Shown here: piece by piece, positions 1 to 64,000 of the stretch
Numbering within the stretch: position 1 is the first letter of the stretch
Layout: the number at the start of each line of letters is the position of its first letter
Source: Eledone cirrhosa
Lineage: Eukaryota
Reading direction: 5' to 3'
NCBI GenBank assembly: GCA_964016885.1
Contig: OZ024742.1
Location: forward strand, 329,778,001-329,842,000
Length of the DNA: 64,000 nucleotides
Position numbers and translations under genes: made by a program
Notes under the pieces: model-generated
Databases searched by the model: none
What the model was told of the DNA's origin: nothing
Seen by the model: the letters and a program-made list of their open reading frames with translations, nothing else

Positions 1-3000
1 GCCACCAGGCAGATGAAAACCGCCTGCCCTTCCTCCTCAAAGGAAGACGGCGAGACCATCTGCACAATGGACTCAGTCGACAACCGGATTAGTCCCACAC
101 GTGATAGCAACTGTTCGACATAGCTCCACAAGTCAGCAATGCTCGGGCACTGAACGAGTGCGTGCACAACGGTTTCGTCGCTATGCGCGCATCTCGGACA
201 AGATCGGCTGACGGCACTTCCGTGCCTGTAGAGCTTATCTCGAACCGGCAGCGCTCCCCGGTAGCACTGCCAGGCCAGGGATTTTTGGAAGTTATCCATA
301 GGCCCCAGGCTGAAAGTTCTCCGGAAGAGGGCAAGCAGCTGATCTTCTTCGACGCCCAGGATCTCTCCGAGAACGTCGTCGCTCTTCCCCTCCACCAGTC
401 CTGTATAGAACGCCGAGGTGGATGTTCCACCGATACTGGTGTCCAACTGGGAGAGGGCAGTGAGCGCCTGGAGACATTCCAGTTTCCAAGCGCTATCCCT
501 CGGTCCTTTTCTGACCAGGACTGCAGCTCCGTCAAGGAGACGAGCTGTGAGAAAATGTGCCTGGCGAACGGCGACCACACCCGTTCACAATCAAGGAAGC
601 ACCTGATTTATCGCAGCCTCAGTGCATGTTTGCGCATCATCAGCCATGGCATGCCCAGTCCTCCACGCAACGGATGTTGACAGCAGATGGATCGTCTGAC
701 CATGGGAGCGCGTGCCTTCCACAAAAAGCGGAAGAGGAGGCGCTCCACTTTGGTGAGAGTTGGGCTGGAGCAAGGGACGACGGTGAGGCAGTAGCAGATG
801 ACGGATGCGATGTACACATTCGCCACTTCCGCCCGGCCTTTCAGGAACAGCTTCCTCTCAGCCCATTTCTGGGTGAGGGAGGCCACACTGCTCGTCACCT
901 CGTTCCAGTTTTTCTCCATCTGGAGGTCCGGTCCGAACGAGACCCCAAGCTATTCAACCGGTCCGTCCGACCATCGCCCCACGACGCTGTCGGACGGCAT
1001 GGACTTGCCTCTCCAGGTGCCTAGCTTCAAGCCCACCGACTTTTCCTGGTTTATCTTTGCTCTTGTCACCGTTTCGTATTCCTTGAGAGCGGTGCCGAGC
1101 ATCTGGGCGTGTCTGGTGCTCGACACCACCACGGTGACGTCGTCAGCGTAAGCCGACTCAGATTTCCCGCATCCTAGTTCGCATGGGACGCCCCTCATCA
1201 CCCCCAGTTTGTTCAGTAACGGCTCGAGAGCCAATACGTACAAGAGGGACGAGAGGGGACAACCCTGGCGGACTGAGCGCATGATGCTGAACGGCTGCGA
1301 CAGGTGACCATTCACCCTCACAACTGAGCAGATGTCGCTGTACATTGCTGCGATGCAACGCCTGAAAACTGGCCCGAAACCGGCTGCCTCGAGGACCGCC
1401 GCCAGTTACCGATGGTCGACCCTATCGAATGCTTTGGATTGATCCAAGTTGATCAGGGCCCCACCCTTGCCAGGTTCCTTAACCACCCTCTCTATGATGT
1501 ATCGCATGAGGTGGAGGTTGTCGTGTATTGATCTGTCCGGGATGGCGCATGTCTGCGCCTCTCCCACCAGACCCTTGACGACAAGCGCCAACCTCGTTGC
1601 TAACACCTTGGACAAAATCTTGAACTCTGCGTTTAGCAGAGTTATGACCTGAAATTATCAATAACATCCCCCTTGTTCGGGTCTTTTCTCAGCAGCGCCA
1701 CTGCTCCCCGGCTCACAAAACTGGGAATGTTCCCGTTCTGCTGCCAGTTGCAGTAGATGTCTGCCAAGAGGTCACCGAACAAGTCTGGCATAAATGCATA
1801 AAGCTCGTATGGCAGACCATCTAAATCTGGCGATTTACCTCTTGTGCAGTTAGCCATCGCTTCCTGTATTTCACCGGCTGTTATTGGCTTTTTGCAACAC
1901 TGTGCTGCGGTCGTCGAGAGCCGAGGCAGTCCGTCGAGGTATGCACTGAAGTCCATGTCCCGATCCGGCCCGCCGCCGCTCCCGAACAGTTCAGCAAAGT
2001 CCTGCCGAAAAGCTTCACACTTCCGCTCCGGTTCAAGCATCACGCACCCGTTTTGGTCATACAAAGACCGAATTGTGGCTTTTGTTGCCACGTCGCGCCC
2101 CTGCCTCCCGGGCCCATTGGACGGCTTTTGTCCCCTCGTGTTTCAGAGCACGCGCTCTAGCTGAGACAACGCAGCCTTCGTGTTTTGCGTTGAAGAATTG
2201 GTCGAGTGCCAATCTCGCCGCAAGCACGTCGGTTGCGTTGGCTGTCCTAAACGCCTCTTCTAGCTTTCTGACTAGCCCTCTCTCTACTCTATGTTCCTCT
2301 ATCACTACTCCTTTGCTAAACCTAATCGACTCTACTTTAATAGCCCTTTTCAGGGTGAACCACCACCTGTTGTTGACGACCGCTCCCGTCAACGCCCGCT
2401 TAACTAATACGCTAATCCGGTCTCTGTAGGCCTTGCGCACCGGGAAAGACACGTTCAGCTTCCAGTAACCAGGCCCTTGTCTATGAAGTCTATGTTTGTC
2501 GATCTCACAGATCACAAATGTGTGACTGTGTAGTCGACTATTTTAAATTGTGGACAACTTATACTAGCCTTATATAGTTCCCTGCAGAATACCCTATCTA
2601 GATACGATCTGGATGACCCGATGCGGTTTGTCCATGTCCACATTGGCACATTCGGGTGATCCAGTCGATACCTGTCAGACAGTTCAAAACGTCTGAGCAG
2701 GTTGGTGAGGCTCTTGCACCCTCCTCCCCTATCCACTAGCCCCACACAATCCCAGCGTGCATCCAAGATACCGTTCCAGTCGCCCACTAACACTAAACAG
2801 CGCGACGTTCCAAGAAATGTCTCTAGACGTCTGAAGAAATCTGGCCGTCCTGCCCCTGCTGGGGCGTAGACGGCTACTAGCCTGAAAGCATTGCCTTCGC
2901 TGCCGGTCACCTCCAGCACCACCGACTTACCTTCTGGGTCCAGGAAGATGGCCCGTATCGCGAGATCCAAGCCTCTCCGAAAAAGGACGGCAACCCCTCC

Positions 3001-3200
3001 CCCCGTCCTGGACGGCTGGGAGATGCGTATACATCGTAGCCGCCGAAGATCGGTGCGAAGGCCCGTGCCTCGGAGATTCTGGTTTCACTGATGGCCACCA
3101 CATCTATGTTTAATGACCTGAGGTCATTGAGCAGGTGACCCTGCTTCCAAGATGACCCCAGGGCACGTGCATTTATACTGCCTATTCTGAGTACAGCCAT
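1..3200 (-). pseudogene. Tx1 copy A ORF2 (APE endonuclease + reverse transcriptase), disrupted
   Basis: ORF fragments: MAVLRIGSINARAL, AISET, VYAP, LVGDWN, SYLDRVF, LDQSKAFDRV, VRQGCPLS, AYADD. Several frameshifts and stops. Confidence 0.92.
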
Positions 3201-3236
3201 GTTGGATGAGAAACGGGGCAAATGAGAAAGGGTTAC

Positions 3237-5201
3237 TTACCTTTTTTGTGGTGAAGGGACAGTAGAACCGTCCCTTTCGCTGGTCATGGGTGTTTCCAAA
3301 AGGATGTCAGTGTATATCCTCTTGGTAACCGTCCCTCTGAAGTCTCCAACTGCTTTGAGGAACTTTTGTTTTAAAGGTTTGTGTTGTTCTAATGAGATTT
3401 CGATGATGCTTATGTTTGTCGGGAGAGTTCTTGGTGTTGGTGGGGTGTAGTAATTGTTTTACGTGAGGTCTGTGTGCTGCTTTATATATTTTATGAGTTC
3501 TTTTTTTGCTATGTTTATGGCTGTGTACTTTGGGGGGGGGGGGGTGATTTTGTTGCCGTTTTCCTCTTGTTTCTGTTTGGTGTGTGTGTCTTGTTGTCTT
3601 TGCGTTGTTGGTGTTTGTGGTGGTGTTGCTGCACGTTTCCTTGCTGCCTTTACCCCTCTTTGTATGCCTTCGCCTTGGGAGGGTGAATCTAAGAGTTTTT
3701 TGTTTTTTGTTTTTTGTGGCAGACTGTTTGCCACGTCACTCCCGCCTCAAACTCCATGTCGGATTCTGTGGTGTATGGGAGGGGTATGTGCTCCACGGCT
3801 GTTGGTGGTGGTAGTGGAGCCTCTTCGGCAATGTTGTTGCTGGTGTAGCTATTTCAAATGTAGCTATTGGTGTTGCCGCTACTGATGATGCTGCTTTAGT
3901 TATCCGTGGCCTTGGTACGGGTGCTATGGACGTTGCCCTCCTACGCACCGTGGAAGGGGCTTCTTCGTTTGTTGCCTGTCCTGCTCTTCGGTGTCTTCTG
4001 CGGGCAAAAGGCCCTGAGGTGACCTTTCGACCCACAGAGATAACATTTTGGCCGTCTTCCTTCTACACTTATAGGGAGTTGGAGTCCTTCCTCAAAGTCT
4101 ATGATATCGGGGATAGCCTCGATACATTCCTGGTCAGTTTGTATAAGCATTTGCATGCCTATACCTGACCAGTTCTCTCTCCCTATTTTTTCTACTTGCA
4201 GCATGGTCGCCCTGTTCTCAATTCCATCTAGGACAGACGCGGCCAGCCAAGGTATGGGCGCGTCGGGTGGGACCTGGGTCACTTTGACCCTCACAATTTT
4301 CTGCCCGCAGTAGGAGGGCACCAAGACTAACTCCTCACTCTTTCGGGTTTCCAAAGAGTGAGACTTGCTTCCTGGGGGGTGGCGAAAAGTACGTCTACTG
4401 TGGCGTACTTTCTGTCTCGGGTGATGTGGGTTTTGGTGCCCAGACGCACCCCAAGGCTTTTTGGATTTTAGCCTCCGTGGCTCTCTCCACTCGATGTGAC
4501 ATTTTGCTTATGCTGCGGTAAGTCACCGTTCGTAGCTCCTGGTCCTTGAAAAAATCGGGTGGGGGTTTCAGGGAAACTCTATTTGCGCTTCTTGCCATCT
4601 CCTCCTCTGTGACTAACACTGTCTCGATATTTCGGGCGACACCTGCAAAAGAAGTGGTCCTTTTTTCAGCAGCACTACTATTGCTGCCGCTACTGGTCTT
4701 ACTGGTGGTGCTGAGGTCGCTATTACAGGTATCGGTGTCATTGTTGTTCTTTTCGCTGGTACAGTTGTTGGTGTTGTTTTCGTTGATACTGTTGCTGCTG
4801 TTACTGTTGTTGTTATTAATGTTGTTTTTGTTGATAGTGTTCCTACTATTATTGTTGTTGTGGCTGTTGTTATTGTCATTGTTATTGTCGTTCTCGACCA
4901 TACCGCCGTTATTTTTGTTATTGTCGTTCTCGACCTTACCACTGTTATTTTTGTCATTGTCGTTCTCGACTTTACCGCTGTTATTTTTGGTGTTGTTGTT
5001 GGTGATGTTGTTGGTGTTATTGTTGGTGTTGTTTGTGTTAGAAATATTTGTTAATTTTAAATCTGTAACAATCTTTTTTTCCTTTGTAATATTTTCGTTT
5101 ATATTTACCTCAGCTGGAACGCTGTCTTGTTGACATGCTGATAAAGTCTCCCTCTCTCTGTGTTGTCTGACAGCGCTCTCTCTCTCTTTTGTGTTATCCA
5201 T
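3237..5201 (-). pseudogene. Tx1 copy A ORF1 (Asn-rich N-terminus, RRM-like region, CCHC zinc knuckle), disrupted
   Basis: caacATG at 5201; ORFs 4395-5216, 3941-4354 (CX2CX4HX4C) and 3459-3734; reading ends ...VPSPQKR* at 3237-3239. Confidence 0.85.
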
Positions 5202-5416
5202 GTTGACATTTTTCAAAAAATATTTTTACACAAATACGAATACGACACCCCGTAAAGGGATGCCGTATTATTTACTAGTGAACCCCTGTATTAGGTGGGT
5301 CACTTCTTCTAAACTTTTATCAAATTTAAAACTTGAATAAAAGGTTTAGAACGGTTGAAAAAGAGGTAAAACGTTGAAAAAGACTGGAGGCGATAAGAAG
5401 CATGGCTTCACCAACC

Positions 5417-5424
5417 AATAATAA

Positions 5425-5463
<39 letters not shown>
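5417..5463. repeat. (AAT)n microsatellite at the 5' end of Tx1 copy A
   Basis: Directly visible. Confidence 0.97.
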
Positions 5464-5867
5464 GAAAACGCACATGGAGGATATATATCGTTATGGAATC
5501 GCTCCCGTAAGTTTTTGATTTTTACTTCGTTAAAACAACTTTGATAGAATAATTTTTATTACAAATGAACAATAAGATTACAGTTTTCACGCTCAGCAAG
5601 CCATAACGCATCACTTTACGGCAAAGGGCCCCAATATTTAATATTAATTTTGGATCAGAAATGTTATATTCGAAAAAGAGGAAAATGGTAAAATGGATTA
5701 ATAGCTAAATAGCTAAATAGCTAAGTAGACAAACAGAAACATAATTTCACCACCAACACCACCACCACTACCACGCCAAAAACTCTAGTCAAGTTACTTC
5801 AACTTCTATTTCTACTTCAACTTCAACACCATCACTACAGTACTACGATCACATCACCACCACCACA

Positions 5868-6001
5868 GCCTCATTATCGCTACCGCCGCTATTCTCTCCC
5901 ACTACCTCCTGCTAAGTACTACTAGCACAGCACCACCACCACCACCACCTCTGCCTCATTATCACTACCGCCGCTATTCTCTCCCACTACCTCCTGCTAA
6001 G
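5868..6001. repeat. 49-bp direct repeat with 85-bp period in an (ACC)-rich tract
   Basis: gcctcattatc(g/a)ctaccgccgctattctctcccactacctcctgctaag at 5868 and 5953. Confidence 0.9.
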
Positions 6002-6299
6002 ACATGCATCGTAGTGTACCCACTAAAAGAGGAAGGCATCAAAAGATATAAATAGACTGATTTGATGACCCGGTCAGAAAATCAAAAAAACAAAAATCAA
6101 AATCAAAGCAGCACAGCAACAACGAAAAACGTAAAGAAAAGAAAAATGAAAAGAAAAACAAACAGACAGAGAGAGAAGGGAAGGGAAAAACTAAGTCAGA
6201 CATTCAAACATTACATTACAATGAAACTTATGCTTATTCTTGTTGGGTTTTTTTTTAAACCTATTTGTTTGTTTGTTTGTTTATTTATGTTCGTCTACA

Positions 6300-8371
6300 G
6301 CGTGATAGTGCCACACAAAAATCACCGGTGGTTATGTGACCATACATTCACCAATCCTCGATAAGAGTGTTTAAATGTTGAACCTAAACAGTTCGAATAA
6401 CGGTGAAGTGGAGACTGGAAAGTCATGTGACAGACTCTCACCCAGAAGGTGCTCCCTGGCTCAGCAGCAGGGACCTGGCTGTCAACCAAATACTGCTGGT
6501 TTGGGATGAAGAAGAAGAAGGAAAGGGACCAGAACCAACTGGACGAAAGAATTGAATAGAACTGTTCTGCAAAGTTATCTGAAGAGTAACCCCAAGGAGA
6601 AAGGCTATAGGAAACGGATGCATAACATCTGGAACGAGATTGGTCTATTTAAATTAGATGAACAAAAATTAGCCGGGCAGGCTCGGGTAATAAGAACTAA
6701 TGGGTGCATAAGCGAGCTGGAACTGGAGGAACTGAGCAGAGAGATTAGGTTGGAACTGGAGAGTGGAGTATGCCAGGCAAGCGAGCCAGTGGGAAATGAA
6801 GGAGTAGAGGTTGAGAGAACGGAGGAACCATCCGAAGCAGACAATGATCTGAATGCTGAAATAAATAATACCTGGAACAAAGATACGGCATTGAGGAGAT
6901 GAATGCTGACGGGCTAGGACAAGATTTGGTTGATATCCTAAACTTAGTGGTAGATGAATTGAAGAATGATAGTGGGAAACCTATGAACCTAAGATTTGTA
7001 GACAGGAAATAGTTAAAAGAAACAACAGCTAAGGTAAACAAAGTTATTCCATACCTTGAGGCGAGGAGCCTTCACCAGTCCAACAATATCCTCAAAGCAA
7101 CAGCAAATGCGGTGAGGAAATTACTTGGTATAAAAGCGAGAGGAAACAACAAACAAGAAAGATCAGAGCCTTGATGGAAGAAACGACTGAATGGTCAAAT
7201 CAAGGAAATGAGAAATGATATTGGAAAGCTTGAGTCCCTACGGAATGGGACACTAAAAAACATAGACACTAAAAATAGACTGGAAATAAAGTACACAACT
7301 AGGAGGAAAAAGCTAAATAGTATCATAGAGGAACTGAAGCAACGCATTGTAGCAAAGAGTGCAACAATTAGGCGATACGAGAGCAGAGTCAGTCAGTATA
7401 GACAGAACCGCATGTTTGCCAACAACCAGAAGATGCTGTTTGGACAGCTTGAAGGGAAAGAAAGAGGCAACAACTTGATCCCGGAGGCGGAACAAACTAA
7501 GACATTCTGGAGAGGAATATGGGAGCAGGATGTTAAACATAATGACCAGGCAGTGTGGATTGAGACAGTACAAAGGGAGATTAGAGAACAGGCACACCAA
7601 CAAACTGATTTGAGTATCACAATTGAAACTCTTAAGGGGCAGGTCAAAAAAACTAACCAACTGGAAATCACCAGGCCCAGATGGTGTGCAGGGGTATTGG
7701 ATTAAAAATATAACATCCCTCCACCCGAAACTGACAACCATGTTCAATGACTGCTTGATGTCAGGTGAGGTACCAGAGTGGTTGACAAAAGGTACCACAG
7801 TTCTGGTAATGAAAGACCGAATCAACGATAATGATGTTAACAACTATAGACCTATCACATGTCTGTCCGTAATGTGGAAACTGTTGACAAGCATTATGTC
7901 TGAGGAAATCTACCATCACCTCCACACAAACAACTTGTTACTGTACGAAACGAAAGGATGCCGAAAGAAGTCCCGTGGTAAAAAGGACCAGTTACTTATA
8001 GATAAGATGGTAATGAGGAATTGCAAGAGGAGACACACTGGTCTTTCCATGGGATGGATAGACTACAAAAAGGCATTTGACATGGAGCCGCATTCTTGGA
8101 TTAGCAAAAGCCTAGAGATCTTCAACATGGCAGATATCATCAGACTGTTGTTGGGCAAAATATGAAATCCTGGAAAACAGAGTTAACTTCAGCTGGAGAA
8201 TCCTTGGGAGCCGTGAAGATCTAGACAGGTATCTTCAAGTGAGATAGTCTGTCCCCACTGTTGTTTGCCCTTGCCCTGATGCCCCTGACTATTATACTGC
8301 GAAAAGTGAGGGCAGGATACAAGTTGGGAAAGGGAGAGCTTACCATCAATCACCTCCTCCTCATGGAGGAT
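6300..8371 (+). mobile_element. R4/Dong-clade non-LTR retrotransposon, copy 1, 3'-truncated at the RT catalytic motif
   Basis: N-terminal NWTKELN..GYRKRM..W..EQKL motif; NWKSPGPDGVQGYW, NYRPITCL, KGC..DQLL, WIDYKKAFD, INHLLLMED. Start approximate. Confidence 0.88.
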
Positions 8372-8399
8372 GTGATTGATGGTAAACTCTCCCTTTCCC

Positions 8400-11180
8400 C
8401 ACAGTCCCAGTGTGCATCTAAGATCCCGTTCCAGTCGCCCACTAACACTAAAGAGCGGGACGTTCCAAGAAAAGTCTCCAGACGCCGGAAGAAATCAGGC
8501 CGCCCTGCTCCTGTCAGGGCATAGACGGCCACTAGCCTGAAAGCTTGCCCGTCTCCGCTGGTCACGTCCAGCACCACCAGCTTACCCTCTGGGTCCAGGA
8601 AGATGGCCCGTATGGCGAGATCCAAACCTCTCCGAAAAAGCACAGCAACTCCCGATCCCGGACGGCTGGGAGATGCGTACACATCGTAGCCGCCGAAATC
8701 GGTGCGAAGGCCCGTGCTTCGGAGATCTGGTATCACTGATGGCCACTACATCTATGTTTAGTGACCAGAGGTCGTTGAGCAGGTCACCCTGCTTCCATGA
8801 CGACCCCAAGCCACGCGCATTTATGCTGCCTATTCTGAGTGAGGTCATGTTTAAAATAGAGTGGAAAAGATGGGAAAGACCACTTACCGTACTTTTCGTA
8901 GAGGAGGGATGGTTTTTACATAGCTTTTCACTTCATCGTCTGGTGAAGGGACGGTTGAATCGTCCCTTCGGCTTGTCGTCGGCCCTTCTATGAGTATGTC
9001 CGAATATACTCTTCGGTTGATAGTTCCTCCTAGGTCTCTGAAATCACAAACTGCGTTGGGGAATTTCGTTTTAATGTTTGTGTATTGTTTCTGTGCTATT
9101 TTTAGCAGTCTTATATTAGTTGGCGTTTTGATTGGTGCTGGTATTATGTAGTCGTGTTGTGAAATGTCTGTGTTCAATTATGTAAGTCATTAGTTTCTTG
9201 TTTTGTGTATTTATTGCCGTGCATTTGTTTTTCTGGGGGTGGGGTGTGGTTCTGCTATTTTCTTGTCGTTGTTGCTGGGTGTGTGTGTTTTGTTGTTGTG
9301 TTTGTGATGTTGGTGCTTGTGGTGGTTGTGTTGAAGCTGTTGTTGGCGGTGGGGTTGTCGCCGGTGGTGCTGGTGGTGCTAGTGTGGGTGGTGATGGTGT
9401 TGGTGGTGTTGCTGCTGTGAGTCTCTTTGCAGTAGACTTTACCCTTTCATTTCTGTCCTCCCTTTTTAAAGGCGACGATGCGATGCTTCTGCGTTTGTGC
9501 CTTCTTACGACCTTTTGCCATCCCTCTCCCACCTCACACTCCATGTCTGATTCTGTGAGGTCGGGGAGGGGTACCAGCTCCACTCTTTCACTTGTTGTTG
9601 TTGGTGATGTTTACACTGGAGTCTCTGCTGGAGCTGCATTTGGGATTGCTGTTGTTGTTGTTAATACTTTCACTGCTGCTGCTGTTTTTGATTTCCGTGG
9701 CGTGGGTATGGGTGCCACGGACCTATTGTTCCTGGATGCCGCTTGTCCTGTTGCTGGTAGCCGTGGAGCCGGTTTCGGAAGGAGGGGGGTTTTCTCCTTT
9801 CTCAGTGTCTTCTCGTTGCAGAAGGCCCTAATGTGAGTCTTCGAACCACAGCGAAAGCATTTCGGGCGTTTGCCCTCAACACTTATGGGCAGTTGAGTGC
9901 CTTTATCGAAGTCTATCACATACGGGATAGCTTCGATGCACTCCTGGTTGGTTTGGATTAACATCTCAATGAAGGTGCCGACCCAATCTTCTCTTACTTT
10001 TTCTGTAATTGCAGTACAGCTGTTTTGTCCTCGATTCTGACGAGGACAGACGCGGCCAGCCAAGAAGCGGCCATCCCGGGGGGGGGGGACGTGGGTCAGT
10101 TTGAGCCTCACAATTTTTTGCCCGCAGTAGGAGGGCACCAACACCATTTCCTCGCTCCTTACGGTCACTAAGGATTGAGCCTTTGTCTCCTGGGGTGTGG
10201 CAAAAAGTACATCTACGGTGGCATATTTCTTGCCTCGGGTGATGTGCGTTTTCCGCTGCCACACAGACCCCAAGGCTTTTTGTATTTGAGCCTCTGTGGC
10301 TCTTTCAACCCTACGGGATTTTGTACTTACTGTACGGTACGTGACCGTACAGTGCTGTTGGGTTTCGAAAAACTTGTCCGCTGCCTTGCAGATTGCTCGG
10401 TGTCCAGCTTTTGTCACCATCTGCTTCGCTTCCTATAATTCCTCATTTATATGAGGTTGGTTTCCAGATTCTTCGCGATACCTGCAAATGAGATTGGTTT
10501 TTCTTTGCTGCTGTTGTTGTTGTTGTTGTCGTCAGAGCTGCTGTTACTTTTGTTGTTGCTGCAGGTACTACGACTACTGCCGCCGCCGCTGTTGCTGTGG
10601 TTGTTGTTGTTGTTGTTGTTGCTGCTGCTAATGCTGTTGTTGTTTATGCTGCTGTTGATGCTGTTGCGGCTGCTACTATTGTTTTCATTGTCACTGTTGC
10701 TGTTGTTATTACGGCTGCTACTGCTATTATTCCTGACGTCAGACGAATGAAATGGGTTTTCGTATTTCCCGTACACCTGTTTCGTCGTTGTTGTCGTCGT
10801 CGTGGAGAAATCTTGCACGCTTTGCACGAGCCTTTTCTTTACTGTCGTCGCTTGCGAAAGAGAAGGGAGGGAGAGAGACAATCTTCTCTCTGCTGTAGTG
10901 ACGATTGAGGAAGAAGAAGACGGAATGAGTGGGAGTGACCTATGAAAATTATTTTTCGTAGCCATGTTGTTTTTTTGTTTAAAATAAATATTGGGCACAA
11001 AACCCCAATAAGCAGTTATTTAACCCCGAAGGGCCAAATAACGGGCAGAAAGACCCCTCTCCCGAGGAGGAGGGTGTTTTTGTCTACAAGTTGGTTAAAG
11101 TTTTAAACAATTTACAATTGTTATAGCGGTCAAAATTTACAATACCTTACAGAACCAAGCCTCCGTCAACCATAGCATTC
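8400..11180 (-). mobile_element. Tx1/L1-clade element, copy B (5'UTR, ORF1 10965-8884, ORF2 from 8848, cut inside the APE domain)
   Basis: CFRCGSKTHIRAFC knuckle; MTSLRIGSINARGL...LVGDWNG; 5' end abuts (AAT)n at 11181. Confidence 0.9.
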
Positions 11181-11210
11181 AATAATAATAATAATAATAA
11201 TAATAATAAT
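11181..11210. repeat. (AAT)10 between the 5' end of Tx1 copy B and the 5' end of R4 copy 2
   Basis: Directly visible. Confidence 0.97.
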
Positions 11211-14200
11211 TACCACGAATTGATTACCCCTTGGAGGATAAGGATAAAACGGGACAAAGTAAAGTAAATGTCAAATGATAAAATCTCATACCGGATCGGC
11301 CGTCACCCGGGTTAAAAATGGCCGCGTCCCTCAGAGAGGAACCAGATTGGGGTCGAACAATCAGCTCATGGTTCAAACCTTCCCATCACTTCGGAGCTGG
11401 AGACCTCCTATAACCGGAATACTCCTACTGTTGGCCCTCCATGCTCACCACCAAGAAATGCAAAGAAAAAAGAGAAAAATTGTCAAAGGAAGATAAAAAA
11501 GTCCTTGAGACTTTCTACACTGCCATGTACTACCCATGAAAACATCGAATATAGAACAGACATATATCAACTGGAAAAAGAAACATCCCGAAAACAGAGT
11601 CTATATTGACAGTAACAAACTAGCCAATATAAGAAGAAATATTGTTAAAAAAAGTTACTATCTGATATAGAAATTGATCAGATCAAGCTATTAGCGCAAA
11701 GTCAGCGAAGGGAAAATGAAACATGTGTAAGCGAAAACGAGGTAAATTGTAACACTTCGAATCCCAGGGTTGGGGCGGTATCACTGACAACAGAACAAAT
11801 TAAAGAAAGGATCGATAAAGTGGAGGGATTACATGCTGAAGATGAAACTCAAAATGAAAACAATGAGATCATAAATGATAAAGAAATGAATGAGAATGAA
11901 CTTACCAACTTGAAGGATGAAATTATGATCGAATGGATGAAAATGAAAGAATCTGACATGGGGGAAAAGAGACACCCTCCCTAAGATCCAGAACTCCGAA
12001 CAGAAACAAAAGATAATACACAAGACTAACATAATTCACAAAAACATTATCATCACATACAAACTAAACATGACTGATTTAAATCATCTCTATTATGCTT
12101 CGGGTAAATCATCACTCACTTATGTGGAGTGAAAATGAAAAAAGAAAGGAATTCCAACAAAAAATCTACTTGGCAAGAGAACATATATCGCCAAATAAAC
12201 CTTCTCCGATCTGACATAGAAATGTTAACAAACTACAAAGTAGGTGAACATGTTAAACAAACTAAACTTAGAAAATTGAAAAGAAAATACAGTATAAAAT
12301 CAACAAGTGACATAGACATGCTGATAGAAGTAATCAAGCAAAAAGTGTCGGCCAAAGCTGCTCGTATAAGGCGCTTTGAAAAACGATCTAGATTCTATAA
12401 GGACAATAATATGTTCAAAAACAACCAAAGAAATTTCTACAGAAAAATTGGCATGTCTACAATAACTGCTAAATCAATACCACCCAAGCAGGAAGTGCAA
12501 GAATTCTGGGAAAAGATCTGGGCCGGAGAAAAATTTCATAATATACATCTCCCATGGATAGTAGACAAATGAAAGATACAACTCACCTTGAGGAACAAAC
12601 ATGGGAAAATATAACAGTTGAACAGTTGCGCTTGGCTCTTAGAAAAACCAGCAAATGGAAATCCACAGAAAATGCCAAAATACCAAATTGTTGGATAAAT
12701 GCCTTCACAGAGTCTCATGAGCTGTTAGCCCAACTTTACAATGAAATAGTTAAGGAGCCAGAAAAGATACCATCATGGCTAGTTAACGGCATTACATTCC
12801 TGCTTCCGAAGAATGATGAGACAAACAATCCCAAAAATTACTGATCGATAACTTGCTTGACCACAATGTATAACATTTTAACATCAGTCCTAAATGCATA
12901 TACATATGATCATCTGATAACAAATGACCTATTTCGCAATGAGCAGAAAGGGTGTAAACGAGACTCATATGGCTGTAAGGACCAGCTTTTGGTTAACAAA
13001 ATGATACTGGAAGATTGTCATAATAGACACAAAAATCTATCAATTGCTTGGATAGATTATAAAAAAGCATTCGATAGTTTGCCAGACAGTTGGATTAAAA
13101 CATGTTTAAAGATTTTCAAAATATATCCCGTTGTCAGGAGGTTCTTGTCATTCAGTATGAAGACATGGAAAACGACACTCCTTTTGAATAGTGAAAGAAA
13201 AATCACTGGAAGCTGGAGAAGTTAATATTAATTGTGGAATTCTTCAGGGTGATTCTTTATCACCGCTTTTATTCTGCATCGCACTTACACCATTAAGTAA
13301 AATGCTCAATGAAACAAAACATGGATATAAAGTCTATGACAAAACCATTAATCACTTGTTCTACATAGATGACCTGAAACTATTTGCAAAAAATGATGAA
13401 CAATTGCAAGGGCTATTATCCACTGTGGACAGTTCAGTGATGACATTAAAATGGAGTTTGGACTAGATAAATGCGCCAAAGCAACGCTCACCAGAGGAAA
13501 ACTGCTGAAAAGTTCAGACATTAATCTTGATCGGGGGAATTTGATAAGAGAACTTGATAAGAGGAAACTTACAAATATCTAGGTGTTTGTAAAGGAGACG
13601 GAATCAAGCACTCGACAATGAGGTAAAGGATAAGGAAGGAATGTTACCGCAGAATTGAATGCAAGGAATAGGATCGATGCCATAAAAACGCTTGGCATAC
13701 CTACAGTTACAAAGTCATCAACTGGTCCAGCACAGAGATCCGTAGGCTCAATTAGATATTACGTTGAAAACTGCAACAATGGGATTATCAACATATCTAA
13801 GGGAATCACAACATTGGATGATCAAACTCGTTTTGAAACACGAAAGCATCAAAAGATCATACTCCATTACAAAAGATGCACAACGATGCAGTAATGGACT
13901 ACACATTTCAGAAGTCCCATTTACTGCTGATATGGAAAACACAGAAAAAGCAAAGCAGGTAAAAGTAACTGCAAAGAAATAACTGCTACAGAAACTGGCT
14001 AAGAAATGGCAAGAAAAGCCTATGTATGGAAAATACCCAGAAAGAGCTAACAATCCTGATGTTGACAAAACTTTAACCCATCAGTGGTTGGCATCCTCTG
14101 GACTGAAATCGGAGACCGAAGGACTGATTATTTCAGCACAAGATCAGTGTCTGCCAACAAAGAATTACCAAGCCAACATAATAAAAAATGGATGCAGCCC

Positions 14201-14895
14201 ATTATGCCAGAGACCATTGATCATATATTTTCAATGTGCAGTCCTATAGCTCCTGCCGAATACCTAAACAGGCATGACAGAGCTGCACAATACATACATT
14301 GGATAATGTGTAAGCATTTTGACCTGCCCCATCAAAAGAATTGGTGGGAGCATCAACCACCTCCCATACTTGAAGAAGATCACATCTCAATTTTGTGGAA
14401 CTTTAGCATCCAAACAGACCGAACAATAGATGCAAATAGAGCTGATATAATACTGGAGGACTTTAAAAAGAGGGTATGCCTGCTAATTGATATGTCCGTT
14501 CCAATAGACAAGAATGTATCTATAAAAACATTTGAAAAATTGAGCAAGTATAAGGACCTGGAGATAGAAATTGGAAAAATGTGGAAATTGAGAACTAAAA
14601 CAATACCAGTGGTTGTAGGCGCTCTAGGAATGATACCTAAGGGGTCTAATGATTACTTATCGCAAATCCCAGGAAACCCGCGTATAGGAGAAATACAAAA
14701 GATAGTACTAATGGGAACTTCCCATATACTAAGGAAGATTCTTTCAATATAAGTACATCACAAGTCTAAACAGCTAAAGATGCATGTGTGTGTATGTATG
14801 TTCTTTCTTGAACATGGCGGACCTTGTTGTCTCTTGAGGTCACTGGTTGTGACTTGGTGATAACTCGTATGAACATAAGGCAAGATAAATGCACC

Positions 14896-14896
<1 letters not shown>
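11211..14896 (+). mobile_element. R4/Dong-clade element, copy 2, near full length, degenerate (RT, CCHC, restriction-like endonuclease)
   Basis: EQKGCKRDSYGCKDQLL, WIDYKKAFDS, GILQGDSLSPLLF, HLFYIDDLKL, ETIDHIFSMC, RHDR, RADII..IDMSVP..KLSKY. Stop at 14752. (TAA)n on both sides. Confidence 0.93.

Positions 14897-14934
<38 letters not shown>
14897..14934. repeat. (TAA)n shared as 3' tail by R4 copy 2 (+) and Tx1 copy C (-)
   Basis: Directly visible between the two 3'UTRs. Confidence 0.97.
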
Positions 14935-14935
<1 letters not shown>

Positions 14936-15178
14936 TTTTCTTTATTAACCACAAGGGTTTACATAAAGTAGACATTAAGGACAGTACAGGACAATACAGG
15001 ACGGTACAAATGGGCATTTCTGAGTGTAAAAAAAACAGAGGATGAAATAGAATAACAAAGAAAAATTCCCCAACAGGGGGGAGACTTCCTAGGGACATTT
15101 GTGGAGAAAGCCGATTAAAAAACCACAGTGAACGTGACCACCAGTGCAAGTGCCCTATCCCAGTTTTCCACCCTTAAT

Positions 15179-18100
15179 TTACAGACACATACTCAGAGAA
15201 GGCCCATTCATTCGGGCCATACTTGCTTCTCTCACCCATCTTTCAACAAAATGCTTGGAAGCCAGCACTTCCCTCTCTACCCTGATTTTCCTTTTCAAAT
15301 GAAATTTGAAAAAGTTAATCAGGGCATCACCGAAGAGGTAAGTGCTCGTCTTCAGCCCTTTCAAACGTGTCCACCATACTATCTCTTTCGCCATGGCCAC
15401 CAGACAGATAAAAACTGTCTGCCCTTCCCGGCTAAAGGAAGACGGCGGGGCAATCCTCACGATGGACTCAGCTGATAGCTGGATCCGTCCTACACGTGAC
15501 AGCAGGTGTTCGACATAAACCCACAAGTCAGCAATGCTCGGACACTGGCCGAGTGCGTGCAGGACGGTTTCGTTGCCCTGTGCGCATCTCGGACATTCCC
15601 GACTGACGGCACCTCCATGCATGTAGAGTTTATCCCGAACTGGCAAAGCTCCCCGGTAGCACTGCCAGGCCAGGGATTTCTGGAAGTTGTCCATAGGCCC
15701 CGGCCCGAAAGTCCTTCCCAAGAGATTGGCTAGTTGATTTTCGTCGACGCCTAGAGTTTCTCCAAGTACGTCGTCGCTCTTCCCCTCCACTAATCCCCTA
15801 TAGAACGCCAAGGTGGAGTTTCCACCGATCATATTGCCCGATTGGTCAAGGGTTGTGACCGTCTGAAGACATTCCAGTCTCCAAGCGCTCCGTCTCGGTC
15901 TTCGCTTGACCCAGGACTGCAGCTCTGTCAAGGAGACGACCTGGGAAAAAACGTGTCTAGCAAACGGTGACCACACCTGATCACCGTCGAGGAAGAGGTG
16001 GAGATGTCGTAGCCTGAGCGCGTGTCTGCGCATCATCAGCCACGGCATGCCCAGCCCTCCACGTAGCGGGTGTTGACAGCAGATGGACCGCCTGACCATT
16101 GGAGCGCATCCCTTCCACAAAAAGCGAAAGAGCAAACGCTCCAGCGCAGTCAAGGTACGACTGGTCAGATGACGGACACGATGTACGCGTTAGCCACCTC
16201 CGCTCGACCTTTCAGGGATAGATTCCTCTCCGCCCATTTCTGGGTGAGAGAAGCCACCCTGCTCGTCACCTCGTCCCAGTTTTTGTCCGTCTGGAGATCC
16301 GGACCGAACCAGACCCCAAGCAATTTAACCGGTCCGTCCGTCCAGCGCCCGACGACGCTGTTGGACGGCATGGACCTGCCTCTCCAGGTGCCGAGCTGCA
16401 GGCCCACTGACTTTTCCTGTTTGATCATTGCTCCTGTCACCGCTTCGTATTCTCTTAGTGTAGTGCCGATCGCCTCGATGTGTTTGGCGTTCGACACCAC
16501 TACGGTGACATCGTCCGCATATGCTGACACGGATCTTCCGCATCCTAGTTCGCGCGGGACCCCCCTCAACGTCTCCAGTTTGTGTAGTAATGGCTCGAGA
16601 TTCAATACGTACAATAGGGACGAGAGGGGACATCCTTGGCGGACCGAGCGCATAATGTTGAACGGTTCCGAAAGGTGACCGTTCACTCTCACTACAGAGC
16701 ACATGTCGCTGTGCATGGCAGCGATCCAGCCTCTGAAGACGAGCCCAAAGCCAGCCGCCCTCAGGACTGCCGCTAGGTAACGATGGTCGACCCTATCGAA
16801 GGCTTTCGACTGATCTAAATTGATCAAAGATCCACCCGTGCCAGGTTCCCTAGCTACCCTCTCTACTATGTATTGCATGAGGTGGAGGTTGTCGTGGATC
16901 GATCTGTCGGAAATGGCGCATGTCTGTGCCTCTCCCACCAGACCACCATCGACAAGCGCCAACCCCTTTGCTAGCACCTTGGCCAAAATCTTGAACTCTG
17001 TGTTTAGCAGAGTTATGGGCCTAAAATTATCTATGTTATCCCCCTTGTTTGTATCCTTTCTCAACAGCGCCACCGCTCCTCGGCTCACAGAGCTGGGAAT
17101 TTTCCCGTTCTGTTGCCAGTTGCAGTAGACGTCCGCCAAGAATCCTCCGAACAAGTCTGGCATTTGTACGTAAAGTTCATAGAGCAGACCATCCAAACCA
17201 GGCGCTTTACCCCTTGTGCAGCCAGTCATTGCCTCACGTACTTCAGCGGTTGTTATCGGCTTTTTGCAACACTCCGCCTCAGTGGCCGAAAGCCTCGGCA
17301 GTCCGTCGAGGTAAACACTAAAGTCCATCCCTCGAACCGGCCCGCCACTGCCCCCGAACAGTTGAGCGAAGTGTCGCTGAAAAGCTTCACACATTTGCCC
17401 GGGATCGAGTAGCATGCGCCCGTCGTGGTCCACCAAAGACCGGATCGTGGCTTTGTTGCCACGACGCGCCTCCGCCACTCGGGCCCATTGAACGGCTTTC
17501 GTCCCCTCGTGTCTGAGAGCAAGCACCCTAGCTCTGACAACGCAGCCTTCGTGCTCTGCATTGAAGAAATGGTCAAGGGACAATTTCGCCGCAAGTACGT
17601 CGGTCGCGATGCCTTTGCGAAGCGCCTCGTCTAATTTTCTAACAAATTCTCCCTCTGCTCTATTTTTCTCTATTGCTAAAGCCTTACTAAACCTAATGGA
17701 CTCTATTCTAATAGCTCTTTTCAGAGCAAACCACCACTTGTTGTTGACGATGGCCCCCGTCAACGCCCGCTTAACTAGTTCGCTAATCCGGTCTCTGTAG
17801 GCCTTGCGCGCTGGTAAGGACGCGTTTACCTTCCAGTAGCCGGGTCCTCGTCTATGAAGCCTATCTAATTCAAGCACACAGATCACGAATTTGTGGTCCG
17901 TGTAGCTGACTATCTTGAATTGTGGACAGCCTATGCTAGACCTATCTATTTCTCTACAAAATACTCTATCTAGATATGATCTGGATGACCCTATGCGATT
18001 TGTCCAAGTCCACATTGGTACATTCGGGAAATCCATTCGGTACCTGTCAGAAAGTTCAAAACGCCTGAGCAGGTTGGTGAGACTCTTGCACCCTCCTTCG

Positions 18101-18573
18101 CTATCCACTAATCACACACAATCCCAGCGTGCATCTAAGATCCCGTTCCAGTCGCCCACTAACACTAAAGAGCGGGACGTTCCAAGAAAGGTCTCCAGAT
18201 GCCGAAAGAAATCAGGCCGCCCTGCTCCTGTCGGGGCATAGACGGCCACTAACCTGAAAGCTTGCCCGTCTCCGCTGGTCACGTCCAGCACCACCAACTT
18301 ACCTTCTGGGTCCAGGAAGATGGCCCGTATGGCAAGATCCAAACCTCTCCGAAAAAGCACAGCAACTCCTCCCCCCGATCCCGGTCAGCTGGGAGATGCG
18401 TACACATCGTAGCCGCCGAAGATCGGTGCGAAGGCCCGTGCTTCGGAGATTCTGGTCTCGCTGATGGCCACTACATCTATGTTTAGTGACCTGAGGTCGT
18501 TGAGCAGGTGGCCCTGCTTCCATGACGACCCCAAGCCACGCGCATTTATGCTGCCTATTCTGAGTGAGGTCAT
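15179..18573 (-). pseudogene. Tx1 copy C ORF2 (APE, RT, C-terminal CCHC), about three lesions
   Basis: ORFs 18385-18573, 18112-18360, 16165-18108 (647 aa; NFRPITLLN, QGCPLS, YADD) and 15179-16153 (CPRC..ETVLHALGQC). Confidence 0.93.
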
Positions 18574-18607
18574 GTTGAAAAGGGGTGGAAAAGATGGGAA
18601 AGACCAC

Positions 18608-20489
18608 TTACCTTACTTCTCGTACGGGAAGGACGGTTTTTCCATCCTTTTCACTGCTTGTGGCCTCCTCAGGAAGGATGTCCTTATAAATCCTCCTGGA
18701 GAGTGTTTGTCGGAAGTCTCCGATGTCTTTGGGGAATTTTTGTTTTAGTGTCATGTACGTTTTCTGTGTGATGCGAGTGATTTGTATGTGTGGAGGTGGT
18801 GTGAACCTTTGGGTTGTTGTGTAGTCTTTTTCTGTGATGTTGGATGTAGTGTAATAATTGGTTGTTGTTCAAATTTAATGCTGTGTAGTGTGTATCGTTT
18901 TGGTTGTTTTGTTTTGTTAGCGTTTGTTGTGGGTTTGTTTCTATTGCGCTTTTTGGTGACTTTTGTGATGTTGGGGTTAATGATGGTGATAGTGTTGGTG
19001 TTTGTGATGCTGGTGTGGATGGTGGCATATCTGTCCTAACCTTTTTGTTTGATAGTTTATTGTTTCCCTCTGTATATTGTTTTTGGAGGGGAGGTGAAGA
19101 GAATTTTTTTTTTTGTTTTTTTTTTCTTTTTTCCTGATACCGTTTCCCACTCCTCGTCGTCACAATCTGTCTCCAGTTGTGATAAGCCAGAGAGTTGAAA
19201 ATCCTCCACAGGCGTTGGTTTTGATTGGGGCGTGGTGGATGGTGTAGGCGCTGGTGCTAGTTCTGGCGCGTTGGGTGGTGGTGGTGTTGGTTTTGCTACT
19301 GTTGCTGGGGTTGTTGCTGTTACAATTTCTTCTGTTGTTGCTGCTACATTTATTGCTGCCATCTCTGCTGCTGGTGGTGTTGATCGTTGAGTCACTGGGT
19401 TGGGTAAGAGAGGTGGCCTCAACCTTTTAGCCTGAGGGCAGAAAGCCCTTAGGTGGGTTCTTTCACCAGAAACGACACACCTAGGCCTTCTGCCCTCGAC
19501 GATTACGGTGAGGTGGCTGCCGTCAGTGAGGTCTATTACCTCTGGGATCTCCTCAATGCTTTTATCGTCTGCTTCGATCAGGTGCTTCATCCCAGATGCG
19601 TACCAGTACTCCTGATTTTTTTCTTTCGCTATTTCGATTATCTTGGTGTTGGCCTCGATGCCGGCGAGGACGGCAGCCATTAGCCAGGGAATTTCGATGG
19701 CCGGTGGAACGTGGGTCACCCTGATCTTCACGAGTCTCTGGCCACAATAGCTTGGGATGAGTGTGAAGTCGTCACTTCTTAATGGGGACATGGAGTGTTC
19801 TCTGGCCTCCTGTGCTGTTTCAAAGAACACGTCCACGGTTCCATATTTCTGCCCACGGCTGATGTGGGCTTTTTTTGCCCACACATCTCCCAAACCTTTT
19901 TGGATTTGGGACTCGGATGCCCGTTCCACTCGGCACGATTTTATGTTAATCGTCCGATAAGTCACGGTGCATAGGCGACGATGGTCCATTTTGTTAGGTG
20001 TGTGTGTGTGGGGGGTGACCCTGTACCCATATTTCTTTACCATTCCTTTGGCTTCTTCTAATTCCTCCTGAGTTACTTGGATCGCTTCGCACGTTTTTGG
20101 TACTCTCGCAAAAGACGGTAGTTTTCTTAATTTCATTGTTGCTGTTGTTGTTATCGTTATTATTGTTATTGTTAATTTTAGTTTCAGTTGTGGGGGTGGT
20201 GGTGTCAGTGGTGTCGGTGTGGAAGAGTTCATTTCGATATCACGAGATAAATTATGTTTTTCTTTTGTTTCTGTTGTCGGTGTGGTGGCGGGGGGGGGGG
20301 TGCTTTATCACCTGCAGTCATTGGTAATGGCGGGAAATGAATGTCTGCATGAGGTAAATTTAAAATATTGCAACAGCTCATATTTTTAGTCTTGGCAAAC
20401 GTAGTAATATTTACAATGGTGGTGTCGGTGTGAGGTGTTAGTTTGTGAGGAAGGCTCTCGGCTACTTGGTGCAGCTGTGAGTCAGCCAT
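18608..20489 (-). pseudogene. Tx1 copy C ORF1, frameshifted
   Basis: ORFs 20229-20489, 19057-20232 (TVTYRTI, HISRGQKYGTVDVFF, CVVSGERTHLRAFC) and 18684-19163; ends ...PVREVR*. Confidence 0.85.
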
Positions 20490-20707
20490 GATTTTCTTAA
20501 AGCAATTTTTTTTTTTTTTTATAATTATAAAAATTTAAATTTTGGGCACAAGGCACCAATCCTTTTGACTGTCCTTTTCAGAAAAAAATGTATGTGCACT
20601 TATATACAGCTAACAATAAAAATGTTCCATAAATGGCAATTGTAAAGAACTGAAAATAACAAACCTTTGCGGAGCTCACGATAATATGATTTACTAAGTA
20701 GGTCGCC

Positions 20708-20739
<32 letters not shown>

Positions 20740-20752
20740 TAGTAATAATAAT
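20708..20752. repeat. (AAT)n at the 5' end of Tx1 copy C
   Basis: Directly visible. Confidence 0.95.
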
Positions 20753-20992
20753 GGAGTGGCCGTGAAGGGAAGTGGCAAACTGTGAAAAAAAAAGGAAAAG
20801 TGGACAATTCTCCCACAAAAACAAACAATTCCAAAAAGCGCATCACACAAATAGAACACAAAATACTAACACAAATCTACACATTAAAACCAATTCACCA
20901 TCAAAATCATTATTATAACCACCACCACCACCACCAACACCATAATCACCACCACCATAACCACCACCACTACCACCAACACCACCACCAGC

Positions 20993-21024
<32 letters not shown>

Positions 21025-22350
21025 CAGCAATCTCAGCAAGAAGAACCAAACACTACTCCGCAACAACAACAGCAAATACAACGAAAAGACACTACACACA
21101 ATTAAACATTAGCAATAATCATTTACGCCATTATATGCAACACAACGAAATAAATAACACCCCAGGAAATCGTACCACCCACACTTATAAACAAGATACC
21201 TGAGCACATACATACAAATAAAAACAGAAATTTCCCAAATTCAACTGGGGACTTCGATGGGATCATATCAAGAAGAATACATAGAGACATTATTGAAAAA
21301 GACCCCAAACAGACCAGAAGGTTGACGCTACCCGTGCTTCCTTCAAAGGTATAGGTAAGTGAATGTTCCCAGTTCTCCCACTCTTTATTCAACCTCGCCT
21401 TACACAAAATAGGCAGCTGAAATGCACGTAGCCTGGGCATGTCATTGAAGCAAGGCCACTTGCTCAAAAACCTCACGACAATGAACATAGGTGTGGTGGT
21501 CATCACCGAGTCCAGTATTTTTGAGGCACAAGCATTTGCACTCATTTTCCGTGGCTACGAGTTCTACGCATCACCAATCCATTAGGGATCTGAAGGCGGA
21601 TGTGAAATGTTATTTCGGAAAAACCTGGATCTTACGATACGGACCATCTTCTTGGACCCAAAAGGTAAGTTGTTGGTGATGCTGGATGGGACCAGCAGTG
21701 ACTGCTAACGCTTGCAGGCTAGTGGGTGTCTATGCCCTACATAGGCAGGACGGTCTGATGTCTTCAGGCACCTTGAGACCTGTCTATGTCAATCACGCAC
21801 TTAGTTGTTAATGGGTGACCGGAAATGTATTTTAGACGGATACTTGAAATCCGATGCACTAGCCGATAAAGGAAGAGGGTGTAAAAGCCTCACAAATCTG
21901 CTCATACCTTTTACAATTGTCTGACAGACACCGATTCGATTTCCTGTATGTGCCATTCTGTGCATGGCCAAACAACCTCCGGTGATCCAGATCGTATCTA
22001 GATAGGGTTTTGTTATAGGGAGGTAGATATGGTTAGTACAAGCTGTCCACATTTCAAAATAGTCAACTACACAGCCCCCATATTTGTGATCTGTACAGTC
22101 GACTTAGATAGGCTTCATAGACAGGGTCCTAATTACTGGAAGATAAACACATCCTTTCCTCTCGCGCAAGGCCTACATAGACGGGATTAGGAAATTCGAT
22201 AAGAGGGCATTGACGGGAGCAATTACAACAATGGATTTTGCTTTGTCCTGAAAAGAGCAGTTAGAATTAGTAAAGCAGTAGCAATAAAAAAGTAAAAAAA
22301 TAAGAAATAGATTAGAAGTTACGCTAGTTAGAAAGAAAGAAGTAAGTAGG
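20753..22350 (+). mobile_element. Tx1/L1-clade fragment, copy D (3' half of ORF1 plus APE region), old and degenerate
   Basis: EGKWQTVKKK; GDFDGIISRRIHRDII; nucleotide similarity to the ORF2 start of copies A-C (aagcaaggccacttgctc, atcttcttggacccaaaaggtaag, agatcgtatctagatagggt). Confidence 0.85.
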
Positions 22351-22389
22351 ACCTTGCGGTAAATAAAAAAAATATTTTCATTGTTAATA

Positions 22390-22545
22390 AGAGAAATACT
22401 AGCTTCTACGTTAGGCACAAGTGCAGGAATTTTGGGCGTGGTGAAAGTCGATTAAATCGACCATAGTGCATTACTGATGCTTAATTTTATCAAGACCAAA
22501 ACGACGAAAGTTGAAATTAAAACTAAACGGGGATTGAATGTCGAA
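22390..22545 (-). mobile_element. Degenerate copy of the SINE family seen at 53282
   Basis: ggcacaag..gtcgattaaatcgac..cattactg matches the reverse complement of the SINE 3' half. Confidence 0.7.
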
Positions 22546-25500
22546 AGTTAGGTAGGTAGAAAAACTGCACTGTGGTTACACACCCGTAGCTGGAAATATC
22601 TGAGTGGATAAAAAAATCGTTTGCAATCATGAGAACTGCGAATTGATTTCACTGAGTAAACCTATGGACAGGAATATGTTGTTTAGCTCCGTGTTTTAAA
22701 AGTTAAATTAAATAGACAGAAGCTGTGTGGAAGCCCGTTGGAGCATAGTACATGTTATCTTATGTCCAGACATGTGATATATGCTTCATCTCGCTGATGT
22801 TGCCAGATGATTAAATTAAAGGTAAACGAACATGTGGAGTACTCAGCTTCTCTTATGTAAATTGATGATTTTGAAGTCCAGTTGATTGGACCATTGATTG
22901 TTCAATGTCGACACTGAAAGAGGTTTCATCATTTTGTATTATGACCTGATCACGGCAATATTTCAATTTAGCCGGAATATATATTATCAGACACTTTAAC
23001 AAAACTGTCAGGTAATTTTCCTATTTCAAAGTAAAGAACGGAAATGTTACATGCAATGTATCAGTATTGCAAGACATTATCTGATGTTAGTGATATAATG
23101 ATTGTCAATAATTATGATTAACCTAGTGAAATGAAGACAGGAAATATTAAATGTGTGATAAAATACTTAGAACTCATAAAACAAGCAATATCAAATATGT
23201 TACACAATCATAACTACGTTTATTCATTTTCTGCAGTCGATACGAGCGAAAGAATGTCGGGCATATCGACCCTACGGCGTATTGTTTCATGCCTGGTTCT
23301 TATTTCAATAACGGCTGGGTCACGAAAAGGAAATAATCACGAACAAAAAACACGGACGCAATTACACATACATATACGATATGCTTCTATCGTTTCTGTC
23401 TACTAAATTTCATTCAGAAAAAATGATATGTGTCAGATCCAGTGTAGTAGGTCTGAACACAAAAACCAAACTAGGGTGCGCAACCATCTTGTGACAGAAT
23501 TGAAAAATAAAAAGAGTGTACCTACATGAACATATCTGGCAGAACAACTAAGAAAGTTATATATTTTTTTTTGGTATTTTTTTAGTTCTAAACAATTCAA
23601 TTTAATTTCATAATATTATAATTTTACAATTTGGTTTTGTAGATCTAGTAAGTTCTTTGTTAACTGGGTGATAACACAAATCTACAGTTATCACATGTTG
23701 TATTTAATCGATCCTAGTAAATTCGATTCTCAAACAAGTATTCAGTCCACATTTCCGATTTGAGATTAATTCGATAATCGATAGTTTTTCTTTCACACAA
23801 GAAGACTCCTCTTAAAACCTCAACCTCAGCAAATTATCATGTAAACCTCTAAAATAATAAAGTATTAAAACAATGTGCTAAATGATGGTTTTCTATACCA
23901 ATTCGCTTGAAAATGACTCATGTCCTACGATACTGCTCCTATGTTCTTATAGAATTATCAACTTTCTATCATACTTTTATGTAAGAGCATTCTGTTATCG
24001 CATGTTACTAACACCAGCATAATAAGACATTTTACCTTGTCCTTTTAACATCTTAAATGCGGAATGTTGAACTAAAGTTGGAATTACTACATTGTTGGTA
24101 ACCTAGCTAGAATTAGTAGCTAAGGTTGTATGAAGTCACTCCATTGTATCGTAAACGTAAGCACGTATTAGTTAATGCGCCTCTAGATATAATACTTTTG
24201 AAAACATAAACGAGATGTTCTTCACTGAAAAATGTTTGTGACATAGATTTTTATGGAAAATATTAGTAACAATAAGAGCAGAGTTTGATGCAATATCAGC
24301 TTCAATAATTAATATTTTCTGTAAATAGTTTCCCCCCAATACATAATACAAAACGTCGTTGAGGCCTGCATCTCTGTTTTGTAAATCGAGTGAGCAAACA
24401 ATTATGTATCCGTTATAGGCATATATAATGAAGGTTGCATTTTCTAAAGAGATTCATTATCTCGTCTCTGCTTGATATTCAGTTTGAACGCTTGCGTTAT
24501 ATATTAAGTAAAGTTATACTAATTTAATGAATGAATGTATGATTTTCGAGGACGACTCGACGCCTGACTGAACACTTGTAAATGATGTGTATTCCTTCAT
24601 ACAACTTACTAGATCTATATCCCAGATAATTGAGATGAAGTTAGGCATGGTAAAAAAGAAAGCGGAAAGCATCTTTGCAGATAATAACGTGGAGAAATCC
24701 CAAAAGGCGTTTGAATAATATAAAATATCTGACAGTGTTGAATTATGTTAAGATGAAACAGATGGAAGAGATATAAAGTGAAAGTAAAACTGTTGAAACC
24801 AATCTAAATGGAAAAGAATACATACACAAGCAATACTAATATTTGCATAGTGTATAGCTTATTTTAATGGAGTAAACCCTAAATAAACTTGAAGTGGATA
24901 GGCAAGCGAGAAATCTGTTGACAATGAACAATAGGATACGCCAGCGAAGCAGCAGTTAGGAGAAGCAGAGCACTATTTAATTTAATTCATAGAGCACGCT
25001 TGACACTTGTAGGTCTAAAGGGATATATTAGGAAGTGGGAAGAGAAGCTGGATTGTACATCCTAGAAGATTGCGTAATATATAGATCCAAGTAATATTTC
25101 AACAAAAGAAACACAAACATGTTTACAACTTTCTTTATCGTAGTTACTCAAATAAACATCAGCTAGAAAGAAACGAGATCCTCCAAAATAGATAGAATGT
25201 AACAAGGGATTAGCGAAAACAGAATAACATGCATATTGAAAGAAGCCAGCAGAATATTACTGGCGTAATGTATGTAACATTTTAGTAAACTGTAGTATGA
25301 TACCAAAAAGAATGTGTTACACAACGGGGGTGGGGGGTCGCTAACATGTGAAAGGAAATTGTTTGGCACAAGGTAAAAGGAATATAAGAAAAAGAAACAC
25401 CAGTCGGAGATCCTGTTAAACATGTCTATTACATTTATATTGCGGGATTGTCCGTTCACATTCATTTTATAAGTGACGCACAGCGACTATTTAGTAACAC

Positions 25501-25740
25501 AAAGGAAAGGGAGAATCACATTATTTTATATTGTCTGATATTATGGCTTTGTGAAATGGATGCAAAAATAAGCTGAAATGAGTACTAAATATATTCTCAT
25601 GAATGAGATGTTAGTAGCATTTAACAGTCAATAAAAGAACATACAATAAATAACCCAAACATTCTATTTAATATATGTTATAATATATATATTTGTATAG
25701 AGACGGACAAGGAGGTTTTAAAACAAGACATACTATTCAT

Positions 25741-25965
25741 TTTAATTTTTAACCCCTGGCTTCAATCATTAGGCTGCGGGCATGCTAAAAACCTTTCAGA
25801 CAATCATTATGAAGCAAGGACTTTGTGTTTGAAATCAGTTTTTTATTTTATCGCTCTGTGTTCACCTGACAAATATGTTACGGGAGGCAATCTAAATGAC
25901 CCCTCACACATACACAGGGGCCAAAGCACAGACAAGCATACACACACAGACGTACTTTCCATCAT
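25741..25965 (-). mobile_element. Degenerate fragment of a second SINE-like repeat (related remnant near 23230-23480)
   Basis: tcaatcattaggctgcgggcatgct..gttacgggag..cacagac..cacacac resembles an abundant octopus repeat recalled from memory; not verified. Confidence 0.35.
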
Positions 25966-27289
25966 AAAAGGCAGTCCATAATCAAAATTGACATTGCAAA
26001 CTGTTTTAATGTGGTCCCTTTTCTCCCTATGTTAAGATTAGACCAACTTCCAAAGATGTTTTTGTATATACCATTTAGAGTGTTATAGTTTAATTTCATT
26101 TATTACAGTGCATTTTTCTAATCACTGGTTGTAATGCCCTGTTTTCTAATTTCAATTCAGTGCAGAAATTGTTTCCTTATGCATAAAGAAAACAAATATT
26201 TCCCTTACGTTATTAGTATCGCAATTATATATTCATAGGTTCGATTATTAGATCGGGACGCACGTATTCCTTTCTAGTGAATTGCTTTATTTCATCTTGC
26301 TTTACATGCTATGAATGATGTCCCTATCATTAGAACACACGAGACATTTTCCCTGAGATGCAACTAGATAGGAAGCCAACTAGACCTGCATAACATTGAG
26401 CTGTAAATTACATTTCAAATTTGCTCTCATGGATGAAATATGTGTCGTTATAGGAAATAAGATCATATTGGTTACTTATATCCCGACAGATTCAAGGTTT
26501 AACTCGAATTTCCCATTAGTGTCATTGCTTTTCACTATCCCACTCACTTAATCGTGGTAAATTATATTCTTCTCTATATGTTGGCAGCGTTTGTTTGTTG
26601 AGATACAATTTACAATGATATTCAACTTTTATTTCATAGTCAATGTTCAGTATTCTCTCTCCGTTCCTCTGCTTTTAATACTCTGGCAATTCTTGAGAAA
26701 CTTTTCCATAGCTTGCTTTCAGATGTTAACGATCCTTATCTGTAGCGTCCACTGATAACTGACATTTATTTTCAAGTATTGACGTATATCAATTTGTGAA
26801 AGATCTCCTTTGAAAAGACTGAATCAAATAGAGGATTTCCCACTTAAGAATATTATTTGAGAAATCTTTCTCTCAGAACAAAATATCTCATCTTTTGTAT
26901 TGTGACCTGTGACCTCCTTGGATGAAAGAATCTCCAAGAATCATATTGATAGCTGAAAATATTTTATTGAGGTTACAAATTTAACATTATCTTAGCACCT
27001 TATACTTCATCGAGTATGTGAAATTTTGCCTGATTAATTTTCTCTGCTCTGTTATATTTCTAAGAATTGTGTTGGTGATGCTCATATGACTAGCATTAAA
27101 TATATGCCTAAAAGGAAATATTTACAATGCATATTTCCGATATAATTATATGTATAACCAACTACATCCATCTCTTTTGTCATATCTATAAAATTGATTT
27201 ATGCAGTCATTTTATATACTAAGAAATATTCACCTACACGTAATATTTTATTGAAAGGTATATGAATTGTTATATTTCCTCAAAATTTT

Positions 27290-27700
27290 ACTACATACAA
27301 ATCATTGACTGGCCGTTTCCCTTTGTGAATATCCCCATCGAAACGTGAAGTTTTTCGGTACCCTGATTACCGTTCTCATCCCGCCCAAGGATGATTGCCA
27401 TAAGGCGGATAAATTGATGTAACTGTATCAACTTTTGTTCTAAACAGTAATTGGTCACTATCTTTTCGATGGCGTGCAATTGACATGTATTCTCCAGCTG
27501 AGTGTGTAGTTATCAGCAAGAAACACGCTCTTTCCTATTCGAATGGTCATCAGTCAATGGGCTCTGAATGATTTGGCAAGAAATTGGAGTTTCATTGCAT
27601 GCCAAATATTTATAACCTACTGGATCCTATCACTTCTACAAGACTGTTGATTGTGAAAGTTTTTTAGACTCTTCGAATAGTTTTATTCTCCATTTGGGTG
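27290..27700 (-). mobile_element. Possible decayed pogo/Tigger-type DDE transposase remnant
   Basis: Broken minus-strand pieces KSVFLADNY and TSIYPPYG loosely match the LLLDN and TS.LQP.D motifs. Confidence 0.25.
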
Positions 27701-28284
27701 CTACTTCCACCTAATAATCTAGATTGGACCAGACAATATCGCATATTAACCTAGATGCATTTACATTCACAACTATTAGCCAAACACTCTTCATTTGAGA
27801 AACGTTGGGAGACAGACAATATATATATATATATATATATCGGAGAAATAGGTTGTTAATTATATCCATGTTATAGAACAATTCAAGTCCGTAGGGAGGG
27901 TTTAAATGTATTAAGGCCAATTGCTACATCACTATACCAAGTACGTAAGTTTCGTTAGTCCCGAGGACCAGCGTGTTTAACCTGAAACGATTTTTGTTTC
28001 ATTTTCAACGGCATGGATTGAACCAGTTGGTCCACAGACATAATGAAACATATATAACTCGCATGGCGTTGTTGTAGCAACTGGTCTTAAGAATTTGCTG
28101 ACGATCCGGCATTTGACTACTGTGATTTACCGATTTAGTTAATAAAATATATACAAAGGAAATTAATCATTTTAAAAGGTATCTATATTTGAAGATCTAG
28201 TTAATCTTTATTTAATTAGTTACCTACCTAGTTGTGTGTGCTTACACTCTTTACAAAATATCCCCTGTGATTGTTTCATATGTT

Positions 28285-28365
<81 letters not shown>

Positions 28366-28480
28366 AATCGATTTTAATTGGTATTAATGCTCGGATCTAT
28401 TCATTGGAATCTTTGAGGATATTCTGTAGATGTTTCTCAGACATGACATCCTAAATTTAATTTTCGTTACGCACACACTT

Positions 28481-28572
<92 letters not shown>

Positions 28573-29136
28573 TTTAGTACAACATCAACGAAGCTTTTGG
28601 CGGCGGTCAAGCTAACGAATGCCAATTCGGAATGCACCTTAGCACTCAATGGATAATATTACCCCAGAGTCATATCAATACGTTTAGACAGCTTTGCAAA
28701 TCAAATATAGTGACCGACAGTCTGGCCGCATTGCCATAGCAACGTAAAAAACTGAACTCAGGAAAAGATTTTGGGACTGACCTAGACCGAAGCGTAGACA
28801 TCGAATGCAACACATACGTATAGCATACCATATACATCACATATAACATACAACATCTCCGCTAGGTTTCTGTAAACCCGAGATCGACAATGACCGCTTG
28901 CAGGGGTCTGCAAGTTAATGGCTTTTGACGACAGAACAAAGGATTTACTTCGTCAACAGGTTTTACGTTCTCTAGCCTCGACGGCTGTATTTCCTAGCAG
29001 TCATTTTCGCTATATGAGGTTTTCCCAAAGGGAGGTGACCCCCGATTTGGCGATCAATTCGAAATTTTGGACAAAGGAATAAAATTCCCTTAGACAAACC
29101 GATTTAAGCACTCGACCCGAAATTATCAAACAAACA

Positions 29137-29204
<68 letters not shown>

Positions 29205-29205
<1 letters not shown>

Positions 29206-29386
29206 TATCCAGGGAGCTCCAACCGTTAAGGTTATCTTTTTCCGGGTATGTCAATATTTATTTATAAAACAAATCTGTATTTTATCTGATGAAAGCGCAC
29301 CATAATTTGCTTTAGTTGCCTTTGACATAAATATAATAAAGTAAATATGGTTTTATTAATATAGTTTCCATTTAGTAATATATTGT

Positions 29387-29390
<4 letters not shown>
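29205..29390 (+). mobile_element. Penelope-like terminal repeat fragment with decayed hammerhead (CTGATGA 29286, GACA 29324) between (TA)n arrays
   Basis: Homologous to 36918-37105 and to the end of the element at 36440-36550. Confidence 0.7.
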
Positions 29391-29427
<37 letters not shown>

Positions 29428-29549
29428 AAATTAAGATAAATGAAATGAATTTAATCTAAATCAAAATTATGGGTGTCATGCCAGAAAGACATGCGCCATA
29501 TCACCCGCAAAATAAGCTCTAACATTCTAACGAGTAGGTCCGAGCATTT

Positions 29550-30136
29550 TATAATAACTAGAAATTGATTAACATATAAAGAAACATGAATAATCACAGG
29601 AGATAATTTTTACAAGTGTGTAACCACATATAGCTAGGTAGGTAACTAAATAAAGTTGACCAGAACTTCAAAAACAGATCCCTTATAATATGATTAATCT
29701 TCCCTGTATATATTCCATTAAAGAAATATATTTCACCAATTAATCGAATGGTAAACCGCAGAAGTGGCTACTTGGATTTTCAACCAGGATGAAGTTCTAG
29801 CGATCCGTGTTTACACTTCAAGTCAAATCAGCGACTGGTCAGCAACACGTGCTGTATCTACTAGAAATACACACATCATACTAGCTTCGTCCCAGTGGCG
29901 TGAATAGGGTTATCGACAACTAGAAACAGCAGTCGAGTCCTTTCAACCATTCGATTAATTGGTGAAATATATTTTTTTAATGGAATATATACAGGGAAGA
30001 TTAATCATATTATAAGGTTGATATTTTTGAAGTTCTGGTCAACTTTATTTAGTTACCTACCTAGCTATGTGTGGTTACACACTTGTAAAAATTATCTCCT
30101 GTGATTATTCATGTTAATCAATTTCTAGTTATTATA
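29550..30136. repeat. Inverted repeat, arms 29550-29752 and 29946-30136; diverged third copy at about 28145-28292
   Basis: Arms are reverse complements, for example gctaggtaggtaactaaataaagttgacc / ggtcaactttatttagttacctacctagc. Confidence 0.9.
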
Positions 30137-30241
30137 TATATATAAGAAACATATATATATATATATATTTATTCTTTTATTGTTGCGTCTTGTAAATCAT
30201 GGGGTAATAAAACATAATTTAATATTCCATGAAGGTATACG

Positions 30242-30720
30242 TTATGAGTAGAGATAGGCACAGTTTAGGTGAGGAGTGGCAGATTGGTTAATTTGGATGG
30301 GGCATTTATGTGGTCCCACATAGAATGGTGGTAATTTAGCAACGTTTATCCTTACACAAATAATCGTGTATTCGTATAGAGACATCAGGCATACATGAAC
30401 TTGTCGATTGATCCCATGGTCTGGCAGAAGCTTCTGTAACAGGCCCCGGATAACGTGGGGATAAACCTTGTCGAGGTCTATGAAACAGCTAGACACTTCT
30501 TTGCAATAATCCCATGATTTCTCAAACATCTGGCGCTGCATGAATATTTGTACCGCAGCCTCCATGAGAATAGTCATCGCACCTCCTTTAGATCAGAAGA
30601 TGCCGTTTTGTCTAAAGGGAGATCTCCAGACGCGTTTCTGATAGCAGGTGTCGAGGGCTGTAAATCTCGGATGGCCAGCCAGAATAATTTATTTGGTGAT
30701 CAGAAATCTGATCCAGCTAA
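30242..30720 (-). mobile_element. RTE-like LINE reverse transcriptase fragment
   Basis: RQMFEKSWDY..CFIDLDKVY..HGI..SLY..CVRIN matches the RQ..EK..E..FIDL.KAYD region. Confidence 0.75.
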
Positions 30721-30760
30721 AGCTCAAAATGTTACCATGTCTTGAATTTGCAAACCGCTA

Positions 30761-30788
30761 CTCTTTCTCTCTCTCTCTTTCTCTCTCT

Positions 30789-30845
<57 letters not shown>

Positions 30846-30856
30846 CTCTCTCTCTA

Positions 30857-30890
<34 letters not shown>

Positions 30891-30902
30891 ACTCTCTATT
30901 TC

Positions 30903-30952
<50 letters not shown>

Positions 30953-30953
30953 T
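30761..30953. repeat. (CT)n microsatellite
   Basis: Directly visible. Confidence 0.97.
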
Positions 30954-31599
30954 TTAGAAAAAGACAGAAAATTGAAAAGAAGATGAATATGAAAATAGAG
31001 GGTAGTTAGTGAGGAGGAGGATAGAAAGTTGAAACTAGCTAGTGAAATGAGTTAAGTTATCCAAAATACAGTATCAGGTGGGACTTCTGTAAAATAGCGT
31101 ACAAGGAGCAGCAGGCACCTCTAACGTTACCCGACACTCGCATATCTGTACCATTCCAATCCAGAGTTTTACGGTGGGCAGGAGTGACAGCAATCCAGAA
31201 AAGGCTCTGTGTGTCGGCGAAATCATCAACCGAATTCACCTTGACCCTGAAGGGTAAGTAGATTTATTCTACCTTGTGGCTGTAACGAAAGAAGTTATAT
31301 GGTGGAAGAGTCTGGAACGAGTGCAGACAGATTTTTTTTTGTTCGTCTAATTCCCCATCAACCTTTTCTAGTTTAAATAGAAAAGGGTGAATGTGGATAG
31401 AATGACATGTATGAATGAGCCGAATCTAAGCATGTAGTTGTGGGCTGGTTGATTTGAAGCGGGGCAGTGTGCCATTCCCAGCTGCTCTTGAAGTGTTAGC
31501 TGGTCCATGATGTGTGACGTATCTGAGACATCCTTCTGTGGTTCTCTTTTCTATTGGGTGATTCATTTTGTTATAGTTTAATAGTTACCGTATTTCCCT

Positions 31600-31860
31600 T
31601 TTTTCCTAAAATAAGTCTTAAACATCTAGCATGCGTCCTGGAGCCCGAAGAATGTTTATTATTATTTTACAAATGCTTGGTTGTCAAAACACGGTGCGCC
31701 GGGAAATACGGTAATTCTATTTTGTTATCATGGATTTATTGTAAACTCCTACTGTCCATGTCTATGTATTTCCGCCTGTGTGTCGGCCCTTGTGGCCAAT
31801 ACATGAACCAAATGTCATTATTAATATTATTATTATTACTATAATTATTATTTTTTATTA
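31600..31860 (+). mobile_element. 3' end of a Tx1-related LINE with (ATT)n tail
   Basis: actgtcc..atgtcta..ggcccttgtggccaata followed by ATT repeats, parallel to the 3'UTR of copy C. Start approximate. Confidence 0.6.
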
Positions 31861-32274
31861 TAACAGAATAAAAGATTAAGCAATAATGTGTGCCTTCACG
31901 CTAAATTGGGATAATATATATATATATATATTAACCAAACCAACCTGCGCACTTCGTCGAGTGCTCCAGCCTGCATACTGATGTGCTGGTATACAACCAA
32001 CATAAACTCAAAATCTCTCTCTATATATATATATATATATATGCATATATATATGTATGTATATATATAAGTATGTATACCTACATACATATATGTATAC
32101 AGAAGTACACTAGTATGTATATACATACATAAATGCACACACATATATGAATGTACGTATGGGTTTACCGAACATTTATTATAATGTTCAGTTTGTTTTA
32201 AACAAACAGCCCGAATTAGTATCCGTACAGTGTTTGACAACCATCGTTGCCCTTTTGTTCAACACGTCTAAGGA

Positions 32275-32317
32275 ACGATGAACTAGTTTCTAGCTTATTA
32301 GCTGTCATCAGCATCGT
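32275..32317 (-). ncRNA. Minimal type I hammerhead ribozyme
   Basis: acgatg CTGATGA c agct aata agct a GAAA ctag TT catcgt: 6-bp stem I, 4-bp stem II, palindromic stem III. Confidence 0.8.
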
Positions 32318-32839
32318 ATACCTTCCTGTCAGTCGATTGAACGTTTGAAAGTATATACTTTCCTTATGCATATTGACGGCTGAGCAGGCTAATTTGCATA
32401 TCGAGTGAGTTAGTCGGCCGGGTGTACCGAAAACGATAATCGGAAAAAATGAAATTTCATTTCTCACTCTTAGTACGGCTGATACTTAAATATACGTATG
32501 TATACGTACATAGATATTCGGGCTGCTTGTTTACAAACAAACCGAGCATTATAATACATTTTCGGTAAACCCATCCGTACATATATGTATGTGTGCATGT
32601 ATGTATGACTATACATACTAGTGTATGTCTGTATACATATATGTATATATTTATACATACTTATATTTAAGTATCAGCCGTACAAAGAGTGAGAAATTAT
32701 ATTTCATTTTTTTTCGTTTATCGATTTCGTTACACTCGGCCGACTAACTCACTCGATATGCAAATTAGGTTGCTGAACCGTTACTATTCATGAGGAAAGT
32801 ATATACTTTCAAACGTTCAATCAACTGACAGGCAGGTAT

Positions 32840-32882
32840 ACGATGCTGATGACAGTTAATAATCTAGAAACTTGTTCATCGT
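32840..32882 (+). ncRNA. Minimal type I hammerhead, mutated twin of 32275-32317
   Basis: acgatg CTGATGA cagttaataatcta GAAA cttg TT catcgt. Confidence 0.65.
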
Positions 32883-32999
32883 TCCTTCCAGTGTTGAACA
32901 AAAGGGCAATGGTTTCCGAACATGGTACGGCTACTAATTCGGGCTGTTTGTTTTCAAACAAACCGAGCATTATAATAAATATTCGGTAAAGCTATACGT

Positions 33000-33040
<41 letters not shown>

Positions 33041-33174
33041 CATGTAAAGTTATATTTAAAATTGTTGGGTTACAACTAGTAAATATTTATAACTGATATA
33101 AAAGCACTCGACAAATATTTGGAGTATATTTACAATATTAAATAAATGGAAAACTATATTTATAAAACCATATC

Positions 33175-33240
33175 TATTTCATTATATATATTTCGGGGAT
33201 ATCATATTAACAATATGCTATGCCTTCATCAGACAAAATA
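33175..33240 (-). ncRNA. Type I hammerhead in the inverted PLE repeat
   Basis: Reverse complement of 36442-36507. Confidence 0.72.
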
Positions 33241-34069
33241 CAATATAAACAGATTATAGATAAATAGATTCGACATACCGTAATAACACCGACTTCATTT
33301 GAAGAGGTTTACGCTGGCAGTGAAAATTTTATACAGAGAGAAAGAAAGAGAGAAAAAAGAGAGAAAAAAAGAAAGAAAGAAACAACGAAGAAAAGGAAGA
33401 AAAAGAAGAAAAAAAAAGAAAAAGAAGAAATGCACGGAACAAAATAGAGAGATGGAAAGATAGATAAAGCGAAGAACTTCATGTAAAGAAACAGAAAGAG
33501 AGATATATATATATAGAGAGAGGAAATAGAGATAGATACATATATATATAGAAAATTAGGTAGTGGGAGGTCATTTTGAGTAAGTGTATCAATGATACAT
33601 TTATTTATTTATTTATTTATTTAGCTCAGGTATTAATGTAAGGGAGATATATATAAAGAGAAAAAAATATAGAGAGAGGAAAAATAGCGAGAGAAAAAAT
33701 TTAAAAATAGCCAGACATATTCGAGGCGTAAAAAACCCTATGTTTTAATGTATTAGTATTTATAAAACTTACACTATATTGTAAATATCAGTATTCCTGA
33801 ATGAGACAAGTATCCATAATGTGTGAAAATTAATTATCTTATGTTTAGTTTTAAAAAATTCATATGTGACAGCTACAAACATCCATGCGAATCCAACTGA
33901 TTCACTCTGCAAACTCTAAGTTCACGGAAAACAATCTCAATGTGGTATAAAAATTTGAGCGTATTATTATTCCTGTCATTACTCTACAAGATTATCTATC
34001 AAGCAGAAATAGAGAGCAGATTTCAATATACTAATAAAAATATATATTATATAATAAACAAACACTATA

Positions 34070-34978
34070 GTAAACTCAGTCCAAAAACGTATCTCTAGGA
34101 TCTCGTCGAATAGAAAGATTTTCGACGAAAAGGCCCAGTACTATAATGATGCACTAGCTAGGGCCGGATATGCTGATAAGATTGTGTACATAGATAATGA
34201 TAGACAAACTAAACAAAGTAACAACTTTTTTAATTACGGCAACAACATTAACAACTATAATAGAAAGCATTACAATAATTCCAAAGGACAAATAAGAAAT
34301 AGAACTAGGAACATAATTTGGTTTGCCCCCTCTTTCTCACTAAACATTAAAACCCACATCGCTAAATTATTTTTCAAAGCTCTTGATAATCGCTTCCCTA
34401 GAACACATAGGTATCACTCAATCTTCAATAGGCATACAATTAAAATAACCTACTCATCCACAAAAAATTTAGCACAAAATATTAATAGAATAAATAATAG
34501 GAACTTAAAACCTACTGATAATAGCATAAATAATATACAAGTTAACAAATGTAACTGTAGAGATAGATCTAAATGTCCGTTAAATAACAACTGCTTAGTT
34601 AAAAATATAGTATACAATTGTAATGTTAATACTGACTCTAATTCTTTTAACTACGTCGGTTCCACATCGACGGAATTTAAACTTCGCTATAATAACCACA
34701 AGAATTCTTTCACAGATCCAAGTAAAAAATCTTCAACGGCACTATCAGGCGTACTCTGGCAACTTAAGCTAGATAACGTTAGGTATTCGACGGCTTGGAA
34801 TATAGTCTCAAGAGGGATTCCTTTTAATTCATCTTCTGAGACATGTGACCTCTGCACAGAGGAGATATTCTTTATACTAAAATCTAAAAATTCCCTTAAC
34901 CTACGGACAAATTTATTCAGTTGTTGCAAACATAGATTAAACTCAACGTTTAAATATAAATTTAAATTTAAAATGTAG
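34070..34978 (+). CDS. C-terminal part of PLE polyprotein: RT thumb/linker plus GIY-YIG endonuclease (no start codon)
   Basis: KRISRISS..YYNDAL..GY; IIWFAPSFS; HSIFNRHTIKITYS; CNC..CPL..C; IVY..YVG..FKLRYNNH; CDLC..E..LN..CCKH. Confidence 0.88.
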   Translation, partial: VNSVQKRISRISSNRKIFDEKAQYYNDALARAGYADKIVYIDNDRQTKQSNNFFNYGNNINNYNRKHYNNSKGQIRNRTRNIIWFAPSFSLNIKTHIAKLFFKALDNRFPRTHRYHSIFNRHTIKITYSSTKNLAQNINRINNRNLKPTDNSINNIQVNKCNCRDRSKCPLNNNCLVKNIVYNCNVNTDSNSFNYVGSTSTEFKLRYNNHKNSFTDPSKKSSTALSGVLWQLKLDNVRYSTAWNIVSRGIPFNSSSETCDLCTEEIFFILKSKNSLNLRTNLFSCCKHRLNSTFKYKFKFKM

Positions 34979-36441
34979 TATATTTAGTTTGATTTATATT
35001 TATATGGGAAACTAGCCGATAAATTTTTTGATTCCTAAATTTTTGATTCCCTCTTTTTACTCTTTTTTTTTATTGTTTATTTTTTTTTAATTTTATTTTT
35101 ATCTAAACATTCCTCATGAAAAATTAAGCTACCCTAAAAGCTGATGCTCCAAATTTTTTGAATTAACCTTACACTAGATAAACTTCTATATTAAATATAA
35201 GAACATATGTAGACCTAATTTGACATCATAATCTTTTTGAAATGATCTTTGCTAGATGTGATTTGATAGATAATTTTTGGCTTTGTCTTGTAATGAACTT
35301 GGCAATATATTGTCAATTAACTTTGAAGGGTTGTTCTTTGTGGTTTATTTTTATTTTTATTTTTATTTTTATTTTTATTTTTATTTTTTTTACTATTGTA
35401 GTATTCTATAATATTTCTTATTTTGTATTTTTAATATCTTTAATATGTAAATTTATAATACGTAATATTTTTTAATACGTAGTATTTTTAATATGTAATA
35501 TTTTTATTATGTAATATTCTTTCGTAATATTTTTTTTTTTTTTTTTTTAGTTTTCTATTCTATATTTTTACTTATTATTATTATTATTCTTATATTTTAA
35601 TTTTTAGTTTTGTTTATAATATAATATATATTTTTATTAGTATATTGAAATCTGCTCTCTATTTCTGCTTGATAGATAATCTTGTAGAGTAATGACAGGA
35701 ATAATAATACGCTCAAATTTTTATACCACATTGAGATTGTTTTCCGTGAACTTAGTTTGCAGAGTGAATCAGTTGGATTCGCATGGATGTTTGTAGCTGT
35801 CACATAAACATATGAATTTTTTAAAACTAAACATAAGATAATTAATTTTCACACATTATGGATACTTGTCTCATTCAGGAATACTGATATTTACAATATA
35901 GTGTAAGTTTTATAAATACTAATACATTAAAACATAGGGTTTTTTACGCATCGAAAATGTCTGGCTATTTTTAATTTTTTTCTCTCGCTATTTTTTCCTC
36001 TCTCTATATTTTTTTCTCTCTATATATATCTCCCTTACATTAATACCTGAGCTAAATAAATAAATAAATAAATAAATGTATCATTGATACACTTACTCAA
36101 AATGACCTCCCACTACCTAATTTTCTATATATATATGTATCTATCTCTATTTCCTCTCTCTCTATATATATATATATCTTTCTGTTTCTTTACATGAAGT
36201 TCTTCGCTTTATCTATCTTTCCATCTCTCTATTTTGTTCCATGCATTTCTTCTTTTTCTTTTTTTTCTTCTTTTTCTTCCTTTTCTTCGTTGTGTCTTTC
36301 TTTCTTTTTTTCTCTCTTTTTTCTCTCTTTCTACAATTTTCTCTCTGTATACAATTTTCACTGCCAGCGTAAACCTCTTCAAATGAAGTCGGTGTTATTA
36401 CGGTATGTCGAATCTATTTATCTATAAAACTGTTTATATTG

Positions 36442-36507
36442 TATTTTGTCTGATGAAGGCATAGCATATTGTTAATATGATATCCCCGAAATATATATAA
36501 TGAAATA
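36442..36507 (+). ncRNA. Type I hammerhead in the PLE 3' repeat
   Basis: tattttgt CTGATGA aggcatagcatatt gtt aatatgatatcccc GAAA tatata TA atgaaata. Stem I has G-U pairs; stem II is imperfect. Confidence 0.72.
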
Positions 36508-36554
36508 GATATGGTTTTATAAATATAGTTTTCCATTTATTTAATATTGTTAAT

Positions 36555-36663
<109 letters not shown>

Positions 36664-36845
36664 AGTATGTGTGTGTGTGTGTATGTGTGTGTGCGTGTGT
36701 GTACATGTATGTATATACATACTAGTGTACGCATGTATACATATATGTATGTACGTATACAAACTTATATATAAGTATCAGCCGCACTAAGAGTGAGAAA
36801 TGAAATTTCATTTTTTCCGTTCATATATATACATATATATATATG

Positions 36846-36918
<73 letters not shown>

Positions 36919-36996
36919 TATCCGGGAGCTTCCAACAGTAATGGTTGCATTCTTTAAGGGTATGTCAATATTTATTAATAAAACTGGTCTATATTA

Positions 36997-37061
36997 TATT
37001 TTATCTGAGGAAAGCACACCATATTTTAACTTGGTGTCCTTGAAATATGTATAATGAAATA
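36997..37061 (+). ncRNA. Type I hammerhead in a related PLE terminal fragment (36918-37105)
   Basis: tattttat CTGAGGA aagcacacca..tggtgtcctt GAAA tatgta TA atgaaata. Confidence 0.72.
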
Positions 37062-37104
37062 AATATTGTTTTATAAATATAGTTTCCATTTGTTAATATC
37101 GTAC

Positions 37105-37217
<113 letters not shown>

Positions 37218-37218
37218 C

Positions 37219-37249
<31 letters not shown>

Positions 37250-37273
37250 AGTGTGTGTGTATTTATATATATA

Positions 37274-37355
37274 TATATTATTAAGTGTAATGAATTCTTT
37301 TACAATGGAATTAGCTAATTCCATTGTAAAAGAATTCATTACACTTAATAATATA
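37274..37355. repeat. Perfect 82-bp palindrome with no spacer
   Basis: 41-nt arms centred on AG|CT at 37314/37315. Confidence 0.95.
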
Positions 37356-37504
37356 ACTGCTCCTAGGCTGAGCTGAACGTAGCCTCATATATACGACTGT
37401 TATTTCTAGCAGTACGGTTATGAGACTAGCTAGAAACTGTAAACCATGTGCGTTACACAGTCTTTTAAATTATTTAGAAGTGAAGCATATCAATTAGTCC
37501 CTGG

Positions 37505-37570
37505 ATGTTTACTGAGGAGAGCAGGACATGATATTCCTACACTTATTCATCTCGAAACATATTTGGATTT
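37505..37570 (+). ncRNA. Decayed hammerhead-like motif
   Basis: CTGAGGA gag...ctc GAAA catat; stems I and III are not intact. Confidence 0.35.
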
Positions 37571-37908
37571 TAAAGTTTAAACTTATCTACGGAACAGGTT
37601 TGATTTTAAAATTTAAATGTGGCTAAACATCATAGCCATTTGGCAATGCAGTTCGTCTTTGTTGATTTATTATTTTAAATCGATATGGACAAACTGTAGT
37701 ATAATAATTAGTATACTTCATTCTGGCTAAATTTTCTTTTGCAATATAAATACAGATGTGTTGGTATCTGTGTTTCATCATATATATTAGTTTATATATA
37801 TATATATATATATTGAGAATATGTTGGTTGTTTGCCGACCCCGAGTATGCAGATTGGAGCACTCAACTAAGTGCGCAGGTTGGTTTTGGTTACTCCGGAG
37901 TAATGTAA

Positions 37909-38752
37909 AATAAACTAAAATAAATAAATCAAATATTTAAAATTTAGCTTCGTTTATTACTGCTATATATATATCTCGGTGACAGCCATCTTCGGCTGTG
38001 ACCTCTTCAGGCAGTCTGAATTAGTGGGGTAGAGACGAGTGCACATGTTGTTGAGGTGTTAACTTTGTCAATATTCTGATATGCCCAGTTCCTGGTTGGG
38101 TTGTTGTGTCTATGAGGAACTGGACTCATATGAATTTAAACAAACGAATTTCAGCGTCAAAGGACATCCTCTCCTCCCATTGGTCAGTTTTGAGAACATT
38201 CCTCAGTCAAAAGTCTCGAGAAATTCTTTCTGAGGCGAGGCTATCTGTAGTGGTTGTTTTTGTTTTCGTTAAGCACATCTGACCTCTAACCTTATGTTGG
38301 TCGTGGTGTTGGTGCTTGTTCAAACTTAATTCCTGCTGCTGTTGATTTTAGGAGGATCTGTGTGTGTGTATTGGCATCTATCCTGCCACAATTTCTCGTG
38401 GTGGTGGTGGTAGTGGGGTGTTGCGAAGCATATGAAGGAATGGGAGGCAATAAGATGAAGAAAATAAAAAATGAGAAATAAATAATATATAATAAAAAAA
38501 GAAAAGAATGAAATGAGAAGGTAAAAGACTAAAACATTCATATGACTCCAGTTCCTCATAGAAACAACAACCCAACAGGGAACTGGGCATATCAGAGTAT
38601 TTGCAAAGTTAACAACATGTGTACTTGTCTCTACCACACTAATTTGGACTGCCTGAAGAGGTTACAGACAAAGATGGCTGTCACCGAAATATATATAGCA
38701 GTAATAAACGAAGCTAAATTTTAAATATATAACTTATTTATTTTAGTTTATT
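37909..38752. repeat. Inverted repeat (37909-38135 / 38536-38752), PLE-type, hammerhead in each arm
   Basis: Arms are reverse complements. The left hammerhead (37959-38015, minus) has GAGA in place of GAAA. Confidence 0.88.
38648..38702 (+). ncRNA. Type I hammerhead ribozyme, intact core
   Basis: actgc CTGAAGA ggttacagaca aaga tggctgtcacc GAAA tatata TA gcagt. Confidence 0.82.
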
Positions 38753-38758
38753 ATAGTT

Positions 38759-38881
<123 letters not shown>

Positions 38882-39035
38882 GTGGTGGCTGAAGATCCTC
38901 TAAGGTGAATTATTTGTTCTCGGTACGGTGAACTTACTGTTGTGTAACCACTTCAATATATTTGTATATTAAGTAAGTTAGTTACTATATTTTCTTATTT
39001 TACGTCTTTTATATATATATATATATATTTATATA

Positions 39036-39334
<299 letters not shown>

Positions 39335-39839
39335 CTAAGTTAAAATATCATAAGATATAAGATGTGTGATAAATATATATTTCAGTAGAAAAGCTCAATT
39401 TGTATTTGTCCAGTGCATCATCATACATATTATATATCTTATTTCACCTTTCCTTTTACCTTTGCTACAAATTCTTATTTGTTGAGCTGCTTATATTGTG
39501 GCTAGTACTTCTCACCTCTGGATGCAACCTCCTGCCATATTTCTATCTGCTACGACAATTAAAACGTCCTTCGCCCCCTGCGGTCTATTGTTTTGGATGA
39601 CTCTCCGAAACCGACAGATATAAGTTAAGTCGATTCCTATGATTATTAGTTTGTCGTAGCTTAACCAAAATCGGTGGTTGGTAATCGATAATCGTTTACT
39701 TAGATCGTCTTTGATTTGATCTAGAAACTATAAAACAATGCCGTAAGGAAATAAGAACTTACTACAAATTACTATGTATTTCTTCAACGATAAACACATA
39801 CACACACACACATACATACATACATACATACATACATAC

Positions 39840-39918
<79 letters not shown>

Positions 39919-42044
39919 GTACATGTCCACGCATATAGACGTATAAGTGTTATTATATGCATCGCTGTTGGTGACCTTTAGTTTTCAACGCATTACCTGA
40001 AGAAGGGTTTCCGAATGATGGTGTATGTGAAATTCTGCAGCTTCTAATTTGTTCCTGTCTTCATCATGCGAGGCTTTAGGAAAAATTCCTGAAAATTATT
40101 TCTTAAGCTTGTTTCCTTGCCTTTGTCGTGTATTCCTGAACATTTGTATTGCAACGTGTGATTTGGTGTTGGAATTGTTAAATTTGTAGTAACTGCTAAT
40201 TATTTCATATATGTTTTAATGTCAGTGTTGTTGTTTATGAAACATTACAATATTTACCAGGTTTCACATTTCTTTGGGGTATAATTTCTTTCATATATTT
40301 CTTGTTTCCTGTTTTCTTGGAAAATTTAATTTCTCTTGTATGTAATAAGTGATTTTAACAGGCTGCTATTGAAACTGTTCGTCGTTCCATTTTTTTCTTC
40401 TAGTTGGCTATTAAACTTCTGATAAATGTATTTTTTGTTTATGTTTCCAATTGTGTTATTGAGTGCTTTTATTGCAGTATCTAACTTGGCAATTTTAAAA
40501 TCTTTGAATTCTGCAAGCGATAATATTTAACTATTACCCACGGTGACAATTTTTACAGGCTCTTTCAAAGTTTGTGAAAGTTTGGAATTTCTTTTACAAA
40601 GAAACAGACAAAGAATTTTGGAATTGGTTACTAAGTGTTGGTGAGTAATAAAACAAAATAAAATAAAGTGATGGTGTATGTTTTATGTGTGGGTGTCAAT
40701 TTATTGCATTTATTGTTGTGTGATGTAACGAACAAATTTAGTTATGTTCGGTTGTTCCCATTATTTATTTTTTACCATGCTAATCTGTTTGACGCGAAAT
40801 CTAACTAAGTGATAAAAGTTGACTCTAGGTTTTTGTATTTGCGTGTGTCTAATCGAATTGTATATTTGTTTTAGAGACCTGCTGCTATCTGCAATACGCC
40901 ATGATTCGTGATTTTATAATATACGATTTCTAGATGAAATCGGTTATCATCTGCTTCCAAATTCATTCAATAAATTTATTACCTTATCCGGGTCTCTCCA
41001 CATTTTACATATATCGGAGAAATATGTATCCAGTATGTAACTCATAATGAAATATTGCCTTTATTTTAACAATTTATAACATTAAGATGTATGATTTTTA
41101 TTGCTATAATTGAACAGTCATTGATTATGTCGGGAACAATTAAATACACGGTGATTAAAACAGTACAAGTTTTGAGTCATTTTCTCTAGCGAAATCACTT
41201 TAGTTTCAACGTACGATTTCAGATCGCGTCGTTTGACAAGCAATTTACAGGGCCACATTATTGACATAATATTCTCTATAAATACGAATTGTAAAGAGAT
41301 TTCCTTATTCGTCCATACTTAATTGTTCATCCCATCTAAAATCTGAGTGAATGTACCCTTCTGTAAACTATTCTCGATTACATTATTATGTCAGGTTAAC
41401 ATTTTAACACTGGATTATCTCATTTATTGGAAATTTCCACAGTGAGGGGCAGAGTCGTTAATGGCCAGGTATTGTTCCGGTTCTATACAATTTGAGTTGA
41501 AATACCTGCCTTTTATTTTCTCATGGTCGACAAATAAAATGCTAGTTGGGGATTGTGTAGATTTGTGAAATTGTTAAAGAGTTTAGAGGCAACATTTGTG
41601 TTTTCTGTGCACTCTGATTTCAAATATCGTATACTACTCCCATGAGATAGACCGGCAGATATTATTAATGGAAATGCCAAATGAACAGGTTTCCTTGATC
41701 AGATTGGCTGATGAGCCACCCGTCACATTTAAATAAAAATACATTACGTATGCATGCGTGATTATCCGGTAGTTTTAACAAAACATTATATCCTCATCTA
41801 TTCTTTTACTATTGCCAAAAATGTCCTGCTTGAATGAATGTCCGATTTTAATAGTTTGTATCATTGAACAGCAGCGAAACATTTCAATCAGATTTTAGAT
41901 CTCATCAACTACTGTTGAAATTAATTCAATTTTTCCATAAGATTCGAATACATGAGTACGACACAATTTATCCCGATACATTTCTCTGGCGGTACAACTG
42001 TGCTAATCATCTGATTTCACCCACGATGATATTGCAAACATTCG

Positions 42045-42075
<31 letters not shown>

Positions 42076-42080
42076 CGTTT

Positions 42081-42241
42081 AATAATTGTTTCTACTTTTC
42101 GCACAAGGCCAGCAAATTACCCAGTACATTACTGGTACTTTATTTTATCGACCCCGTAAGGATGAAAGTTGATATCGACGGATTTGAACTCAGAATAGCA
42201 TGACGTTCGACTCGCTACCGATAATGCCAATCCGCCACCCT
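42081..42241 (-). mobile_element. SINE (same family as 53282)
   Basis: Reverse complement has gggtggcggattggca..ctgagttcaaatcc..ggggtcgataaaataaagtaccagt..ggccttgtg..agaaacaattatt. Confidence 0.85.
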
Positions 42242-43740
42242 TTTATATTATGTTTAATAATATCGTGATAAACGTAAATGAAACAATAATATACATGCTA
42301 TATATGATAGTAAAGACGTGACGGTGCCATCCATTGGAATGGAAGCTTATATCTGCTGTGTATTGTACATTCAGACAGAAACTTCTAAATACGCTGATTA
42401 GCCTGATTTTAACATCAAATTTAGCGAATATATATGTGGTACTATATTTAACTCTAACTTTCTTACTGTAATAGAACATGGTCATCAGAAGAGCAGGACT
42501 AATCTCTTACATATCCGCCTATAAATCACACCAATGCTGTCAATGCAACCTAATACTTTCATGTTGACTGCAATTATCCCAAATTGAATGCAATATAAAT
42601 GAAATTTTTTTCAAAATGAAATTAAATTATAGGGAATCGAACCAGGTATCTGCTGTATAAAGAACAATCACTAACATAATCCTTGTTCTTAGATGAACAT
42701 TCGAAATGTAGCTTTAATTTCACGCTATAAATGATTTACTGGTTGGAACTGCAATATATATTCGTACGCAATATTTCGCTCTGCCACATTCCTGCTAACA
42801 ATATTTAATCCAAAATATTTACGACAGAAATAAAGATATAATTATAACACTCTTACAACGTATATTCTATGGATATCTCCATGATAACAATGTCTTTCAA
42901 TCAGTATTGGATCTCATACGTAGATATACATTTGGTTAGAGATATATTTTCTGCAGTTTTATTGACATCGACATAACAAAGAAGCTTCGTATTGTATCAT
43001 TCAATGAATATTAATTCATTCATTATCTGATTCCGTCGCAGACTTAACCTCTTATCTACTGCTTCACCAGATAAAGATATTAAATTCCCAATAATATCCC
43101 ACTGCTTAATAATATGAGTGAACTTATATTCAATATAATTCAGTTTCATTGATAGAAAATCGAAGCAGTATGGATGTGGGCAGTATTAAATTAATTGTCA
43201 AACGAATACTAGTAGGCTTACGTTTTGATATTCAGTTGATATCCTCTTTCCGAGATTATATCATGGAAAAGACTGATAATCGCTTCTATCCATAACCGTT
43301 CAATATTACTATTGCAGATCTAGATTCTTGTTTTGTTTCATTTTGTAACCTTGATTGTCTTTTAGTGAATAAGGCAAGCAATATTCTGTGCTTCTAAGAC
43401 AAATCTCCGGGGAAATCAAATGTTCAAGGAATCTATTAGGTATATTTTTAAATATATATCTCATCTAATATTTATCTATCTATCAATACAGATGCCAGCC
43501 TCCCTGACTTCAAAATGTTACCTAACTCAGCTAACACAAACGCTCAGTTTTTCACACAGGTTCGCTGATAGGTGTACATGAACATATACTCACATACATA
43601 CATATAGACAGAATTAATGTCTAGGTGTACGAGCTTGTGTGCGTGTATATGCTGGCGCATATATACATACAAGTCGTTCTTCCTACACATATTAAAACAC
43701 ATATATACACAGATACACACACACGCCCGCGTATTTATAT

Positions 43741-43819
<79 letters not shown>

Positions 43820-43984
43820 GCTTTTATAGTGAGCAAAGGCACTGCACAAAACCAGTCCCACTCTCTTAACCAAGATGATATTTACCAAAAAGAAGAACAA
43901 GTCAACAGGCACAGGCACAGGCATTGCTTTATATCTGGAGATCTCTCTGCACTTGTCGTCACATGGTACCATGGGCCCAGCACT

Positions 43985-44137
43985 ATGTGTCAATAATTGT
44001 CACAAGTGTAGTGTTTGTACCAGAGTTTTCAAGTCGCTGGCTGGACTAAAAAGTCACACTTGTTCAGCGCATCGGTAGGGGTTCTCCTACATGGATATAA
44101 AGGAGTGGCCGTACTCGAAAACGAGTTGGCAGCCACC

Positions 44138-44140
<3 letters not shown>
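43985..44140 (+). mobile_element. RTE-like LINE 3' end with terminal C2H2 motif
   Basis: HKCSVCTRVFKSLAGLKSHTCSAHR* then a short 3'UTR running into (TA)n. Confidence 0.6.
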
Positions 44141-44216
<76 letters not shown>

Positions 44217-44289
44217 TCTAATGGTAGTTAAGATGCTTCCATGGGCGGTATGCCGGTTGAGCAATCTATGCTCCTACGGAGCAGAGTAT

Positions 44290-44604
44290 TATAGAATGGA
44301 AAACGAAATATCAGTGGTGCATCGGAACTCAACATATTGTGTGTTACAATTGATTCCCTGGCGAACTGCTCGATGTGCAATCCATGTGTGGATCTACCTG
44401 ACTCTCGCCTCGCAGGTTCCTCGGACACGTCTATTGAAAAAGGATATGATCCGAAATCAATAGACGTGTCCGAGTAACCTAAGAGACTAGAGTCAGGTAG
44501 ATCCACACATGGATCGCACCTCGAGCTGTTCGCCAGGGAATCAATTGTAACGCACAATAAGTTGAGTTCTGATGCATCACTGATTTTTCGTTTTCCATTC
44601 TATA
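44290..44604. repeat. Fold-back hairpin, 148-bp arms, 19-nt loop
   Basis: 44290-44437 is the reverse complement of 44457-44604 with scattered mismatches. Confidence 0.92.
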
Positions 44605-45024
44605 TATATATATATTCATATATGTTTACGTTTGTATTTACACACCGAGTCAGTTGAAATGTCCCCGATGATATATATGTTAATTACAGCATGGCCAATG
44701 TTTATGCAAATGTGCAAATCATTTAAATTGGACAGAATCATTGATAGGATAAATAACAATTCTCAGTTTTATTGTGCAGGCTTAGAAATAAAATAAATAC
44801 TCAGATATATACTCAGATACATTCTAACAGGCAGACAATATATCAACTTGAGATGAACCAGCAACAGCTAACTGAACCAACAGGGTATTGTTTTGCTAAC
44901 TAACATCTGATTAAAGATATGTATTCATTTAGTAATTACCAATTAAAACTGACTGTAAATATATCCGTGGAAGTACAGAAGTACCGACTGTTAGAATGTG
45001 CTTGAGAAAGATAAAGAGCGAGTA

Positions 45025-45089
<65 letters not shown>

Positions 45090-45317
45090 GAAACACACAG
45101 ATACATGCGGACACACATATATACATGAATGCATCCGCACCCAACCGTGAGTTAAGGGTGCCAACTTCACCGATGTTGCTCAATGAATGACTGGGACAGA
45201 CCAATCCGGTTGAACTAGACTGAACCAGTATCATAGTTAAAAATACATTATGAAGAGAGAAGAAACATTTAGATATAATTAGTAATAAAATGTATCATAC
45301 CTAAACTGCTCCTAGAT

Positions 45318-45407
45318 TCCTCGACTACGTAGTTTCGTGGCATAAACAAAAACAATACATCATAAAGATATAGAGTCCTTGCGAGGTCTGCCGACTTATC
45401 AAGAGGA
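45318..45407 (-). ncRNA. Hammerhead with decayed core
   Basis: tcctc TTGATAA gtcggca...tgccac GAAA ctacgtag TC gagga. Stems intact, two transitions in CTGATGA. Confidence 0.55.
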
Positions 45408-45601
45408 TACCTCATTTTCTAGTCTCAAGAACGCGTCTACACGACGTGAGAAAGAATCCCAAAAGGCGGAGGGGGAGATAGTCACGCGATATAACGGTCG
45501 AGAAACAGAGCTAAGCCTCTTATAACCCTGAAGAAAATACCACGGAGGCGGAGGGGGTATTTATATCGAAGCCGTAGAAGAGGTGGTGAAGGAGGCGAGA
45601 A

Positions 45602-45700
<99 letters not shown>

Positions 45701-46089
45701 AAGGTTAACATATACATAAAGTTATAGGTATATATATATGTGTTGCAACTGTTCACTTTTAAGCTCTATGAAGAATTAATAAATTAAAAAATCAGAGCAT
45801 TATATCATAATTCATGTCTTTAGAATCATCAGATAATAAAATATATACTACTTCTTCTTCTAATAAGCATAATTAACCATATAAAAAATCAATCAGAACA
45901 GCTATAAGAATAAATGCTCTTATGGGGACATCTCCGACAAATAACCGGACGTAGCCTCTTCGCGGCGGCTCAAAGTCGGGTATTTATCCAACATTTCGAC
46001 AGCATGTAGAAACTGACTAAATATACCATCAACCATACGCAATTAGTTGTAAAATTAAACTTAGAAGAAATGCGCACATACCGTAATTA

Positions 46090-46167
46090 TATCTCTACCA
46101 TGGTTTCTTCCTTATTTTGGACATCCAAATAATAGGAATGTCCTGAGTTAGGAATCATCAGGAGACA
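46090..46167 (-). ncRNA. Type I hammerhead ribozyme, intact core, long stem II
   Basis: tgtctc CTGATGA ttcct..ggacattcc..ggatgtcc..aggaa GAAA ccatgg TA gagata. Confidence 0.82.
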
Positions 46168-46230
46168 AACTCAAAATCAGACATCTAGCTTTTCAATCCG
46201 ATCCCGCCCAAATTAGATTCAAATATTATG

Positions 46231-46331
<101 letters not shown>

Positions 46332-46425
46332 GTAGAACACAGGAATGTAATATCCGTAGTGGTAGAGCACTCAGTCCATTGCAGGAGTTAGGTAGAAGTG
46401 GTTACACAACAGTTAGTTCACCATA

Positions 46426-46465
46426 ACGAGAACAATTGTTTCACCTTAGCGGATCCTCAGCTCGT
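46426..46465 (-). ncRNA. Minimal type I hammerhead (decayed homologue at 38884-38923, +)
   Basis: acgag CTGAGGA tcc gctaa ggt GAAA caattg TT ctcgt. Confidence 0.72.
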
Positions 46466-46479
46466 AAGGTATTACATAT

Positions 46480-46545
<66 letters not shown>

Positions 46546-46553
46546 GTATATTA

Positions 46554-47165
46554 ATTAAAATAACAGATTAAAGTTTAAGCAAAGAATCGCTGCTTCTATA
46601 CCGATGGTAAGTGTTCTGCGTATGCTTGTGTATGTTCGCATTTGTTTGCGTGTATGTATTTATTTATTTCTATTACTTCTGTATTGTATTTATTTACTTT
46701 GTTCTTAACTCTGTAGCGGAGATTCATTCGGTCTCCAAGTTAGAATTTTAGTCTACGACTGCTGCTATACCATTTACGTGGTTTTGTCTTTGCGTGCTAT
46801 TGTCTCCACGCTCCACATATGACGTATTATATTCGTTTTTTTTCGTTCATTGCCAGAGAACGTCTCTATGAACCACCTAAGAGAACATTAGTCTACGACC
46901 GCTTTTATACCATAAACGTGGTTCTGTTTTTGCGCGTAATTGTTGTTCACCACTCCTATTAATGCCGTATTATATTCGTTTTTTCCCGTTCTTTGCCAGC
47001 GAACGTTTCCACCAACCAAAGGATCGTCTTCCTGTCTTCCTCCGGTTGCAACGTTTTTTGAAATATCCACGTCGGCGTTTACAGATTGACGTTGTTAGTT
47101 TCAGAAGATCCCGTTAAGGGTGAAAGCAGCGAATCTTTGCTTAAACTTTAATCTGTTATTTTAAT
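46554..47165. repeat. PLE-type cassette: 42-bp inverted ends (46554-46595 / 47124-47165), internal ~140-bp direct repeat (46748, 46888), decayed hammerhead at 47096-47136
   Basis: ttagtctacgac..tattatattcgttttt occurs twice; CAGAAGA tccc gttaa gggt GAAA. Confidence 0.75.
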
Positions 47166-47254
47166 AAATATTTGCTCTACGGTTCTTATATATTTGATAT
47201 ATATTTATCCTTATCGAGCCCTCTTTGGATTTTAGTCTTTAAATTTATTATTAT

Positions 47255-47413
<159 letters not shown>

Positions 47414-47556
47414 TATATTCTGATGTCAGAAAGATTTATTTCAAACCCAAACTTCTCACTAAGAGTTTTCTCCTTCAAAGTAATCCTCCTGGAGTATGTA
47501 ACTGTAATATTAGCTCTCTGCAGTGATCAAACTTTTTTCTTCATAATTTTATATAC

Positions 47557-48248
47557 ATGTCCATTGTTTCAGGTCGTCAAGCAATGAGCACAGTGCAGCG
47601 AACAAACTTGAAGTTTCTGGTACGTTTGGGGAAAACTCCGTCAGAAGCACTCGGATTGCTGCAGCAATTGATTTTGAGTGGTGCAAGATAACCCCAGGAG
47701 CGGAAGGCCCTCAACAACCAGGACTGAGGTCAACGTTGAGCGCATCAGGAAGATGGTGCTTATCGATCGTCGCCTGACTGTCTGAATGATGGCATATGAC
47801 CTGGGCATGAATCGGGCAGCGTCTGGAAACATTCTCACTGAAGATTTGGACAAGCGGAAAGTCTGCGCGAAGATGGTGCCAAAACTGCTGAAAGATGACC
47901 AGAAGGGTCGACGCATGCAAGTGTGCCAGGATATCTTCGAGCTTCTTGAAACAGAACCATACTTGCTAGTGACAGTCATCATCGGTGATGGTCATGGATC
48001 TTCGATTAGGACCCGGAGGAGACCCGTTTTCAAAACGTGGACGACATCAGAAAGACCATGACGACGGAACTGCGGAGGATCCCGGAAGAATCCTTCCAGG
48101 AGTGCATGCAAGCGTGGCAGGAAAGGATGGAAAAGTGCATTAGACTCCAGGGGGATAACTTTGAAGGAGAAAGCTCTTAGTGTGAAGTTTCGGTTTGAAA
48201 TAAATCTTTTGTAACATCAGTCCTGGAACTTTTCTGACACACCTCGTA
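47557..48248 (+). mobile_element. Mariner transposon remnant with internal deletions and right TIR
   Basis: QRTNLKFLVRLGKTPSEA, RSGRPST, DRRLTV, KVCAKMVPKLL, VIIGD; ends gtcctggaacttttctgacacacctcgTA. Confidence 0.88.
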
Positions 48249-48256
48249 TATATATA

Positions 48257-48439
48257 TATCTATCTATCTAAGGTGGGTAAAATTCCCGAGATCCATGGAC
48301 GAGTTCTCTCCAGCGGTCTCTGTCCCTCATTATCGCTGCCATATCCTGCATCTCCAACAGACCAGTGTCTGTCCTTAGGGCATCAACATATGTTAACCTT
48401 GGTCTTCCTCTTCTAGTGTGTCCATGTAGGGGCTCCCAA
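48257..48439 (-). mobile_element. RTE-like LINE 3' end with (TAGA)n tail
   Basis: WEPLHGHTRRGRPRLTYVDALRTDTG..MRDRDRWRELV..* followed by tagatagata. Confidence 0.8.
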
Positions 48440-48929
48440 TATATATATATGTGTGAGTGATGGCATGTGAATGTTTATAATTTGGGCTAACATTCATAAT
48501 GTCGTGCGTTCGAACTCAGCGGCGCTTTGAAACCTTGAGCACATCTCTTACTTCACGATGTATTCAACTGGCAAACTAATAGTTGTGCTTGCAATTCAAA
48601 GAGACAACCTTATCACACAGCGTTGGAGCAACGTTACACGTGTCTCTGCAATATTCAGCTACTTGCTCGATAGATTCACGTGCATATTACTTCACTGTTT
48701 GTACAGTTGTAGCACTCCTCGTCGTAACTGACGGAGCTATAACAATTGCACATCTCTATATTGCAACGATGATTCTGCGAAAATAAGAGGAGATAATGTC
48801 TAGGAAGAATTACACAAAGAAATCGACGGTGAGTTTTTTAATGAGGAGGCTGGAAATTGATAAATCTAGGTCGACGGTTATGAGAATGATGATCATCAGA
48901 TACCATGCTTTTCAGCATAGAGTTATTTC

Positions 48930-49088
48930 CTTTTCCTTGATGAGTCCAAATCCAAATAAGGCAAGCTTTGCCTCTCATTTTTCGGCGTCGATAATATAAA
49001 GCAGAAGTAATGCACTGTGGTCGATTTAATCGGCATTCCCTTTCATTTTAAATTGCTGAACTTGTGCCTAAATTAGAAACATCTATTG
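48930..49088 (+). mobile_element. Degenerate SINE
   Basis: tgagtccaaatcc..ctttgcctctcat..gtcgataa..ggtcgatttaatcg..cttgtgcctaaattagaaac. Confidence 0.7.
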
Positions 49089-52000
49089 CTTTTAATAGTA
49101 TATCAATTTGTTAGGCCAGAATTCATAGATCTAAAATCAAAACCGATCCAACTGTGACGAAACCTTTATCTGATTCATACATATTCAATTCCAATAAAAA
49201 AAAGGACTTTTATAATAATGCTCTCGACATATGGTTAAAGCATTATATGAATGATCAAATAAAATTAAGGCATATCATAGAAACACATTTTAGTTTAACT
49301 GTTACAGTTGTTACGTCTGATACTAGCAACTACTTAAATCAAATATAGCACACATGATACACCATTCACCACTTTCTAAGCCGTTTAAACATATTAAGGC
49401 AGGATTAGTTCACAAATTCATATTTTCAATTTAATGCATGCCATATGCCTGCGTCTAAATAACTCCCACAATTCCATTGATGGTACCACTCTGTTTGTCT
49501 CAAACTTCCACACACTAATTTGACAGCCCTAATCAGCCTTCCGTTGCTTCTTCGAAGATGAATCTACGGTAGATTTTCAATAGAGATCTGAAAATCCAAA
49601 CAACTTCAATATTAACTGGTTATAACCGCTACACGCCTCAATCAAATAATCTTAACTACAATGCATCTTAAATGAAATTAACTTCCATTGGTTTCGACAA
49701 TGAGTGTTCGTGATGTTTGATCAAATGAACAAGCTACTCTCTTTAAGTTAACACGCACCTGTACAGATCTGACCTGATTCTCAGGCAGACCCAGCTCACT
49801 CACAGTGTGACAAATCTGGCCTTTAGATGTTTAGTTACGCTTTAAAGGACGGGATTTATAACAATTACGCTGCACTATATTTTATTCAAAAATCTTGAGT
49901 TGACACAAAGCTGTGCTGAAATTATTTTGTCGAAAATGGCTTTAAGGTTTTGAAATTATTGCCAGAATATTGGAAACGCTAAATTATCTTTTAACATTTA
50001 GAAACTATCTATTCGTCGTTCAGCCTCTGAGTTTAACCAAACAAAAATTACAGTTACGTTACAATATGTCTGCATACCTAAGTTACGTTATGCCTTTACC
50101 CACGAGCATTTTCACCAAATATTTCAATCTAATTGGCAAATATTCACTCAGTAAATTACAGCATAATTTATCATATAAATGCACAGCTATTTTGTCATTC
50201 GAACTTATCTACTTTTACGACACTGGATTTTGAATTTCCTGTATTAGGAATATGTATATTGCATTAAAGCCATATAACCTGATACATCATTAAATATCAT
50301 TACCTTTATTGCTGACGAAATCAGTTCTCTCACAGACGTTTTCTTAGCTATTAAGTGTACAAGAAACATGTTCCCAAATTCCCAAATTCTACAGTATTCT
50401 GGAATAAAGTTATTTGCCTTCACTAAATGCATCACATTTTCGACATCTGCTTCAATTTCTTATACGTGGCAATTACATTTTTATCGTCTGAAAATAATAT
50501 TACAACCCTTTAGAAAAGTATATTATACGTTGTATAAAGAGATGGCATAAATATCTTGCAAGATAGGTTGTAATTTAGCTGTGCTAAGCTCAATATGTTT
50601 GATAATCTGCCATTGCTTCAGAGGTAACGCCTTTGCATATCTGTCCGAAGTGATCATGAAGCAATTGATGTATTTAGTGTTAAAGAGATACAGCGAGCGA
50701 AAGAGTGTGGGGCATGTTTTCATTGGTTTATTTATTCTACTACGACTAGATATGATTTTAATAAAATGTTCACGCAGACAAGCATGTATAGAAAATATCT
50801 ACAAAAATAATCTGCCGATAATTGTCGTTCATACTGATAACTATTTATTTTGTGCGAAAATCAGTCTACTTACATATGTATGTATATTCGTAATTATATA
50901 TGAGCAAATGTTTGTAGATATATAGATAGAACATAAGGGAACACATTTCAGGCAAACCTACGTGCACGTAAGAGTGTATTCTATTGTACCTATGAATGCT
51001 GTATGTCACGGAATTCTGCATGTTTTAATGCATATCTATAAATGTACAATAAAGACATCGACGATATGTTTTAATAAGTGAATATCAATACACTAAAATA
51101 CATATTATATGTTAATATGGTATGGTTGTAAGATGTTTATTTTAAACTATTTCTATAAAGCGCTATGGTGTGGGAGTGCACGTGGATGAAATTAGTGTTG
51201 GTTTCGTCTTTTTTGTTTATGTTTTCAATACATTTTATAGGATGTTTATCATCATAGATTACTCATTTTCTATATTTACATCCACATTCTATGTACGCAA
51301 ATTATCATTATTTTACAAATATATTTCATATAATCTATTTATAGTCAGTCATCCGGCATCAAATATTTGAGGTTTTATAAGCAATTGAATTAATATTAAA
51401 TTTGTTCATGTTTCCAGGTATAACTGAATTGATATTAGACGTCTATTCTAAAGAAGCTTCTCATATAGCCACGTCATCTCCTCTCGAAATAACACAGCAA
51501 GATGTAACCTAGTAAGGTGCATAAAGGTTTTATTCTGTTCCACAAAACTATTAAACACAGTTAGCCCAATCGGATTTTTACACTTATCTGCGAATATTTT
51601 GTTGCACATTTTCGTGCGTCATCTAGATATTTTAAGGTATTTTCATGCACAAAATATTGCCACCCGTGATGTTGCCAAATGTGAAGGTGTGTAGTCACGT
51701 ATTAAAAATGTTTGCCTCGCAATATTAATGTCGTCTGATTGATTTCATTTGGTGCATTCCGTGCTTGGTCAAGACATTGTAATGACAACCATTAAAAATA
51801 CATACATGTATCGCTAAATATATTCAATGAGTGGTGTAAATTATATAATAAAAAAACGAGGTAATTCATCCAATCGTTATCTGTCTGTGGCTACCCAATA
51901 CAGGTTTCGAAATTCAGCTTGCATGCTGTGATAAATTCGTAGAGATAAAGAAGTTTATAAACGTTAGGTTTAGAATCGTAGCGAATATTGCTGTATGTTA

Positions 52001-53280
52001 TGATATATTCGTTGTCAATGTTATATTTGTACGTATTTCAATCTCCAAGTTTAATAATAGCAAGATGAAATTGTGCTTCGTAAATCTGGATAAGGCGGTA
52101 GTTTAGTGAAATTGAGATAACCATGCACCCCCCACCCCCTCCACAAAAAACCACATGAAGAATATGATTCCTATATATATTTTGGTGGATCATATTGTAT
52201 TTGAATTGAATAAGTTAAGGAAGGCAATTTACTAATTTATTGCTTTTACAAAAGAAAAGGTTTTGGCATTGAGATTATATATGATTAATCCATAAATAGT
52301 GTTGATTCATAGATTTCATTTTTTTCAACTATGTCGTTTTTACATTTCCAATTAATTGTATTATTAGAGATTACAATTTTTTGTCCAAGAAAATATGCAA
52401 TTCTGTTTTACAAAATCTTTTCGTTCCTACCCATCCTCATATGTCCACATGACGTTCCGGTAAATATAGTATGCCGAAAAAAAGACACACAAAAACACAA
52501 AAAAGAAATACAGCAGATAAGAAAAATTGGGGAATATTGCTTGATAAAACGTCCCATGGCTTCTGAAAATCTTGAACAGTAATAATGATTACATAGAAAA
52601 TTAAACGGAGTCGATCGTTAGAGTGCAAGATGCAATTTTTTTTATTGGTCCTTCCCGTTGCTCATACTATCTGACAGAAGGTAAGATTTCAACTCAAAAC
52701 AAACAGTCGAAGCAGACATTGCAAATTATCCTGTCGAAATATTTCAACATTCTGTCAATCCACAGCTTTTTTAATATTTCTCAAATATATTATATATTAA
52801 CGATCTCAATACTGAAAATATCAGCTGGCGTGTGTCAAACTTCCTCGGTTTTGACGACGTGAATTGTGTGCTTAATAAACTAATCACCTGTTATAATTAA
52901 CGTGCATGTGGCTAGAAACTATACAAATATAATGGAAATTCAGTGAGATACGGTTTGATAACACACTTAACCCAACCGAAAGTTATGACTCAAACGGGAT
53001 GCTCCATGTTAGAGGGAATTGAGGTAAGGATTTCAGGATCATGAAACAAATACTATTACCACTAAGCCTTGCAACTTCACAAAATTGTTAGGTGTAGATA
53101 ATCAGTGAAATCTATGTTAGAAAACACTGGATATATATCACACTATTTTAATACCTAGAAGATCGTAAATACATTACGGTGAACAAATAATTGGGCGAGA
53201 ACAATTCACAATTTCAACTGATGTATGTTTAGAAAAAGCATTGACTGCTCTAATTAGCTCTAATTATTTTTCTATTTTCT

Positions 53281-53469
53281 AGGGCGGTGAATTGGCAATA
53301 TTGGTAGAGGGTCGGACATGCTTTTCAGCATAGATACGTCCCTTCACGATCTGAGCTCAAATCCCACCGAGGTTAACTTTGCCTTTCATCCATACGGGGT
53401 CGATAACATAAAGTACCAGTAATGTACTGGGTAATTGCTGGCCTTGTGCCAGAAGTAGAAACAATTATT
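53281..53469 (+). mobile_element. tRNA-type SINE with 18-bp target site duplication
   Basis: Box A-like tggcaatattgg and box B-like gagctcaaatcc; TSD aattatttttctattttc at 53262-53279 and 53463-53480. Confidence 0.9.
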
Positions 53470-53923
53470 TTTCTATTTTCGTTCTGATCTACGTGAATAT
53501 TCAGTCGGGTTAAGTACAAGTAGCAACATGGATTACTTTAATCATATGTACAAGCCATAATTTGTCATTTAAAATGTCTATCAAATCAAAAAGTGTCTAT
53601 GTCATCGTGGCAATGTGTATTACTGTTTATGATCTAATATTTCAAATAAAATGAAAGAAGACGATAATATTAAATTGTGTAAGTTTGAGAAAGGTTAAAC
53701 GTCTAGATTACATCTAAGTTTAATGTTAGAATTGATAAACATTAGGTCATAACATAAGGTGACAATATTAGCTTGGAATCGTGGGATTGACGTGGTGAAA
53801 TACAGCATTTCCTGCGAATCTAAATCTTATGGAAGTTTTTCCGCTAAATGTCTGAACATTGCTGATTTTAGAAAGAAAGAATGAGATATATATATAGAGA
53901 TAGATAGAGAGATAGATAGATAC

Positions 53924-53962
<39 letters not shown>

Positions 53963-56396
53963 TAGAGTTTGTGTGTATGTGTGCGTATGAGTGAGTGTAT
54001 GTATGTGTGTGTGTGTGAGAGCGAGAGAGAGAGAGAGCGAGGCGGGTGAGAGTAAACGCTGCCTTCATCGCGATTTGAATGCGGAGAGCAAGAGCAAATA
54101 CAGCAAAACACTCTGTCCGACATCCTAGCACATCTGCTAGTTCGCCGTCTTCGGTTTCTAAGTATATTGGCAGAAATACAAATGGTACAAATACATTCAT
54201 ATCTTCAATTAAAATAGGAAAATGTAAACCGTTGTTTTCCTAGAATCATAGAATACGAGTGAACACTAGCTTGACGACAGGTTTAATGTTAACATCGGTA
54301 TCAATTTAGCATTAGCTACATGAGTTGTTATCTGTTTAATCTATAGATCCCAGTATAGCAGATTCATCAACAAAAACGTGTATTTTAGGCCACAAAGAAG
54401 ACTTACTTTTCAATGGCAGCCATTTTAACTTAAATCACACAACGCTCGTTAATAACAAACGACACAGTTCCGCACTCACGCATTTGATTTAGTAATTCTA
54501 GGATAAAGAAAAATCTATGTCGTACTTTTTCGCACGTGTACGGGGTATATATATATATGTATATATATATATGATGAATGATTTCTATGCATTTTATGTT
54601 GACCAAATTTAATCGAACATTGTAACCCCATGGCTATGTATCCCTTTCTGGGAACTGTTTCTGAATTTATATGTATCCTGATTTACTGTCCTGCATCTGG
54701 TTTCTCCTATAAAGATTTTTAGAATTTAAAGCATAGAAAACCATGTATCAATTTTATCTATAGTATTCATATGAAACCTGTAGTACGATTCAGGAAATAT
54801 TTCATTAAGTTAATATTAGATTGAAATTAAATTTTCAAATAAGACTGGTGTCTTCCAGAAAAGCTTCATCTTCATATGACGATAGGTTTAGTATATTGAT
54901 TACCTTACTAATTAATATGTTAATTTATACTGAAATTAATATTGTTTAACCATCGGTTTTATGAATGAATATTCCTGTTTATTTAGACTTATGAAGTGTT
55001 GGTATTTAAGATATTAACTATTTAAAATCAATCTGAGTGTTTGTGTCTCAATATTGGACTCTGTTCATCATCATCACCAATAATATCATATTTAAGTAAA
55101 ACCTATTATTATCAGATGGGGTAATGTTTATGTAGGATAGCAAATCAAATACATTCCTATCCAGTGTTATAACAATACATGTTTTACGGACTGTGTATTG
55201 ATGTTACCTTGGATATCTTTCATGTTGCCAAGCATGATGAGGAAAATATAAAAGAACTGTTGATTTTCACCTCAAGGTCACACATACAACCTGCGCTAGC
55301 TTTCAGGCCGTAATATCAGCAATTATCGACAAAAAAACAACTAGAAATATCACAAAAGATATTAAAGACAGGGACCTTTAACACATCAACCTCAGTAATT
55401 CGTAGGGAAACAATACACCAAAAACTCCATAGAAAAAAGTATCACACCAACGTTCTCAGTTGCCAGAAACAGCAACAGGAAATAACAATAAGAATCACTG
55501 CCTTGGTATTTTCCATGTAAAGTTTGGAGCAATTTATGAGAAATGTATCATTATTTCCCTGCGGTAGGTTGAAAACGATGCATATTAACTCTATTCAATC
55601 TAACACATTTCATGATAACATTCACAGTATTATGATGTCCTTGATCAGCAAAAATGTTCTACATTTATTTTCTATTTTTTTATCAACTGTAGAACCGCCT
55701 CATATCTCTGTCTCTTGTGCCGTTGTTATAGCAACTATTACTATGTCCCCTATTTGTAACATCATTCTATCTCAGCTGAAAGCTCCTGCTAAATTAATAC
55801 GCCTTTTCACTTAACAGGATGAAAAATGTGATTTTTAAATTTTTGTTATATATTTTCCTTCCCTGGAAACAATAAATGGATTCTTTCATCTGTAGAACGG
55901 CTGCTTCGTTCTGTATTTCTTCCTAGTTCGCACCAAATAGACCCAGCAGAAAATTATCGTTGTTACACACCAATTGCTATTAAAAAAAAACACTGAAATA
56001 AATATATATTAAAAAAGCTCATCATTCTCACTCTGACTTTTTGTCTCTCTCATTGTCTCTATCATGTTTAAACATTTAAACATATGCAAGTATTATGGGT
56101 TGCAACAAATATTAAGATGCATTTTCACACAAGGGAATGACAAAGATAAATTTTAAAGCAATGCCTTTTATGAATCATTTCTAGAGCGAAATTCAGTTAT
56201 AGAAAGGAAACTAGGTTTAGTGAAATCAATTTCTGATTGACTGGAACGTGATAATCAAGAAAATAAAACATAACATTTATTGAATTGAGTTCTTCTGCAA
56301 CATTGTTCAGACCGCACATGACATGCGTATGACAGTCCTTAGACATTTATGTATTCCGTTGTTAGTTTGTGTGTATATATATATATGCATATATAC

Positions 56397-56449
<53 letters not shown>

Positions 56450-56454
<5 letters not shown>

Positions 56455-57122
56455 AACGTCTTCATTCGTTCGTCAGACGAGGCAATATAAAACATGGCTA
56501 AATACTTGGAAAGTCTCATCAAGAAAGGCAAACAAATATATAGTTAGGTGTGTGTATATGTATGTATATACGCTCACAGATGTGCATACATGTATATGCA
56601 TATATGTATACGTATAGTGTAAAAGTGTGCGTAAATATATAATTTAGGGCAAATGTATATGTGTATCTGTAATCTACAGACTGTATAGATACATCATAAG
56701 AATATGAAGGCGCGCGCATAAACACACCTACACACACGTACACTTATATGCGGAAGTAAAAGAGGTAAGGGAGTGTAATAATTAAAGGAGAGTATCAATC
56801 TCGATATATTTATAAAAATGGAACAATAACTTAGAAAGAAATAATTAAAGAAAAGACAAACAAGGTACACGCATACACACACAGGTATATCTCACAAAAG
56901 AAACGCAAAAATATACATGCTTATATACACACGCACACTTACACATCCATACGTTCGATACGTACACACACACACACACACGCACACATACTTACACTCA
57001 CACATATTTGCATGCACACGCATAAAAATGAGGATGTAAAAAAGGGGGAGAAGAAAAAAGAAACAAAACATAAAACCTAGATGTAAAAACACGGATATAA
57101 AGACACATACACATACACATAC

Positions 57123-57190
<68 letters not shown>

Positions 57191-59432
57191 GCACACGCGC
57201 GCACATACGTAGACGCTTATGTACACATATAGAAAGTATACAAACATTAAGGCGTTCAGCCACATATATACAGGGTGTAAAATACTTGTCGATATATAAG
57301 TACAAATATAAAATTATAAAATTGTAAGATTGGCTGCGCAAAAATAAAAATAAAAATAAAAATAAAAATATAAATAAAAAATATCTGGAGTGTAAAACGC
57401 AAGTGAAAGTGTAATCAGTTAGTGAAGGAAATAGGGAAGTAACAAATGGAAAGTGAAGATATTAGGTAAGTGAATCGGAGAATAAGGGGGGGGGGGGTTA
57501 TTGGTGGATGTGAAGTAAAAAAAAATAAAAATAAATAAAAATAAAAATAAAAAAAAATAAAAATAAAAATAATAATAAAAATAAAAATAAAATTAATAAT
57601 AAGGATAAAAATGAAATTAAATCAGAAAGGGTAATTATAAAGAGAATAATAAGAGTTTATGGAGGATAAGTATCTGAAAGTGTGTTAAGTTTATATGAGC
57701 TGGAAAGCAGGTGTAATTTCATGTGTGGGCAACAGGTGAAAATTTCCGTCTTTGTGTTCAGGCAGGTCTTTGGTGATTTAAGATTTTGCAAGATCCAATA
57801 TTTTTCTTTTATGCAGAGCGTGCATTTTCTTGTTCCTCTTGCATATTCTTTAGATTGGTTCAAAATTGACCAATCCAATTTATATTGGATGCCTTGATCT
57901 TTCAAATCTCAAATTCTGCTAGCCAGAGCTGTTGTAAATCTTTTTTCTGGATGTCGAAAGGATGCGACATGTGAGTAATAACGCATTTTGAATTTGTCTT
58001 GCGTCATACCCACATATCGTTCACTGGTGGCTGGATGGTGGTTGCTGATGGTTGTCACTTTAGCCGCATATACAATGGCTTTGGTGTTGCATTTACCTTT
58101 TGATTCTACAGGAGCAAGTTTGATTTTCTATAGGTGATTTTTTGTTGATGATATAGGACTTAATAGGGGGACCGCAGGAATAGGTAATTTTGACACAGTT
58201 TCTGTTAAAGATCTTATAGTATCTATGTGTTCTAGGGAAATATTTATCTAGGAGCTCTAGGAATTTTTTCCCTACATTAGTTTTAACTGCTAGAGAGTAG
58301 GGGGGTGTGAACCAGATTATTTTTCTTTTCCTGTTTTTATGTTTAATAGAGTTAGTATAGTTGGTTATGTATTTAATCGGTTCGCTAAACCCGCTATTTT
58401 GGAGGGCTTTATTATAGTAGGGGGATGCCTTATTAAAAATAGCTTCTGAGGAAGTGAGGGTGGAGATCCTACGGCTAATATTAGGGATAAGGTTTTTAAA
58501 AAACTATAGGAGGATGGCAAGAGCCTTTATTTATATATTTTAAGTTTTCATTAGGTTTATGGTATGGTTTATAAGAAGCAGTAGGCAAATCTAGGTTTAT
58601 ATCTAGGAAATCTACATTGGAAAGGTTAGTGTCAATAGTAATTTTAAGATTAAAACTAGCGAAGGTTTTTATTAAGTCTTTCCTTAATCTATCTAAGTTA
58701 TGGCCTATGGTGGTATGGGAAAGTATTAGACCATCGTCGCGATAAAGCCCAAAAATATGGTTAGGAAATTTTTCTTTAAGTGTATGTAGGAGGAATAGAC
58801 CGACCAAATCACAAACATCAGCACTGTCATAAGAGCCCATTGAGACATCGAATGGGCTCTCTGGCTTAGATATTTTTACCCAAGTGTCATTATCGGTAAA
58901 GAGTAGAGTGTTTCTAGCGTGCAAGATGACATTCTCTTCAATATCGGAGATATTAGTAAACCCTCTAGCGAAATTTAAAGCTTTCGCTAAAAGAGTCTGA
59001 GCGATAGATGGGTAGAAATCTACAATGTCAAATTGGGTGAATCTAGAACTATTTTTGTTTTTAATATTATTAAACCAATGTACTACGGAAGAGCTATTTA
59101 TCCATTGGAGTAATTTAGACTTACTTCTAATGTGTGTATTTATATTATTTAAAAGTTTTTTACTGGCAAGACCAATATCAGTCTTAGCAGGGTTGATTAA
59201 TCTACAACTAGGACGATTAATACAGTCGGGTTTGTGATCTTTAAGGGTGATGTACGCATTACGTTTAGCAAGTTTTTCTGTCCTATTATCTATTTTTAAA
59301 GAAACAGCTAATTCTTTAGCTTCCTTATTTATATTATGATATGTGTTTATATTAGCTATTTGGTATTTAGAGGTGATATTATCTATTAATAGTTGGTCGT
59401 GTAAATTATTGTTACCTTCATATAGGTTTTTA

Positions 59433-59436
<4 letters not shown>
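56450..59436 (-). mobile_element. Penelope-like element (Naiad-type), 5'-truncated at (TA)n; RT and GIY-YIG disrupted
   Basis: YITLKDHK, CRLINPAK, QFDIVDFYPSI, MGSYDSADVCDLVG, GLYRDDGL, VDFLDI, HPP; then IVY..YVG, CTLC..EK, LNTKTE..CCPH (stop at 57657). Extent of the 3' region is approximate. Confidence 0.88.
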
Positions 59437-59522
<86 letters not shown>

Positions 59523-59586
59523 AATGAAGTAATTCCGTCGGAAAAGTCCAGGAACAAAGAGTGCTCTATGTAGGTAACAGAGCTTA

Positions 59587-59609
59587 ATAGTTATGTAATA
59601 TTACATAAC

Positions 59610-59612
<3 letters not shown>
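59587..59612. repeat. Perfect 26-bp palindrome abutting (TA)n
   Basis: atagttatgtaat|attacataactat. Confidence 0.9.
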
Positions 59613-59646
<34 letters not shown>

Positions 59647-59866
59647 ATGTATATATATGCATATGTATATCTGGAACAGTATAAATACACACAAACTGGC
59701 AACAGAATACAGAAATATGTATGTGCGTGTGTGTATGTGTGTACGATTTGTGTGTGTGTGTCTATGTGGGGCATGTGTATTTATGCATGTCTGGGACCAT
59801 GTCGATATGTGTCTGTGTGCTTGTGCATGTATAATGTCTCTTTCATATATATATATATATATATAG

Positions 59867-59901
<35 letters not shown>

Positions 59902-60389
59902 CGTGAGTGTTTGTGTGTGTGTGTGTGTGTGTATGTGTGTGTGTGTGTGTGTGCATGCGCGTGTATGCGTATGTATATATAATATTTATATATACATAAC
60001 AAGAAATGAGACGGTTTTATATATACATCCTCTCTGGTATTATATACCCTTTCTATACGTCCGTAGTTCAAAGACAGCAAATTGATTGTATAATGACGCT
60101 TTGATATGTTTTCATCAGAGAGGTATTAACTTGTAATGTTTTTTTTATTTTTATTTTTAATATGCCACTGTAGTTAAGAAAAGGATGATACCACTTCCAC
60201 TAACAGTAAACATGTAATGTACGAACCGGTTGTGTAGGCAAGGAGGGTGTGAGCGATACTACCCTTCTTAACATTCTGGGGAATGTTACTAGAATATGGT
60301 GTCAGTCTCTCCGTTTTATATAGGTTAAATACTCAGTCTGATTAATTATTTATCTATTTATTCATTTATTTTAATAACTGCTGCCACAA

Positions 60390-61090
60390 AGTGGGCAGTT
60401 GGATTTCGGCGAGGGTGGGGGGGGGGGGGGGGGCTTGAACATTACCTAATGTTTGGACATCCTGCAACTATCACCACCGAGGAATATATTGATCGTTTTC
60501 ACTTCATGGTGATGGACGACAGGCGATTGACTAAAAATCCCTCAGCCAATGCTATTAGCATATCCCGTGCGAGAGTTGAGAATATTCTGATCAATAAAGT
60601 TGACATGAAGAAGGTTTGTGCTCGCTGGGTGCCACGTCTTTTGACACATTATCTGAAAAGCACCAGGCTCATCGCATCACGGGACAATCTAAGGTTCGTG
60701 GAGAACGGTTCAGCTAGTTTTCTTGAATGTTTCCTAACCCAGGATGTGTGTCGGCCTCAGTACCTTGAGGCAAAGACGAAGAGACAATCCATGCAGTGAA
60801 AATGAAAACACCACCCTAACCCGCTCCAAAAAGGTCATGGCCGCACTATGCATAGTTGATGAGTCAGTTTGAATGTTATAAAGACCAGTCGCTCAAAACA
60901 AATTAATGAAAGGGATCTTGTTTTTTCAGAAAATGTTCCAACACAGAGATATTTGGTTTCAATGGATTTTGTGCATAACTGACGCTTTGAACGCAGTGAT
61001 CTTCTTCCGTATCCTCCTTATTTGCCATCAGTTGACTTACAGCTGTTTCCCAACATGAAAAAACGCCTGGCTGGGAACCAGTGTCGCAGA
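60390..61090 (+). mobile_element. Second mariner transposase remnant
   Basis: DRRLT, MKKVCARWVPRLLT, FLTQD, TKRQSMQ, and downstream PSVDLQLFPNMKKRLAG. Confidence 0.85.
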
Positions 61091-62397
61091 ACTTTATGTT
61101 TTCCTTAGTTTAACTGGTATAGTTACTTGTTTGATTTCATTGTTCTCATCACTAGTAACCCTACCTTCCTTCATCAACAACTACCTCAAGCCATTACCCT
61201 CGCCAACATTATCATCATCATAATCATCATATTGTCATGGCTGCTATCGCCATCATGAATAACGTCAATATGATTAATATTTCTAACAGTATCCCCATCG
61301 AACAATACTACACCACAAATATCATCGAACAATACTCCACCGATACCACCACCAACACCATCATCGTCAACAATTATAGTATCGTCATTACGATGCATAT
61401 GCTTTTCTCATATCTCTCTTTCCCTCTTTCTTTTTAGATTTTTTGCCATTTTCCTCCTCTTCTGTCTTCATTCCAGTTCTCTTTATTTTGTTGTGCTTTT
61501 TCTCATGCCGCAACGCATCTTACTCATCTTACAATACTACTTCTACTATCAACCTACTACTTCCTTCAAATCGACACACTGTCCTTAACCCTCTCTTTTG
61601 ATCTCGAAGTTGAATTCCACACATATGTCAAGGGAGAATTGTTGATGTAATTTTTGTCTTCAAATGATCGTGATCTTATGTATATATTAGAAAATATTAT
61701 TACAATTATAGTACAGAAAGAACAATATTTCGAAGAATACAGCAATATTTTGTTGTATCAAAGGGTCTTCATTACCTCACGGAGAGTCGAGACTTACATT
61801 TGGTGGAGCCTATCTCTGCCCCTGTCTATTTCTTAAATTGTCAGTGATATTTCCACTCGTTGAAAGGGTGGACATTTGGCAGGTATCTGTACAACGATTG
61901 TATCCCATATACTTACGTGCGCACATGCATACTATTTAACTCGCTTACATCTTCCCCTTTACGACTAACCAATTCAGTTAACGGCTATTTACATACAATA
62001 TCACCAAAATTTGCTGGTTATTTTATGACCATTATGTAATATAACTTATCAATATTTGAGAAGAAAATAATGTATTTTTTCCATCTCGGAATGAATAGGT
62101 GTGTGAATATATGAAATTCTGTATAACTATTTTCAGATGTGAGCATATTTTTACTTCTAGTTATTGATGTGTATTCTCTTTTGTACATATCCAGGAGTGT
62201 GTCACTAACTATGTTTATGTTGAAAATATACATGTTGGTTTTGCAGTTAGACATCCGTTTATATGCACGAATATGCGTGTCTGTCTTCATGTACATGAAT
62301 GTTTAAATACCCAAGGCACACACTATAGACTCTCCGTATCAGTTAATTAGATTTGTACATTTGAAGTTACAGTATAGTGTTTTAATAATATTCTTAC

Positions 62398-62457
62398 TCC
62401 AACCGATGCATTTCCTGGAGGCTTTCACAGAAACATGGTTATAACGTAATTTTAGAC
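62398..62457 (-). CDS. Candidate 60-nt phase 1-1 exon
   Basis: ttcAG|GT-LKLRYNHVSVKASRKCIGW-A|GTAAG; only the phase-1 frame is open. Confidence 0.3.
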
Positions 62458-62626
62458 CTGAAGTATTATACTAACGTGATTCATTATTTTGCAAACAACC
62501 CAATGTTTCTATGATATAGTGAGGCTGATATGATAATAGTAAATACATTTGAAGGAAGAACTCAGGAAAGAAATTGTTAATGACAGTGAAGTTACTAGAA
62601 TCTCCTGAGATCATTGTTATAATAAT

Positions 62627-62736
62627 CCTTTCATTTATTCGCCACAAAGGCCGACATTTAGGGGACACTACAAAGACTGGGACAGTGGTATTTCACAATC
62701 AAATTCAGTAAAATTAAACAATATCATTTAACAATC
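62627..62736 (-). mobile_element. Short Tx1-type 3' tail
   Basis: Reverse complement: actgtccc..tgtcggcctttgtggcgaataaatgaaaggattatt. Confidence 0.6.
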
Positions 62737-62750
62737 ATTGATATAATAAT

Positions 62751-62936
62751 GGTTTCTTGTATAGACACAAGGCCAGCAATTTTGGAGGAGAGGAAAGTCG
62801 ATTAGATCGACACCAGTACATTACTGGTACTTTATTTCATCGATGAGATTTGAACTCAGATCATAAAGGGGCGTAACTCCTATTCTGCAAAGCATGGTAG
62901 CTGACGCTCTAGCGATACTGCCAGACCACCACCCTT
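62751..62936 (-). mobile_element. SINE with TSD
   Basis: Same family as 53282; flanked by cattg(a/c)tataataat at 62737 and 62941. Confidence 0.85.
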
Positions 62937-62978
62937 ATACCATTGCTATAATAATGCTTTCTTTATTGATATAATAAT

Positions 62979-63164
62979 TGTTTCTACTTTTTGGCACAAG
63001 GCCAGCAATTACCCAGTGCATTACTGGTACTTTATTTTATCGACCCCGTAAGGATGAAAGGCAAAGTCAACCTCAGCGGGATTTGAACTCAGATCGTTAA
63101 GGGACGTAACTATGCTGGAAAGCATGGCATCCGACCCTATACCGATACTGCCAATCCACCGCCT
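62979..63164 (-). mobile_element. SINE with TSD
   Basis: Same family as 53282; flanked by ttattgatataa(t/c)aat at 62963 and 63170. Confidence 0.88.
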
Positions 63165-63764
63165 ATATATTATTGATATAACAATATAAAGTATTAATAC
63201 TACAATATAATAATATGAAAAATATAATGCAAGCAAAATACCACATATATTCAAAAGGATAGGCAGGTCATGAACATTGTATCCGTCATTTAACTGGCGC
63301 CTTACATTATCGAAACCATAGTAACATTAATTTGGTTTTGATTCGAATTTAAAAGTAAAGTGCCCGAGCATTCACAAAAAGCGTTTAATTACATTTCGAT
63401 TACATCAATTAATTTACGAATTACGTACACACACACAGACAAATGCATGTGCCATATTTGTTTCTAAGAAAATAACCAACTTCCTGTCTACATAGAATGT
63501 TTACTCGAGTTTCACACTTATTATATATAGTGATCAGTTATCTGAAATTCTCCGAATGAAAGTATTTTTCAAATATTACAATTTTAACACAGATGTTCAA
63601 CAGGTACCCTTATTCACGAAATGTTGTGGTGAATATCATATGCTGGCTAATCCACTTCTATATGAAGGTGCTTGGAGACAAAGTTTGATCGAGTATGTTA
63701 CAATCTATTCGTAACCAATAATTAAAACAACTATAAATAATATACCACAATCCATATTACTTAC

Positions 63765-63840
63765 GGGTTGCTGACGAATCCCACACAGAAATACTTGTAC
63801 AGCAAAACAAAAACAGTAAATGTGGATACGGTGGTTGCAT
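63765..63840 (-). CDS. Candidate first coding exon with signal-peptide-like sequence (exon may start at 63970)
   Basis: MQPPYPHLLFLFCCTSISVWDSSAT + C|GTAAGT (phase 1). Upstream acceptor ctaat..ttttAG at 63971. No homology recognised. Confidence 0.35.
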
Positions 63841-64000
63841 ATATTCTTATAGCAGGAATATGTCTCCTATATGGTATCAATGTCTAGATGAATAATTATT
63901 CCAAATGAAATAGACTATTTCAATATTATCTGACTCATCTTCAAATCCGTCATATCATCTCTGACTCAGACTAAAATCACACAGAGAAATATATTAGCAG

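Follow-up and report, generated by a model that had tools for sequence, protein, structure and literature searches.

A conserved 5′ splice-site-like motif at the end of ORF1 in a Tx1-like LINE family of Eledone cirrhosa: a candidate U1 site rather than a micro-intron

Introduction

When a LINE carries a consensus 5′ splice site exactly where its first reading frame ends, is the site there to be spliced? The question is raised by a window of 64,000 nucleotides from Eledone cirrhosa (assembly GCA_964016885.1, contig OZ024742.1, positions 329,778,001–329,842,000 of the forward strand), which holds four copies, A to D, of one LINE family. A first-pass annotation of the window placed donor motifs at 3240 (−, AG|GTAAGT), 8887 (−, CG|GTAAGT), 18611 (−, AG|GTAAGT) and 21355 (+, AG|GTAAGT), all of which match the sequence letter for letter. 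It placed the ends of the first AGs past the donors of copies A, B and C at 3187, 8835 and 18560, giving spans of 54, 53 and 52 nt, and read AA at the acceptor position of copy D; these observations are also confirmed. From them it proposed a micro-intron whose removal would take out the stop of ORF1 together with the ATG of ORF2 and join the two proteins.

The matter reaches beyond one locus, as it bears on two questions: by what means A-rich LINE RNAs without introns avoid premature polyadenylation and surveillance, and what sets the ratio of ORF1 to ORF2 products. Here, we place the four copies within their family across the genome, follow the motif through its subfamilies and weigh the explanations for it. 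Because the motif occurs in three reading frames and no spliced genomic copy was found, a U1 site is a likelier account than a tiny intron.

The LINE family and its genomic distribution

In the 3.0-Gb genome around the window, copies A, B and C each represent a young, high-copy subfamily (best 40 matches 96–99% identical). About 11,000 copies genome-wide carry the ORF1–ORF2 junction of the family. Pattern matches to the start of ORF2 number 5,645 for the A/B/C type and 5,256 for a second type that includes G/H/J, and the spacer of subfamily E alone has 328 exact matches. From the loci that were fetched we defined 12 subfamilies (A, B, C, E, G, H1, H2, H3, I, J, K and L) and two old copies of a further group, F.

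The element is ~5.8 kb long. Intact copies have a 5′UTR of ~200 nt, an ORF1 of ~640–730 codons with a CCHC knuckle, a short spacer and an ORF2 whose 1139 residues include endonuclease, RT and zf-RVT domains (PF03372, PF00078 and PF13966). The 3′UTR ends in AATAAA and a simple-repeat tail, and LTRs are absent. An ORF2 that combines an APE-type endonuclease, RT and a C-terminal zinc-binding domain, with a separate CCHC-bearing ORF1, is the arrangement of L1/Tx1-type non-LTR elements. Judged by the 5′ ends and tails of the loci read, the family also has the microsatellite target preference of the Tx1 clade: subfamilies A, B, C, E and I are inserted at (ATT)n, and H, J, K and L at (CTAT)n. The Tx1 label given in the first-pass annotation thus agrees with domain order and targeting, and its basis is this anatomy and that annotation rather than a comparison with named reference elements; protein searches with the element returned no named reference sequence among their matches.

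Copies lie in head-to-tail arrays with a period of ~5.8–6 kb, which would arise if the tail of each copy serves as a new target site. Arrays reach 10 full-length copies with a period of ~5840 nt (G000:C1:423365548-423418086; C1:55427326-55453263; C1:26573005-26590648), and arrays of mixed subfamilies are sorted by target into an (ATT)n group and a (CTAT)n group. Apparent chimeras between subfamilies were seen at L247, L248 and L177, in which, for example, a B/C-type 3′ end follows an I-type junction or a B-type spacer follows a C-type ORF1 tail. In the L167–L170 array, a fragment of another retroelement lies antisense, flanked by the (ATT)n tracts of two units. Copy C of the window has a similar reading frame beside its tail, at 14066–14752. 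The two together suggest a second (ATT)n-targeting family.

Copies in the window

Copy A occupies 1–5415 (−), with its 5′ end at 5415 by an (ATT)n tract; its ORF1 is broken and its ORF2 runs from 3200 off the window. The 5′ splice-site consensus AG|GTAAGT at the end of ORF1 lies at 3235–3242 (−, donor G at 3240) and is in phase 1 in the subfamily. A pyrimidine-rich spacer follows at 3201–3234 (−), ending in CAAC before the ORF2 ATG (3200–3198). The first AG past the donor, at 3187–3188 (−), forms bases 1 and 2 of the Arg codon of LRIGSIN, and a splice to it is out of frame in subfamily A.

Copy B (8397–11180, −) starts at an (ATT)n tract and comprises the 5′UTR, ORF1 and the first ~450 nt of ORF2, the 3′ part being missing. 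Its donor-like site, CG|GTAAGT at 8882–8889 (−), contains the ORF1 stop and is in phase 2, and its ORF2 ATG is at 8848. Copy C (14899–20707, −), lying between (ATT)n tracts, is full-length at 5.8 kb and has a 5′UTR, ORF1, spacer, ORF2 (RT and zinc-binding) and a 3′UTR that ends in AATAAA and an (ATT)n tail; its ORF2 is frameshifted. The donor-like site AG|GTAAGT, again in phase 2 with the ORF1 stop inside, is at 18606–18613 (−) and the ORF2 ATG at 18573. Copy D (21344–22267, +) is an old, decayed junction and endonuclease region, 70–73% identical to the young subfamilies and with relatives in the genome of only 73–80% identity. It keeps AG|GTAAGT at 21353–21360 (+) and has lost both the ORF2 ATG and the AG.

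Elsewhere in the window, reading frames at 34058–34978 (+), 58496–59590 (−) and 32996–36686, one of them in a 1.1-kb inverted repeat of 93% identity, presumably belong to Penelope-type (GIY-YIG/RT) elements, and a frame at 60329–60799 (+) resembles what we take to be a mariner-type transposase fragment.

Reading frame of the donor across subfamilies

The proposed fusion depended on the donor of copies A, B and C lying always 2 nt into a terminal Arg codon. This does not survive a wider comparison, as subfamily A is in phase 1 and the 12 subfamilies span all three phases. All 29 further copies of subfamily A that were read (L032–L060) have an ORF1 that ends in HEQ-GK and a stop, read as HEQ G|GT AAG TGA, so that the donor follows the first base of a Gly codon and the TGA stop follows GTAAG. 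The PQKR tail read in copy A is not the state of its subfamily: the copy looks phase 2 because of a private 2-nt deletion just upstream of the donor. Measured from an upstream anchor, the donor lies at 25 nt in all but one of 32 distinct A copies, the anchor being absent in that one; window copy A, which is outside this set, has 23 nt. Read from the sequence, the proposed splice in subfamily A gives one Glu codon and then TAG.

Subfamilies B and C are in phase 2 (30 and 59 informative copies). Over the whole family, phase 2 is found in eight subfamilies (B, C, G, H1, H2, H3, K and L), phase 1 in three (A, E and I) and phase 0 in J; the vote was ambiguous for K and I, both of which were assigned by conserved homology of the ORF1 tail and by intact copies. 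At least two phase changes are needed on a midpoint-rooted ORF2 tree, with the motif retained throughout. As B and C are near-sisters (96% identical in ORF2) and A is 84% identical to both, the three window copies are not independent evidence. Once distant subfamilies are included, the donor is, on comparison of the sequences, beyond chance.

Conservation of the motif

Across the 12 subfamilies AG|GTARGT is near invariant from −2 to +6, which is the footprint of U1 pairing. With columns anchored on the motif itself and group F (two old copies, AG|GTAAAG) excluded, −2 is A in 11 of 12; G at −1, G at +1, T at +2, A at +3, G at +5 and T at +6 are found in all 12; and +4 is A in nine and G in three. 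The flanks vary, the best letter reaching only 6/12 at −3 and 8/12 at +7. Among fourfold-degenerate ORF2 sites in the same subfamilies, 37 of 168 (22%) are invariant, which for the four motif positions outside the stop codon gives 0.22 to the fourth power, or 0.002. Part of the conservation could be at the protein level, given that the stop occupies +2 to +4 in eight subfamilies and an Arg or Gly codon supplies −2 to +1. The motif is nevertheless retained in A, E, I and J, where the ORF1 stop no longer lies inside it. In all 12 the stop is 3′ of the donor, at a motif-to-stop distance of +2, +6 or +37, and a pyrimidine tract follows the motif at about +9 to +25.

By a simple pairing score, no sense-strand site along the ~5.8-kb element pairs better with U1 than the motif does in 10 of the 12 subfamilies, B and K being the exceptions. 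Chance donors turn up in ORF2 as well, 10 against 6.8 expected. A conserved hairpin over the motif was considered and rejected, since its register differs between subfamilies and only 2 of 13 folds have z < −3.

More distant relatives were sought in metagenomes. One scan yielded 80 loci, mostly 21–38% identical (one short segment 47%), and another found none. Of the 20 distant L1/Tx1-like loci whose ORF2 start is in or near view, one has GTAAGT in the 130 nt before ORF2, the ORF1 stop lying beyond those 130 nt in five. As these loci are without the motif, it looks lineage-specific. In the literature searched, from which most subscription journals and Repbase reports are absent, we found no description of a conserved donor at a LINE ORF1 end.

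Acceptors and spliced copies

Compared by subfamily, the donor motif is kept in 12 of 12, and the CAG acceptor is not conserved. The distance from donor to first AG ranges from 36 to 61 nt. A splice to that AG is in frame in eight subfamilies and out of frame in A, E, I and J. The first AG is AAG in 7 of 12 subfamilies, and it is AAG rather than YAG in six of the eight in-frame ones. In phase 2 the match of frames is automatic, because this A and G are positions 1 and 2 of the Arg codon within L/I-R-I/V-G, the conserved beginning of the endonuclease. Of the marks of a U2-type intron, the 5′ splice-site consensus is present and a conserved YAG acceptor with conserved phase is absent.

The first-pass annotation called for a search for intronless copies. 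Among ~10,000 ORF2 starts we found no precisely spliced copy. The exact spliced junction of the A/B/C type has no match against 5,645 A/B/C-type starts. A pattern with the donor side left open, joined to the A/B/C acceptor, has 14 matches, none spliced from the ORF1-end donor: 12 retain the spacer with small changes, and two have other upstream sequence that ends at neither the ORF1-end nor the 5′UTR donor. On G/H/J-type starts, put at ~4,400 copies because the body of the pattern fits 25 of 30 sampled loci, the open-donor test gives two matches, a truncation and a 2-nt deletion, neither of them spliced. Conversely, the B/C exon end followed by non-intron bases, a test that detects ~56% of possible junctions, has 11 matches and none is spliced; 10 are small indels or substitutions and one is a microhomology deletion without AG. 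The last, L261, was considered as a donor junction and rejected, as the deletion is at an ACGT microhomology. Retrocopies in which the 5′UTR donor is spliced to the ORF2 start, as an ORF2-only mRNA would leave, were also sought and not found among either A/B/C or G/H/J copies.

Spliced human L1 RNAs do leave copies: SpIREs are reported to make up ~2% of full-length L1 (PMC5860796). The absence of spliced copies is strong evidence against a fusion mRNA, since cis copying is expected of an RNA encoding ORF2p, and only slight evidence against an ORF1-only mRNA, since an RNA without ORF2 would be copied only in trans.

Contigs from sequencing runs X5, X4 and X6 (run kind unconfirmed as RNA) on 18420–18780 show no joint among those listed and cross the donor unspliced. 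Contigs drop rare forms, and these comparisons, which for X1, X4, X5 and X6 also extended to copy C, are not used as evidence. Run X5, unlike X1, has 100–300x more depth near an internal A-tract of ORF1 (window 18830–19570) than in ORF2, and on copy C its depth also peaks at the 3′ end; the pattern is probably one of oligo-dT capture, the kind of run being unconfirmed.

Subfamily J and translation of ORF2

Subfamily J, which makes up 5 of the 30 loci fetched from second-type ORF2 starts, differs from the rest at the border. In 9 of 9 copies read, ORF1 continues through the motif for 12 more codons, and ORF2 has, in place of ATG, an ATA that overlaps the ORF1 TAG. J copies were read at L219, L221, L230, L232, L233, L236:4004 and L243:3728 and 9442. 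ORF2 is broken in the three J copies checked, and no in-frame AG occurs up to 30 nt into it. A run of A before the J ORF1 stop could also permit a −1 slip.

In L1, ORF2 is reported to be translated by unconventional termination-reinitiation, and SART1 and L1 use cis signals for it (PMC5972666). By analogy, ORF2 of the present family is likely made in the same way. The AUG-less ORF2 of J would then offer a natural test of AUG-independent reinitiation outside mammals.

Other signals in the element

A second donor-like site, GTRAGT or GGTAGG followed by U-rich sequence, lies ~30–95 nt from the 5′ end in E, I, H1/H2, H3, J, K and L. It is weak in B and absent from the A and C copies seen, and the 5′UTR of G is outside the set. 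The 5′UTRs diverge between subfamilies yet mostly keep GTRAGT (e.g. L236–L241, L243 and L248, and ~11150 of the window in copy B). Segments of the H (~68 nt) and J (~60 nt, with CACTAAC) 5′UTRs have the look of whole short introns that the copies seen have retained. The leaders of B and H have a short ATG frame whose stop is inside the 5′UTR donor and which is in phase for an ORF2-only mRNA.

The final 700 nt of ORF1 contain 16 AATAAA sites where 8.8 are expected, and ORF2 contains three where 6.1 are. AATAAA lies ~315–345 nt upstream of the ORF1-end donor in B, E, G, I, J and K, and is present in 5 of 32 A copies and 0 of 2 L copies. This excess in the 3′ part of ORF1 is small and the subfamilies are not independent, so it is only suggestive; it may reflect Gln-Ile-Lys codons.

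Distant acceptors were also sought, and none is conserved in ORF2 or the 3′UTR across subfamilies. A textbook acceptor (long U tract, CAG) is found in the 3′UTR of A, B and C (window ~15020–15050, −) and is absent from E, H, J, K and L. In ORF2, a TAG with pyrimidine-rich upstream sequence occurs at codon ~137–138 in all 12 subfamilies; its position falls within a hydrophobic strand, outside the windows that rank highest for synonymous constraint. A hairpin-like CCCC-TATT-GRGG motif and TGTAAAC before AATAAA are common to most subfamilies.

What the motif may do

As a family-wide mechanism, the micro-intron is largely refuted, and we consider it highly unlikely. In its favour, a splice to the first AG keeps the frame in two-thirds of the subfamilies, and in the three phase-1 subfamilies (A, E and I) a later TAG, at 59, 53 and 58 nt, is in frame. 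The latter is expected by chance where there are several AGs to choose from, and the phases and spliced-copy searches above speak against it. The introns would be 36–42 nt in six subfamilies; as a point of comparison from another host, a threshold of 65 nt is reported for human short introns (PMC4463651). Subfamily J, which without an ATG has the greatest need of a fusion, offers no acceptor for one. It is also very improbable that the motif has no function and persists through shared ancestry and stop-codon constraint. This would suffice for copies A, B and C of the window alone (84–96% identical), and TAA or TAG accounts for three of the eight letters. The two target groups, however, are only ~70% identical in ORF2 and ~40% at fourfold sites, the columns beside the motif vary freely, and the motif outlasts the loss of the stop within it.

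Two alternatives that grant the motif a role are more serious, though each seems unlikely to us. A working donor could be spliced to a distant acceptor, in ORF2, the 3′UTR, the next tandem copy or the flank, and yield an ORF1-only mRNA; the frame is irrelevant to such an RNA, since only a short new tail would be added. The pyrimidine tract downstream of the motif, which we take to resemble a donor-side enhancer, is in keeping with this, as are the position of the ORF1 stop 3′ of the donor in every subfamily, the acceptor in the 3′UTR of A, B and C, the TAG in ORF2 and the precedent of the Ty1/copia element EVD, for which a gag-only mRNA is reported (PMC5580714). Against it, the 3′UTR acceptor is missing from five groups, the ORF2 TAG lies in a hydrophobic strand and outside the windows of highest synonymous constraint, and the B/C exon-end matches include none that is spliced, a weak test where copying would be in trans. 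The other alternative, which we hold to be rather improbable, is that a translation-coupling signal, a site for a DNA-level factor or an internal promoter merely resembles a donor. The motif does sit in the stop–restart region, 25–47 nt before the ORF2 ATG, short hairpins are possible over it in several subfamilies, and cis reinitiation signals are reported for SART1 and L1 (PMC5972666). The human L1 5′UTR donor, reported to be kept as a RUNX3 site (PMC5860796), indicates that a donor-like motif can persist for a DNA-level reason. Yet the distances from motif to stop and from motif to ATG both vary, the hairpins share no register, and the only changes tolerated (A/G at +4, A/C at −2) are those that a 5′ splice site tolerates. 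Copies that start at the spacer, moreover, are few: 1 of 30 among second-type loci (L222) and none among the A/B/C-type loci listed.

Our preferred reading, held with slightly less than even confidence, is a binding site through which U1 snRNP, with no splicing locally, would shield the full-length RNA, ORF2 being made by reinitiation. The first-pass annotation had named a U1-binding site without splicing as its fallback, and this suggestion fits the wider data and is the best explanation of a U1 footprint that is independent of frame. The perfect 5′ splice-site sequence and pyrimidine tract at the end of ORF1 would bind U1 snRNP in any frame. The bound U1 would not be spliced to a nearby acceptor and would guard the full-length RNA from early cleavage or termination, possibly at the AATAAA sites of its A-rich second half of ORF1. 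Ribosomes would then reinitiate at ORF2 after the ORF1 stop. Donors in retroviruses are reported to suppress a poly(A) site that lies upstream of them. In Arabidopsis EVD, U1 at the donor that ends gag is reported to repress premature termination (PMC5580714), and an unspliced 5′ splice site to block Restrictor-mediated attenuation (PMC12211998). The Restrictor precedent concerns promoter-proximal sites, whereas the LINE motif is 2 kb into the RNA, and this counts against the U1 reading, as do the chance donors in ORF2, the smallness of the AATAAA excess, the RUNX3 case in L1 and the lack of the motif in distant L1/Tx1-like elements. The parts of the mechanism are already known; its placement at the end of a LINE ORF1 may be new.

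We can also imagine, as a doubtful extension of the U1 reading, that two landing sites, at the 5′ end and at the ORF1–ORF2 border, let an intronless LINE pose as host pre-mRNA, the border site switching between full-length and ORF1-only RNA and so setting the ORF1p:ORF2p ratio. The ORF1-only RNA would either end at an AATAAA ~320–345 nt upstream or arise by splicing to a distant acceptor. In practical terms, a frame-independent 5′ splice-site footprint conserved near synonymous saturation offers a target of 8 nt, open to direct test by mutation and U1 rescue, and the ~11,000 junction copies would scatter strong donors through the host genome.

Comparison with known systems

The model behind the micro-intron proposal is the LTR retrotransposon Ogre, in which an intron removes stop codons in gag-pol. 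Splicing out stops to fuse reading frames requires a fixed phase and an acceptor, neither of which the present family has.

Among LINEs, the Tx1 elements Kibi and Koshi are alike in having two ORFs, microsatellite insertion and tandem arrays (PMC4494074), and the family shares with Tx1 elements an ORF2 of endonuclease, RT and zinc-binding domains and a CCHC knuckle in ORF1. Its targets are (ATT)n and (CTAT)n, those reported for Kibi and Koshi (TC)n or (TTC)n (PMC4494074), and no ORF1-end donor of Kibi/Koshi-type elements surfaced in the literature searched. Human L1 is reported to have a conserved, rarely used donor, a short inter-ORF spacer and an ORF2 likely made by reinitiation (PMC5860796; PMC5972666), all of which resemble the situation here. 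Its donor is in the 5′UTR, is explained by RUNX3 and leaves spliced copies (PMC5860796), while that of the present family is at the end of ORF1 and none was found.

EVD, the Arabidopsis Ty1/copia element, has LTRs, an intron that has been demonstrated and a poly(A) site coupled to it (PMC5580714); the LINE described here, known from its sequence, has neither a conserved acceptor nor a poly(A) signal in early ORF2. What the two have in common is a conserved U1 site that ends the structural gene, proposed in EVD to act as a suppressor of termination (PMC5580714).
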